A DNA stretch of 64,000 nucleotides, taken from contig CBFFRP010000418.1 of NCBI GenBank assembly GCA_965644295.1, forward strand, positions 1 to 64,000. The letters run 5' to 3'. Below the pieces are notes generated by a model that saw nothing but the letters and a program-made list of their open reading frames with translations, was not told the origin of the DNA and did not search any database. Positions 1-64,000 of the stretch are shown here, piece after piece; the first letter of the stretch is position 1; each line of letters opens with the position of its first letter. The DNA comes from Paraphysomonas bandaiensis. Lineage: Eukaryota > Protista > Chrysophyceae. Both the position numbers and the translations under genes were made by a program.

Positions 1-2
1 TC

Positions 3-3000
3 TGGTAATTCCAACTCATCGTACCAAGCATCACCATAAATTCGCAAATCAACATAGGCTAGATCACCAGGTTGAAACTGAGTGATCGGTTGCCTGCGGA
101 AATCCGCGATGTATTTCTTTGCATAGTCAGCAGTATAAATAAGATGGTAAAGATATCGTTTTCGAGAACAGAATTCAGCATAAGGAACGGAATCAAAAAT
201 ATCCTTGCTGTAAGGGACTTCTCGGACATCTCCATCTTGAAAACGCACAGTGAAAACCATGGTAGATCGAACCTCTCTATCACCACGATAATAAAGGATT
301 TCATCAATAACATGTTGATCCTGATCGCGTAAAGCCATTTTATAAGCAGTATCAGAATCTCCCGGAAACAATTTAACATCGCTCACGGAAACACGAACCA
401 CTTGCCCAGTGGCGAGATGTTGACAGTCTACGTCATTCTTGTACTGGGACTTGACTGAGAAAGGTCCCATATACCGGTGAGACATCTTAGGATGAACCTT
501 TGCCCCTTTGTCAAATAAGACAAAATCTCCCGGTTGATACCTATTCTGTCTATCGGGATGCACACCTGTTCCTGCCCTCTCCGTGGCTAACTTTTGCTGA
601 TAAGCTTTGGAAGCCTCTCGGAGTTGGGCTAACTGATCATTAAGCGCAGTGAGTCGAGCATGCGCCCGATCTGGAAGGTCTTTGAGATCCATGTTCAAAT
701 AGTCAAGATCCTTTGAGCCAAACGTCAACTCAAAAGGCGAAAATCCTGTTTCCGAAGACACTTCAGAATTTAGAAGATATTGAACACTTGCTAACCAACT
801 AGGGTCCTCAAAGATGTCTTTTCGTTCCTCCCGTTCACTGTAATCATAGACCAGAGCACGTAGATGTCGAACTACTTCTCCAATAATTCTTTCACATCCA
901 TTTGCATGGCGATTGGCAATACTAAAAGTGTGCCGAACACCCATGTACTCCGTCAACTGTTTGAACAAATCTGAAGTCAAATCCGGTCCTTGATCCGAGA
1001 TTATTAGATCGGTGTGACCGTAATGACTCCAGTATTTCCATATAGTATTCGCAAGATTAAGAGCCGTCACACCTTTGACAGGTTCAAGGTACACAAACTT
1101 GGTGAAAAGATTGACCACCACGTTGATATGTGTATATCCCTCTGCACCGTGCGGTGTAATCTCAACAGCATCTATACCAATCGCGCTACGAGCATTTGGG
1201 GGCTTGAGATTTCGTACGATCGGAATAAGAGCCTCTTTCATAGCCAACCTCGTTTTCACACAATTTGGGCACTTAGAGATATAATCCTCAACAACCTTGT
1301 AAGGAATATTATGACCCGGGAACTCTTTGTTTAAGCGTATCCAGGTAGCCCTTCCCCCCATGTGTCCAACTCGCGCGTTATGAACCTCACGCAACGCCGT
1401 CTCCGGTGATACATGAGATGTTGGAGGGTCCCCAATCTCTCGATCATCCGGGTTCATAAAGTTACCCAGAAAGTTAAAGTACTCATACTCATTACAGTCA
1501 TCCCCCATGAAATAGGCGTCATCATATTCCTCCTCTGGGAATATTCCAGAGAGTATAGCAACCTGATGCTCTCTAGATAACCAGTCCGCCAACCAATTCT
1601 TGGCACCAGATATATGACGAATGCTGAAGTTGAAAGACTGCAAGAATATCCTCCATCGTGTAATCTTTGGAACATCCGAAGATTCCATCCACAATAAATT
1701 GTTATGGTCGGTCTCAATTGTGAATTGCTTGCCTATTAAGTAATAAGCCAAGTGTTTAACACTGTAGAAAATTCCATATGCCTCTTGCTCTATAGTTGAC
1801 CACTTCTGAGCTTGGGCAGAAAACTTTTTGGAAATGAAAGCTATTGGCTGCCACTGTATGCTCCCATCCTCTAATATTTTCTTTTGCAATAACACTGAAC
1901 CTATTCCCAACTCACTAGCGTCAGTACGCAATGTCCACTCAAGATTATAATCCGGATAAAACAGCTCACAAGCGTCTTGTAGTCCGGCGATGAAACGACG
2001 ATACTCTGCCTCGTAGTCATGCCGCCATGTGGACTTATCCCAATTGAAACTCGACTTTGTCATGTCAGTCAAGTGAGCAACTAAATCAGAGTATCTAGGC
2101 GTAAAACTAGAAAAGAATACCCCTTTACCCAGCAACGATCTGGCCTGTTTGGTGTTAGTAGGCATTGGAATCTTGCCGAGAGCCTCCTTCTTGTCGGGAT
2201 TAACCTCATATGACTTGTGACGGCAAACATATCCAAAGAAATCCACCTTTCTAAACCCCAACCAGCTTTTTGGCATCTTAAGTTTCACATTCCTTTCAAT
2301 ACATCTGTCAATGATCTTTTCGAACTTCTCATAAGCATCCTTGGCATCATTAGCCAATATAAGCATGTTATCGAAAATGACTATGGCCCACTCAGAGAAA
2401 TCATCGAATATTTCTCTCACAGTTTCCTGTAAAACACCCGTGGCCGGAGCAATACCCTCTGGCATGAAATTAGGAGCAAATTGCCCCCAAGGCGTCTGAA
2501 TTGATAGGCGCTCAGAAGTTTCATCATCTAATGGAATTTGATGAAAAGCATTTGTTAAATCTATATCCATGTAGAGCGGAAAATTGATAATCTTGTCCAA
2601 CTCATGCTTAACATTAGGAATCGTATAATTTCCCACTTCCATGTGCTTGTTAATTTGCACATAGTCACCACAAAAACGGATGTATGGAGGAGTGGCTTTG
2701 GGAGCAACCACTAGGCATGAAGCCCAAGGAGAACGACTCTTTCGGTAGAAATAGCCACACAGTCGCCGAAACTCCTTCTCCGAAGCCTCCCACAGCTTAG
2801 GATTGATCGGGCGAGCCTTTGGTTTCATTCGATCCGGGAGAGTGCTTTTCCATTTTAGAGACAATGGGTCCACACCTCTCACACCGCTCCATTCGTCAGG
2901 CACGAACACTTTTTCAGCCTTCGTTGACAACAATTCCATAATCTTAGTTTCACTTTTCATTTCATCACTGACATGAGTCTCTATCTGCTCATGATAGTCT

Positions 3001-3761
3001 TGGAGGGCTTCCTCCCTAGACTTTCCTAAGAATGTCAACGCATCCTTGAATTGAACCGGTAACTCGGTTTCCTCATCCTCTGGGGCAATAGCATCACTCG
3101 CTCTTGTCCAGGGGTGCACACGGTCATCAGAGTCAACCGTGTCCCCTGCCAGAGATGACAACACATTCGAATTTTCATTATCGGAGACACCCTCGATTTG
3201 AGTGTCATGTGCCTCACGCATAACAGCGCACATGAAAGGATATAATTTCCCAGTCAGCGCAGGCAACCCCAAAATAATATCATTACTCGTCATATCGATC
3301 ACAAAGAATTCACCCGTATATTGATAGGTGTGACTCTTTGGATCAGTCAGCACTAAATTTAATCTGACTCCTTCATTGAGATCCTTCACCGTTCTACTAT
3401 CCGCCAATACCACACGGTGTTTAGCTTTATAAAAACGGCTCGGTTCTAGTTTGTTCCGCAATTTGTCCACCAAATCCCTCGACACATAATTGGCTGAGAG
3501 GGCTCCAGTGTCACACAATATTTTTACTAACTCCTCTATTCCAAATTTTCTATCTAAAGTAATCCTTCCTATAGTGTGCGCTGAAGAGAAGCTCTTGGAT
3601 GAAGGATAGCAGGCATACAGCTTAGCCTGATCCCTGATACAGACATTGGAGGAATTCGCAAACTCATTAAGATCATTAGAATGCACTGAACATTCATCAT
3701 TCTCATCACGAGTCTTTGAATTGGAATCCTCCTTGTCTGTATCGTTACATCCACCGAACCA
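3..3761 (-). CDS. pol: Pol polyprotein of element A (protease, RT, RNase H, integrase, chromo-like C-terminus), open to window edge
   Basis: Manual translation in the gag frame gives protease LCDTGA (~3501-3518) and DIILG; RT DLTNAFHQ, MPEG and VIFDNML; RNase H TDASELGIG, EQEAYGI and TDHNNL; integrase HNARVGH..CPNC, ISDQG and GCER; and YMGPF. It is missing from the ORF track, consistent with no stop before position 1. Confidence 0.93.
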
Positions 3762-3807
3762 TCAAGGGCGGGAATCACCGAAGTGATCCCTCCTCAAGAT
3801 GGTCGGT
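3753..3807 (-). other. RNA stem-loop spanning the gag stop codon (candidate recoding/splicing signal)
   Basis: Minus strand ACCGA-CCAUC uu GAGG a GGGAUCAC UUCG GUGAUUCC cgc CCUU GAUGG u UCGGU, with a C(UUCG)G tetraloop and the UGA inside the 3' arm. Confidence 0.7.
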
Positions 3808-5570
3808 TGTTTGTCCCTCTGCTCCGAACTTCCCGCAGACTTAAGATACGCATCGATCTTGTCCCGCATTTCGGACGCAGAATCCAACAGACATTTCGCA
3901 TTATGATTATAAGGACAGTCTGTTTTGTCGCACTTGCCATACATGATTTTTCTTAGACACCCATACTTATCGGTCTTATTATTCTGAGCACCAGTTGGTC
4001 TAGCATGCATGGCTGACAGAGACCTATCTGAGTTAAAACGACGCTCCTCATCAACTGCTGCGTCATTACCCGACATTGGTTTCACATCTGTCATCATAGC
4101 GACTTGTTTATCGTCATGTACCTCCAGATTACTGGACCGCCAAGTCTCACTCGGAGCATCCCACAAATCATCATCATTGGGTACATACCCATCATTATCA
4201 TCCCACTCATCGTTATAGTTTCCTCCAGACTCATCGTAAGTATCTAGATGTGCCACTTGCGAAACCCTTGGTTTAGAATCAACACGACTGTTCAACGAAG
4301 GTTTGTTGGACTGTTGAGAGAATAGTTCCTTTCTCCTCTTAAGATAGTCCTCGTGCTTCTGTTGAAACATCGTAGTCGACTCCATAGGTAACTGTCGGTA
4401 CGCGATGGTTACTTGATAATGATCCAAGAGTACAGCCGAATACTCTTTGAAAAATTCGCTCATAGAGTCAAATTTATTTGTCGACATGCACCCCAACACA
4501 TACTTAACATAGGTCCCGTCATTCAAAGTCTTAAAGAGTCTTATCAATCCGTACTCTTTGTCATCGATACGAGGACACCATGTTTTGTTTGAGACCAACA
4601 TGATAGACAACATTGTTTGGAACGATTGCATCAAGTTCAATTGCTGATGATAGAATGCCTCAAAAGTCACAGCATTTACATACTTCCAGTCCATAATTTG
4701 GATATGTTTCAAGGAATCTCTGAGTTCATTATAAAATGCCACGCAATTGAACACCTTGGTCTCCTGAGCCACAATGAGAAGCAAATCTGAAACATCCATT
4801 TGTGCCAGCTGCGCATGTGTGATGCTGTACACATTCCGCAGATGTGCCTTCAAACTGGTTGAAAGTACCTTTTGAATTCGCACCTCAGTTTCTTCTTGCT
4901 CTTGAAACTCTAAGATGTCTTTGATCGCTTTCGCCACTTTACCCAACTTAAAGTCATTGATGCGAACATGACACCTCCTTTCCTCTCTAGTTATGGTAAC
5001 TGTTTTGGCACTAGCCACCTCAGAACTTTTCTTCAAATCCCTGAATAACTTGCCCGCTTTCTTGCCCTTGAAGATGTTATCCATGAGGGTAGGCACATCA
5101 TTAACACCATCACCATCAACATCGGGATTCGAACCATCGTCCTCCTTGTTGCTATCTTCCTCCTGAGGAATAATGCGAAACTTAGCCATGTTTTCCAGAG
5201 TGGAATACCTCGGCTGACGTTTGTGTTTCGACGTGCGTTTGGTAACCTTTTGCCGCTGATGTGAGCCCACAGACGCCTGAGACTGACTGCTCTCACCATC
5301 CTCAACACTTTGTACTCTATCCTCCAATATTTGCATCCTGCTGCTGAGGTTAGACACTGCAGTAGCCACCTCTGTAAAAGACTGAGACATGGCACGAACT
5401 GTATCCAAAATCTCCTGGTTTGGATTGATGTTTGGAGCAGAAGACTCCTGAACGACATCCTGCACACCTCCAGCAGCATCTTGTTTGGTTTCACCACTAC
5501 CAGCGGCTTCCTGATCTTTCCCAGGAGTTTTCTTGCCGCCTCTCCTCGATTTACCAGTCGGAGTAGACAT
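3762..5570 (-). CDS. gag: Gag-like protein of element A (~602 aa) with C-terminal CCCH zinc finger
   Basis: ORF 3762..5597, first ATG at 5570 (MSTPTGK). It lies directly upstream of the protease. Contains CLRKIMYGKCDKTDCPYNH at 3903-3959 and ends in TGA at 3764-3762. Confidence 0.8.
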   Translation of the reverse strand: MSTPTGKSRRGGKKTPGKDQEAAGSGETKQDAAGGVQDVVQESSAPNINPNQEILDTVRAMSQSFTEVATAVSNLSSRMQILEDRVQSVEDGESSQSQASVGSHQRQKVTKRTSKHKRQPRYSTLENMAKFRIIPQEEDSNKEDDGSNPDVDGDGVNDVPTLMDNIFKGKKAGKLFRDLKKSSEVASAKTVTITREERRCHVRINDFKLGKVAKAIKDILEFQEQEETEVRIQKVLSTSLKAHLRNVYSITHAQLAQMDVSDLLLIVAQETKVFNCVAFYNELRDSLKHIQIMDWKYVNAVTFEAFYHQQLNLMQSFQTMLSIMLVSNKTWCPRIDDKEYGLIRLFKTLNDGTYVKYVLGCMSTNKFDSMSEFFKEYSAVLLDHYQVTIAYRQLPMESTTMFQQKHEDYLKRRKELFSQQSNKPSLNSRVDSKPRVSQVAHLDTYDESGGNYNDEWDDNDGYVPNDDDLWDAPSETWRSSNLEVHDDKQVAMMTDVKPMSGNDAAVDEERRFNSDRSLSAMHARPTGAQNNKTDKYGCLRKIMYGKCDKTDCPYNHNAKCLLDSASEMRDKIDAYLKSAGSSEQRDKQPTILRRDHFGDSRP

Positions 5571-8106
5571 GGTTACTGAGAAGAACTTCCGCCTCAAAGA
5601 CTATATCCACCAAACTTTTCCCTAACACACTGAGACAAGCAACCCTGGCAACTCCTAGAACCACTGACCCAGAACTCAACAACACACCAAGACCCCACAA
5701 GACAAATCCCAAAGACAACCCTGCGTAAGAATCCAAAACCTCAACACTCAACACTCAACACTCAAACCCGTTGAACCCGTCGGATTTGTACAAGTGACAA
5801 CAGTTAACACACAGGCGGTATCCACGGTCGATTGACTTCGAAAAGAACCGAATTTCCTCAGTCACCACACTGTGTATCAAACAATCACCACTGAACAAAG
5901 AGCCTAGAGAACAACTACTGACAACTCACACCCAGAGAACAACAGACAACCAACAACAACAGGCAACCGAAGGCAACAGACAACAAGCCCAGAGAATCAA
6001 GCCCAAAGAAGCGTGTCGCAGTTAGTTTCTTATAAGAGTGTGAAACAACAGCGCAAAGACAGAAATTTCTGTACGAGCAGTAAAGTAAATATTTACTATA
6101 ACAACACCCGGTTTGATAACCAGGGTGTTGGCTCGTAAACAATAAAACTACAACAACACCTACACTGAACCAACAAGCACAGTAATAACGGTATTATTAT
6201 TAAAACACTTTTTTCCAAGTTTAGACCTAAACTCAGTTAGTGACTCCCGCGAAGAGTCACCGCGCAATGGTATACCGCTGGCACCCAAGATCACTAGCAC
6301 CAAGCTTTGGTCTAACTTAAAACAAGTGATAAACACCATAGAAGCATATATGCACACACACACACTCCTAACATGGTACAACACACGTGGTGTCATCACA
6401 CCACCACAGGTTGCGTAACTCTTCAAAACTGAAAAATACACAGCAACCTGATAGGGAGTGACTCACCAGCATATGCCGAGAGTACACCGTATACTACGTA
6501 TCTATACCCTACCAGAGACTGAAAACCCCACAATCCAGGAAATACATAAATACGGTACGTATAGTACGTATAGTACGCATACCACATTTGCAATCGAACC
6601 CCAATAAGCCTTGCATAAACACTCGTGCACCTCAAGTGTATAATAGCGACTTCTCTCTTATGATGGTCACATGTACTTGCCCCCCTATAGGGTAGTACGG
6701 GTAATACATGTGTGTATGTATATGGAAGTATATACTGCAACTGCTATACAGGAATACGGGCCCACATAACTTTGATATAAATTTGCAGCAGGTTTCACAT
6801 CGACCGAAGTCACCAGCAGCAGATCCTAGTCGTACATCATCATCAGCAGATAAAATTGGACATCATACCCGAACGTTGGCTCAATATGTAGGTACACTGT
6901 GGTACATTACCAATGTCCAAATGGTGTTGCATAATATGTATCCTGAACACAATGAAGGTCCTAAAGCAATATATAGGGTCCTGATATAGGGTCCTAAACC
7001 AACATAGGGTCCTAAAAGTCAATGTAACCATGCATGTGACTCAATAGCGTGATACTATAGCCACGTAGATAGGGCATGGGAAATGCCACGTGGTCACAAT
7101 AATGCTAGAAAAAGTCAATCATACTTTAAGTATAGTTTTTTCATGCTGGATAGATTGGGTGGATTTTTAATTTCCAAGCTTTTTTTTATTTTTTTTTATC
7201 TTTAAAAATATTATCCGTTTTATCCAAGTTGTCATCTTGTTACTTTTTGGGTGTATAAAATGGATAACTTAATAATATTATTATTTAAAGTATAGTATTA
7301 TTAATATTATTATATAAGCTATAATTATTATATTTAAAGATAGAGTGGAAAGGAAGAGTAATAAAACGAACGTTTTATTACGATACGGAGAGCCCTTCTG
7401 GCTCAGGAAGAATGCCTAAGCGGCACAGAGCGCTCCCCCATCCCTCCGCCTCGCTGTGTTTCATGCTTCCACTTGATGATCCTGAGAAGGAGATGTTAGT
7501 AAGTGAATTGCTAAATAAATAGGTTATTAGATTTCGTGGGGAAACCCAGTACAAATTGGTGGAACTGAATAAACAGTTTGCGTCATTTAGAATTCTACAG
7601 GGTGAGCTGGTATACCTAAACCGGGGTGTCACACCGAGTGCAGCTATGTATATGAAACGAATGTGTAAATATGACAACAAAGTAGCAAATGTGAAGATGA
7701 ATACGCTTACTACTATGCTTTGCAACTGCCTGAGCACCCTCAAGCACTTATCTGAAGACGCCTCCTCAAACGTGTTAAAAGCAAGGCTAGTAACTCAATA
7801 ATAACTGCACATAGAACACAAACAACTCATACAGAACCATTTATATTCTATGAACTATCTAGAAACACAGCAGAGAACACAGAACAATATTCTGCAAAAG
7901 ATTCCACAAGATTTGGTTAATTATGTGGAGATATCCACCTTCTGGAAGATTCACGTAGAGGCCTATAGGAAGAGCCTTAAACCAACTCAACAGCCACAGA
8001 CCAAAAATGCAGTGACTAGCCAATCAGCGTTCAGCAGTAATACATAATACAGCAGCTGTATAGTGATAGTCCCTACATGTACCTATAACTGCAAACAGAC
8101 CACCGT

Positions 8107-8211
8107 CAAGTACAGTCCGTATTCCAGCACCATTATACAGCATATACATATAGACAATACAGCCTGTATTCCATACAGTATACAAAACAGTATAACTCGA
8201 GTACACCAATC
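8107..8211 (+). repeat. Dispersed ~100-bp repeat, copy 1 (copy 2 at 32715-32802)
   Basis: Core caagtaca(g/t)tccgtattccagcaccattatacagcat...caatacag.ctgtattcca...gtacaccaatc is present at both loci. Confidence 0.8.
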
Positions 8212-9138
8212 AGATCTCTCCATTGCTCATACAGCAAAAACAGCAGCACTTGTAATCCGAGAGTGAAGTGTGTCTTCATCCGAAGATAAGATGCAGGCTG
8301 TACATACACACACCGTCCTCTAGAGCCCCCCTTGTAGCATACTAACCACACTGGTCTGTTGTGGTCTATGAATAGTTTAACGCCTCAGCGTGACAAAGGA
8401 ACAAGACTCGGCGGATCAAAGTGGGAGTGGAACATGTGGATTCGACTGTAGAGCAGGAAATAGAGCGTTACTCTATTTATCTATGTATACAAGGCCGGGT
8501 ATCTCATACGCACTGGGAGTATTGTCACGATTCTTAACGAAAATGAAGATCACTGTGATACATTTAATGCAGTCAGTATGTACGAGGTACAACGGAAGAA
8601 GGCATTTAATAGAGAGGGAAAGATTATGATCTTCACATGTTCATTGATGCTGACTGGGCGGGTGATCCGTTGACGAGGAGATCAACTTCAGGTTGTGTTA
8701 CGTTTGGAGCTGGTGGGCCACTATCATGGGGTTCCAAACTTCAGTCTACTGTGGCTACATCGACTATGCAAGCTGAGTATCAATGCTTATATAACGGATT
8801 ACAGGAAATGATATGGTCTCGGGGCGTGACTGGAGAAGTAGGGTTGAAAATTGACGAGCCCACACCAGTATTCCTTGAATGTCAAAGTGCTCAGGATATA
8901 TCTGAAAATCCAGTACACCGTCAACGATCGAAACATACATATTGAGATTAAGTATCATATGATTCGAGAGCATGTGGATCCCGTACAGTTTAATACAGCA
9001 AAGTTAATTCATGTGAGCAGTCGACAACAGATGGCTGATATATATACCAAGGCTTTGTGTGGTCCAATATTCATTGAACAGAGGGAGCGAAATCTTGGGG
9101 GGAAATTTAAGACTACTGAACAATTTATCACAGAGGTA

Positions 9139-9334
9139 CCCAAGGAGACGTTTTTCGACAAAGCGGACCAGTCTGGTCCCACTTTATATTTTTGTATTGT
9201 GTTTTTTCGTATGGAATATGAGTGTAGAGCTTTGAAATTGTGGTCAAAATGACCACAATTTTTTTATTTCGAGTGGGACCATCTACAGTCCGACAAGTGG
9301 AGGGCTGGTCCTTTGTCAAAAAACGACTCCAAGG
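9139..9334. mobile_element. Tc1/mariner-type MITE nested in the Copia ORF end
   Basis: ~30-bp imperfect TIRs (ccaaggagacgtttttcgacaaagcggaccag / ctggtcctttgtcaaaaaacgactccaagg), TA on both flanks. Removing it restores ..TEV-KRAHRN-stop. Confidence 0.8.
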
Positions 9335-9501
9335 TAAAGAGAGCTCATCGTAACTAGTTAGGTGTGAATAAATGGTGGGAGCTAGCTATACAAGCGGAGT
9401 CATACGTCCACCATTGTCCTATGAGGTTTGGTGGTTGCGTATCCGATAGCAATGTTCTTCACAAAGTTTAGAATGGTTAACTACATCCGATTGAGTGGGG
9501 A

Positions 9502-9853
9502 TGTTGAGTTCTGCAATATGATGTGATATATATTGTGCAATTGAAGTAAGTTAATAGTGTGCAATAAGTGAAGTCAACTCATAGGTGTAACGGGTGATTA
9601 TAGTTACAAAGGAATTAAATTCAGTAACTGATGTGTGACTATAAAAGATATAGAACTGACTGATGAACATATGATAAACAGATGTTGCTGAGAACAGATG
9701 TTTCATCAGATGTTACACGAATATGTAGTGAAGCGTTCAGAATAATAATTATAATTTCTTACTGAAAGTGCATTGTGTTCAGCATAGCAAGGTTAAGGTT
9801 TACGTGTTGAGCAAAGTTAACTTCAGTGAAATGTCTTATTCCCTATTCTAACA
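9502..9853 (+). repeat. Copia 3' LTR (352 bp)
   Basis: Starts TGTTG immediately after the PPT and ends CTAACA (TGTT..AACA inverted termini). Confidence 0.7.
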
Positions 9854-9864
9854 CTACAATATTG

Positions 9865-10011
9865 CAGGGCCTGGTAGCTGTTAATGGCATTGGCATTAAT
9901 GGGCCAGTAATGGTAATCCATTATAAATTGCGGGATATTATTTATTAAGGTCATTCTAATTGCCAGGAACTAGACTACCATTAATGGACCAATAATGGTT
10001 ACCAGGCCCTG
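9865..10011. mobile_element. hAT-type MITE (147 bp)
   Basis: Perfect TIR CAGGGCCTGGTA / TACCAGGCCCTG. 8-bp flanks CAATATTG / CAATATTC (7/8 TSD match). Confidence 0.82.
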
Positions 10012-10369
10012 CAATATTCATTTAAAATATTGACCAAAACAAGGTTTGTAACCTCGAAATAAATGCTCGATTCGAACTGTTTTGTCTACTACAATATACA
10101 AGAGTCTATTCTATTCCAGAAATAGCAGCTAAATACTCCGAATATAAATGAGCACAAAGAGGATGAAAAACGAGCGTGGAATTGACAATTAATATTACAT
10201 GACGTCAAGCATCAAGAAATCAAACTCACTAATCTACAGTAGAATTTACTCCACTACATGTTCTTATGTTAATCACGCTACATCTACGCATTCACAATAA
10301 TACCGTTCCAGAAGCAACGGCTTTCGGTTGACTAATGCTTTAATGTCTACGCACATAGAGTCACTGAAT

Positions 10370-13300
10370 CTACGTGCGAATCACATCAGGGGTAATAGGC
10401 ATGCGGCGCGTTGGCTGCATCTCTAGGTCCGCGGCCGCAGAAGACTCGGGGTTAAACACTTGCATGAAAGGGATACTTTGTCCCTTGTACCAGCGACTGA
10501 GAAGATATAAAGCCGCAGCGGCAAAAATGGCACCGACAGTATACACCATGCCTTCAAGCATAGTCAAAAACACAGCTGCAGCACCGGCGGATTCCGTATG
10601 GACAACTTTTACGCGATGACGATTTGCCTCCAGTCCCTTTGCTTGATCTAAAAAAATGTTACAACATGATGTCTGATGCATACAGAAAAAGATACCTAGG
10701 AACACTCCGTCATTAAATGTCCAGTAGTCATCATCGTCATCCCACCAGCCATCATCGTCAGTCATTGTGAAATTGTCCGCTCCAACACGGCCACAGTCCT
10801 ATACTCAGCAAAGTTAACACGAAAGTACCTATATATCCAGGTAGGTGATATGAATTTACCTGGCAATCAGTGCCAAGAATACAGTAGTTCGCTCCTCTAG
10901 GGTCATCACACTGTCCATCTCTGGCATAGGGGCAAGTGTTTGTGCATACTACTGCATTTGAGTCTGACGAGTCAATGTTTGAGTAATCTACAATGGCATC
11001 CACTCCTCCACAATCAGTGCAGTCAGTGCCTTTTAGGCATGCTGAAACCATCAACTGGTCATCCTCCATATAGTAATCATCATACCAATATTCCTCCTCG
11101 TCGTCATAAGCCTCACCATTGGCATACTGTCCGTATCCGTAGTATCCACCGAAATCATCGTCCATGTAGTAACCACCCCCCTCATAGTAATTGTAGTACA
11201 TTTCATCTTCAGTGCCATCATCGCAGACGCCGTCAAATGCGAACTCGCAGGAGTCATCGCACACCACACCCTCTCTGTCTTTCACAATCTGACCAATGGT
11301 AATGGGGGAGTCAAACACAATATCCCCAGCACCTGTGTCAATGGAAGACACTTGGAGGGGATATTTCTTATCAGAATCCGCTAGAGATAAAAACGAGGGA
11401 AGCCAGTCATAGTCAGGTTTCAGCTGAAGGCGAATTGTGTCATCAGAAACAGAAAGCACTTTGTAGGCTCCTGGGACAGTGGGACGCAACACCACTTTGA
11501 CATCTGCAACATTTGTGAATCCACGGCCGCTAATGACCACCACTTTGCTCTGTGTCTCATGAATATTATCGTCACCACCTTCCACAACAGGGTCTTCAAG
11601 AACAGTGGCAACACGGATGCCATCGCCGTTAGCTAGAGGATAATCCTTGCCGTCGACCTTAACTGCCTTAATAATAAGTAGACCAGGCTCTTGGGACCAT
11701 TTTTTGCCTGACTTAAGATTCAGTTGCACTTTGTTTCGGTTTATGTATGAGATGGAGTAATCCACGCCCTCAGCCAGAGGAGGAGAAAACAAAAATGATA
11801 TGCCATCGGTAAATCCAGTACCAGTCACATCAATCTTGCTGTGCAATACAGATTGGTAGACTCTCTGTGTCATGGGGTAAACTTCTACGCCTGCTGTGTT
11901 TTCAATGTCCACATCATCTACTACTTGTGCGACATGAACGCCTTCGCCAGGGAGCTTTACCCACCCAGCCGAGTCGCCCCTGGTATTGATATCAGTCACT
12001 AGCAACTCACAGGGGCCTGTTGCCCACTCCCTTCCGTCTTTGAGGTTAATCTCCATGTTCGTCCTATCAATTACGCGGATAGTGTAATCCCGTCCTTCTG
12101 TAAGCGGGGGATTAAATCGAAGTTGGGGGGTAGTCATAACCAGTGGAAAACCAACACCGCGAATGTGAAGCTCGTGTGTGTGTGTGCGGTATATCTTTGT
12201 GAACGACGAAAATACGTTAGGTCGCTCGAATACACGCGCGACATCGCGACCCTTAGCCGCATTAGTAGGCCCAACAGCAACGAACCCATCACCGGCATTC
12301 ACTGCGAGTAGAGTGAGATAGCCAGGAAGGTTTTCGACATTCTTGCGCCAAAAAGAGCCAGGGGTGAGCCTGAGGGTTAACGAGTTCTCACTAAGACTAG
12401 AAATAGTATAGTTAACTCCTTTGCCAAGGATACCGTTGTTAAAGCGGAGTGTAGTTTCGTCTGGGTTGAATCCAGTGCCTTTGATTTTGACAGTCGGATC
12501 GTCATGGTATATCAGCTGTTCATCCTCAGTATCCTCGACAGTTATGAAGTGGCCTTCAAGGTCATCCTGGACATTAGCGACGACAACACCGACATCTCCA
12601 TTGAGTTTAACTGGCCCCCCTCCAGTGTCCACACCAATAACGCTCAGCTTACCGGGTTGCTCAGCCCACTCGTAATTGTGCCTTAGCCTAAGGGTGACTG
12701 AGTTGCCAGCTAAAGGGAAGGGGGAAACCACTTCATACGCTATCTCCTTCAAAAGAGGGGGGTCAAAGTAGAGATCGATCTTCTTGGCACCAGCAAACCC
12801 AGTGCCCTCAATCTCAAGCTCATTTGTTGCGGTTTTGTAAATAACCTCAGTGTTTTCTTTTATCGTGGGAGTGGCTAGAACATTTGCCACGATAACCGGA
12901 TTGGGAAGCACATTGCGATCTCCACTGCTCTCAAATTTCACAGAGGAGAGAATGAGCCCGACAGGGGGGTTGCGATTGCTTAAGTCTACCCACCTAACAA
13001 TGACATAGTCAGACATCATAAGCAAATAATCGCATATAATGGCAACCAAAGTAACAAATAAATACATTTCTAAAAGCAATAACACTTATTGTCGTAAAAG
13101 AAGTCAGTCACGGTAGTAATAAAAATAGCAACTACAGCAACAAAAAAACAACAGCTGTTATAAGAAGGAATAATAAAACAGGTAGCATAGTGATGAAAAT
13201 TACACAGTAGGAACCACAAATACAGCAATAACAATGATTATAACAATCTAATCCATAACCATATCAGTGGGCACTACTATAGTAAAGGCAGTCATAGTCC

Positions 13301-13923
13301 TACCACTAGCTACAAAAAACAGTATACATATCATACAGTCAACTTACTTCCTAGATGAATAGTCACAGTGACACCAATCATAACACACACACAGCCTCAT
13401 ATCATACAGTCAACTTACTTCCTAGATGTCAATAGTCACAGTGATACCAATCATAACACACACACATACACACAGCCTCATATCATACAGTCAACTTACT
13501 TCCTAGATGTCAATAGTCACAGTGATACCAATCATAACACACACACATACACACAGCCTCATATCATACAGTCAACTTACTTCCTAGATGACTGAAGGCA
13601 CAGTGATACCAATCATAACACACACACATACACACACAGTCTCATATCATACAGTCAACTTACTTCCTAGATGTCAATAGTTTCAATACGATCCCATCAT
13701 CAGACTTTGATAAAATAAAATCCTTATCCATTCTAAGAGGATCCTCACCAGGGGCTGATAGTTCAATGGATATATCATGTTCATCCGCATCAAATCCCAC
13801 CCCTTTAATTCTTAGTTTCGGAGCTCTGTCATATATGGTCTGAACCTGAGGAACTATCGTGACCTCCGCGACAGTCAATCCTATCGCTACACTAGCTAAA
13901 ATTGAGCAAAATATTCCACGCAT
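10370..13923 (-). CDS. Type-I membrane/cell-surface protein with six IPT/TIG-like repeats and two Cys/Asp-rich modules
   Basis: Exons 13923-13664, 12993-10860, 10798-10696 and 10647-10370 join in frame at GT-AG sites. Signal peptide MRGIFCSILASVAIGLTVA, six I(Y/H)...IxGxGF repeats, two CxxxC..A.DG.CDD...C..GTDC.DCG modules and a C-terminal TM helix. Confidence 0.85.
13326..13680. repeat. Intronic tandem repeat (71-83 bp period) containing five copies of the exon1/intron1 junction
   Basis: cagtcaacttacttcctagatg at 13336, 13407, 13488, 13569 and 13652. Confidence 0.95.
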
Positions 13924-14226
13924 ATTAAAAGCTTACTGCTCAATGAAATTGAATGAAATGTGTTGGGAATTATGCATATAACACACCAGTATTTGATGAA
14001 TCCTAACTACACATACATAGAGATGTATGTATGTAGGTAGGTAGGGAGGGAGGTATGTGCTACAACTGAATATGAGGTCAGAACACTTTGATTAGTTTAT
14101 TTATATCTTTAAGGGACACATTGTCAGAGTTTCAGTTGTTGGATAATGAGGAATACAGGATACTACAGGAATACATGTACCTAGATGTGTATGTACTGTA
14201 TGTACTGCAGCATGTCCAGCGATGTA

Positions 14227-14358
14227 CAGGGGGTGGTTGTGCATATCGATTTTATCATTTATTTCATTGAAAAGTCATCGTTTTTCCATTGAAAAGTCAC
14301 TTTTTTTCACTTTTCACTGAAAAAACGATGACTTTTCAATGAAATAATCGACATACAG
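14227..14358. mobile_element. Foldback MITE family 1, copy 1
   Basis: Leader ggtggttgtgcatatcgatttta, then ~25-bp inverted arms atttcattgaaaagtcatcgttttt / aaaaaacgatgacttttcaatgaaat. Homologous copies at ~29983 and ~34495. Confidence 0.8.
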
Positions 14359-14464
14359 TACCTATCAATGTGCTCTGGGTTTAAGTCTATACACATATAC
14401 ATACATACATGCATCTACTCTCTCCACTCCATTCCAACAAAACTCATCAAACTCACAATAACAA

Positions 14465-15478
14465 ATGCCCTCCTCCACCTCCATCCTTTCTCTCTACCTC
14501 CTCACCATCACCTTCCCTCTCATCTCCTCCTTCCACGCCTCATCTCTCCTCTCCACCGCTCGTATATCTCACAACGCCGCCCCCATACAACCCTCACATA
14601 ACAAACAAATTATACCATCAATTACAGAAAAATCACGTACAATTACTAATGTATGTGTCTCTGGTACACTCAGTACATCAACAACAGATGATAACAGCCC
14701 CTTTGGATCGTATGCGGACTATATAGTCGACGATAAGGGATGGCCTGTAATGCTACTGCATGAGAAATCTCAGAATGCAATTAACTTAAATTCAAATTCC
14801 AAAGCATCACTCTTTTGTCAGCTTCCTTCCCAATTGCATTATGGACAGTCGGCAACATCGATTGGACGAGTCACTCTTTCCGGAGATGTCGAAAGAGTGC
14901 CGAAGGCTGAGACAAGTGCTCTCAAGTTTGCTTTCCCTTTAGTGCACCCATATGCAGAGCGTTTAGTAAACCTTCCGCAGTATTTTTTTGCGAGACTGAA
15001 ACCTTCCCGCATACATTACACAGGTGGGTATGGCGCGACTCCAACGTGGGTGGATGTGCATGCCTATGAATCGATTAGGCCAGATATTCTTGCCCAAGAG
15101 GTCCCCAGTATCTTGCCCCGCATGAACATTGAAAGACAACTGGAGCTAAGACTAATGTGTAAACACTTTTTGGGGCTAGATCATGTAGACGGGGCTACGT
15201 TGCATGGAATGGATAGACTAGGAGTCGACCTTAGAGTACAACTAGGTAGGTGGTCACACTGGAGTGTGTATGTGGTGTAACCCTGTATTTCTTGTGCTAA
15301 CAAACGTATATATCTAGGTCCGTATTCCGATGACTACAGGATAGCTTTCAGATACCCCGTACAGACAGCAGAAGGGGCAAAGAGTGAAATGATGAAGCTC
15401 TTCCAGGAGTGCTGGGAGAGAGAGAACACTGGCGAGTACTACACGTCATCGTTACCCGACACTCTGAAGCACAGCTAG
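14465..15478 (+). CDS. Plastid-targeted glutamyl-tRNA reductase-binding / HugZ-like protein (PNPOx-like split barrel + DUF2470-like domain)
   Basis: Exons 14465-15245 and 15318-15478. Motifs GTLST..SPFGSYADY, RVTLSG, YTGGYG, GMDRLGVDLRV and YRIAFRYPV..AKSEMMKLFQE. Signal peptide ends in ISS-F, followed by a Ser-rich transit-like segment. Confidence 0.82.
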
Positions 15479-16640
15479 CGTGCTTATTCGAATATAATAC
15501 AGACGTTCAATTATGCAAAAGCAGGGTGCGGAAGCTATGTTTTAGTTAGTGCTTAATTCTGTGTGAAAAGAGGCCTCTTTGCTGTAGTGACTGATGATAT
15601 CATTGTCAGTCTATCCGGTATTCTGGGTGCTTCCTTCACAAGTTTGCGATGAGTTGGCGTAGATTTTTTTCGTCTTCAAATAATACAGCGTAGATAGTGT
15701 GTTTTGACTGCTTGTGGCCAAGCAATATGGTTATGTAAATAGATGAATATCAACTCTTTTACGAAGATGAATATTGAGAACTGTTTTTGCTTTTCTATGA
15801 TCCGCACTCTCTATGATGCGATCGAATGAACGATTCTCATTAATAGGGGTGCTTCTCAATCCTAATAAATTAAAGCTTATGAGTTTTATTTTCTGATTTT
15901 TACCTTTTAAGTTCGACGAAGCATAATTCACCATAACTCTAGATATTGTCCTGTTCGAAATGAGAAATCACAAACCGACAACTATATTCCTCTACATTTT
16001 GTATTTTCTACTGAGGATGGGGTAAAAAATAAATCAGTGCAATGATATGGAAATATTTTTGTTGTGATGTATTTTCACTCTCTGGAGGAATTAATGTGTA
16101 GTAAGTAGTAAGTATTTATGAATCAAACCCGAGTTTCATTGCACTTTTAAATTTACTTTAAGTCTGGTATATATGCCAGAATAACTCATTTACATAGTTG
16201 TAGTTTGTAGTACTGTGATTTCGGGAGTAATAACAATAAATCAGTTTTTTAGTAATGTGTTCTAATAAAACGTAGAGTCATATAAATTTAAGAAGACGCT
16301 GGAGTTTACGCAGGGACACCTAGCCAATATGTGATGGGAATATATAATATTATTAAAAGTGCAAATGGCTTACTGCCAAGAGTTAATACCTTTGTTATAT
16401 TCAACTAGTCACCAGTAAAACCAACAAATTAACAGTCATCTAACCTGTTGAAACTCCACTACCAGATTCCATATGCCGGCCAACTTTCTACTGTCACTAC
16501 GGATATGTCTGTACAATAGATTGACAGTCTATATATCGAATACAAATAGGCCAGCAGAAGATACTGGAATATGAATGTCGATGTACATCACTGAGTCTAT
16601 ACATATCCGCTGTCACACCTATCTAGAGCAGTTGTAAACT

Positions 16641-18280
16641 CTACTTGTTCATCATCATGGCTTTGTATGCATCTGGATCAAAGAATTTCATGAGTTCCCA
16701 GTGATGCTCACAAGCATCTACAAGACCCATGTCAAACAGTCTTCTGGCATTATTAGGATCTGCTGACAAATGGTAATTGAGCAGTGAGTGGTGCCGCCAC
16801 ATCCACGGAGATACTTCTAGTTGCATGTCTCCATTGGGCAGACGGGTTATACACTGACTTTTTACCGACCAGTACACTCCATCTCGCGTTATACCATCCG
16901 GCCTTACCACTACAAAGATGATGACACATCAGACGCAGGCAATAATAGTATAAAATATATGCACTAATGAGAGATTAAACTATACTCACCCGATGTTGTG
17001 CTACTGCTGGTAGCACTAATATGATTTGCGGAACCTCCTGACTCAGGGGACCACATTGTAGAGATTTTTTCTCCTGTACCGTCATCAGAGAGGGAGGAAA
17101 AACTGTTGCTCCTGCTATGACTACTGGCGGATGTTTCTACCACAGTGCCAAGGGACGGAGGCTGGCTGGCGCTTTTGGTATTTACATGGGAGCGACCTAG
17201 CTCGTGTTCATCATCTATATTACTCTCCAAAGCATTACTGCCGATGAACTGTACATAAGAGACATCGTCATCATCATTGTCAGTAGTCTTCTCTTGGGAA
17301 GAAAGGGAAACATCTTCGGTGGGATCATTGCAGCTTAGGTCGGGGATCCAAGACCGTTGTCGCGAGTACAGCTCCTCAATACTTGCGACGGTGTCTCTAA
17401 AAGAGAACCCACCGCCACAGGCTCCCTGCCCGCCCACCAACCCTAGCGAGTCGACTACTTTGCTCAGGCTCGAGTGACAGATGTTCGCAGTGTTTGCTTG
17501 TCTCTGTCGGCGCTTCTCATGACGTCTGTGCCATCGGTCTTTTACCAAATGGCCAATGGCTCCGGTCACTGTATATGCAAATCTCAGTATGTTGTGACGT
17601 CCACTGCTCATTGGAGCACTATCATGAGGATGTCCTTCCTCTTCCTCGTTCTCTTCTAGCGGCTGGAGAAGAGTATCAGAAAGACGATGCGCTTGTTCTA
17701 CTATTCCTTCCTCTATCATTTCTATATCGTGTACAAGTTCTTCGGCCATATGACGCACTCCAGTAACGTTTGTTATACCCCCATCCGCACATATCCATCC
17801 CCGATATATAACATATGGTCGCCCATTTAGAGCAAAAGGGATTAAAGCAGATGCTATAATGCATTCACAAACATCTTCATTTGAATAAAACTCTGTCACA
17901 AATTCATCTTTAAGATACGGGAGTGTACCCCATGCTAACCGTGTAACAGATAGTCCAAGTCGTCCTCTTACACGTTCCTTTAAATCCACATCTCCAAATA
18001 GTTTATCAAATACAAGCCGTATGCCTCTATCATACACCATATAAGCACCCATTACAGGTCGATTCTTAGCACACTCAGGTGCATATTGTATAACATGCTC
18101 AAATCCATGTTTGACATCTTCACCAGCAGCAAGAAGAAGGGCAGGCCAACCCCCCCCACTAGCACCTGAAAACTTTACATTCGTTAAATTAAAGTGTTTT
18201 TGTATGTAGTATGCGATGCCAAGTTGATAAAAGTAACATCCAGCTGATATAGAGAATGCTACGTGTTTATCTCCTGACAT
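16641..18280 (-). CDS. Patatin-like phospholipase (PNPLA family)
   Basis: GASGG nucleophile, ASALIP and DGG motifs. Two exons, 18280-16990 and 16909-16641, joined in frame. Confidence 0.88.
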
Positions 18281-18552
18281 TATGAGAGGTTAGAGTCATC
18301 AGGTGGGTGTGTATGAGATGTGAGATGGATGGATTGATATGGTAGTTGTGTGCTCTGCTCTGCTGTGACTGTGCTGTTCGATTCTATATGTATGTATATA
18401 TGTGTATACACCCACCCCTCTCTATATAGAGAATACACCATACGTATGTGTAGTACCTCATATGGAACTGATACACGAGATTCCATACAGTGCAGCCCAC
18501 TCGCGATATAACGCGGTTCTTACGTATACTGACACTCTTCGGTATGCACATA

Positions 18553-18715
18553 CAGAGTATAAATTCCGTCTGCGGAATATGTTGATCCAGCAAAAAAATC
18601 GACCTTTTTTCGTTATTTCTCTGAAATATATTTGTCAAAAAACAACATGCATCAAAAAAGCCTGGATTTTTTTGCTGGATCGACATAGTTATTCCCACAG
18701 ACAGAATTCCTACTG
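18553..18715. mobile_element. MITE (family 2)
   Basis: Inverted arms aattccgtctgcggaata-tgttgatccagcaaaaaaatc / gatttttttgctggatcgacatagttattcccacagacagaatt. Confidence 0.7.
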
Positions 18716-19150
18716 CTACTACGATCTTATATACCATACACTAGATATCGTAGTTTCTATATTATGAGGAATTTTCCCACTTTTTTAGTCTACTTTTCCC
18801 CTTTTTTCATAATAAATTTCTTTACAAACAAAACCCTTAAGAGTTTTGATGTATTCACTGTATTCCGCCCATTTTAATGAAAAGACATGTGCTATAATCG
18901 TCGTATGCAAGTGTAGTAGGTGGGAGGAAGTGCACCTATGACGATATCCCATAGACCCCCACACAAAGGGGACAGTATGAAGCTGAAGACGATGTTAGTA
19001 TCGAACGACTACAGATGCAAGTATATATGAGGAAGGAAACATCTGTATGTCAATCGAAGTCGAAGTCGAAGTGGAAGTCGTACGATATCAGCGAATAGGA
19101 GAGGAGTACAGAGTACGTGAATTTCCTTTTGTTATCACTGGTGTCTACTA

Positions 19151-19193
19151 TACATACATACATACATACATACATACATACATACATACATAC
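19151..19193. repeat. (TACA)10 microsatellite
   Basis: Read directly from the sequence. Confidence 0.95.
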
Positions 19194-20987
19194 TGATAGA
19201 TTGATTATATAAAGCGAACACAGGCTCATTATTACCACACTCATTCACCTCTCAATGCTTCCATACTTTGAGTCAATTCTTGTTGTCTCTGTTGTCTGTG
19301 CTGTCTTATGTTTCCTCCCTCCAGCCCTTCAACTCCCACTTCTACTTCGTACAGCCTCTTTAACAGACGCTCTCACATCATACATCTTTCAAATGTCTCT
19401 TGTAGCTGCAGTTGCTTCATCAGCTCCTGTTATCATCGACACTATCATGGACAGCTATAAACTTCCTAGAAACTTCTTGTATCCGAAATGGTTGTTATTG
19501 TTCTCACTCACAGTCCCCAATACAGTCATGTTGATATATAACACCAATACAAGTATATTCTTCTGTGCAATGCATGCAAGAGAAATCATGCTTGTGTTGT
19601 CCCTTCTATCTTATTTAGTGTCTGATAAGAAGGAAATACGTATAACTCGTGGAGCTTGTTGTCTGGCTGCCTGCTTTGCTGTATCCATCTTACTTAACAA
19701 TTTCAACGGATACTTCGATGACACTCATATAGAGAATTCTTCACTGGTGTTGTCATTTTTAGCCCTTCTCGGGATTTTTTTCCTTTGTGGATATAAACTA
19801 TACACACTTTTCCATCAAAAAGCTACCGATGACTGCTTCCGCTACACAGTGGTGTACACGATTAGCCTCTGCTTCAATTTGTTAGGCAAATGGATTGTAT
19901 GGGTATTAACGGGTAGTCATGGTTGGTCACAGACTGTGGCGCCACAAATTGCGGGATACACATTTATCGATATGACGACAGTTATATTTGCCTCAACAAT
20001 TCCCGGACGGATAGCCAGACATGAAGCTACTCTATTGCAGGTAAAAAACCGCATGATGAATAGAATAATGGTGTTGCATAGTGCAGCATATGCAGTGATA
20101 TGATGACCGCAATGTCAATATGGGCACTTTCTTGCCATAGCTGTTTGTGCTAATATTATTGTGTAATCGTAGATAAAGCTGGAAGCAAAGAAGAACTTTG
20201 TGCGTTATGTCTCACATGAGATCCGCACTCCTCTCAACACCGTATTCTTGGGTCTTCAAGTCTTAACTGACCGCTTAAACGTGAAGGAGTTAAAGAGTCA
20301 AGTGGGGAGTGAAGGACGAGAGCTCTGCAAAGACCTTAAGTCTGCATGCTGGGTGGCTATCGAGATGTTAAATGATCTCCTGCTTTTTGACAAGATCGAG
20401 GAAGGTCAAATTGTACTTGAGAAACGCACTGTTCGTTTCCTGCCCGTTCTTCGTGAGACTCTGTCAATGTTCAGTGTCCAAGCGCAGGCTGCTGGTGTAA
20501 TTCTCGAGACACCGAAGGTAGACGATATATCACCTCATCTCGAGAATGCTATGATTCATGTGGACGTGAAAAAGTTTTCCCAAATCGTTCGAAATATTGT
20601 TTCCAATGCACTCAAGTTTTCTCCTGAAGGAGGAGTTGTGACTGTCCGAGCACTGTTGAAGCCTAAACCTGGTAGTGAAAACTTACCTGATGATGACGAG
20701 AAAAGCACTAGCAGCAGTGTTTTTGACGGTGCTGGCAGTGTGCTGAGGCTTGAGGTGAAAGACTCGGGACCAGGCCTTACAGAGGTGAGTGAGTTTGTAC
20801 TCAGTATGTGTGGGGCTCTGTTAGTGATGATGTGTATAGGAACAACAGAAGCAGCTATTTCGTGATATCGTTCAGTTCAATGCGGCAGACTTACAGGGTG
20901 GAGGAGGATCAGGACTAGGCATGTGGATCTCCAAGGCTATCATTGATAAGCATGGGGGTAATATTGGAGTTGAGTCAAGTGGTATAC

Positions 20988-21304
20988 TGTAGGACTATCC
21001 ACTTACATATAGAATATATACGTGTACATGTCCTGTATTATATGATTAGTAGTACAGTACTGTATTGTATACGTGTACCATGTAGTTAGGAATACAAACT
21101 GTAGGGAATGTGATTGTTGGGATTAGCAATAGCCGTTGATATTGTAGACAGTATTATTAGCCGTTGATATTGTAGACAGTATTATTAGCCGTTGATATTG
21201 TAGACAGTATTATTCATGATTCATTATACGATAATAATCATTATTTTGTACTTCTGTACTTGGGTATTGCTTTGCACACATACACATATGTATGCAAGCC
21301 CACA
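20988..21304 (+). repeat. 5' LTR of element B
   Basis: Identical by eye to 26253-26569. Contains 3x 28-bp tagccgttgatattgtagacagtattat. Confidence 0.97.
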
Positions 21305-21353
21305 GTAATATTACTTAATAAGTAGTACTCAATCTCTGTGATATAACAATATT

Positions 21354-24300
21354 ATGGGGGAAAGTAAGAGAAGCAAAATAAAAGCAGCTCCTCAAATAGA
21401 GGAATTGTTAGCTGCTTCGGGTTCTTCGTCTAAAAAGACGAAAAGAGAGAGAGAATCCTCTCGAAAACGAGCAAGAGATGCAACAACATCATCTCAAATG
21501 CAATCTTCTCCTCAAACTGAGACATCAGTAGAGGCTGAAGGAGAATTGAGTGGAGTATCATTTCGTGAGCTCTCTTCTTCTCAACCAAAGAGAAAGAAGC
21601 AAAGGAGTGGAGATCCGCACCCCAACAGGAGTGAGCGCATTGACTTGAATGAAGTCATTGCGACGGAATCCACTCCACATGAAGTAATCAATACCGACTC
21701 TATTCCCTACTTAGGTAGTGTGCAAGATGAGGATATCATCGAATTTTGTGAAAATCTCTCGAAAAGAGATCCTAAAGGGACAAAATTCATAAGGTCAGAA
21801 ATCATGGCACCAACAGTGCGTGATATGCTTCAGTTTCAGCGACAGCAGGATTTTGGAGATGAGTCTGACGAGGACTGGCTAGATCCAAACATTGTAACTA
21901 CTGAGGAATTGATTCAGTGGTTAAAGCAAGCCTTTCTAGAGGAAGAGGAGCGATACTCTGATACATTGGAGCCTCTTCCTAGGTTCATAGATAATATCAT
22001 TGGACCAAAGGTTAAGGTGGATATTCATGTTCCTAAAGTATTCTTAAAAGAATATGGACGTCTGAATGAGCTTTATAAGCTCATTCCGGAGGCAAGTCTC
22101 ACAGAGGTAGCCTCGGATACCATAGTCAAAACCCTCAAGAAAAACATTAAACTTGTGGGCGGACATTCCTTCAGAAAGGATGCCAAAGAGAAATTTATAG
22201 CGGATATAGGCCAAGGTCAATCTGCACCAAAAGATTTCGGAGCATTCTGTAGAAAGGTGCGAGAGCTTAACAATGACTATAGTCAAGCTGTGAGAAAAGT
22301 AAAGAGGATGGAAACTAAATTGGATTCCAAAGAAACATCTAAGTCTAACAAGACTAAGAATACAAAAACTTCATCCTCCAGCTCATCCTCAAGTACTAAA
22401 GCAACAACTGATACTAAGGAAGCATGTTGGATATGCGGTAATCTTCATAAAGGTGACTGCACCCGCAAAACCTGTGCATGGGCTAACCATGAAAAGAAGC
22501 CATGGAAAGATTCCACACAGGGCAAAAAATATGCGGTTATGGGTTGGAGTACCTGCCCTTATGTGGAGAATCCTGATGGTCCTCCAAGATCGAAAACAAG
22601 TAAGTTATCATGCCCTAAGTGTTTATATATAAATGCTATTGACATGAATAATGATATGCTCGATGTCTTTGTATATCCTAAAGCTGATGTCAATGTACAA
22701 CAGGTAAAGGAAAATCTAAGAGCTAAAGCCTTATTGGACACGGGGGCTACTGGGAATAATTTCATTAACCAAGAACTTGCTGATATGTTAGTTGCTAGGT
22801 ATAGAATTCCATTGCACGAGTGTAACATTAAAATTTGTAGTGCGCTTGATAATGCTTGTTGTAGTAGCAAGCAATATATGATAATAACTATAAGATTAAC
22901 TGATGAGTATAACAATACTCTTGATATTGAGTTGCAATGTTTGATAATAGATAGCACCTTTGATATCATAATTGGTAGAGAAACTATCAAGAAATATAGA
23001 TTAGTTGATCATTTTCCATCTCACTTTATGGAAAGAGAGTTAGCAGGGAAAATGCTAGCTACGGCCGCGGGCCATGCTGAGAAGACTCAGCTTCTCTCGG
23101 AACATATTAGTGAGAGAGCCACATGTTATAATAACATGGAAACATTAAGGCGCCAAGCTAAGGAACACCTTAGTTATAATAATAATTTACTTACAAGTAA
23201 TAGCTTGGTTAGTACTATGTATTCACCTCCAATATCATCCATGCGTATAAGTGCATATGAAAAGGAAGATATAGGCGAGATTAGAGATAACTATCTGGAG
23301 TCAATCCCAGAAGAAATAGTTACAAATACTCAGGAAAAAGTAGAAGGTACTACGTTACCAACTAAAATCTCTGGTCCCGAATCTTTACAAAGGAGGGTGA
23401 GAGAAATCCATGAAATCTATAAGGATAGATTTAGAACCACAGTGTCGGATATGCCAATGGATGTTCCACCTTTTGAATTAGAGGTAGATAGGGATGCTTG
23501 GGAACAACCAAAACATTGTGGTCCGCCACGAAAGATGGATCGAGTACGACAGTATGCTTGTAAAAAGCAAATCGATACATTTGTGGAGCATGGAATAATA
23601 CAACCAAGTACGGCTCCTTATTATAGCCAGGTATTATTAGTTCCCAAACCAAATGATAAATGGCGATTCTGTGTAGACTATAAAGGTCTAAACAAGCACA
23701 CACAGAGGGAACGTTGGCCAATACCTAACATCAAAGAAATGTTAGAACGTATTGGGTCTAAGAAACCCAAATACTTCATAATTCTGGATTTAGTATCTGG
23801 TTATTACCAGGCTAAAATTTCAGAGTACTCGAGAAAGTGGACGGCATTTATAACCTTCTGGGGAGTATTCGAATGGCTCCGACTACCCATGGGTTTGAGT
23901 GGTGCTCCATCATACTTTCAACGAGTATTAACAACAATTGTGCTTGCCGGGTTGATTATGTTCATATGTGAATTATATCTAGATGACCTGATTATATATG
24001 CTTCTACAGAAGATGAACTAATTGAAAATTACGTTAAAGTTCTAGAACGCTTCAGGAAATACAATGTTTACATTAATCCTGAGAAAGTGAAAATAGGAGA
24101 GTCCGAAGTACAATATGTAGGACATACTCTAAATGAGGAAGGGTTACACTTTACTAGAGAACGTCTGGATAGTGTATTAAATTTCCCAAAGCCTGAAACT
24201 ATGAAGGGTCTAAAATCTTTCCTCGGATTGGCAAATTATTTTCGGGATCACGTGCACAACCACTCCTTAGTGGTGAGACCGTTAAATAAAATGCTTCTCA

Positions 24301-26187
24301 ACTATCATAGACGTAAACGTCTACAATGGACAGAGGATGCCAATGAAGCATTTGAAAAGATCAAATTGATGATCCATGAATGTCCAACATTATTTTTCAT
24401 TGATGACGAGTCACCAATATATTTATTGACCGATGCATCTGATTATGGAATAGGAGCATACCTCTACCAAGTAGTAGATGGTGTAGAACGTCCAATAGGA
24501 TTTCTCAGTAAAACATTCGATGAAAGAATGATGAATTGGGATACACCTCAGAAAGAAGGATATGCTATATACTATGCCTTAGATAAATGGGACTACCTAT
24601 TAAGGTATAGATACTTTACGATCAAAACAGATCATAAAAATATTACTCAGTTGAGAACTGATTACGCTAAGGATAAGAAAGTTCAGCGATGGTTGAAATG
24701 TTTCCAAGCATATGATTATGATCTATGTGATATTAAAGGATCTGATAATGTTGTTGCTGATGCATTTAGTAGACTATGTGCATTAGAATCTAAAATGGAA
24801 ACAAAATGTGCTTCCCTAATTCCCGATATTAAAGTTCCAAACAAGGAATGGGAAATTATTAAAAGATTTCATAACAATGTTACAGGTCATCATGGTATTG
24901 ATCGTACAATACAAAAATTACGAGACAATGGTCATAAATGGTCAAAGCAAGGGGCACATGTGACAAAATTTATTAAAACTTGTCCTTGTTGTCAAAAGAT
25001 GAGTAGAATTAAACCAATAATTAATGCTCATCCCTTTACTGTCTCAACATATGGCCCGATGCAAAGAATAGCAGTGGATTTTATTCAGAGTCTGCATCCA
25101 GATGAGGATGGATACACTAATATATTAGTGATTATCGATTCTTTTTCTAGGTGGGTAGAATTAATCCCTACTAAGAATCTCACTGCCATGGCGGCGGCAA
25201 AGGGGATTGCTTCAACACCTGGGTAGATATGGAGCACCTATTGAGATTCATTCGGATCTTGGACCAGCATTTGTGGATGATTTAACAAAATCATTGATAG
25301 AAATGGTTGGAAGTAATCAATCATTTTCGATGGCGTATTCTAAAGAAGAAAATGCTATAGTGGAACGTGCTAATAAAGAAATTTTAAGGCACTTAAGAAA
25401 TATTATATTTGATAAAAATGTACTAAATAATTGGTCAATGTATCTACCTTTAGTACAAAGAATTATGAATTCTTCTAAACATAGAAGCACCGGCGTTACT
25501 CCCGCTAGTATTCTATTTGGGAATGCAGTAGATTTAGATAAGAGTTTATTCATTGAACACAATGAGAACTTGGACGGGAACGAACAAAAGCTATCACATT
25601 GGATAGATAGAATACAAAAGGTTCAGTCCACTATTATGGATGTTGCAAGACGAAATCTTCGCAAACATGATGAAATCCACATGGCAACTGCACCAAATAT
25701 ACAAACAAAAGAATTTCCAATAAATTCTTATGTGTTAGTTGAGCATAGACAAAATGCTTTACGTCCTGGACCGGCAAGTAAGTTATTACCATATCTTAAA
25801 GGTCCAATGCGAGTAGTCAATGTTATTGGAGACAAATATACTCTTCAAGATATTGTTACTAAACGTAATAAAGACTATCATATAAAGAAATTAAGGGAAT
25901 TTAATTACGATCCCTCTACTATTGACCCCTTACAAGTGGCATGTAAAGATGGTGGAAACTTTTATGCTATTGACCATATTTCAAAAATAAAAGGTCGAGC
26001 TAAAGGTCCGAAAAGTCAAATAAAATTTCTAGTACATTGGATAGGGTATGAAAAACCTACATGGGAACCATGGGCTAACGTTAGAAAAACGTATGCTCTA
26101 CAAAATTTCCTAACTCAACATCCTGATGAAAATGTAAGAAATTTACTACCTCGAAATGTGGTTTATTCTTCTGATGAAGAAGATTAA
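21354..26187 (+). CDS. pol: Gag-Pol polyprotein of element B with one +1 frameshift at ~25202-25205 inside the integrase core
   Basis: CWICGNLHKGDC knuckle, LLDTGA, YLDD, TDASDYGIG, HHCC, AVDF / HSDLG / VERAN, KGPMRV, chromodomain FLVHWIGYEKPTWEP. ORFs 21354..25226 and 25207..26187. Confidence 0.93.
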
Positions 26188-26252
26188 TAACAAAGTTTAC
26201 AGAATTGAGTGTCAATATAACACATTAACACATCAATTATAAGGGGAGGTAG

Positions 26253-26569
26253 TGTAGGACTATCCACTTACATATAGAATATATACGTGTACATGTCCTG
26301 TATTATATGATTAGTAGTACAGTACTGTATTGTATACGTGTACCATGTAGTTAGGAATACAAACTGTAGGGAATGTGATTGTTGGGATTAGCAATAGCCG
26401 TTGATATTGTAGACAGTATTATTAGCCGTTGATATTGTAGACAGTATTATTAGCCGTTGATATTGTAGACAGTATTATTCATGATTCATTATACGATAAT
26501 AATCATTATTTTGTACTTCTGTACTTGGGTATTGCTTTGCACACATACACATATGTATGCAAGCCCACA
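26253..26569 (+). repeat. 3' LTR of element B
   Basis: Follows the PPT and matches the 5' LTR. Confidence 0.97.
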
Positions 26570-29500
26570 ATACCGGGTGAAGGATCTCTATTCTTTGTTG
26601 AGGTTGATACCGCCAGTTTCATAGATCATGGTACTAGCAGTGTGTCCCTTGGATTTACTCCTTTGTCCTCTCATGCTCCCTCGGATGATGATATTCTAGA
26701 ACTGGAGATGCCCCGTAACGGAAGACTCAGCAGTAGTGAATCGATTGTGGAAAAAGAAATCACACCTCAGTCATCTGTAAATTCATCAGTGACTCCTTTG
26801 GCCCCAGTTCTTCTGGGAATGACAAGTGCTTTTGTTGTTGATGACTCTCCTCTCAATCGCAAGATGTTGAGGGCAATGCTCAAAAAAGATTTCGTTGAGG
26901 TATTTGAAGCTGTGGATGGTATAGATGCTTTAGAGCAATACGAGGCTCGCGTAAAGCAAGGAAAAAATTTTGATGTTATATTTATGGACGACGGTAAGTT
27001 TTTAGTCCATATATATATAACGTTTTTCGTACAACTACATGGTTAAGTGTGTACTAATGCTAATGATTCAGGAATGCCCCGTATGAAAGGTAGAGATGCC
27101 ATTAAGGTATTGCGTGAAGAACTGGGGTATGTCGGACCCATATTAGCAGTCACGGGTAATATGTTGACCGATGATGTCGAGGCTTTGCACAAGGCTGGAG
27201 CAAACGCAGTCTGCGAGAAACCCCTCGACGTAGGTAGAATGAGAAGCATACTTCAGAGTTACTTGGCAAACAACAATGCCTAAATGACAACTACATTTTC
27301 CTGAACTTTATCAATTGGTGTTTATGTAATTTCTTTGCATGTTCGTAATTGTTTATTCCTTGTTAAAAGTGAAGTATGGTTAATGGTGCCGATATGTTAA
27401 AGTAGCTAAAAATTGAAGAGTAGAATGTAGTAGCCATACTTCCTTATTGGTTGGTAAGTGGTAATATATATAGGATTATATTTGAGGTGTGATTCCACAA
27501 CACGCGCATCAGGTATTAAAATTTAAAAGGAACCTCATATATTTTAGAGTCAGTCATCACTCCTTCATTGCAGAAGTAGTCAGCAGCAAACGTAGTTCTA
27601 TAGTAATGTTGTCGGAAGGAGCAATGTCGTCTCAGAGGGAACAATATATAGACGACAAACGGTGGGTCATATTAATGAGCGAACACTTGTTTATTTTCAA
27701 ATCTTCAGCAGACCCTGGGTATCAGTTAATACATTGTTTGCGTTAGATTCTTATTTCCATTTTTTCACTAAGAAAGAAGAAGTATTTTTGCAAGACTAGA
27801 TTCAACAGAACGCTGATATCATTATCACCGGGCATTCTCTTATGTAAATACGACTGATTCGAAACAATACTACTTTAATTTTTCATTTGCTTTCATTATG
27901 TTTATCTATTTCCGTAATATATTTGTCCCTCCTACTAAATTTTAACCGACGTTACTACAAAACAAGAAAGTGCCAATTGTCATTTTTAGTTTAGTAGGAA
28001 CATTTGCAAAATTTAGTAGGAACAAATGGAAACATACACATGCATGCGTTTGCTGCAAATTATCGACAAATCTTGAGCATATATAAATTTCACCTAATCT
28101 TATAGTTCATTACAGTACCATCTAGTTCTCATTATTGCTTGTGCATGTAACAGAAAAGCAATAACTGTACCCCAATGAATGAACTTATTATTACTCAACA
28201 GCCCAATAGTACTCCAGCTACACACTCTACTACTCTAGTCTCTAGTACCACTACTTATTACCTGACACTAGCCGGGAGTCTCTGGAGCTTAAAGTCATTC
28301 CTGATGCATTTCTCTTTTTACCACGACTGAGAGCATTGCTCAGTAAGTCGAGTATATCCACTACCTCACCTGCATGGTCTTCTTTTTCCATTTCAAACAC
28401 GGTTTCATGCTGTAAATCAGCACATGAATCAACGACATACTCGGACTGAACTTTCACTGCGCATTTCAAATGCTTTTCTCCCCTCCAATACTAATAGTCA
28501 TAGTGCTTGCTTGCGTCATCTTCAATAACCTCTAGACATACACTCTCCGCTTTTCTACAGGTCATGGGAACCCACTTGTCACGCTCATTTTGTCGATAAT
28601 GAGGCATAAACCTTTACAATAGATCTCCCGCATAGTATTGAAGCTTGCAATACGAACTCACAGTTAATAATGGCACGATTCACAGTGTATTCGCTCTCTC
28701 AAACTCCGTCTTTCGATACTTAGTAACACTTACATTCGACACGTAGTAACCTTTCGACACTTAGTACTTAGTAACACCTACTTCTATTCACACTTTGTAA
28801 CAACTTAGTAACACTATATAGTATACATATATATATATTAGTACGTTTAGAAACGGCACCGACATATATGTAGGCTTACAGCAAGAAAACCAGAAATAGC
28901 TACACATCTAGACATTAGGTTTTCAAAATCGCGAGAATAGGCTACAATTAAACCTAGGGATAAGGAGTATCATCTCTCGTCCAAATTTAAAAACTTAGGC
29001 TTTTCAAAATTTCGAGCGCGGTGCAATATAACCTCCTCAGTACCCGTCGTTAAATAGAGTTATAACTATGTCTAGTGGCTAGTGGTTATATATATAGAAG
29101 TATGTTTACAGTAATTGAAGTATAGAGAGTATAGAGTATAGAGAAGAACTATGTGCTGCTGTAAATGGTGCAGGTGATATAGATATGCATGTAGCAAAAT
29201 TTAGAGTCAGATATTACTGTATATAATTGGGTGCATATAGAGTATAGGTTATGTGTATAAGGGTACTTTTATTAAACACGAGGAAAAGGGTTGAGGTATT
29301 TTTTTACGCATATTCATGCGCTCTGAACGTATAAGAAGATACCCTCGTCAAAAGGAGCGTCTAATTGAGGGGTAATGTTACTTTCCGGTTTTTACCATTT
29401 CCCCGGAGTGCTTTTGAGGTAATTTAAGGTAACTCTCTTAGTGATATAAATGCATTAATTTCATTGAATATAATCACATTAGACGACATTGTGCATATAT

Positions 29501-29982
29501 TAAAAGCCATGGAGCACCATGAGGACTATGAATTGCTGGTAGAGTCTGTTGACAATATCACTGAAGCTCAACGTAACTGAATATCACTGAAGCTCAATGT
29601 AACTGAATCTTCTTCTCAATGATGAGTGTGGATTGATTAACGTGTAGTGTGATGTAGCATCTCTGATGTCAGGAGATATGATTCCAGTCAGGTGTTAAAG
29701 GAGTGTGGTGGAAGGCTCATATCGTTAGTAGTCGTTCATGTAATGGTGAAGTGAAGATGTGTGTTTGATAGGCAGCCAGCAGCCGATACATGTACATGAG
29801 GTTTGTACGTGTATCTACTCAGCTGTGGTAAGAGTGTTCCTGTTCCTTACAGATTCAGTAACATGCATTTCCATCAACCGTTTCATACTTTCTACTGCTG
29901 TTTTACTTTTACTAATAAACAGCAACAGCAACTCTATAGTTTCATGTCACTTAAGTGACTGTAAGCAAGTGTGTTATACTGA

Positions 29983-30108
29983 GGGTGGCTGTGTATGTCG
30001 ATTTTATCCATATGTCCAACGTTTATTTCATTGAAAAGTCATCGTTTTTTCATTAAAAGTCACTTTTTTTCACTTTTCAGTGAAAAAACGATTATTTTTC
30101 AATGAAAT
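29983..30108. mobile_element. Foldback MITE family 1, copy 2
   Basis: Same leader and inverted arms as 14227-14358. Confidence 0.78.
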
Positions 30109-32519
30109 TGGTCCAGAAGTGAGATCGCGATATATCGCGAGTGCGTTGATTTTCATAGCATTTGAATGTTTTTTTCTCTCTCGGAAGTTGTCCGAAAATA
30201 ATGACAAAAGGGGTTCAAAAAGGTCTATTTGCCAGATCTTTCCATTCGGTCATTCATGACTCTAATTTATAATATATATCACCCCATCTTTTTAGATCAT
30301 CTTCCTGTATCATTCACCTTGCACTGTGTCAAAGGATTATCGCCAAAGAGCTCTTTGCTTCAATATGGAAGAGGTTGAAGATGGCCTGCTTTGCTTGCTA
30401 TCTCAGAGTGTCAAATGGACTTTTCTGAACTTAATAGTATACAATTGCTTACGTTTTCCCATAATGGAAAACAGTTTTGTGCGTTTAATGAGATTTTTTC
30501 TTTTCTCACTGCCATTTTCAAGTCTCATGAGAATATCCCTTGCTCGGTGCCGAAACAGTTATACCAGTACCCACAAATCCTCGTCCTGATGCCGTTTCTT
30601 TCGGAGACATGACATATTTACAGTTCAGGGACGCATTGGTAAAGACCTTTGTGGAAAATCCTATAGACTTCAAGGGAAACATGTTGTCATTAGGATTTAA
30701 CTCCGATAAACATTTGAATGAGTTGCAGGATCTGTGCCGTGGATTATTTCTGGCAGAATTGCACGCCAATACTCACTGGTTCGGTGGGAGACAATATTCA
30801 GAGCTTCTGGTCTCTGTAATGTCAACACTTTCCATGTCTTATGGAAGCAATTGAGTTTGGTTATTCGGCAAGTTCATTTACTGGCACATCAGCGGAGCAG
30901 ATGTTTTCCTACGCTGATCGACAATGCAAAGCAAATAGTAGGGTCCAGGCCAATATGTCCCTCAGAGGTTCATGTCAAGGTAACACTCCTAAACAACCTC
31001 TTCGATATAAGCAAAATTTCAATTAATGCGAATCTTGGTGTTCATTTCAAGTACCCCATTTCTTGCTATTATACTATTAGGCCTTATTCTTCATAATAAT
31101 CAAGCATTACCTTTTAACAATACAAAGTGTATCTTTCATTAAACGCTAAGAGATAAAGAATACAAGTAAGTTTACTACGAGTGATGCAGCAGATGATTAC
31201 GTTAATTTTGTAGATGTGATGATATCTCATTTGCAAATGAATAAAGAATTGATCTTTGTAATAGTAAAACAATGTTGTGATTATTAGAATGTAAGTAATG
31301 AACACGATAGAGTGAAAATTATGAATAACAATATAGAACGTACTATCATGCACAACGGAATAGTTAGAAGTGTAACTGATAATGACGACGTTATGATGAC
31401 GATCACGTATCTTCGACAGATACTCTCTCTAATTCAGTTCATGGTATATTTCATTGAACATTAAAACTCACAGATACAATCATGTATTAAGCTGAATCCT
31501 AATAAAATGCTTGAAGCAGCTGTTGTTGAAAATAACATCTAGCCACTATACCGTAATAATATATACCAACTATTTTTTCATTGTTGAACCGTTTCTAGTT
31601 TTATTAATTAATGTGATAATAATTATTATATCAGCACAAAATATAATAGTGAATTTATAAATGTACTGTAATTGCGGTCGGTGAAAACTAACCAGCAAAT
31701 CATGGATACAAATGCAAAACATACGTCAAAGCAGCACATATATATCAAATATTATACGTAATATATCACACATCATGCAAGGGATATATCATCAAAAGTT
31801 CGTGCATCGCTGCAGTTCCTGTTGGAAACAACATAAATAAACAAACGCTCAAAATTTGAAGGTTTAACATTTTCACCTGATTGATAATTCTTATTCCAAA
31901 GGCCAGTAATGTGTTTCTGGAAGTGAAAAATGATGTGTAGCCTAGAGAGGCTTAGAAACACAACGCCACAGGTAAAAAGCAATAACATGCAATTACTTGT
32001 GTTAACTCATTAGGAAACCGCATATAGACCAGTTCCTGGGCCTTCATCTCTGCAGTAGTAGCCTTGCAGCGGCTACGCCCACCCTTCAATTTACTATACG
32101 AGGTGATGTAATATATACATATAAGTTTTATATATGAAGGCTATGTATGATATTGTTATTCCACATTAGCTATCAAGTCGCTGAACGTCTAGCTCTGGAT
32201 GGGGCACCACCGTTGGCCAGTGTTGGCCAGTACTGGCATTACACCCTCAGAGCACTCCATGTACACTCAATCCAGAACACTAACACACAAGTCACTCTGC
32301 GGTATGTGGCATATAAGAAGTGCTGACCTTAAACCGAGACAACTACTGATGACAAAGATACACAAGGCATATATGGGAACTAGTTTACCTAAATATATAT
32401 TGATAAGAACAGCGTAATGAACCTGCATCTGAACTCTCTCCTTCATACTATCCGGATGGATACTGTATCTAGATATGCATCATATATAGCAACATCATCT
32501 CGTAGTACAGTATTACTGA

Positions 32520-32699
32520 CGGTAGTACAACAGACACCGAAATGAAACCTCCAAAAAGCCTTTTTTGCAGTGATTTTTGGGATTTCATTTCTGGACCAAG
32601 AAATTTAGGCTTGGTACGGGGATTTTTGCAATCCCCGATTTATATATAAACCTATAGTTTTAAATGAAAATCCCTATTTTGGTTGTTGCTGTACTGCTG
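32520..32699. mobile_element. Possible degenerate MITE
   Basis: Imperfect inverted ends cggtagtacaacagacaccgaaat / attttggttgttgctgtactgctg. Confidence 0.4.
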
Positions 32700-32714
32700 C
32701 ATACACACTACGAC

Positions 32715-32802
32715 CAAGTACATTCCGTATTCCAGCACCATTATACAGCATTATACATATACAATACAGTCTGTATTCCAATACAATCCAAGTACACCAA
32801 TC
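32715..32802 (+). repeat. Dispersed ~100-bp repeat, copy 2 (copy 1 at 8107-8211)
   Basis: Same core as copy 1. Confidence 0.8.
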
Positions 32803-32824
32803 TGCTCACAGTGTCCAACAACAC

Positions 32825-33072
32825 TGGAGGGTGGGTGCACGGGGGGGTGGGTGCACTGGGGGTGGGTACACTGCTGGAGGGTGGGTGGGTGCACTGAGGG
32901 GTGGGGTGGGTGCGCTGGGGTGCGGGTGCCCTGGAGGGTGGGTGCTGGGGTGGGTGCGCTGGGGGGTGGGTGCCCTGGAGGGTGGGTACACTGAGGGGTG
33001 GGGTGGGTGCGCTGGGGGGTGGGTGCCCTGGACTGAGGGGTGGGGTGGGTGCACTGGAGGGTGGATGGGTGC
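32825..33072 (+). repeat. G-rich minisatellite (GGGT/GGGTGC(A/G/C)CTGG units), strong G-quadruplex potential
   Basis: Many GGG tracts with short spacers over ~250 bp. Confidence 0.9.
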
Positions 33073-33105
33073 AGCCACACACAAGCCACACACATTAAAC
33101 TCCAA

Positions 33106-33873
33106 ATGAAAGTAAACACTGAATGCTACTTTTCATTGGTTGACAAATATACTTTGCATCCATTGAGTTTAGAAGTGATCAGGGCAGAGGGAAAAGAACA
33201 CTTGATTACAAGAATAAAGAATATAAAACTACTATATGGGACCTGGAGAAAAAGAGTGGAAGAATTAGAACTTGAGCACCTTAGCAAGCCAGCATTAACA
33301 TGCTTGTTATATGCTATTTTATGCTCAAACATCATTTATGAATGCAAGCACAACGTAGACCCAATAGAGACTATGTTTCAATACACTTGTATGGATTACA
33401 TTGTACCAGAGCTCTCCATAGAGAAGTTATCTCAGTTATCTGAAGTACTAGAGGAATACCATGACAATCTAACTGTGACAGAGACATTCAACTTTTTGGG
33501 CAATCTCGTTAGCATTGATTCATCAATGGGCTTCTACAACTTCCTGTGGTGCTTTAAGCAGTTTGCTGAAAAGAAGGATTATGACGAAATAATTTTGAAG
33601 TTTGCTGATTTTTCCTCTATTGATTATCTAACACCTGCTTCTCTTGACAAAAAAGTGAGAGAATTAGGTATAGAAGATCATGATATAAAGTGTTATCATC
33701 TGTACATAAGGAACCTCCACAAGGCAATTAAAGTACTAAATAGCAACGTTCACCGCGGAGTTAAAATGACTAAGATTCGACTAAAGATAACTTCCATAAA
33801 GAGAAACCTAACAGTTTCAATTTTTGTTGCAACACTAGTTGTGGTGAACTTCATTCTTAGTGTAATCCCTTAA
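33106..33873 (+). CDS. Intronless orphan protein (255 aa) with C-terminal hydrophobic anchor
   Basis: 768-bp open frame in AT-rich DNA from ATG 33106. Ends LTVSIFVATLVVVNFILSVIP. No motif recognised. Confidence 0.55.
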   Translation: MKVNTECYFSLVDKYTLHPLSLEVIRAEGKEHLITRIKNIKLLYGTWRKRVEELELEHLSKPALTCLLYAILCSNIIYECKHNVDPIETMFQYTCMDYIVPELSIEKLSQLSEVLEEYHDNLTVTETFNFLGNLVSIDSSMGFYNFLWCFKQFAEKKDYDEIILKFADFSSIDYLTPASLDKKVRELGIEDHDIKCYHLYIRNLHKAIKVLNSNVHRGVKMTKIRLKITSIKRNLTVSIFVATLVVVNFILSVIP

Positions 33874-34494
33874 TGTCTATATCTTATATTTTTTATTTGT
33901 TTCGGTCCTTGTGTAGCATATTAACCTGGCAAAAAACGAGGAGGAGGGAAAGCGGCAAGCCCCGTTTTTTAACCCCAATTTCAATTGGGGCTTTCTCTGT
34001 TGCGAGTCTCCATGGGTTGTAATTCTCTCTCTTCGCTAATTTCTACTTATGTATTATTTATATCTATTATTAAAAACTTAAATACTTTATATATTATTTA
34101 TTATTAAAACGTAAATACTAATATATGGGACATTCAGCACTAACCTTAGCCCTCCAACTCTGAAACCGCTTTCTACTCAGAGAGGGAAACTTTTTGTGCA
34201 TGTCACTTGGTTCCAAGTGCTCGGATTTCATGTAATGGACAATTGAATACATTTCATCTCGGTCGAAACAGTGACCACTAGTCTCTATTGCGTCGCTATG
34301 GCAAAACAACATCTGCAGGATTTTGCATCACATAAATATACTTTCGGTAAATATACTTATTTTGAACTACGTACAAAGATGTATATGATTTTAAGGTTAA
34401 TTGATAGTATGTCGAATCAGCAATGAAGAATCAAAAATAAACTGAAAAAATGGCATCAATTGTGTAAGTGAGTGGTATTATGGACTTGGAAGAT

Positions 34495-34624
34495 CAGGTG
34501 GTTGTGCGTATCGATTTTATTAATTTGTTCATTGTATATTTCACTAAAAAGTCATCGTTTTTTCAGTGAAAAGTGAAAAAAGTGACTTTTTAACGAAAAA
34601 ACGATGACTTTTCAACGAAATAAT
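34495..34624. mobile_element. Foldback MITE family 1, copy 3 (internal loop in opposite orientation)
   Basis: Same leader and arms. The loop cagtgaaaagtgaaaaaagtgactttttaacg is the reverse complement of the copy 1/2 loop. Confidence 0.78.
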
Positions 34625-34629
34625 TCATC

Positions 34630-35863
34630 TCAGGCAGCATATAAAGGAAAAAAAACTTCCGCGCAAACTGGCGCAAGCAGATGGTGGACCATCAAAGGAC
34701 AAAGTGAGCTCCCACCTGCGCCAAAGTGTACTAAATGCAGCACTGACATGGGACAAATCATTCAGCATAGGAAGAAACCGGGCGAAAACCAAACACGGAC
34801 TCGACATGGCTAAAGCCGTATGCTCTGACTGCGGATTTAGACTAGACTCACTCAAGCATATGTGTCTAGACTGCACAAACGACACCATAACGCAGATAAG
34901 GGAGTCTGCATTTCACAGCCACAAAAACGCGCTCCTAGAAGAAATGAGGAATCCGGAATTACCCCAATGGACCACCACTGTACTCCAGCGAATCTCCAGC
35001 AGGGCCTGAACCCTTCCGTGCCACAGGTGGAGAGATTCTGGACGGGTACCATCACAATGACACAGCTTGAAATGGTTTTTGGAGATCACATCCATGAATC
35101 ACTGTCATCCCAAGGACTGCGCAGCATCGAATCCGCGATCATCAAATTACTGCTACCGCTGTTCGCTGCAGCAAAGCTCATGATCCAAGATCGCGGAAGA
35201 AGATACGTGACCCTACGGAAAGGCCCCCCAAGGCTACTACCGCGGCCGAGTCCAAACCACAGACAGAAACGGAAACGCCCAAGGGTGCTAAGATTACTAG
35301 GAATCCACAGACGAACCGAGACTGGAACACCGCCCACCGTACCTCTGAACCCTACCAACCATACACAGAGGACCATAGCAACGGACCGTATGAAACCAAC
35401 AGGCCCTAGACAAAGGCGACGACGTCTCCGGCAACTCCACCTATGCCCAACGCCCAAACGGTGCATGGCGACACCGCCACATTCCACCACACCATCAACC
35501 TCTCAGTCCACACATCTAGTGCTCGGTACACTCAGGACCTTAATACAGAACCCGGTACCTCAGAGTCAGGCGGAACCGTATCCCAAGGGGAGACCCCCGG
35601 ACAACACGCGCCAGTGAGTCCTCAGACACACGAGCAGGGCGAATTCACACACAAACATCAAGAACGGAAGTGGTTGCACCTTGGTGCTTGCGGCGACGCA
35701 CAAGCAGCTTCTGTAGCGTTAAATAGTAGGATAATAGAATTTGCGCTGATTAGTTATGGGTAGAGGTCTAACTAGTAGACTAGTATTCAACTAGCCGCTA
35801 TATCGGAACGGGTTTTTAACGCCTATTGCTAAATAAAAAGACATTCAATATAAGGAAAAAAAA
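34630..35863 (+). mobile_element. 5'-truncated non-LTR retrotransposon (LINE) 3' end, frameshifted
   Basis: LINE-type C-terminal zinc knuckle CSDCGFRLDSLKHMCLDC, RFWTG and a Pro/Arg-rich tail with GRPPD. AATAAA at 35832 and an A8 tail at 35856-35863. Confidence 0.7.
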
Positions 35864-36301
35864 CGGAATTTCACATCGTACCTTTCGCGTTTTTCTTGCT
35901 AAAACTTCATTGTTACCCAGAATCAAAAAAAGTCATGAAAACTCTCAAAAATGTAAAAACTATTGAATGATGATGCCTGGATGTTGTGTGGAGTAACAGG
36001 CAGATTTAAGCCATGTGTAGAGCAAGAAGAGGCAGAAGACATCTTTGAACATGCTATATATGTTATTATACTTTAACTATCTATGGGATACTATTATCGC
36101 CCATATTTGGGATTTACCTCTCTGCCCATTACCTCTCAAGTTTTAGCAGCACCTCTTTTGGGGTAATTACAGTAACACATATGTGTTTATAGAGGTGCAC
36201 CGCACAGTATATACAGTGGTACGGTATAAAGTACAGTATAAAATCAAAGGTTTTCACAGTATTTTCACAACTATTGATGTACACACTGCTGTGCATACAA
36301 T

Positions 36302-37722
36302 GGGTGACTTCCAAAACCTCAAAATACGTCAAAAAACACAATTTGTGACGAATTTTGCGACGCACTTTGTGACGCGGTTTGTGTCGACATAAATTCAGTG
36401 TTCGGCGATAATATATTTAAATTATATACACTTGAAAGCAATATTTATATATGACGAAGTACAAGTATTTGATGCGAGGAAACGTCGAAAGAAGAGACTA
36501 CTGCTAACTCTTCTTCGAATACGAATGACTCTACGGGAGAGGAACTACTTAAAGAAACATGCTCTTCGACCGATACAAAAATCTTCTTGGCGTAGACTAT
36601 ATGAACATGGAGACGACAAAGATTTTGTAAACATAACATCACTTACTCGAAGTTCTTTTAGCAAATTGCTGCTTGAGTTTGAAAAGTTGAAGTGATTGCT
36701 AATAATCGCGGTAGAGGTGGACGACCCAGCACATTACCGTATAGTCAAGATCGTTTGGGACTGGTGCTGGTCTTTTATACTGATTCAATGTCATATAAAT
36801 CTCTGTGTTTAATGTTCGGCATTGTTCCTTCCAGTCTATCTCGGCATCTCAGAAAGGCTGAGTACGCACTGCTTGCTACATTAAAGACATTGCGTGAAGC
36901 TGAATTTCGGTGGCCATCTTTTAAGATGCAATACGAATGGGGTTTAAAGGTTCAAGCTTTACATCCGGAAATATCTGGCAGGTGGGGCTTCATTGATGGC
37001 AAGAATTATAGGGTTCAGAAGCCTACCAGAGCTGATCTGCAAAATGCCATGTATAACGGTGGCTTAATGCTACTTTGATAACAGGATGTCTATGCTTCGA
37101 TGTCAGTGGGTGCATCTGTTGGGGCAAGCACAATTTTGTAGGATCCTGGAATGATGTAGAGATGTCGAGGCCCTTCCAAGAGAAAATCTGTAAAGATGAG
37201 TTCTGCTTAAAGGGTCATGGAGTTGTATCTGATTCGGCTTTTCTGGTAAGCAGCAAATATTTTGGTCGAATAATTACACTGGTTAAGGATGGAGACAATG
37301 AGAAGGCTCACCCTCTCGCTAGATCAACTCTATACCGTCTAAGCAATTCCATAACATCATTACGACAATCTTGTGAGTGGAGGATGGGAGATGTGGAGAA
37401 GGTTTACAGACGTCTACTTATGCCTCTACCATTCAATCAAGATATTCGTGGAATAAGACTTGCTACTATCGTGTTCGTAGTAGTGGTATAGTCAAACACC
37501 ACAAACAGACATTAGATTCAGACGTATCGGCATCCTTTGTGTATTTTTGTTCCAAGATGCCTCATATATTGAGATAATAATTATCTGTATTCTAGCCGTA
37601 GTTGTATTGCAGTTATATAAAGTATTTTTGCTTCAATTTATTCCCGAAAACTAAGATGCATACATGTGACGGACTTTGTGACACGTCAGAAAAAACTACA
37701 GAGGGGGTTTTGGAAGTCTTCC
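36302..37722 (+). mobile_element. PIF/Harbinger DNA transposon with frameshifted DDE transposase
   Basis: TIRs GGGTGACTTCCAAAACC / GGTTTTGGAAGTCTTCC (15/17). Transposase pieces WGFIDG, QNAMYNG, GSWND, VVSDSAF and RQSCEW lie in ORFs 36432-37491. Subterminal tttgtgacg repeats. Confidence 0.9.
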
Positions 37723-38021
37723 ATATGAAAACAACACAAAATCGAGTGTTTTTTGAGATATCCGAATATATATATCAGATATCCGAATATATATTGAATT
37801 GTGTTGAAAGTTGAAGACTTCCTTATGAAGTTATTCATATACGCTATGAAGAACATGCATACGGAGGATATGGTGTGTACATACACTCCACTAGATACGC
37901 AGATCTTCATATGTTAGGAAAGTGTTATTCACACAACATGTACATGTATATACACACACATATATATATACGAATAATACACCATACAGCTTCACTTCGA
38001 TTGCTATCGATCAATCAGTAG

Positions 38022-41000
38022 ATGCAGGAGAAGGGGGATGTCCAGCAGAGACTCAAGAGGGTCAGTGCATTGACAGGAAAGCTACAGAATAAGTTACACT
38101 TCGAGCATGAGGTAACACACACATAACAACCATACAGCATCCTGTAGCCACTGTGACTGACTATGAGACATCCTGTAGCCACTGTGACTCACTATGAGAC
38201 ATCCTGTAGCCACTGTGACTCACTATGAGACATCCTGTAGCCACTGTGACTCACTATGAGACATCCTGTAGCCACTGTGACTCACTATGAGACATCCTGT
38301 AGCCACTGTGACTCACTATGAGACATCCTGTAGCCACTGTGACTGACTATGAGACATCCTGTAGCCACTGTGACTGACTATGAGACATCCTGTAGCCACT
38401 ATGACTGACTGTGACACACCTTATAGACGCTGTGACTGCACATGGGATATAGTTATATATGATATGGTCATATGTGTATGATATAGTTATATGGTATTAT
38501 TTTTTATGGTGTGTAGAAGGTATATACATTATGAACTGTATGTGAATGAGTGGTATTGCTATTCATACTACCTTTTGTTTTATTGTGGCTGAAGTTGTCG
38601 TAATTTACTAGGTTAGCAGAGAGTTGGCCCGCAGGAACGAACAACTGCGCATGAAGCATGATGAAGAGAGGGAGCGTTACAACGTGGTGGCCTCGGCGTT
38701 TGAGGAGCTTTACAGCGAGTTCAAGGACCTTCTTGATAGTCAGGGTGGGTGAATAATACAGGCTCATACAAGTGTTTTAACAAGTTGTTTAGAAACTCTT
38801 TTGAATGGAAACATTCCTCTTCAGGTGTGTACCCATATTGTGCTGATCTATGGATGAAGCTTGCATGGCTTGGTTTACCAGCATTTATGAAGGGCTCAGC
38901 ACGGCACACTGAGCTGTTAGATGACTTTAACGGCAAGACTTCTTTCCTCCGCACTATCCGTAACCGTGCCGGAATAGAAAGAGGAGGGAGCCCAGGGGAT
39001 AACAGGCAGTATGATACAGGGTTTGGTCTAATGAGCGGATCTCTGCTTCGACGGAAAAACAATGCTGAGACCACCCTGTCAATGAACGGCGGAAGTGAGG
39101 AGAGTGGAAAGAGTACTTCCACCAGCGCTGGAAAGTCGGAAGATGTGGACTCCAGCACTAGTAGTGGTATTGCTGGCAAGCTATTGAGAGGTTTAAGCTC
39201 ACCTATGCCATTGGATACATCTGTAGCCACCAGTGCAACTGCTTCTAAATGCCCCCCTACAAGACGTTTATCGTTAGGTCCTTTTTCCTCTACCGTTTCT
39301 AGTGGGATGTCTACCCTAACCTCGGCAGCAGCAGATGTTTTGGTGCTTGAGGCCTCTTCCACCTCTCCAACAACCTCTTCTTCTTACGAAACTATTGCCC
39401 CTTGTACCAGCCCCATGGCTTCATTAGCTGGTGTACCGCTGTATGAGCACTTTTTGGTTATAGGGGTATCTGTTGAGGTAAACCACGTCCTATCGTAATA
39501 TATTCTGGTTTGTTTGTAAGAGTAGTACTGAAGTTGGAAAGCGGTGTCTAAATATGCGTTTCTGTCTGTGATGTTGTTTGTGAATCCAATAAAGTATGTC
39601 GTGTATGTACGAAATTATGCCGTGGTGTTGATGACTAGGGTGTTGTTGCGCAGACCGCTTTGGATGTATCTAACCAGCTGCGTCAAAAGAGTGCCACACT
39701 CTCTGACCGCCTTATGTCTCGAATCGAAACATTTTTTTCGTCTCGCAATAACTCTGCTGATATTGTTCCAGACGTTAAATCCAGAAGTGCAATTTCTTCC
39801 AACATATTTTCAAGAATGATGAGTTCCGAGAGCCAGGGTAGGGCATTAGTAGGGTGAAATATCTGTTTTCTACTAATGGTGTATTTAGACGTCCCACATC
39901 CCGATAAAGGAAAATCTATGTGGGGCACAGGGCTTTTATCACGCATGACCAGCAGAGAAGTATCTTCTCGCGATTGTCATGAGGTATATTGCAAAAAAAA
40001 TACACTGTCAACTAGTTGGTGCATGACTTACGAATTCACATACATAGGCACTAGATATTCCTCATACTGACGATTCTCTGACACCACCCGCTGAGTGCCC
40101 GGCGTTGCATGCAAATGGCGATAAGCGGCAATCGACTACATGTGACCTCGAAAATATGAGATGTGTTTGTGCACCATCTGTGGGTAGTGGGTCCAAGAAT
40201 GAACACTGTACATATACTTCTCCAGAGATACTCTACAGACATCCCCCTGATGCTGACACCCCTCCCCCTGAGGTGTGTGACTTCTGTATGCCTTCAGGAG
40301 GGAAGTTGCGACACCTGCAACCATCAGATGCTGAGACCAGTATTATGGAGATATTGTATGGACAAGGACAGAGTCAGAGGTCATCTAGGTATAACAGTAG
40401 TGTTGTATCTCCCTGGTGCACGACAAAGAAATCAATGTATTTACGTTGCAGGTGCTTTATTTTTATCCTGGAGGACAAAACTGTAGATATTTCAAAAGTA
40501 CACCCCGATGATGAGAGTGGGAAGGACACAGGACGGACTTATGGCATATGTGTAGTACACCCTCGGTAAGACTTAATTCAAATTACAGTGATTATTGTTG
40601 AACTTCAGTTTAATATTGTGCACTGTGTGCTGCTTTTTGTGGAGTAAATCATGCTATGTACAGTACTGATGATGTCGCATGCACACAAGGTGCTTTTTGA
40701 CGCGACACACTTGTAGGCTGCTCAACCCAAGCATAGCTGATAAGGACCTCCGAAAAAGTAATTTATCTGGAGATATTAACAGACCTGAAGAGGACTCCCG
40801 GCATATCATAGAGTTTGATGCTTCTGTGTGTTATTGCTTTATCACCCGGTTTCCTTTATTCGAATTCTTCTTCAAAGTACGATTTATTTGTTTTTCTGAT
40901 CATAGTTTTATATGTGTCAATGTTCACTTCGTATATAAACCATGGTTTGGAAATGTTATTACTGACGGGAAATTTCATTGCGTTGATGCGATTTTAGATT

Positions 41001-43046
41001 GTGCTATCTTATAATAAATTGGCTAACAGGTAATATTCAACATTATCTCCTATGAACGAATAGTTCGCATGGAAAAAATTACGGAAAACACGGACCTGAT
41101 CGACCGGACTGCCTATGAATATATCCCTAAAGGGGTATATGATACTGTGCTGCAGAAGCTATCTGCACTGGTGCCTCCTCGGTATGATAAGGCTATAGAG
41201 TTTACGGTGTGGTCTGATGTTATGACATATTCCAAGTGTTCTTGCATTTGACGTATCTGCAGATATCTCCAACAGTATCGACTGTGACGTATATTCGGAC
41301 TGCCCCTTCAGGAGACTACCCTGAGCATGTTGTTAACGCAGCAGAGTGGGCATTGCCCCCACTTGTGCACTGGCTGAGTCCTAAAATTATAGCATGGGCC
41401 CTTGGTCTGCTTATGTGTGAGGTATATCGTTGGGTTATATAAGCTATGTGTTGCCGCGCCGGGTTACGAAACTTCTTAGGTTAAACTCGTGATAATTGGA
41501 GCAGATCCTGCCACTGTTTCCTGTGCAGTCATTGGACTTACTTCTCTCTTGAGGCCTCTCCAGTGGGTGTCTCCCATGATTCCCATTATGCCTTTGAAAA
41601 ATATAGACTTCTTACAGGCTCCTGTACCTATAATTGCAGGTGATGCGAGTTGACCTGCTGCTTTATTTCTTACCGAAATAATGTATGAACAGGAATGGTA
41701 GTAGATGGTGACTCAGTGGCACCGCAGTGTCTAAATAGCAATGCCATCACCCCCCTTAGTATTCTGAATTTCTGTGAGGATGGGGAGAGTGTTACTGCTG
41801 TTCTGGATCTGTCGGTAAGAGACATATACATTCTCAAAGAGCACTTAAAGGTATAAATGGTTGCTTCATCAACAGCTGGATGCAAGTTTACATGCTTTAT
41901 TTTCATTTTGTGTAGGCACTTCCCGAAATGATGTTCCCTGGAGCTGAGGATGTCGTACAGAGTGTTCAGGACATACTTTCAAGACAGCAGCTTCCTCGCT
42001 CGAGTAGCAGCTTTGATAACAATGAGTCTGCGGGTACTGTGCGACGAGATAAAAAGCCGAACTTTACTATCAATTCCCACCATGTACGAGTGAGTAGAGA
42101 GGTAACGGAATGTGTGGGCAGATGTATAAAGGAAGTGGCAGACAAGGCAAAGGCGGTTGCAGCCGAGGTCCTTCGGGAGCAAATGGTGGTGGTAGAAAAG
42201 AGAGTTAAAGCTAGTCTTCAACGGATTGATAGCAGAATGAAAACCGAATGCGGTACTCCTAAGATCGGTGCGAAGGATTTCTTGTTGAATAGTACACTTC
42301 TAATTGTGTTTAGCAGCCTTGGATGCATTGCCTGTGGTACTAGAAAGCATTTACGAAGAATGTAATGCTGATTTACATACCAACGCTGCCGAATCGGATG
42401 ATCAACTTGCTGCAAACAACGACCTTTGTGTTCATAGTGATGATGCGGGCGGCAGCCGTCGGTCCTTGTCTTTGCGTCGTTTATCATCTAGCTCTGTTCG
42501 TAGTGGAGATTTGCGCGAGGAACCTTCGCTGTCATGCAACATGTGTTCGGAAACTATGCCATCCGAAGGAAGACCCGATTGCAATGCTTTTGGGGGCGGA
42601 TTCGAAATCCCTATCGTATCGCTAAATAATTACAACATTATCACTGGGGATAATCATACACACTTCTTCAGACGATTTGTGTCAACACAAGTGAGATTTT
42701 TATTGTATCTACGTTTTGCAAGTATCACGTGTACTCTACGTGACAGATGTACTCTGCCTACGACCAGGAGATCATGGGCATCATGCAGGACTTAGAGGAG
42801 GTGGTAGGTAAAGATCAAGATGACTACATTCCTAGGCCACAGTCAGTTTTTCGCACCAGTCTTGGTTCTCTCTCGAATCCCACAAATATCACTCAAGTTC
42901 CTGCTGGCAAAAAGAAAACTCGGTCCCGCTCCCTGTATTATACACCTGCGGACCACGCGTATCCCTCTCGAGATTCTCAGACTCGTAAACGGAGCTCGTC
43001 GTCAATGCCATCCACGATTGAATCAGTTATCACTGAACCTAGGTAG
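38022..43046 (+). CDS. DENN-domain protein (putative Rab GEF) with N-terminal coiled coil, multi-exon
   Basis: LYEHFLVIG, ILYRHPP..DFCMPSG, TYGICV, CYCFITRFPLFEFF, LLRPLQWVSPMIPIMP..FLQAPVPIIAG, FFRRFVSTQMY. First exon MQEKGD..HE|gt at 38022-38111. Exact ends are approximate. Confidence 0.88.
38138..38416. repeat. 31-bp minisatellite x9 in DENN intron 1
   Basis: catcctgtagccactgtgact(c/g)actatgaga head-to-tail, no spacers. Confidence 0.97.
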
Positions 43047-43518
43047 GTCGGCGGAGATAACAGCATCGCCTTCTACAGAGCGTATCTGCTGCTTCTATGT
43101 TTTGATTTTTTTCCGTGTACCTTTCTTTTTACGTCGATGCTTTAGTGTGGTAGTACTAATTTGAGGATAATATAATTTATAGATGATATTATTTCATTGA
43201 TATGGAATATACACTGCTAATATGTATGGGATTTAGTGTTATATATGTTATATTTATTCGCCTTTTCAAAATGTCATTTTGGTTCGTTGTGCTTAAAATT
43301 TGCCAAAATTAGGATATTATTAAATTACTATAGTTCATATAGGATAAGCACCATATTAGGCATTCCGAGGGTGAGATGTTACAGCTTAGCTAGCATTAAA
43401 AACGTGATTTGAACTCTGGATAAAAGTTTAAAACTTTTACTTATTTTCAACAAACAGCATCAATATATAATAAATTGTATTAGTATGTCCTATAATATAG
43501 CGACGACTAAAACAACAA

Positions 43519-45589
43519 CTAGTACGTCAAAATAACTGCTAAAGAGAAGGATATAAGTAATCCTAATGCTGAGAAAGATACTTTAGTTCTAAAAGACCCA
43601 CTATCTATAAGGGGAAGCGAGCCAGGAGGTAATTCATGTATATCTATGGTTTGAGGCAGCAATGGTAGACCACGAGAGTTGTAAACAGTCATCAACGGGT
43701 AATCCGCATGCCCATACTGCAATTGTACAAGCTTCCCGTGAACATGATATTGCGGTATAAAATCAACCGTGGTATTAGACGAAACGACCGCTGTTGCCGG
43801 GACCCTTGTGATATGACCATGGTGAAAAAATAGGAGGCTTGCGCCTTCACATACTTCTTCGCCATAAGCACCGCTATCGCTGTAGAAATAGGCATCATCT
43901 GGGTAGTAAATTCCGTCATCATAGTTATCATCATTGATATCTGCGTTAGATGGGCAGGCTTGGTGAGGCCTTAACTCAAGACCTGACCCGACAGTGCTTT
44001 CTGTCATGGTAACGCGAACAATGGACCCAACAACTTCGTTGCGTACTACTTCGGCACTCTCAACCTTTGGACCTTCATGGGTGCCATCCTCGTCATAAAT
44101 GAGACCCGCAGCAGCTATTGCCAGACGGCGCCCTACTTCGGTTTTGTTCCGTGGGTGAATGTCTCCATATGGGGATGAGGGATCACCCAGATCCGCTGCA
44201 GTGGCCATACTCGTCATATCTGTAGCAGTTGATAACGTGGCTTGCATATCCCTAAACCGTGCCAATTTACCCTCTCCATCATTATTCCAAGGCGCCAGCT
44301 GAGTGTACAGAAATGGGATTGTAGTGTTGAATAGATTGCGCCAGGAATGTATCATTCTGGTCTGAAAACAGTAGTATCTGTCAGGGAAGGGAACATTGGC
44401 TTCACCTTGATACCATAAAATTCCTCGAAATGCCATGTAGCGGAGAGGATGTATCATATTGTTGTAGAGTACTGAGGCTTTACTAGTGTCTATATCATAC
44501 ACTCCGTTATTCACAGTCTTACCCCGAAGCCGTCTTCGAGAATTACACTCATCATTGACTTCATCTGGACTCCATGCTTCTATAGGAGTACCTGGCCAAC
44601 TCACACTAACTAATCCCACAGGAATACTTCTATTAAGTGTAGTTGTATAGAGATATCTCCCATATGTCCAGCATACAGCTGAGAAGGGTCGTATAACATC
44701 ATAATTACTCTCATACCAACCATACGACACTGCACTGACATCATCTTTCGGGACCATTGCCTCACCCTCTGACATAGATGTGTTGAAACCGACCGTAAAG
44801 ACACGAATGAAGTGTGAATCATGTAGCTCATCTTGCCATGTATGGTCATGTATAGCGCCCATACCTAGCTGCATATTACTCTGACCTGAACACATGAATA
44901 CATCCCCAAATACGATGTTATCTATATAAGCAGACTCTCCTGTCGTGGATTGAATGTCAATAGTGTGGAGTCGAGGTCCTCCTGTGTGTGGTGGTAGATG
45001 GAGGGACCATCTATAGGGACTAGACGAGGGGTTGGAGGAGTGTGTTGATGACTGAGTTGTGTATGTTTCATTAGAAGTTGAATTACAAGTGACCCTTAAA
45101 GATATGGTAGTGTTTGGATGTGAAGTGTAGCCGTATATAGGAAGTTCTGTATCTCGTTGTAGGACCCTGTGTATGGATAGGTATGTATAAGGAGATGGGG
45201 AAGTACAGTGGGAGGTAGTAGGCATATACTGCTGTATATATGCTATTACTATTAATACACATACATATACTCATACACACATACCCATATATAAATTCAC
45301 ATACGCAGATACATACATAGGCATGTACATACCCATATATATGCACATATGTATAATCCATATACTATATACGCACATACACTCCTATACATATATATAA
45401 TTCACATACGCTTATGTATATATACACACGCATGTGCATATTCACATACGCATGTACATGTACATATACTTATCGCAATAACACTTACATGTTGCTGCTC
45501 AGGGTCCGAGATAGAAACTGATACTCAAGCCCCTGACTAACAGTCAGGAGGCCGATCAATAAGCAAATGCATCTCCTTATTACTTTCAT
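43519..45589 (-). CDS. SIAE: Sialate O-acetylesterase-like (SASA/SGNH) protein, secreted with C-terminal membrane/GPI anchor
   Basis: Exons 45589-45489 and 45166-43519 give signal peptide + SNM|VLQRD. Motifs FGDVFMCSGQSNM, WYQGEAN and DIHPRNK. Hydrophobic C-terminus. Confidence 0.88.
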
Positions 45590-46140
45590 AACAATACACA
45601 CATATAGTACACTAATAGCATACTACATATCACACATATATATTCATAGCGTAGGCCTATAGGCCTCATAGTATCAGTACTGTGTGCTAATTGCTACATA
45701 CGTGAACATCGCTGTATGTTACTTGGAAACACCTGTTCAGACAATGGTGTCCAATCAATTTAATTTACATTGATTTGATTTGTAGAGAATCGAAGGAGAA
45801 GATGTCTGACTTCCTTTTTTGAAAGAAATTTACGTAAAAATAGAAGTTCTATCGAAAGCCCTATCAGATGGTAATATAACGATATGATTCGCTATGAACT
45901 AACAGTACATCAACGTTTAAGAGTTCTTTTAAACTCTCTATATCCAATCAATACAAAATAACGTGATTTCATTTGTAGCTATCATTGAAAGTTCTTTTTC
46001 ACATTCATACGTCAAAATATCGTATAATCCACATACATACATCTCTCATACATACATATGTACACATATCTTCATACATTACTCTCATAATTCCAGCCTA
46101 TCATAAACACCATACATATACCAGTCATATCATCCATAAT

Positions 46141-47232
46141 ATGCTTATGTTCTGTACATTTCTATCTATTGAAGATGTTGAGCGTAGAGGGGAGTGTGTG
46201 ATATGTTACAATGATAATGTACGTGTTGGATGGTGCAGATGTTCGACTGTATTCGGCAATGAACTTGATCGTGATATACATACATATAAACCCACAGATA
46301 CATACACAGATACATCAACTGATAGAGGCATATGTCACTCATGTCTCTTAACTTACTTCAAGACAGAAATAACCGCTGCAAGGATCTCATCGGATGGATC
46401 CATAAGATGTATATGTTCAGATAGTAACTGTGATGCTCGCTTCTCTCAGACTCAAATCATAGCATCCCTTCAAGATTCAAATGAATTATTAGAAAAATAT
46501 TATACGTTTTGGGTTAATTCTCAGATGTTAAGTGATCCAGAGACGATATGGTGTCCTAATCCTCGATGTGTCTCCGTTGCCACGCGTTTGTCTCGTCATC
46601 GAGCATATTGTGGTGTGTGTAAATTTCATTTTTGTGCGAAATGTGGAGGCGATCATCCACGTGCAACGAGTTGCTCTCGAGCAGAAGAGGCTGGGTTTAG
46701 GGAGTGGAAACGTGCAACCAAACAGGGATGCAAACGATGTCCATGCTGTCGCCTTTTCATAGAGAAAGATGGGGGATGTAGACAAATGATTTGTTCGTTC
46801 TGCGGTCATCAATTTTGCTGGCGCTGCAAGAGGAACTATGATTTGTGTGATGGGGGTAGTAGCTGCCGCGCATTGGGCTTATGGAAACATAGAGCATGGG
46901 GAGATTCCACCCTGGAGCGTGGTACGAAGAAAGCCTTATGTGCACCAGTGGCCTTAGCAACTGCTGGTATTGCAGCTGGTGTGATGTGTGCAGCTGCTGG
47001 TGTGTTAGCACTCTCCGCGCCGTTGGCAATTACGTACCACCATCGTAATGTACAACGCATTAAAAAAAAGTACACCTCAGGACAAACATTGGCATCTGTG
47101 AATGAAAGAAATCCAACTCTGGAAGAAAACAGTATTGAAGACTATGACATATATGACAGCGGCGATGATATCGTAAGCATTACAAGAAACCCTGAGGTAG
47201 ATAACAACCGATCACAGGTGACCTCTATGTAA
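46141..47232 (+). CDS. RBR (RING1-IBR-RING2) E3 ubiquitin ligase with C-terminal TM segment, RNF144/RNF19-like
   Basis: CVIC..CHSC, WCPNPRC..CGVC..FCAKC..H, CPCC..IEKDGGCRQMIC..CGHQFCWRC, then an Ala/Gly-rich hydrophobic helix. Start codon uncertain. Confidence 0.9.
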   Translation: MLMFCTFLSIEDVERRGECVICYNDNVRVGWCRCSTVFGNELDRDIHTYKPTDTYTDTSTDRGICHSCLLTYFKTEITAARISSDGSIRCICSDSNCDARFSQTQIIASLQDSNELLEKYYTFWVNSQMLSDPETIWCPNPRCVSVATRLSRHRAYCGVCKFHFCAKCGGDHPRATSCSRAEEAGFREWKRATKQGCKRCPCCRLFIEKDGGCRQMICSFCGHQFCWRCKRNYDLCDGGSSCRALGLWKHRAWGDSTLERGTKKALCAPVALATAGIAAGVMCAAAGVLALSAPLAITYHHRNVQRIKKKYTSGQTLASVNERNPTLEENSIEDYDIYDSGDDIVSITRNPEVDNNRSQVTSM

Positions 47233-47599
47233 AGTAGAGTGTTGCTGCATGTATCATCACACAGCACACCCGATATTATATTTTTGCGTTATTATCTTTT
47301 CGATCACTGCTTCTTCCGAAGCAGTGTATTTATAACATGATGTAGTATTATTAATTTTACCATTATTTTTTATGATATGTAATTTAGTTTTTATTATTGA
47401 TTGTAAATAATTTTAAAATCGTTCTATTATCTAATCTGTGGAGAAAGCATATTCCATCTCAGCATCATGAATCATCAGCGTCATAATCAGGTACTGCTAA
47501 GGTTTGAGATTTCGTAGCACTACAGGTACATGCTATCTGTACGAGGTAGTTTATAGCGAATAAAAAGAACAAATTCTGCGTATGCTTTTCACTAGCTAG

Positions 47600-49617
47600 C
47601 TAGCTATCATAGGTTATTACATGAGAGATTCCCACTTTCGTCATACTCTTAGGTTGTAGACCAATTACATGAGTTCCAGGAGGAAAACTTTTCAGCATAA
47701 TGCAGTGCACACCGGCGGCTTCATGAGCTGCCCAAATCTTCCTCTCCCTATTTACAGGAGAATATCCACTGTGCAATCTATCCATAGACACATCCAGCTC
47801 CACCTGTTCACCTTTTTATTATAGATGCTACAAACTCACATATGCATTACTACACCTTAAACTCGAGGTTACTGAAGTTGTCTTTCATCTTGTAGGCGCA
47901 TAACAAAACTTTATTACGAGCAGCAGAAACATCAACTCGTAGATATATCTCCCCTCCTTCCGGCCCCGCCGAGCTTATATAAACGGGACGAAGCTCCTCG
48001 TCACTGGGAGGGCGTCTCTTTATACAAATGAATAAAATTAAGATATACAAGACTACAATGGTACCTGTTTATTAGGAGTGCGTACAACAAGGTATTTCCA
48101 AGATGTAGGGCCCACTACTCGACTTGAGAGAGTAAGATTGGTGTGCAGAGGGCTGAAGTCAGTGTAGCATACAGCCTTATATGTACATGCAATTGGCTCT
48201 CGCTGACAAGTAGACGGACTGGGCAGTTTACCATGATACTGCAGCGAGTCAAGTCTCTCCGAATATTCTGACAAACACGTTAGGGCGTCGTGTGTAAGAG
48301 CTGATACAGGAAATTACTCACTGGCAAAAAGAGCAGCAGTGCCTTCGGACAATTCCTTCCTAGTCATGTAGAGGGCATCCAATAGAGTTAGCCCATACAG
48401 CCACGCTATTAGCTCTCCCCTGAGAAGATGGATACCTCTCGTAGGGTGCCATCGCGCACCACTTCCCAGACCGTACACGGCAGCTTCTTTGGTGAGAAAC
48501 TTCAGAGCACACTTTTCGAATATCGCTCCTGCATTACACTCTTTGTCCTTTCCCCACACAGTTGAATGTTTCCGGCACGTCTCAGCCGGGTATGTTGCCC
48601 CGAGATTCATTCCGGAGAGGGATATACCGGTATATTTGGATACATAACTGGCGAACCTACCCATCGAGCTGCCTCCCTTGTGCATCTTCACCATCTGATC
48701 ACGCACCGTCCCTAACTCCTGGGAAGTTGGTCGCCACTCTCCCAACCCTGTTGAACTGGGAGTCCAAGCCTCACTGCTGTATGGTACAGAGTCCGTAGAA
48801 GGTGGACATTCTTTGGGTACCATGCCCCCTGATGATGCAACATAAAAGGCAGCCCGGTTGGTAGCAGCTAGACGGGCCACAACTTCTATATATTGAGGTT
48901 CTCTACCACAGTTGAACGATTGCTCCCTAACACACGTATATACGGAAGAGGTCACATTTATATATCCATATCGACAATAATAACATGTTGATACCATGAA
49001 TAAAAGTCTGCATGGAATCCTCCCATTGTATCATAGCAGAGATCTGATGGCATACAGTCGTTGGCTCCTTGGGCTATATTAACCACCTCTAGATGCACTC
49101 CAACTTTATCTAATACAGGACCTAACCGTCGCTCAACTACTAATGGATAACTGTCATTATAGGCATTATCATGTCCAGCTGTCACAGATGATCCTCCAAA
49201 TATCATTTTAAACTGTGCATTCGATGTGAGTATCTTACGAGCAAATGTATACTTTAATATATCCCAATCTTTCCTATACATAAATCAATATACTTCCAAT
49301 GAAATATCTTCATTCCATCCTACCTGGCCATATTGGCTTGCATAAGAACAAATAGGCGTCCTATATCAGTGTTATACTATAGTGCAATAGATATATAAGA
49401 TACATTGGAATCATATACAGTTATATAGTACTTCATATCGATGATACATTAGACTGAGAACTTTCCAAGAAGATTCTATAGCTGAAGTTAAAGTATCTTC
49501 GTTTAGTTGATTGAGTTTTCTGGGTGTGATCTGAATGCTGTTTTTGTGACTGTGAGATGTGCATGTTACTATACAGAATATGAAGGATAGAAGTAGGAGC
49601 TGTATACGGGTATACAT
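47600..49617 (-). CDS. Secreted SGNH/GDSL-hydrolase-like protein, multi-exon
   Basis: Signal peptide, FGGSSVTAGHDN block-I-like motif, NIAQGAN and WHP..GIH. In-frame GT-AG joins checked only for the first three exons. Confidence 0.7.
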
Positions 49618-50385
49618 TGTATTAATACAGGACTATGGTTGAGATGGATATGGGGGATTGATGTGCATGATTAGAGGTGTTCTGGTGTTGTGTAAGTGAA
49701 TAGCACTGGGAGTCGATGTCATGGGAGCCTATCTACTCTGACTATATGTATGTAGGTACGTACTATTCACAGGGAGGCACATACTATATACAATATACTG
49801 TACCATATGCTGTATGTATATGTATACTGCTGTATAACAGCCGTAGTACTACTATAGCATATGATATATAATGCATATGGATATGTGTGTATGTAGACCA
49901 CGAACACTGCTGGATATTTCTCATACTTTCTGTATGTATGTGTAGGTCTGTATGGTGGTAGGAATTCCGCCCTTCTCTGTACGTACTTGATTGTACCTGT
50001 ACACCCACAGAACATGTACCTATACACCCTCTGTATATATATCATTTTACTCACACTGTACCTCTACACCCTCCATATGTACCTCTCCATCACCCAGTAC
50101 CTATCTATCTATCTATGCATCTATCTGCCTCATCGTAGCTATCCATCACTCTTCCATACTCCTCACTCACACATAGACAGACACCCCATTACACACTTTA
50201 ATTAACAAACACCCTCTCTTTTACCATATCCCTATCACATGAACACCTCTGGACGATCACAGTGCGCATAGAATTGACGTTTAAGGTACATCACCAGCCT
50301 CTCTATATATATATAACTATACGTGTATTGTATAGATAATACATACATATATAACACAACACTCTAAATACACACAGATACACTC

Positions 50386-53300
50386 ATGGAAATCCTAGAG
50401 AAGCTCTTGATCGACTTGAACAGCACAATAGACAGCACTGAGACTGTACTTGACGCTCATCTGATTGCTCTCAACATCGAATCGTATGTACATAACTATA
50501 ATCATCACCAGCAGCAGATCGATAGTAATGAATTAGAGTATCTGCTTTTCCTCTTAACTCAGAGTGAATATCCTCCCAATCTACTCCATTTCATACAGGG
50601 CACAATGCGAACTAAAGTAAAAGAATTCATTAAAGCGAAGTGTACGATATTAAAGTTTATGGGAAGTCTGATCAAATCTATTGGACGAGAAGTAGGGGAC
50701 TATGGGATCACTGTATGCAATACCTGTATCGATGTGTTTCGTATGGACGACAGCAATGAAGTAAAAGCTGCTAGCTTGGAACCTCCAAAGCAGCTATTGC
50801 ATCTCTGTTTGAATGGTTATCAGTTAGATTGCAAGGACCTTGATTTGGACCGGTTGTATGAATTGCTGTTAAGTGAATACAGCGGCAAGAAGAGTACTGG
50901 TGGGGTTCGATATCAATGTTTGGCGGTTCTTGGTCATATAGTGGCTGTCTATCCCCACAACCCCGCAACTATCAGCAATGTTGAAATGGTCAAAGAGCGG
51001 TGCGTGTTAGCCCTTCAAAAGAACTTTTCCGCTGCTTGCCGATCTCCTGACCTGACCCTCATAGCAGGTGCCTTTGGATGTCTAGATCGTACTTGTGGAC
51101 AGTACGAAGATGGAATAGGAGGCAATGTGGAGGTGTGGAGGTACCTTGTAAAAGCTATAAGTGGAGTGAAACAGGAATCACTGCATAGATATGCTATGGT
51201 GGGTAAAGCGTTGCGATTTATAAAACACCACTCCGGTTTATTTCGGGAACTGATAGGAGTCAATTTCAGTACCTCCTATGAGATGATGGTTGCTTGTTTT
51301 TTCTCCGAGAAGTCTGTTTGCAAGAAGCATGCAGAAGAGGCGCTTGTCGCACTTCTCGGTGAATATGCGGCTTACCTATGTGAAAATGATACAGAGGACC
51401 TTGCATCACTTCGTACTGTTGTAGAAGGTCTAATGGGATATCTAAAAGACGTAGGGATGGCTAGAAAGGATGTAGTACTGGCAGTGAGAGGATTAACGGC
51501 ACTAGCTCCAGCCATGTGTATTTACAGTGATATTCTCGACCGCGACACGGACATTGTAAACACTCTTGTAGCAACTTGCGACCACTTGATGCTCGAAATG
51601 TCTCTTCAGGATGGATCTCAGGAGAGTACAGGGAATGGACTTGTTATGCAGCATACTCCTTTAGTTTTGTTACGAAAAGCGCAATTCCTATCTGCGGTTG
51701 TTGTGAACATCAAACGATCCACCCCGACCTTCGCCCTCCGTAGATTTCTAGTGACTACCGCCACAGATCTTGTTATAGGGTACTCCAGACTGTGGGGAGA
51801 ATCATCTGCAGCGGTTCAAAGTGCATTGCGTTTGTTTATGTGCGCGTTTATGTCACCTGATAACCGTTGGAATGGTGTTGCTGATACTGTGGTGCCGTGT
51901 TTAATGGTGCGAGCAATGAGCCGTCCAGTGGACGGGGAGAGTGTTGATATAGTCGCAATTGATCCTATAACAGGAGAAGGCGATGGCCGTTTACATTTAA
52001 AATATGCATATCTCTGGAAAGAGCTGTTGTACCCTGGCGATAGAGAGACACGAAAAACAGGTTTGTGGGTATCGGGTGGTGAAGAGGGCAGTAACGCTGT
52101 CGATAGAAAATTGGTTCAGTCTTTTTTAGCAGAGGTCGCCAAGACTCTATCTACATTAGAACTATCGTATACTACATCTAATGAGGGTCTGGTGGAAGTC
52201 TCTGCACAACAGAGTGAAGATATAGCTCCAGTACCCTTATCTGCCTCGCTCATTCCTGGGAATCCTGCTGATCAGGAACTTATACTTAATTTAGTGGCGT
52301 TCTTAGAAGACACAGAAAGGTCAATTGCCCGGCATATTCAGCAACAGTGCTCTGAAATAGTCACTCAGCAATTGGCGTCCCTTGTTTACCAGACTGTTGA
52401 CTTAGCGTATGAATGGCCAATGGTGTCTGCTTTATACCGCTTTATACGGGTGCTCTCAGCACTGTGTAATGTGAAAAAAATCGTAACCGATGGTGTCAAG
52501 GATGCCCTAATACAATGCTGCGCAAGCGTTGCAGTAAGAATCATGAATGATTTCAGTCACCCAGAGCTCGTATCATCTGCACTTTACATGGTATTTTCGG
52601 CTCCACCGTGTATTCTGTTGGCTTTGGACACGGATTCTGTTATTGTACCTTTGGTTACGCGCTCTTTAGCAACCACGTTGAGACCAAAGTTAGCAATGTT
52701 AGTACTAGAGCTGCTGCTATACAACAATCGACTCAGTAATCGAATCCTTGATTTGGTGCTACCGCAATTGCAGAAGTACCTCATTCACAGCGAATGCTCA
52801 CGTACAGGGGTGGAACGAGGTGGGACCAGTAGGAAACGCAGTAAGGAAGGCTTGGAAGTGGCAACTGAGGCTAGTGTGTATGAGGAGGGTGAAATGCAGA
52901 TATCTGTTCTGAGATTTCTTGGGCGACTTGGTGGAAGAAATAAGGCTTTACTTCCCTCTCCAGAGGCCACTGTAGCGACTTCTTTGTCATGGGGTAGTTT
53001 TCAGAGGAGCCTAAAGGTGCCTCTGCCTGTTGTCTACAATGGAGAACTTGGGACTAATGATTTGTTTTTCCCTCTTGGGTCGTGCATGTCTCGCGTAGTT
53101 GAGCTGTGTATGGACCGACGCCCTGAAGGGCGGCAAATGAGGGTTCTTGCTGCGGAAACTTTGCATAGCATGCTTATAGTACTTATTGGTCAGGCGGCAT
53201 CTGATATATCTAATGATGTTCAGGAGCATGCAGATATACTACAGCAGGTGCTCCCTTGTATTTTATCTATGGCCGGCTCTTCGGAGTTGGTGGTCAGGAA

Positions 53301-56300
53301 TCTGTTCGAGAAGCTTCTGTACCAGATGGTGCACTGGTTGGCTGGAACTGATTCAAGATTAAATTGTATGGGCGTGGTTCTGTTGGATTCTCTTGTTGAC
53401 GGGCTAGCTTGTTCTACTTCTTCTTCGGGCGTAGAAAACTCTCAAACAAAAGATGTGGGTATGCGTGAGACATGTACAGCAGCCCTTGTTGAGATGTTCA
53501 GGTGGATTCAACGTTCCACAGCGAGCACCAGTCAAATGAATTTAGATAACATTATTTTGCGCCTTCTCTCATTATCTGTTCATCCGGACACTGATAAGAG
53601 GCTTGGGGCAGCGGGTGTTTTGAACCGACTATATATATATGTGCGTGAGGACAGAATGCTGGTAATGCGATATGCTCTTAGATTTATCTTCTCTCTGTTG
53701 AACGCGGTAAAGACGGGGGGATCTAGCCAAGAGGTATGAATCAGCGATCTTGCTCTTTGCTTACACTATTATATTGGCAGGCATGTGCTCTAGCGGTTAG
53801 ACGTTATGTCAACATTGTTGTCAAATTTTCTTCGCATGATGAATCTGATGCTGCCATGCTGAGGTACGATACTCACAAGTTGTATACTTTTTGTGGTAAC
53901 TGCTGCACTCCAACAGACGGGGAAGGTGGGAAAATGCAAGTGATAGCTCCTTTTCATATGCGCGTGATGAAGCACATGAATCTCAGCAGCCTTGTTTTCC
54001 TTATACCCTAAGAGATTTATTACAGTGGCTATGGAGCGGTGTATCTTCAGAAGATTACGTGTTTAGGCGACAGTGCATGGCGTGTTTAGGTGACCTCTGT
54101 GCTCTTGTTCCACTACCAGATGATAGAAATCGGCCAACTGTGACACCAGTACCGCGCCCTCCTCATTTACAATCAGTTGCCGAATATATTCACTCCTTGG
54201 GACCTGATACTGAGTCGTGTGTTGTAGAAGTAAGTCGTGTGCTATCCGGCTCTCTGAAGACTGTGAGCAGGCCTTCCACTACACTGCTATCAGAAACTGA
54301 TAATCCTGTTATTGAAACACACTCCGAGTCATGGATGCGGACTCTTAGTGGTGCACTGGATGGGTGCAATTGGATATTAACCTGCTTAGAAGCATTTAGT
54401 CCAGAGGATTTATTTTTGTCCGCCGGAAAAGACATGCCTGTGATGAGAAAAAGGAAGCGGGAGCGAGAAGTGCCATTGCCCTTGACTGGAAGCGAGGGGT
54501 CAGAGTCAAATGGAAAAATTCTATTGATTTATCTTTCCAGAATTTTTCGGTTCTGTGCTCGACAGTTGCTGGGTCAATGTGGGACAGAGCAATACTTAGA
54601 TGGAGAGATTATAACTGAGGTACTGAGACGGTCTCTACAACTTCTTTTAGTTTTGGTCAAGCATAGTGTCAACAACACACAGTTATCCGACTGCTTGAAA
54701 TCGAATGGTTTACTGAGCTCTGATGGGAGATTGTGCCACAGCTTCCAACTAATTTTGATATCTTCGCTGTGCAGTATTCCATTACGGCTATCATATGACG
54801 GAGGACAGAAGATGACACATGAGGCAGTTGTACTACTTGATTCGATGGCCACTAGCCTTGTAGATGAAGGTCAACTTGTGTCAAAATTACCGGATGTAAT
54901 TTCTATTTCGTCAATCTACGCGTCTAGGGGGGGTCGTGGGGGAAACTATGAGGGCGGCTTAGGCCACCTTCTAACTACAGTCGAGACGTTTTTGGGTGGG
55001 ATTGGGGATATGTGTAACGAAGTTCTTACTCCCACTCTTTGGTGTACTCTTTTGACCAACTGTTTGAATACTTTGTCGTCTAAGACCGCCGCTACATATT
55101 TGATGGCATTGGACAGGTGCTTTGGTGTGTTAAAACGTTGCGCGCTGTTGCCTTTTTGCTTCGGTGACTCGTACCAGTATGACCTGGTGGCGCGGGGTGG
55201 CAATCTTGTTCATGAAGCAATGCTTTTATCGGATGGATTTGAAAGCACATCCGATGCTCTTCTGAGACTAGGAGTAACAATGGGGGTCTGTATTTCAGGC
55301 CAGAAGCAGAGTCTTCTTAATACAGTTTTACTCAATGCAGCTGATGACAATCATATCTTGCAACGCCATGGCAAGACAGTTGTCGATGTTGTGCTAGTTG
55401 ATTCAGATGGATCTGGTTTACGTTTATACTCGGCGAGTGTGTTGGATGAACTGGTTAGGACATCTATCTCACTTCGTGAGGTAGCCAAACAAATGGTTAT
55501 GAAACTCACATCTATCGTTGCGGAGCGAGTCGAGAGTATATTGGTCGAGAATCTGGCCATTTTCGTTGAACAGATGGCGCGGCGCGTTGTTGGCGATAAG
55601 GATTTCCGCTCACTCCTTTGCTCAGAGGAGCTAGTGAGCGCCTTACTTTATCTGGAGTCTCGCCTACCTCTGACAGTTAGAATGGACTCCACATCATCTC
55701 TGGGGTCGACACTAGTGTCATTTCGTGATTTGTTGCTGGAAAGTGTACTGCAAGTTTTTGAGGCCTGTGGAAGATCCTCAGGAGCAGATGTGACTACTGC
55801 TGTGATACGTGGAGATAATTTATGTGATTGTATTGTGCGAGGTTTCAGTATGCTGTCTTATCTTATCCCCGGAACGATCAAATCATGCCCAAGACCTTTC
55901 ATTTCTTCCTCAGCTCCCAATTACCAAATAGAGATAGAAAAAGAAATAGAACAGAAGGTAAACACTCGTGTATGTAAAATGTCTATTTCTGGCTTAAATT
56001 TTATAGGTCACGTCTGCTCTGGAAGAAGTTGTGGCCTCAAAGTTTCCGTTAAACTCCACATCTCTTGATAGGAATAGTGACGGAGGTAGAGTAGTGATAA
56101 TATAACGCTACCAATGAACGCTCTATTTTGCAGGAAAGGAATTTAGTCGAATATTCAAAGCTTGGCTTGACTGTTTTTCTCACTGTGGAGCAATGTGCTT
56201 GTTAGAGCCACTATCTCCTACTCTCAGGGAGGGCAAGGCACATGCGTATAGTAGTTGGATAAGCACCGCATTGAGCTCCTTCGTTACAGGCATGGCAGAT

Positions 56301-59300
56301 TCTGGGGAGTCAAATACCGAAGTGGTAATGTATGTGTGCTCTGTTTGTCTTTCAACAGTTTTGGATCCTTATAAAGATATGTCGGTGAAATTAATGTATT
56401 TTGATGACCTGTGCGTTCCAATGCTTATTAGTTGTTCATCGTCCACTCTGGTTACTTTATGTTGTACCACATCTTCCACCCTGGGGTCAGGGGACATCTT
56501 AGTAAAGCAGCTGGTGAATGTAATATCTTCTAATGGGAACATTATCGCTAGCCTCAGTGATCAAAGTAAAAGTATGGATGACCAAGAAGGTAGTCTGTTG
56601 CGGGCCCTGTGTGCGTATACGATAATTGGAGCCCTTTATGATCGATGCTCAGTGGAAGATGTTAAGGGACCTGTGACCGAAGCATTTAGTGGGAAGGGAG
56701 CCAGTGGTAAGGAACTCACACAAGCTGTGTGCCGAGCCGCCCACAAACTGGTACGGCAGACTCCACCGCGGTCACTTTTCCCCGAGACATCGTGCTCAGT
56801 TGTGCAGCGCCTTCAGTCAGCTGCCTTCAACTGCTTACTTATGGTGGTAGCCAAGACTCAGATGGAGGAGCAGTTCTTCGATGCCTTTGTATTCAAGGAG
56901 AAATCGCAGGCTCCTGATCAGCAGTTCTGGGGAAATGTTGTAGATTGCACATTAAGACTTTCTTTTAAAGAGGCCACATTCAAGACTGCCCACCTGGGAG
57001 GATGGATGGTGCGAGAGAGGAGGTTAGAAGATCAGTCCTTCAGTAGCCTACCTACTTTGTCCACAGGCGGTCTACTCACCCAACACTTGCGGTCCTCATC
57101 ACAGCTATTGTCGCGTAGTAATTTGAAGCGCGTGCACACTCAATCGCAAAGTACATCTCAATATATGTTATCGAGGAGTCAGTCGCATGGAACAATGACT
57201 GAAAGCCCCAGTGACCCATTTCTTTCTCTTTCCCAAGCGAATCATGCTATTAACGATGGTGTACTACCATACAAAGGAGGAGGACGTTCCTCTGATTATG
57301 ACCTGACTACAACGACTGGTGGTTTGGTGCAAGGGCTTGATGACTGTATTATAGCGCTAGAAATGAACCCAGTGAATGCGCAGCAGTGCATGGGACCATT
57401 GGTGCGTGTAATTTACAGAATGCATGTGTTATTTCAAGACCGTTGGAGCAGTCTCGACTCATCGGAAAATAATCTTCCCTTCTGGCTACGTGTGGTACGA
57501 GACAAACTTTCAGATTACTCTCCTCTTCCTATGCCACGTGGAACTGTAGAGTTATCACACAGTCATGACAGTGAGCGAAGAAATCTCCGCGTGTTTATGC
57601 TGAGACTGTTATTGAATCAGCCAGTCACCACAATAACTACCCCTTTTGTTCATCTGCTGATGAAACCTATACTCGACTGCTGTTTATATGATCTATGCGG
57701 AGTTCGTCACCCTTCAGTGAATCAGGCGTCCGCTGAGGAACCTTTTCATTATATGATTCGAGATGTAATTTTCACCATCGTTGACTCATGGCCAGGGGCA
57801 TTTCGGAAGGCCTGTGAGTTGAATCATTTCTTGTCTGACGTATCCGACGAGTGTCCTCTGCAGCACCGCACTGTTGTTGAGTCCGCCGTTTCATTTCTAT
57901 CTTATCTCTTGCGACATGCCTATCCCGCCGGAGATGAGACAGAGGAATTTTCTGATATGGCGCGGGACAATATTGGAGGTGTATGTGCTTTAATACGCCT
58001 TTGGGTAGGTGATAATCTTGACAACGGTGCCAGAATTAGAAATGGTTTGGATTTGAATCCTTTAATTCAGCTCATCACTGCGGAGAGTGCTCCCACTGGT
58101 GGTGCGCATGGGAAGGTTTCTAGTAAAGGCACAAGGGGTGTAAGGCGGCGACTCTGTGGACTTGAGCTTTTACTCTGTCTGGCACAGCAAGGCTACCCTA
58201 TTATCAGCGACTCAGCAGATGAGGGGGGTGTCGGAGAAAAGATTCTAGCTGCTGTGAGCAGTGGATGCAAGTATCCCCGCAAAGAGGTCAGTGAGCTGAG
58301 CGGGTCTGTAGCAGGTGCTCTTTTGAGGTGTATGATGGTTCGATATACGCCATCTGGGATGCAGGACTCTGTTCGTTTAGTAGGTTTGGAAAGCAAGGCG
58401 GAAAAATTCTCAAAGGAAGTTGAGTGTCGGCTTATGTCTCTATTATCTATGAAGAATGGGCCTGACTCTGTGGCGTGCTGTGTGCGGGCCATAACGAAGC
58501 AGTACCCGTCTTTTCTGTCCAGGGAGATGCTTCTGCGGTTATTCAGCGTGTTCAGCAGCATGAAGCCTAGGGCTAGAGCCGATTTCTTAGAGACCCTTTG
58601 TGATGCCACTAGTGCGACGGAGACCGGAAAGGATAAGCTGAGTGGCATTTGCATCCTTGACCAGCTGAGGCCTTATCTTGCATCTTTACTCAGCGATATA
58701 TCCACTGTTGCATTCGGTCGAGGAATAGGGACCAGGAATCTTCCCATGATTCAGATACTCGCGTTGCGTCTCATGCGGATTCACAGTAAGGATAGTGTTC
58801 GGCTAAACCTATTGTCTGCCGGAAGTAGCAACGGGGTAGCAGAGAGTGTAGCTATCAGCCGATGCGTTGATGAGTCGGCGGTATTGGAAGTACGACAGGA
58901 AGCTTACGTTTTATTGATGACACTACACACCACTATAGTTAAAGCACTACGCGGCACTTCGGAAAGTTCTAATTTGACAGCTCAGTTGGGCACTGCAAGG
59001 GTGCTCCTCATGAGAGGTCTGACAGATGCGGATGATGGAGGGGAAGAGACACAGAAGCTGTTGAAGAAAACTGAAGCTGCTGCAGACACTGCTTTGATTT
59101 TAATTCGCCAGTCTGGAATCAAAAAGACGGTTTTCGACTACTTTGAGTCGAACTTTGGAATCAGCACATGCCCAATAGAACGACTCTCAGCTCTTATGAC
59201 TGACTTTTTTGATCCAACAGATATTTTCACTACAGACCCTGAGAAAGAGACAACAACACTTAGAATGGAGGCATCGGAACACTGGCTACGCTACAGTGCT

Positions 59301-62300
59301 TATTTACTATTGGGTTCAGCTGTGATTGTCGACTCTATGGGAAGTGGAAAGAAACTCTTCTCCAGGGGGCTTGCAACTGAGGACACTTTCACTCCAATGG
59401 AAGTGACCCAGTCTAGCACTGTGTCACAGTTCCATACTGGGTCCAGTGGCGTAAACATGTCTCCCATGTTCGCTATTGAGAACACACAACCGCAGCTGTA
59501 CAGTGGTAGTAAGAGGAATATTGTTAGGGGAACACAGCAGCTCAAGTGGACCCAGACGCAGTCACAGGACACACTAGAAGGCGCGCGAAACAGTACACAG
59601 GAGAAAGCGTTTTTCACACAAATGCAGGCAGCTCCGATGACCAGTCAAGCTACTTCTGCTCATGGAATGGGACCGCCCACAGGACTTCCGAATTATGTAT
59701 CGAGCACGCAGTCGCAGTCCCAAGGAACATGGATTACCCAAAGAGTTCCAATGAGGTACCGTCGCAATTCAGTCCCTTCATCAGAAGGGGGTCAGCAGCA
59801 TTCATTGGAATCGAGGGCACGAAGGGGGGCATATCGCAGTCCTGGAATGGCGTATTCGTCTGTAAGTCATAGGACTCAGAAGCTTCGACAAGATCGCCTT
59901 CGACGTGCGGCCCGCGTAACCGTGTTTCGTCGTTACAGAGACGGGGAGCTTCCTGATATTTGTATTGAATTAAATGACGTCACGAAACCTTTACAGGCGT
60001 TATGTCTGCGTGATCCAGCAACTGCCTCATTGATATTCAGGTCGTTGTTCTGTGAGTTGTTCGATATGGCAGCTGAGCTGAATGTAGACCAGTGTGAGAC
60101 CATACGGTTCGCTCTTTGGCGGATGCTGGGAGGTCCTCTGACAAGCGCCGACAATGGGACCGTGAGACATGTTCTGTCTGACAACACTCTTGCATCTGCA
60201 GTGCTAGCTGCAAGTCGACATTGCTTGCTGCACGAACTCAAGACTCCAGTAGAGTCTGCTGCTCTATCGGCAATACCTCCTCTTAATGTGGGAAACACGG
60301 CTGTGGCAAGTACGAATATTCATTCTGGTGCACTCTTTCTGGAAGATCAGTTACTGGTACAGCAACACAGATCAAAGGCGAATACCAGGGACGAGATTAC
60401 TGTGGCTATCGGGGAAGGAGGCTGGGTTGAGTTGGCTAGGATGTATGGGGCTTTGCAAGAACATGACATGCTTGTTGGACTATTTTTTCAGATCAGTCGG
60501 CTAGAGGACACTAAGCGGGCTCTTGACGCAGAAGTACAAGGCAACTACCCGTTAGCTGTTGAGTTGTATAATAAGCTCATCGCAGCTTCAGAGGGGGCGG
60601 ATTTGAACGACTCTGGTCCACGCGATTGGGGTGACGTTGGAGCTTACGGTGCGCTTGACGTAAATTCTGAGGGCTTTCATCCAAATCAACAGGAGAAAGA
60701 GATGTGGTGCAAGAGGTCACTTGAGTGTCTTCGGCAACTGCTGGATTGGGGACAGCTGTACGACAAGGTTGATACAATTAGTAGTGGTGAAGAAGACAAA
60801 GAAGATTGTGTGATAGAGCGACTACTCTCCAGTGGGTCATCGTCCTGGCTTCTTCCGTATTATACCTCCTGTCTCGCTCATTTAGGAGGTATGGCGATTT
60901 CCTATGGTGCGGATGGTGTGCAAACAAACCAGGGACCCCTATGGAATGAAACCGTGGATTTTCTTAGGGTAGCTCTACAGACATCCACTTCTACGGGAGA
61001 ACACCTGAAGCGTTTTCTCGAGGACAATCATCCCTCTGAAATAGCTGTGTGTTATTTGTCTATTGGGGACACGGCCCGCGCTCAGAGTTATGCATCCATG
61101 GCTTTCACCCGCTTCTTGGAGAGCTGGTCAACTGTACATCCTTGTGCACTGGCGGCTCGCGGTGCACTTTTGTCGGGGCTGCAACAAGTGGTTGAGTTGG
61201 AAGATGCAGTATCATTGCTTAGAGAGAGGGCGATAAGTCAGAACGAAGATGTACTCGGTATGTGGTCGAAATCTCTTCCGTCATATGAAGATGCGTTGTG
61301 GGTGTGGGACGGTGTGTCCAGAGTGCGAGAGGTGAGTCTAATGACACGCCTGCAGAAGGATAAGGAATCGGGAAGTGATTATCACCTGGTGCCTACTCTG
61401 GAGTTGCTGGGAAGGTATCATGTTGACATGGCAATCACAGCTGTGCTTCAGGAGAAGATGCAAGTGGTTAAGTCACAGTTGGGAATCAGCCACAGCATCA
61501 GACGAGCTCTGACGGCTTACAGTGATAGGAGTAGAGTCAAAACGGTACATTTGAGCATGCCTGAGGTGCGGACAGTGTATGAATATAATAAAAAGAGCAT
61601 CGGGGTGGCTCTACAAGGCGGATGTGAAGAGGGAAGCGATGTGTGGAACAAAGTGGTGCCGATGTACGAGAAAACAATGACGTTATTACAGAAGAAATAC
61701 GAGTCATGCGGGCCTTCTGACGATTTCTATGATACTGTTGTAACTCGTGTACTACAGGGAGAGTGGCTAGCGTCGTGGGGCAGGTTCCTTAGAGAGTGCG
61801 GAAATAGAGAATGGGAAAAAAAAATAAACGGTGCTTTTGATGCTCTAAAGGATGTTACAAGTGTGTTGGATTCGTGCAGAGAGCAGCCTCGGGGAATAGA
61901 AAACGAGTGCGCCTATGGAAAATTTGCTAGGCAGTGCGATGACATTTTGAATCTCCATGGTACGTCTGGCACACTAGGAGACAAAGAGAAAGTGGCACAA
62001 GTGGCCATTGATGTGTACATCAAGGGTCTACAGAGGGGTGATGCTCTGTGTCGTTCCCGCTTACTGAATCTATTTTCTCTAGTGGGGAGATATGTGTGCA
62101 GTTGTTCCAACACTGAGTCTTCAGAAAGGCTGGTGAATATCACCCGACAGGTTACAGCAGTTCCCTCTTGGGTGTTTCTCAAGAACAGTGCACAGATTAT
62201 GGCTTTAATCGACCGGCCTGAAGGTGAACTCGCTTTAGCAGTTCTCGAACATATGGCAAGACTTTATCCCCGTGCCCTGTATTATCCTTTTAAAGTGACG

Positions 62301-64000
62301 TACCCTAACCTGAGCTTGGAGGGACAGACCAAAGCTAAAGTTTTGAGTGGTCTAGTAGCCGACGAGTTAGTTGACAAATTTGTAGAGGCCCTTGGTGGAC
62401 TTACTCACCCTGAGTTGAGATGGAGTGATGGGGTCAAGCGGGTGGCTGAGCTCTTCAGACTAAAAAAAGGCAAAGAGGCAGAGGAGTATCATCAAGAATT
62501 AGTTGCAGCCACAACTTCTACTGAATGGGAGCTGGTGGGAACGAAAATAGGAGCATATAATATGAGGTTAAAACCATACGATGCTACCTTGTGTGTAAAT
62601 TGAGTGACTGTTTTTTATTGCGTCTCAGGTTTGCGCGGTACATGGCGAAGAAACGTGTCGTAGCAGGTACTCGAGGCAGCGGGTCTCAGCGGACTAGTCA
62701 GAGCAGGGGACGAGGAAGCTCTAGTAGCTGTAACGTCGGGCTCTCGTCTGGTCTCGTGGATGAGTTGCTCGAAGAGTCTAGGGATCTTTCGAGCGGAGGT
62801 CGAGGGTGGTCTATGAGATTTTCATCCGGAAAGGTTCCAGTAACGGAGTTTTCTGAGTGGTTGGCTGATCTGGGTCCTTTATTGCTTTCTATGTCATCAT
62901 CCTCCCTTTCTCATCAGATAGAAGTGCCAGGACAATATAGCAACTGTGAGAGAGAACCTATGGTCAACCAACATGCCACAATCCTTTCCGTTGGTCCAGA
63001 GCTACTTGTTATGTCATCCATTCGCAAACCTAAGCGTTTATCTATTTTGAGCAGCACTGGCGAGGAAGTAAAGTTCCTCGTGAAAGGCGGGGAAGATCTA
63101 AGAAATGATGAGAGAATTGAGCAGCTTTTTATGCTCATGAATACTATCGTGACTAGTCATAGGTCGTCAGAGGGAGGACCCTCTGGAGGAAAAAGAGATA
63201 GACTTAGAGCGCGAACGTTTTCTGTTATTCCTATGACTCCAAAAGTAGGAGTATTGGAGTGGGTTCCGAATACTGTCCCCCTCAAAAGCATTGTGTCCGA
63301 GGAAATGGCGCTAGACTCTGACTTTCTCAAGTTAAATCCAGGTTGTTTGAAAACAGGTGCCAAGTCGGTGGACTTATCAAGTATTGTTGCCTCGAAAAAG
63401 AGATTGGACTGGTTAAAGGGTAGTTATCAAGCCAATGACTACCACACTATGTTTGTGAAAGCTAAGGCAGAACATGCTCGTACGCTGTGGAAAAAAATAG
63501 CCCGGACGACACCCCAGGACTATCTTCGACGTAGATTCATCCGCATGTCTCCTTCTCCCGAAGTGTTTCTTACCCTCCGATCAGAGTGTGCGATCTCTCT
63601 TGCTGTCAGCAGTATATTCGGGTACATCCTTGGTATTGGAGACAGGCATCTAGATAACTTACTAATTGACATACGAGCTGGTAGTGTGGTGCAAATAGAC
63701 TTTGGGATATGTTTTGGTATGGGTGCGAGCGTGTTGCCTGTACCAGAATTAATTCCATTTCGACTCACCGGTCAACTTCGGTCACTCTTCACTCCTTTAG
63801 ATGGCACGAATCTTTTGCGACACTATATGGTGGAGACTCTGAGTGGAATTAGAGGGGAGGATGGGAGGAGTGCGCTTTGTAATGCCCTGGAAGTATATGT
63901 GAACGATCCCGTTGTTGACTGGCTGAAAGGGTCAGTCACTAAAGCTGAAATGGAAACTGTACGCGATGATGTTAAGTGGGAGCCAAGAAGGAGGATAGCC
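50386..64000 (+). CDS. PRKDC: DNA-dependent protein kinase catalytic subunit, 3' end outside window
   Basis: >4000 codons over several exons. HEAT-like N-terminus, S/TQ cluster at ~59400-59760, YRDGELPD at 59934-59957, FAT region, kinase motifs FLVKGGEDLRNDERIEQLF, GIGDRHLDN, DFG and LPVPELIPFRLT. The last exon, from 62629, is open to the window end. Confidence 0.96.

Follow-up and report, generated by a model that had tools for sequence, protein, structure and literature searches.

The gag-UGA-pol layout is already known from LTR retrotransposons, among them Tj1, the Tosmo elements and Tca2. An in-frame TGA between gag and pol has been described for Tj1, Tosmo1-3 and Tcry1 (PMC4600332; bioRxiv 2022.12.06.519325), and in Candida albicans Tca2 has gag-UGA-pol in frame, with a predicted 3' structure and with Pol made from full-length RNA (PMC2194720). 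Removing the Tj1 stop abolishes transposition (PMC4600332), and the local sequence of Tca2 was insufficient, giving no readthrough in yeast (PMC2194720). Among retroviruses, murine leukemia virus (MuLV) is the model of gag-pol readthrough (PMC8310308, PMC5009743); splicing was long assumed there and was later disproved (PMC8310308). In alphaviruses, a stem-loop of ~140 nt, set off from the stop by a spacer of 8-9 nt, stimulates readthrough up to about 10-fold (Firth et al. 2011, PMC3159437). Our literature search, made mostly in openly available papers, returned no paper joining LTR retrotransposon, stramenopile, gypsy and readthrough, and no description of the clade reported below.

Here we analyse an element on the minus strand of a 64,000-nt stretch of Paraphysomonas bandaiensis DNA (the window). 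Its Gag ends in ..GDSRP-TGA, and the same frame resumes with WFGGC.. and continues for 1253 codons without a further stop to the window edge. The minus-strand frame and translation thus bear out what a sequence-only reading of this DNA had proposed, that Gag and Pol share one frame split by a single UGA. That reading had also placed the stop exactly at the boundary between nucleocapsid and protease, which is wrong, as the UGA lies 46 codons past the CCCH-type finger of Gag and 83 codons ahead of the protease Asp. It had further called in-frame stop readthrough typical of gammaretroviruses, but the same layout was already on record for the Ty3/gypsy elements Tj1, Tosmo1-3 and Tcry1. The features of the element are collected in the table below.

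Features of the element and of its gag/pol junction; positions are those of the window.
Feature	Position	Strand	Remarks
gag ORF	3762..5570	-	602 aa + TGA; ATG at 5570; conserved C-terminus LRRD[HR]FGDSRP
CCCH-type finger of Gag, C-x8-C-x4-C-x3-H	3903..3959	-	likely the nucleocapsid-like part
In-frame UGA at the gag/pol boundary, context CCU-UGA-UGG	3762..3764	-	predicted readthrough site
pol ORF, 1253 codons	3..3761	-	order PR-RT-RNase H-IN; truncated by window edge
Aspartic protease motif LCDTGA	3501..3518	-	Asp is codon 84 after the stop
RT motif A, D-I-D-L-T	2553..2567	-	extra Asp two residues ahead of the catalytic Asp
RT motif C, IFDN(ML)	2361..2378	-	YLDD in Ty3
Stop-spanning hairpin, C(UUCG)G loop 3782-3779	3753..3807	-	predicted
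Rod-like stem-loop, 108 nt, +19 to +126 after the stop	3636..3743	-	predicted; perfect 10-bp base helix; candidate readthrough stimulator
Candidate 42-nt GT..CAG intron	3737..3778	-	rejected as chance pair

Pol contains the DTG motif at aa 84, RVT_1 at 384-511, RT_RNaseH at 604-710 and rve at 863-950 (Pfam and motif), which is the Ty3/gypsy order of protease, RT, RNase H and integrase downstream of gag. The top PDB sequence matches to Pol were Ty3 Gag-Pol and RT (7q5b and 4ol8; E 5e-52 and 3e-40), with retroviral RTs ranking below them in this sequence search; the RT tree described below holds no named reference elements. No second copy of the element's 5' region was found within the 64-kb window, and the element's 3' end falls past the window edge. 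Because LTRs, primer binding site and target-site duplication lie outside what the window shows, we file the element as Ty3/gypsy-like only. Pfam gave no chromo domain match at E 0.1 in Pol, whose C-terminus is truncated by the window edge; from aa 1151 onward Pol looks chromo-like, by eye only. The usual Gag zinc finger is a CCHC knuckle. The finger found here matches Pfam zf-CCCH_12 weakly (E 0.064, under the cut-off), and a CCCH-type finger occurs in both split and fused relatives. The element was found in marine DNA and RNA sequencing runs from 14 studies, and polyA RNA contigs (X16) lie on parts of the leader and the start of gag (5034-5900, minus strand), one of them with a 10-nt deletion at 5688. 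These RNA contigs, low in depth and possibly including DNA carry-over, suggest that the element is transcribed in the sea. The host is a eukaryote with introns, and for one of its proteins the two best Atlas clusters consist mostly of diatom sequences among those of known taxon, which points to a possible stramenopile host.

The window holds a second Ty3/gypsy element on the plus strand (20985-26549), with identical 300-nt LTR repeats, a fused gag-pol ORF (21342-25226) and YLDD in its RT. Its frame breaks inside integrase, where the ORFs overlap at 25165-25226, its end is chromodomain-like by eye, and fragments of a host histidine-kinase gene flank it on either side (20173-20865 and 26441-27046). 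Broken ORF pieces at 8613-9252 (plus strand) resemble copia-type RT/RNase H by eye (FIDADWAGD.., IEIKYHMIRE..). Also on the plus strand, at 50368-64000, lies a very long host gene with few exons, putative introns of 47-62 nt and a PI3K-like kinase domain at its end; by eye it is DNA-PKcs-like. At 13327-13719 a unit of 81 nt recurs in tandem about 4-5 times, and at 14259-14347 the arms of a 39-bp inverted repeat are separated by 11 nt.

Copies of the element were studied through contigs of sequencing runs (X-numbered), compared over 2600-5000, and through related loci (L-numbered). Of the 174 differences in the DNA contigs 40 are listed, so that the deep run X1 is covered in part, and two of these contigs are completely accounted for. 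One (X13 record 9) spans the whole of 2600-5000 with 23 differences, all of them located, 18 of them synonymous and none within 3753-3807; the other (X4 record 20) reaches across the junction and carries 14 differences, again all located and none within 3753-3807. The same interval is free of the 11 differences, 11/11 located, of a contig that may be DNA or RNA (X9 record 20). The UGA is identical in sister copies from separate studies, in DNA and in RNA contigs. A contig in X3 matches 3759-3800 only, and its unmatched ends resemble L005 by eye. The end of Gag is similarly fixed. Twelve of the 15 listed members of the element's 90% Gag cluster share an identical end, the remaining three being fragments; at 33-49% identity there are 14 further Gag relatives, most of which (11) finish in the same C-terminal block, while three finish early. 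The finger is present in 38 of the best 72 profile matches, and in 35 of these 38 Gag ends 36-52 residues past it, the exceptions lying at 27, 28 and 150 residues (P0151 being the last).

Six related loci were retrieved, four of which cover the junction (L001, L002, L003 and L005; gag 35-47% identical); we did not count L004, L006 and L008, one contig that stops short of the junction, or L007, which duplicates L005. All four relatives carry gag-TGA-pol in a single frame, L003 being frameshifted downstream, at the protease motif. The linker that follows the stop has diverged in sequence, yet its pol frame is free of stops in all five elements, and the protease Asp is in frame at codon 84, 86, 86 and 81 after the stop (L003, frameshifted at that motif, excepted). 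A linker that stays open and keeps the Asp in frame despite divergence is as expected if ribosomes traverse it. The stop is followed by UGG in the window's element and L005, by CUA-G in L001 and by CAA in L002 and L003, giving a C after UGA in 3/5, and the codon before it varies as well (CCU-UGA-UGG, GCU-UGA-CUA, AAA or CGU-UGA-CAA). Sequence comparison thus supports a conserved control point between gag and pol at this UGA, as opposed to a private nonsense change. L005 (G001) and L004/L006 (G002) are retrotransposon pieces on contigs of two bacterial MAGs; in L004/L006, bacterial genes are joined to a gag fragment, likely through mis-binning or a chimeric contig.

We placed the element in a tree built on RT and RNase H, whose 119 rows are this element, 117 matches and the window's second element as root. 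The input was the best 120 of 362 Pol matches, from which we omitted P0017 (the element's own cluster) and, because they cover too little of the region, P0061 and P0062. Among these best 120 of 362 matches, a clade of 71 rows with support 0.994 comprises 66 split, 5 unclassifiable and 0 fused Gag-Pol proteins, and outside it 36 of 48 rows are fused; 'split' is taken from gene calls, the other clade members being proteins only, and a frameshift or a cut contig is possible in any single case. The best Pol matches of the four DNA relatives fall within the 71-row clade. A search with the gag alignment for fused Gag-Pol of 1141-3255 aa, a weak search, found none among 5202 candidates. A metagenome scan with the Pol protein gave no relative, nor did viral contigs searched with the gag and Pol alignments. 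A relative with 84% Pol identity is present in an MMETSP transcript (P0338, P0340; cluster of P0019), and a cultured host may therefore exist.

Two predicted RNA structures accompany the stop. The sequence-only reading had described a hairpin from 3807 to 3753 with a C(UUCG)G loop that holds the UGA, and the RNA is predicted to fold in just this way: 3807 pairs with 3753, the U of the UGA lies in a UU/UU internal loop, and its G and A are paired. The fold has -29.9 kcal/mol and z -3.8 against dinucleotide shuffles (z -2.0 for a wider window of 131 nt). Synonymous-codon shuffles were as stable in 0/500 cases for the window's element, 1/500 for L005, 13/500 for L001 and 231/500 for L002; L003 has a different hairpin at its stop, matched by 5/500. 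L005 and L001 (loop C-CUCG-G) thus keep a stable hairpin, L003 has another in its place and L002 has none. In a comparison of three sequences, both partners differ in 4 of the 15 pairs (4/500 shuffles; this count is descriptive, and the L001 alignment imperfect). L005 shows compensatory changes, and the hairpin of L001 is similar in shape; two-sequence alifold counts were given little weight because the structure was fitted to the pair. A universal UUCG loop was rejected, as the Gag ends of several relatives (H-V-G, H-F-S, H-P-G) are unable to encode the loop in register, and Rfam has no family at gathering level in 3400-6600.

Downstream of the stop, the sequence-only reading overlooked a longer predicted rod, for which support in the relatives is modest. 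The fold of +10..+159 has -55.5 kcal/mol and z -6.1, and 0/300 synonymous shuffles were as stable, in a window chosen after seeing this element. Rods are predicted in all five elements, with apexes near +65 to +80, and are strong only in this one; in the relatives they are individually weak (11, 30, 30 and 35 of 300 synonymous shuffles as stable), with a Fisher p of 0.011 for the four relatives alone and 0.016 without L003. The apical helix lies in the same register (+67..72/+78..83) in this element and L005, despite their diverged linkers. The first firm helix begins at +19 in the window's element and at +25, +54, +26 and +32 in the relatives. When 46 windows were scanned along the sequence, the z values averaged over the five elements were lowest in the two that flank the stop (-2.93 and -2.34); the first downstream window is the lowest of the 46 only when this element is included, and the relatives alone give about -2.1 there versus about -2.4 at offset -240 (by hand). 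Differences from sister copies at 3635, 3708 and 3746 flank or fall in the rod; with the change at 3635 the rod base would gain a pair, and that at 3746 alters the branch-like motif of the candidate intron.

We conclude that readthrough, which the sequence-only reading had listed as an alternative, is the best explanation of this junction, and that programmed UGA readthrough very probably occurs in this element. It is supported by the single in-frame UGA, by its retention in sister copies and in all four relatives, and by the open, in-frame linker. Most ribosomes would stop at the UGA and release Gag, and a few would continue and make Gag-Pol. We judge on balance that local RNA structure aids this readthrough, and to the whole reading, in which Pol is made via programmed UGA readthrough raised by the 3' rod, we assign a probability of about 0.6. 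By analogy with alphaviruses, the 108-nt rod would be the part that raises readthrough. A structure that holds a stop is unwound before the stop enters the decoding site. Because a stop-spanning hairpin must melt in this way, the UUCG hairpin would more plausibly act as a pause, an attenuator or a Gag/packaging signal than as the direct stimulator, and this is the weakest step of the proposed mechanism. An attenuating effect of this kind is on record for frameshifting, which hairpins upstream of the site reduce in PEMV and SARS-CoV (PMC4737148).

Some observations count against this reading. UGA-CUA-G, the context of L001, is known to be leaky (PMC3159437, bioRxiv 2022.12.06.519325); the UGA-UGG of this element is without a +4 C; the available part of Firth et al. 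lists UGA-UGG for only one divergent furovirus (PMC3159437). The firm helix starts at +19 or later, as against a spacer of 8-9 nt in alphaviruses and MuLV, and the mRNA channel accommodates about 11-12 nt beyond the A site (PMC13517186); with so long a spacer, the rod is less sure as a stimulator. In addition, the relatives carry in-frame AUGs in the linker, and the Gag of P0151 extends 150 aa past the finger.

Several other explanations were weighed against structure-aided readthrough. Readthrough could depend instead on codon context or a distant element, with the local structures serving packaging, dimerisation or Gag binding. The long spacers ahead of the rod, its weak scores in relatives, the insufficiency of the local Tca2 sequence (PMC2194720) and the context of L001, leaky on its own, all speak for this view; we still consider it unlikely, because both structures lie right next to or around the stop, which is also flanked by the two windows with the lowest mean z among the 46 (all five elements averaged), because the rod apex keeps its register in L005, and because this copy combines a non-leaky context with the strongest rod. 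It is quite unlikely that Pol is made apart from Gag, by reinitiation, by internal initiation or from a pol-only mRNA that arises at a junction promoter or by long-range splicing. Tca2 does have a minor junction promoter (PMC2194720), all four relatives have in-frame linker AUGs, and in this copy, as in L005, the stop forms part of a UGAUG. However, the 83 codons before the protease Asp contain no in-frame AUG in this copy, the linker AUGs of the relatives lie at unshared positions, and an untranslated linker need not stay open and in frame, yet it does so in 5/5. No joint into the junction region was found in four runs. The AUG of UGAUG is out of frame, opens only 5 codons and is missing in 3/4 relatives, and a stop-start arrangement was rejected. 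That the UGA arose by a nonsense mutation private to one dead copy, or by a sequencing error there, is next to impossible: many gypsy elements do use one ORF, including the window's second element up to its integrase break, but the sister copies from separate studies retain the UGA in place of any sense codon, which refutes a private change, the four relatives all have it, and dozens of clusters share the point at which Gag ends. Reassignment of UGA to Trp in the host was ruled out by five long host ORFs, which contain 0 internal TGA and 6-29 TGG each. Selenocysteine was also rejected, with no sign of a Cys site and the position inside a variable linker.

The headline of the sequence-only reading was a 42-nt micro-intron, gated by the hairpin, that would be removed together with the stop from a small share of transcripts. 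Its motifs do exist (GT at 3778, TGTAAC and a CAG ending at 3737), and removal of the 42 nt would be in frame. Host introns, said in that reading to be as short as 48 nt, can indeed approach this length, the shortest of four putative ones picked by eye being 47 nt; copia sets its ratio by splicing (PMC2194720), and a 5% isoform could escape contigs. Nevertheless, we regard the micro-intron as very unlikely, since such pairs are this common by chance: in-frame GT..YAG pairs of 36-48 nt span 20-26% of codons in the five elements, and the stricter GTR..CAG spans 13% of codons in this one. The pair is kept in none of the four relatives. In L005 the donor is GC, and in place of an acceptor at 42 nt there is just a TAG that would make the intron 60 nt; L002 lacks any GT..YAG pair of 30-75 nt, and the pairs present in L001 and L003 are unrelated ones. 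The candidate has 52% GC and a purine-rich 3' end (6/17 pyrimidines before the AG), in contrast to 37-42% GC and 9-13/17 pyrimidines in the four putative host introns (47, 53, 62 and 132 nt), and its acceptor lies inside the rod's 10-bp helix. An RNA contig (X15 record 4; 3567-4754, depth 5.5) bridges the site without a gap, with 8/8 differences elsewhere than 3762-3764, and a polyA contig (X16 record 8; 3738-3942) has 0 differences and is identical through donor and UGA; both are unspliced. No 3779^3736 joint was seen in four runs, in which one RNA contig bridges the site and one partly covers it at a depth of ~5, run X19 having no coverage at the junction; the RNA contigs are low in depth, drop rare forms and may include DNA, and they speak for the major form only. 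The same two contigs bear on A-to-I editing within the hairpin, the other alternative of that reading, by which the UGA would become a codon read as UGG in some transcripts. The A of the stop does lie in a predicted duplex, but 3762-3764 are unchanged in both contigs, at low depth, and L002 keeps the UGA without the hairpin. Moreover, this A is Watson-Crick paired with a G as its 5' neighbour, and ADAR-type enzymes disfavour an A with a 5' G; we find editing hardly credible.

The RT of this lineage has changed at its active site. Motif C reads [IMLV][FY]DN in 118 of the 119 tree rows and YLDD in the remaining one, the window's second element, and an extra Asp stands at -2 of the motif A Asp in 118/118 related rows, with Ile at that place in the second element (rows drawn from the best 120 of 362 Pol matches). 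The general RT signature YxDD, which is an enzyme signature and not a family definition, is absent from motif C here (IFDN). In Ty1 the same Asp-to-Asn change lowers kpol 223-fold, and transposition is lost (PMC2148107). The new motif A Asp could possibly compensate for the lost one, which, judging from the alignment, would amount to a rewired catalytic triad. As the change is found in fused relatives too, it is wider than the UGA clade, and by inheritance it may represent a single event. None of the papers listed by our literature search concerns a natural case of this RT Asp-to-Asn change. A natural substitution fixed in 118/118 relatives together with a new Asp offers a direct test of the flexibility of the catalytic triad.

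A broader picture can be drawn only tentatively, and with more doubt than belief. It would be that of a large undescribed protist Ty3/gypsy clade in which a fused Gag-Pol ORF gave way, a single time, to UGA readthrough, using a two-structure RNA switch (the stop-holding UUCG hairpin and the 108-nt 3' rod) for which leaky contexts (UGA-CUAG, UGA-CAA) can stand in and vice versa, within a wider lineage whose RT active site was rewired, the last Asp of YxDD becoming Asn and a new motif A Asp taking over its job. The clade supplies many natural variants that hold the UGA and its position constant as context and structure change, and it could show what makes stops leaky outside RNA viruses. Readthrough of the viral style, with a 3' stem-loop, would also be extended to a protist retrotransposon. 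There is also a practical side, in that gene callers split such elements and a splice-aware caller could invent an intron.

How, then, does this locus compare with the systems already described? Ty3 shares the PR-RT-RH-IN order but uses a frameshift and has YLDD, where this lineage has [FY]DN and the extra motif A Asp. In Tca2, a Ty1/copia element, a spacer of 8 nt separates the stop from a predicted pseudoknot; here the predicted structure is a rod. Moloney murine leukemia virus sets its Gag:Gag-Pol ratio by an in-frame gag/pol stop (PMC8310308), but it does so with UAG and a compact pseudoknot 8 nt downstream, in contrast to the UGA found in 5/5 elements here and the predicted rod. As far as the available accounts go, the likeness to readthrough of the alphavirus and furovirus type lies in a UGA followed by a predicted stem-loop of ~100-150 nt, and in the UGA-CUA of the relative L001. 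Those are RNA viruses with measured stimulation, whereas here the structure is predicted only, its firm helix starts at +19 or later and a second hairpin holds the stop; the alphavirus-type contexts UGA-CUA and UGA-CGG are not in this copy (UGG), and CUA occurs only in L001. Tj1, Tosmo1-3 and Tcry1, Ty3/gypsy chromoviruses of fission yeast, share with this element, from what the available parts of their descriptions give, the gypsy domain order, one in-frame TGA and a Pol without its own AUG. They belong to another host group, and the truncated Pol of the element here has no chromodomain match at E 0.1. Those elements share a fixed 8-nt GAA-TGA-CT, but in the five elements studied here GAA precedes the stop in none and CT follows it in L001 only: the flanks vary, and large predicted RNA structures flank the stop.
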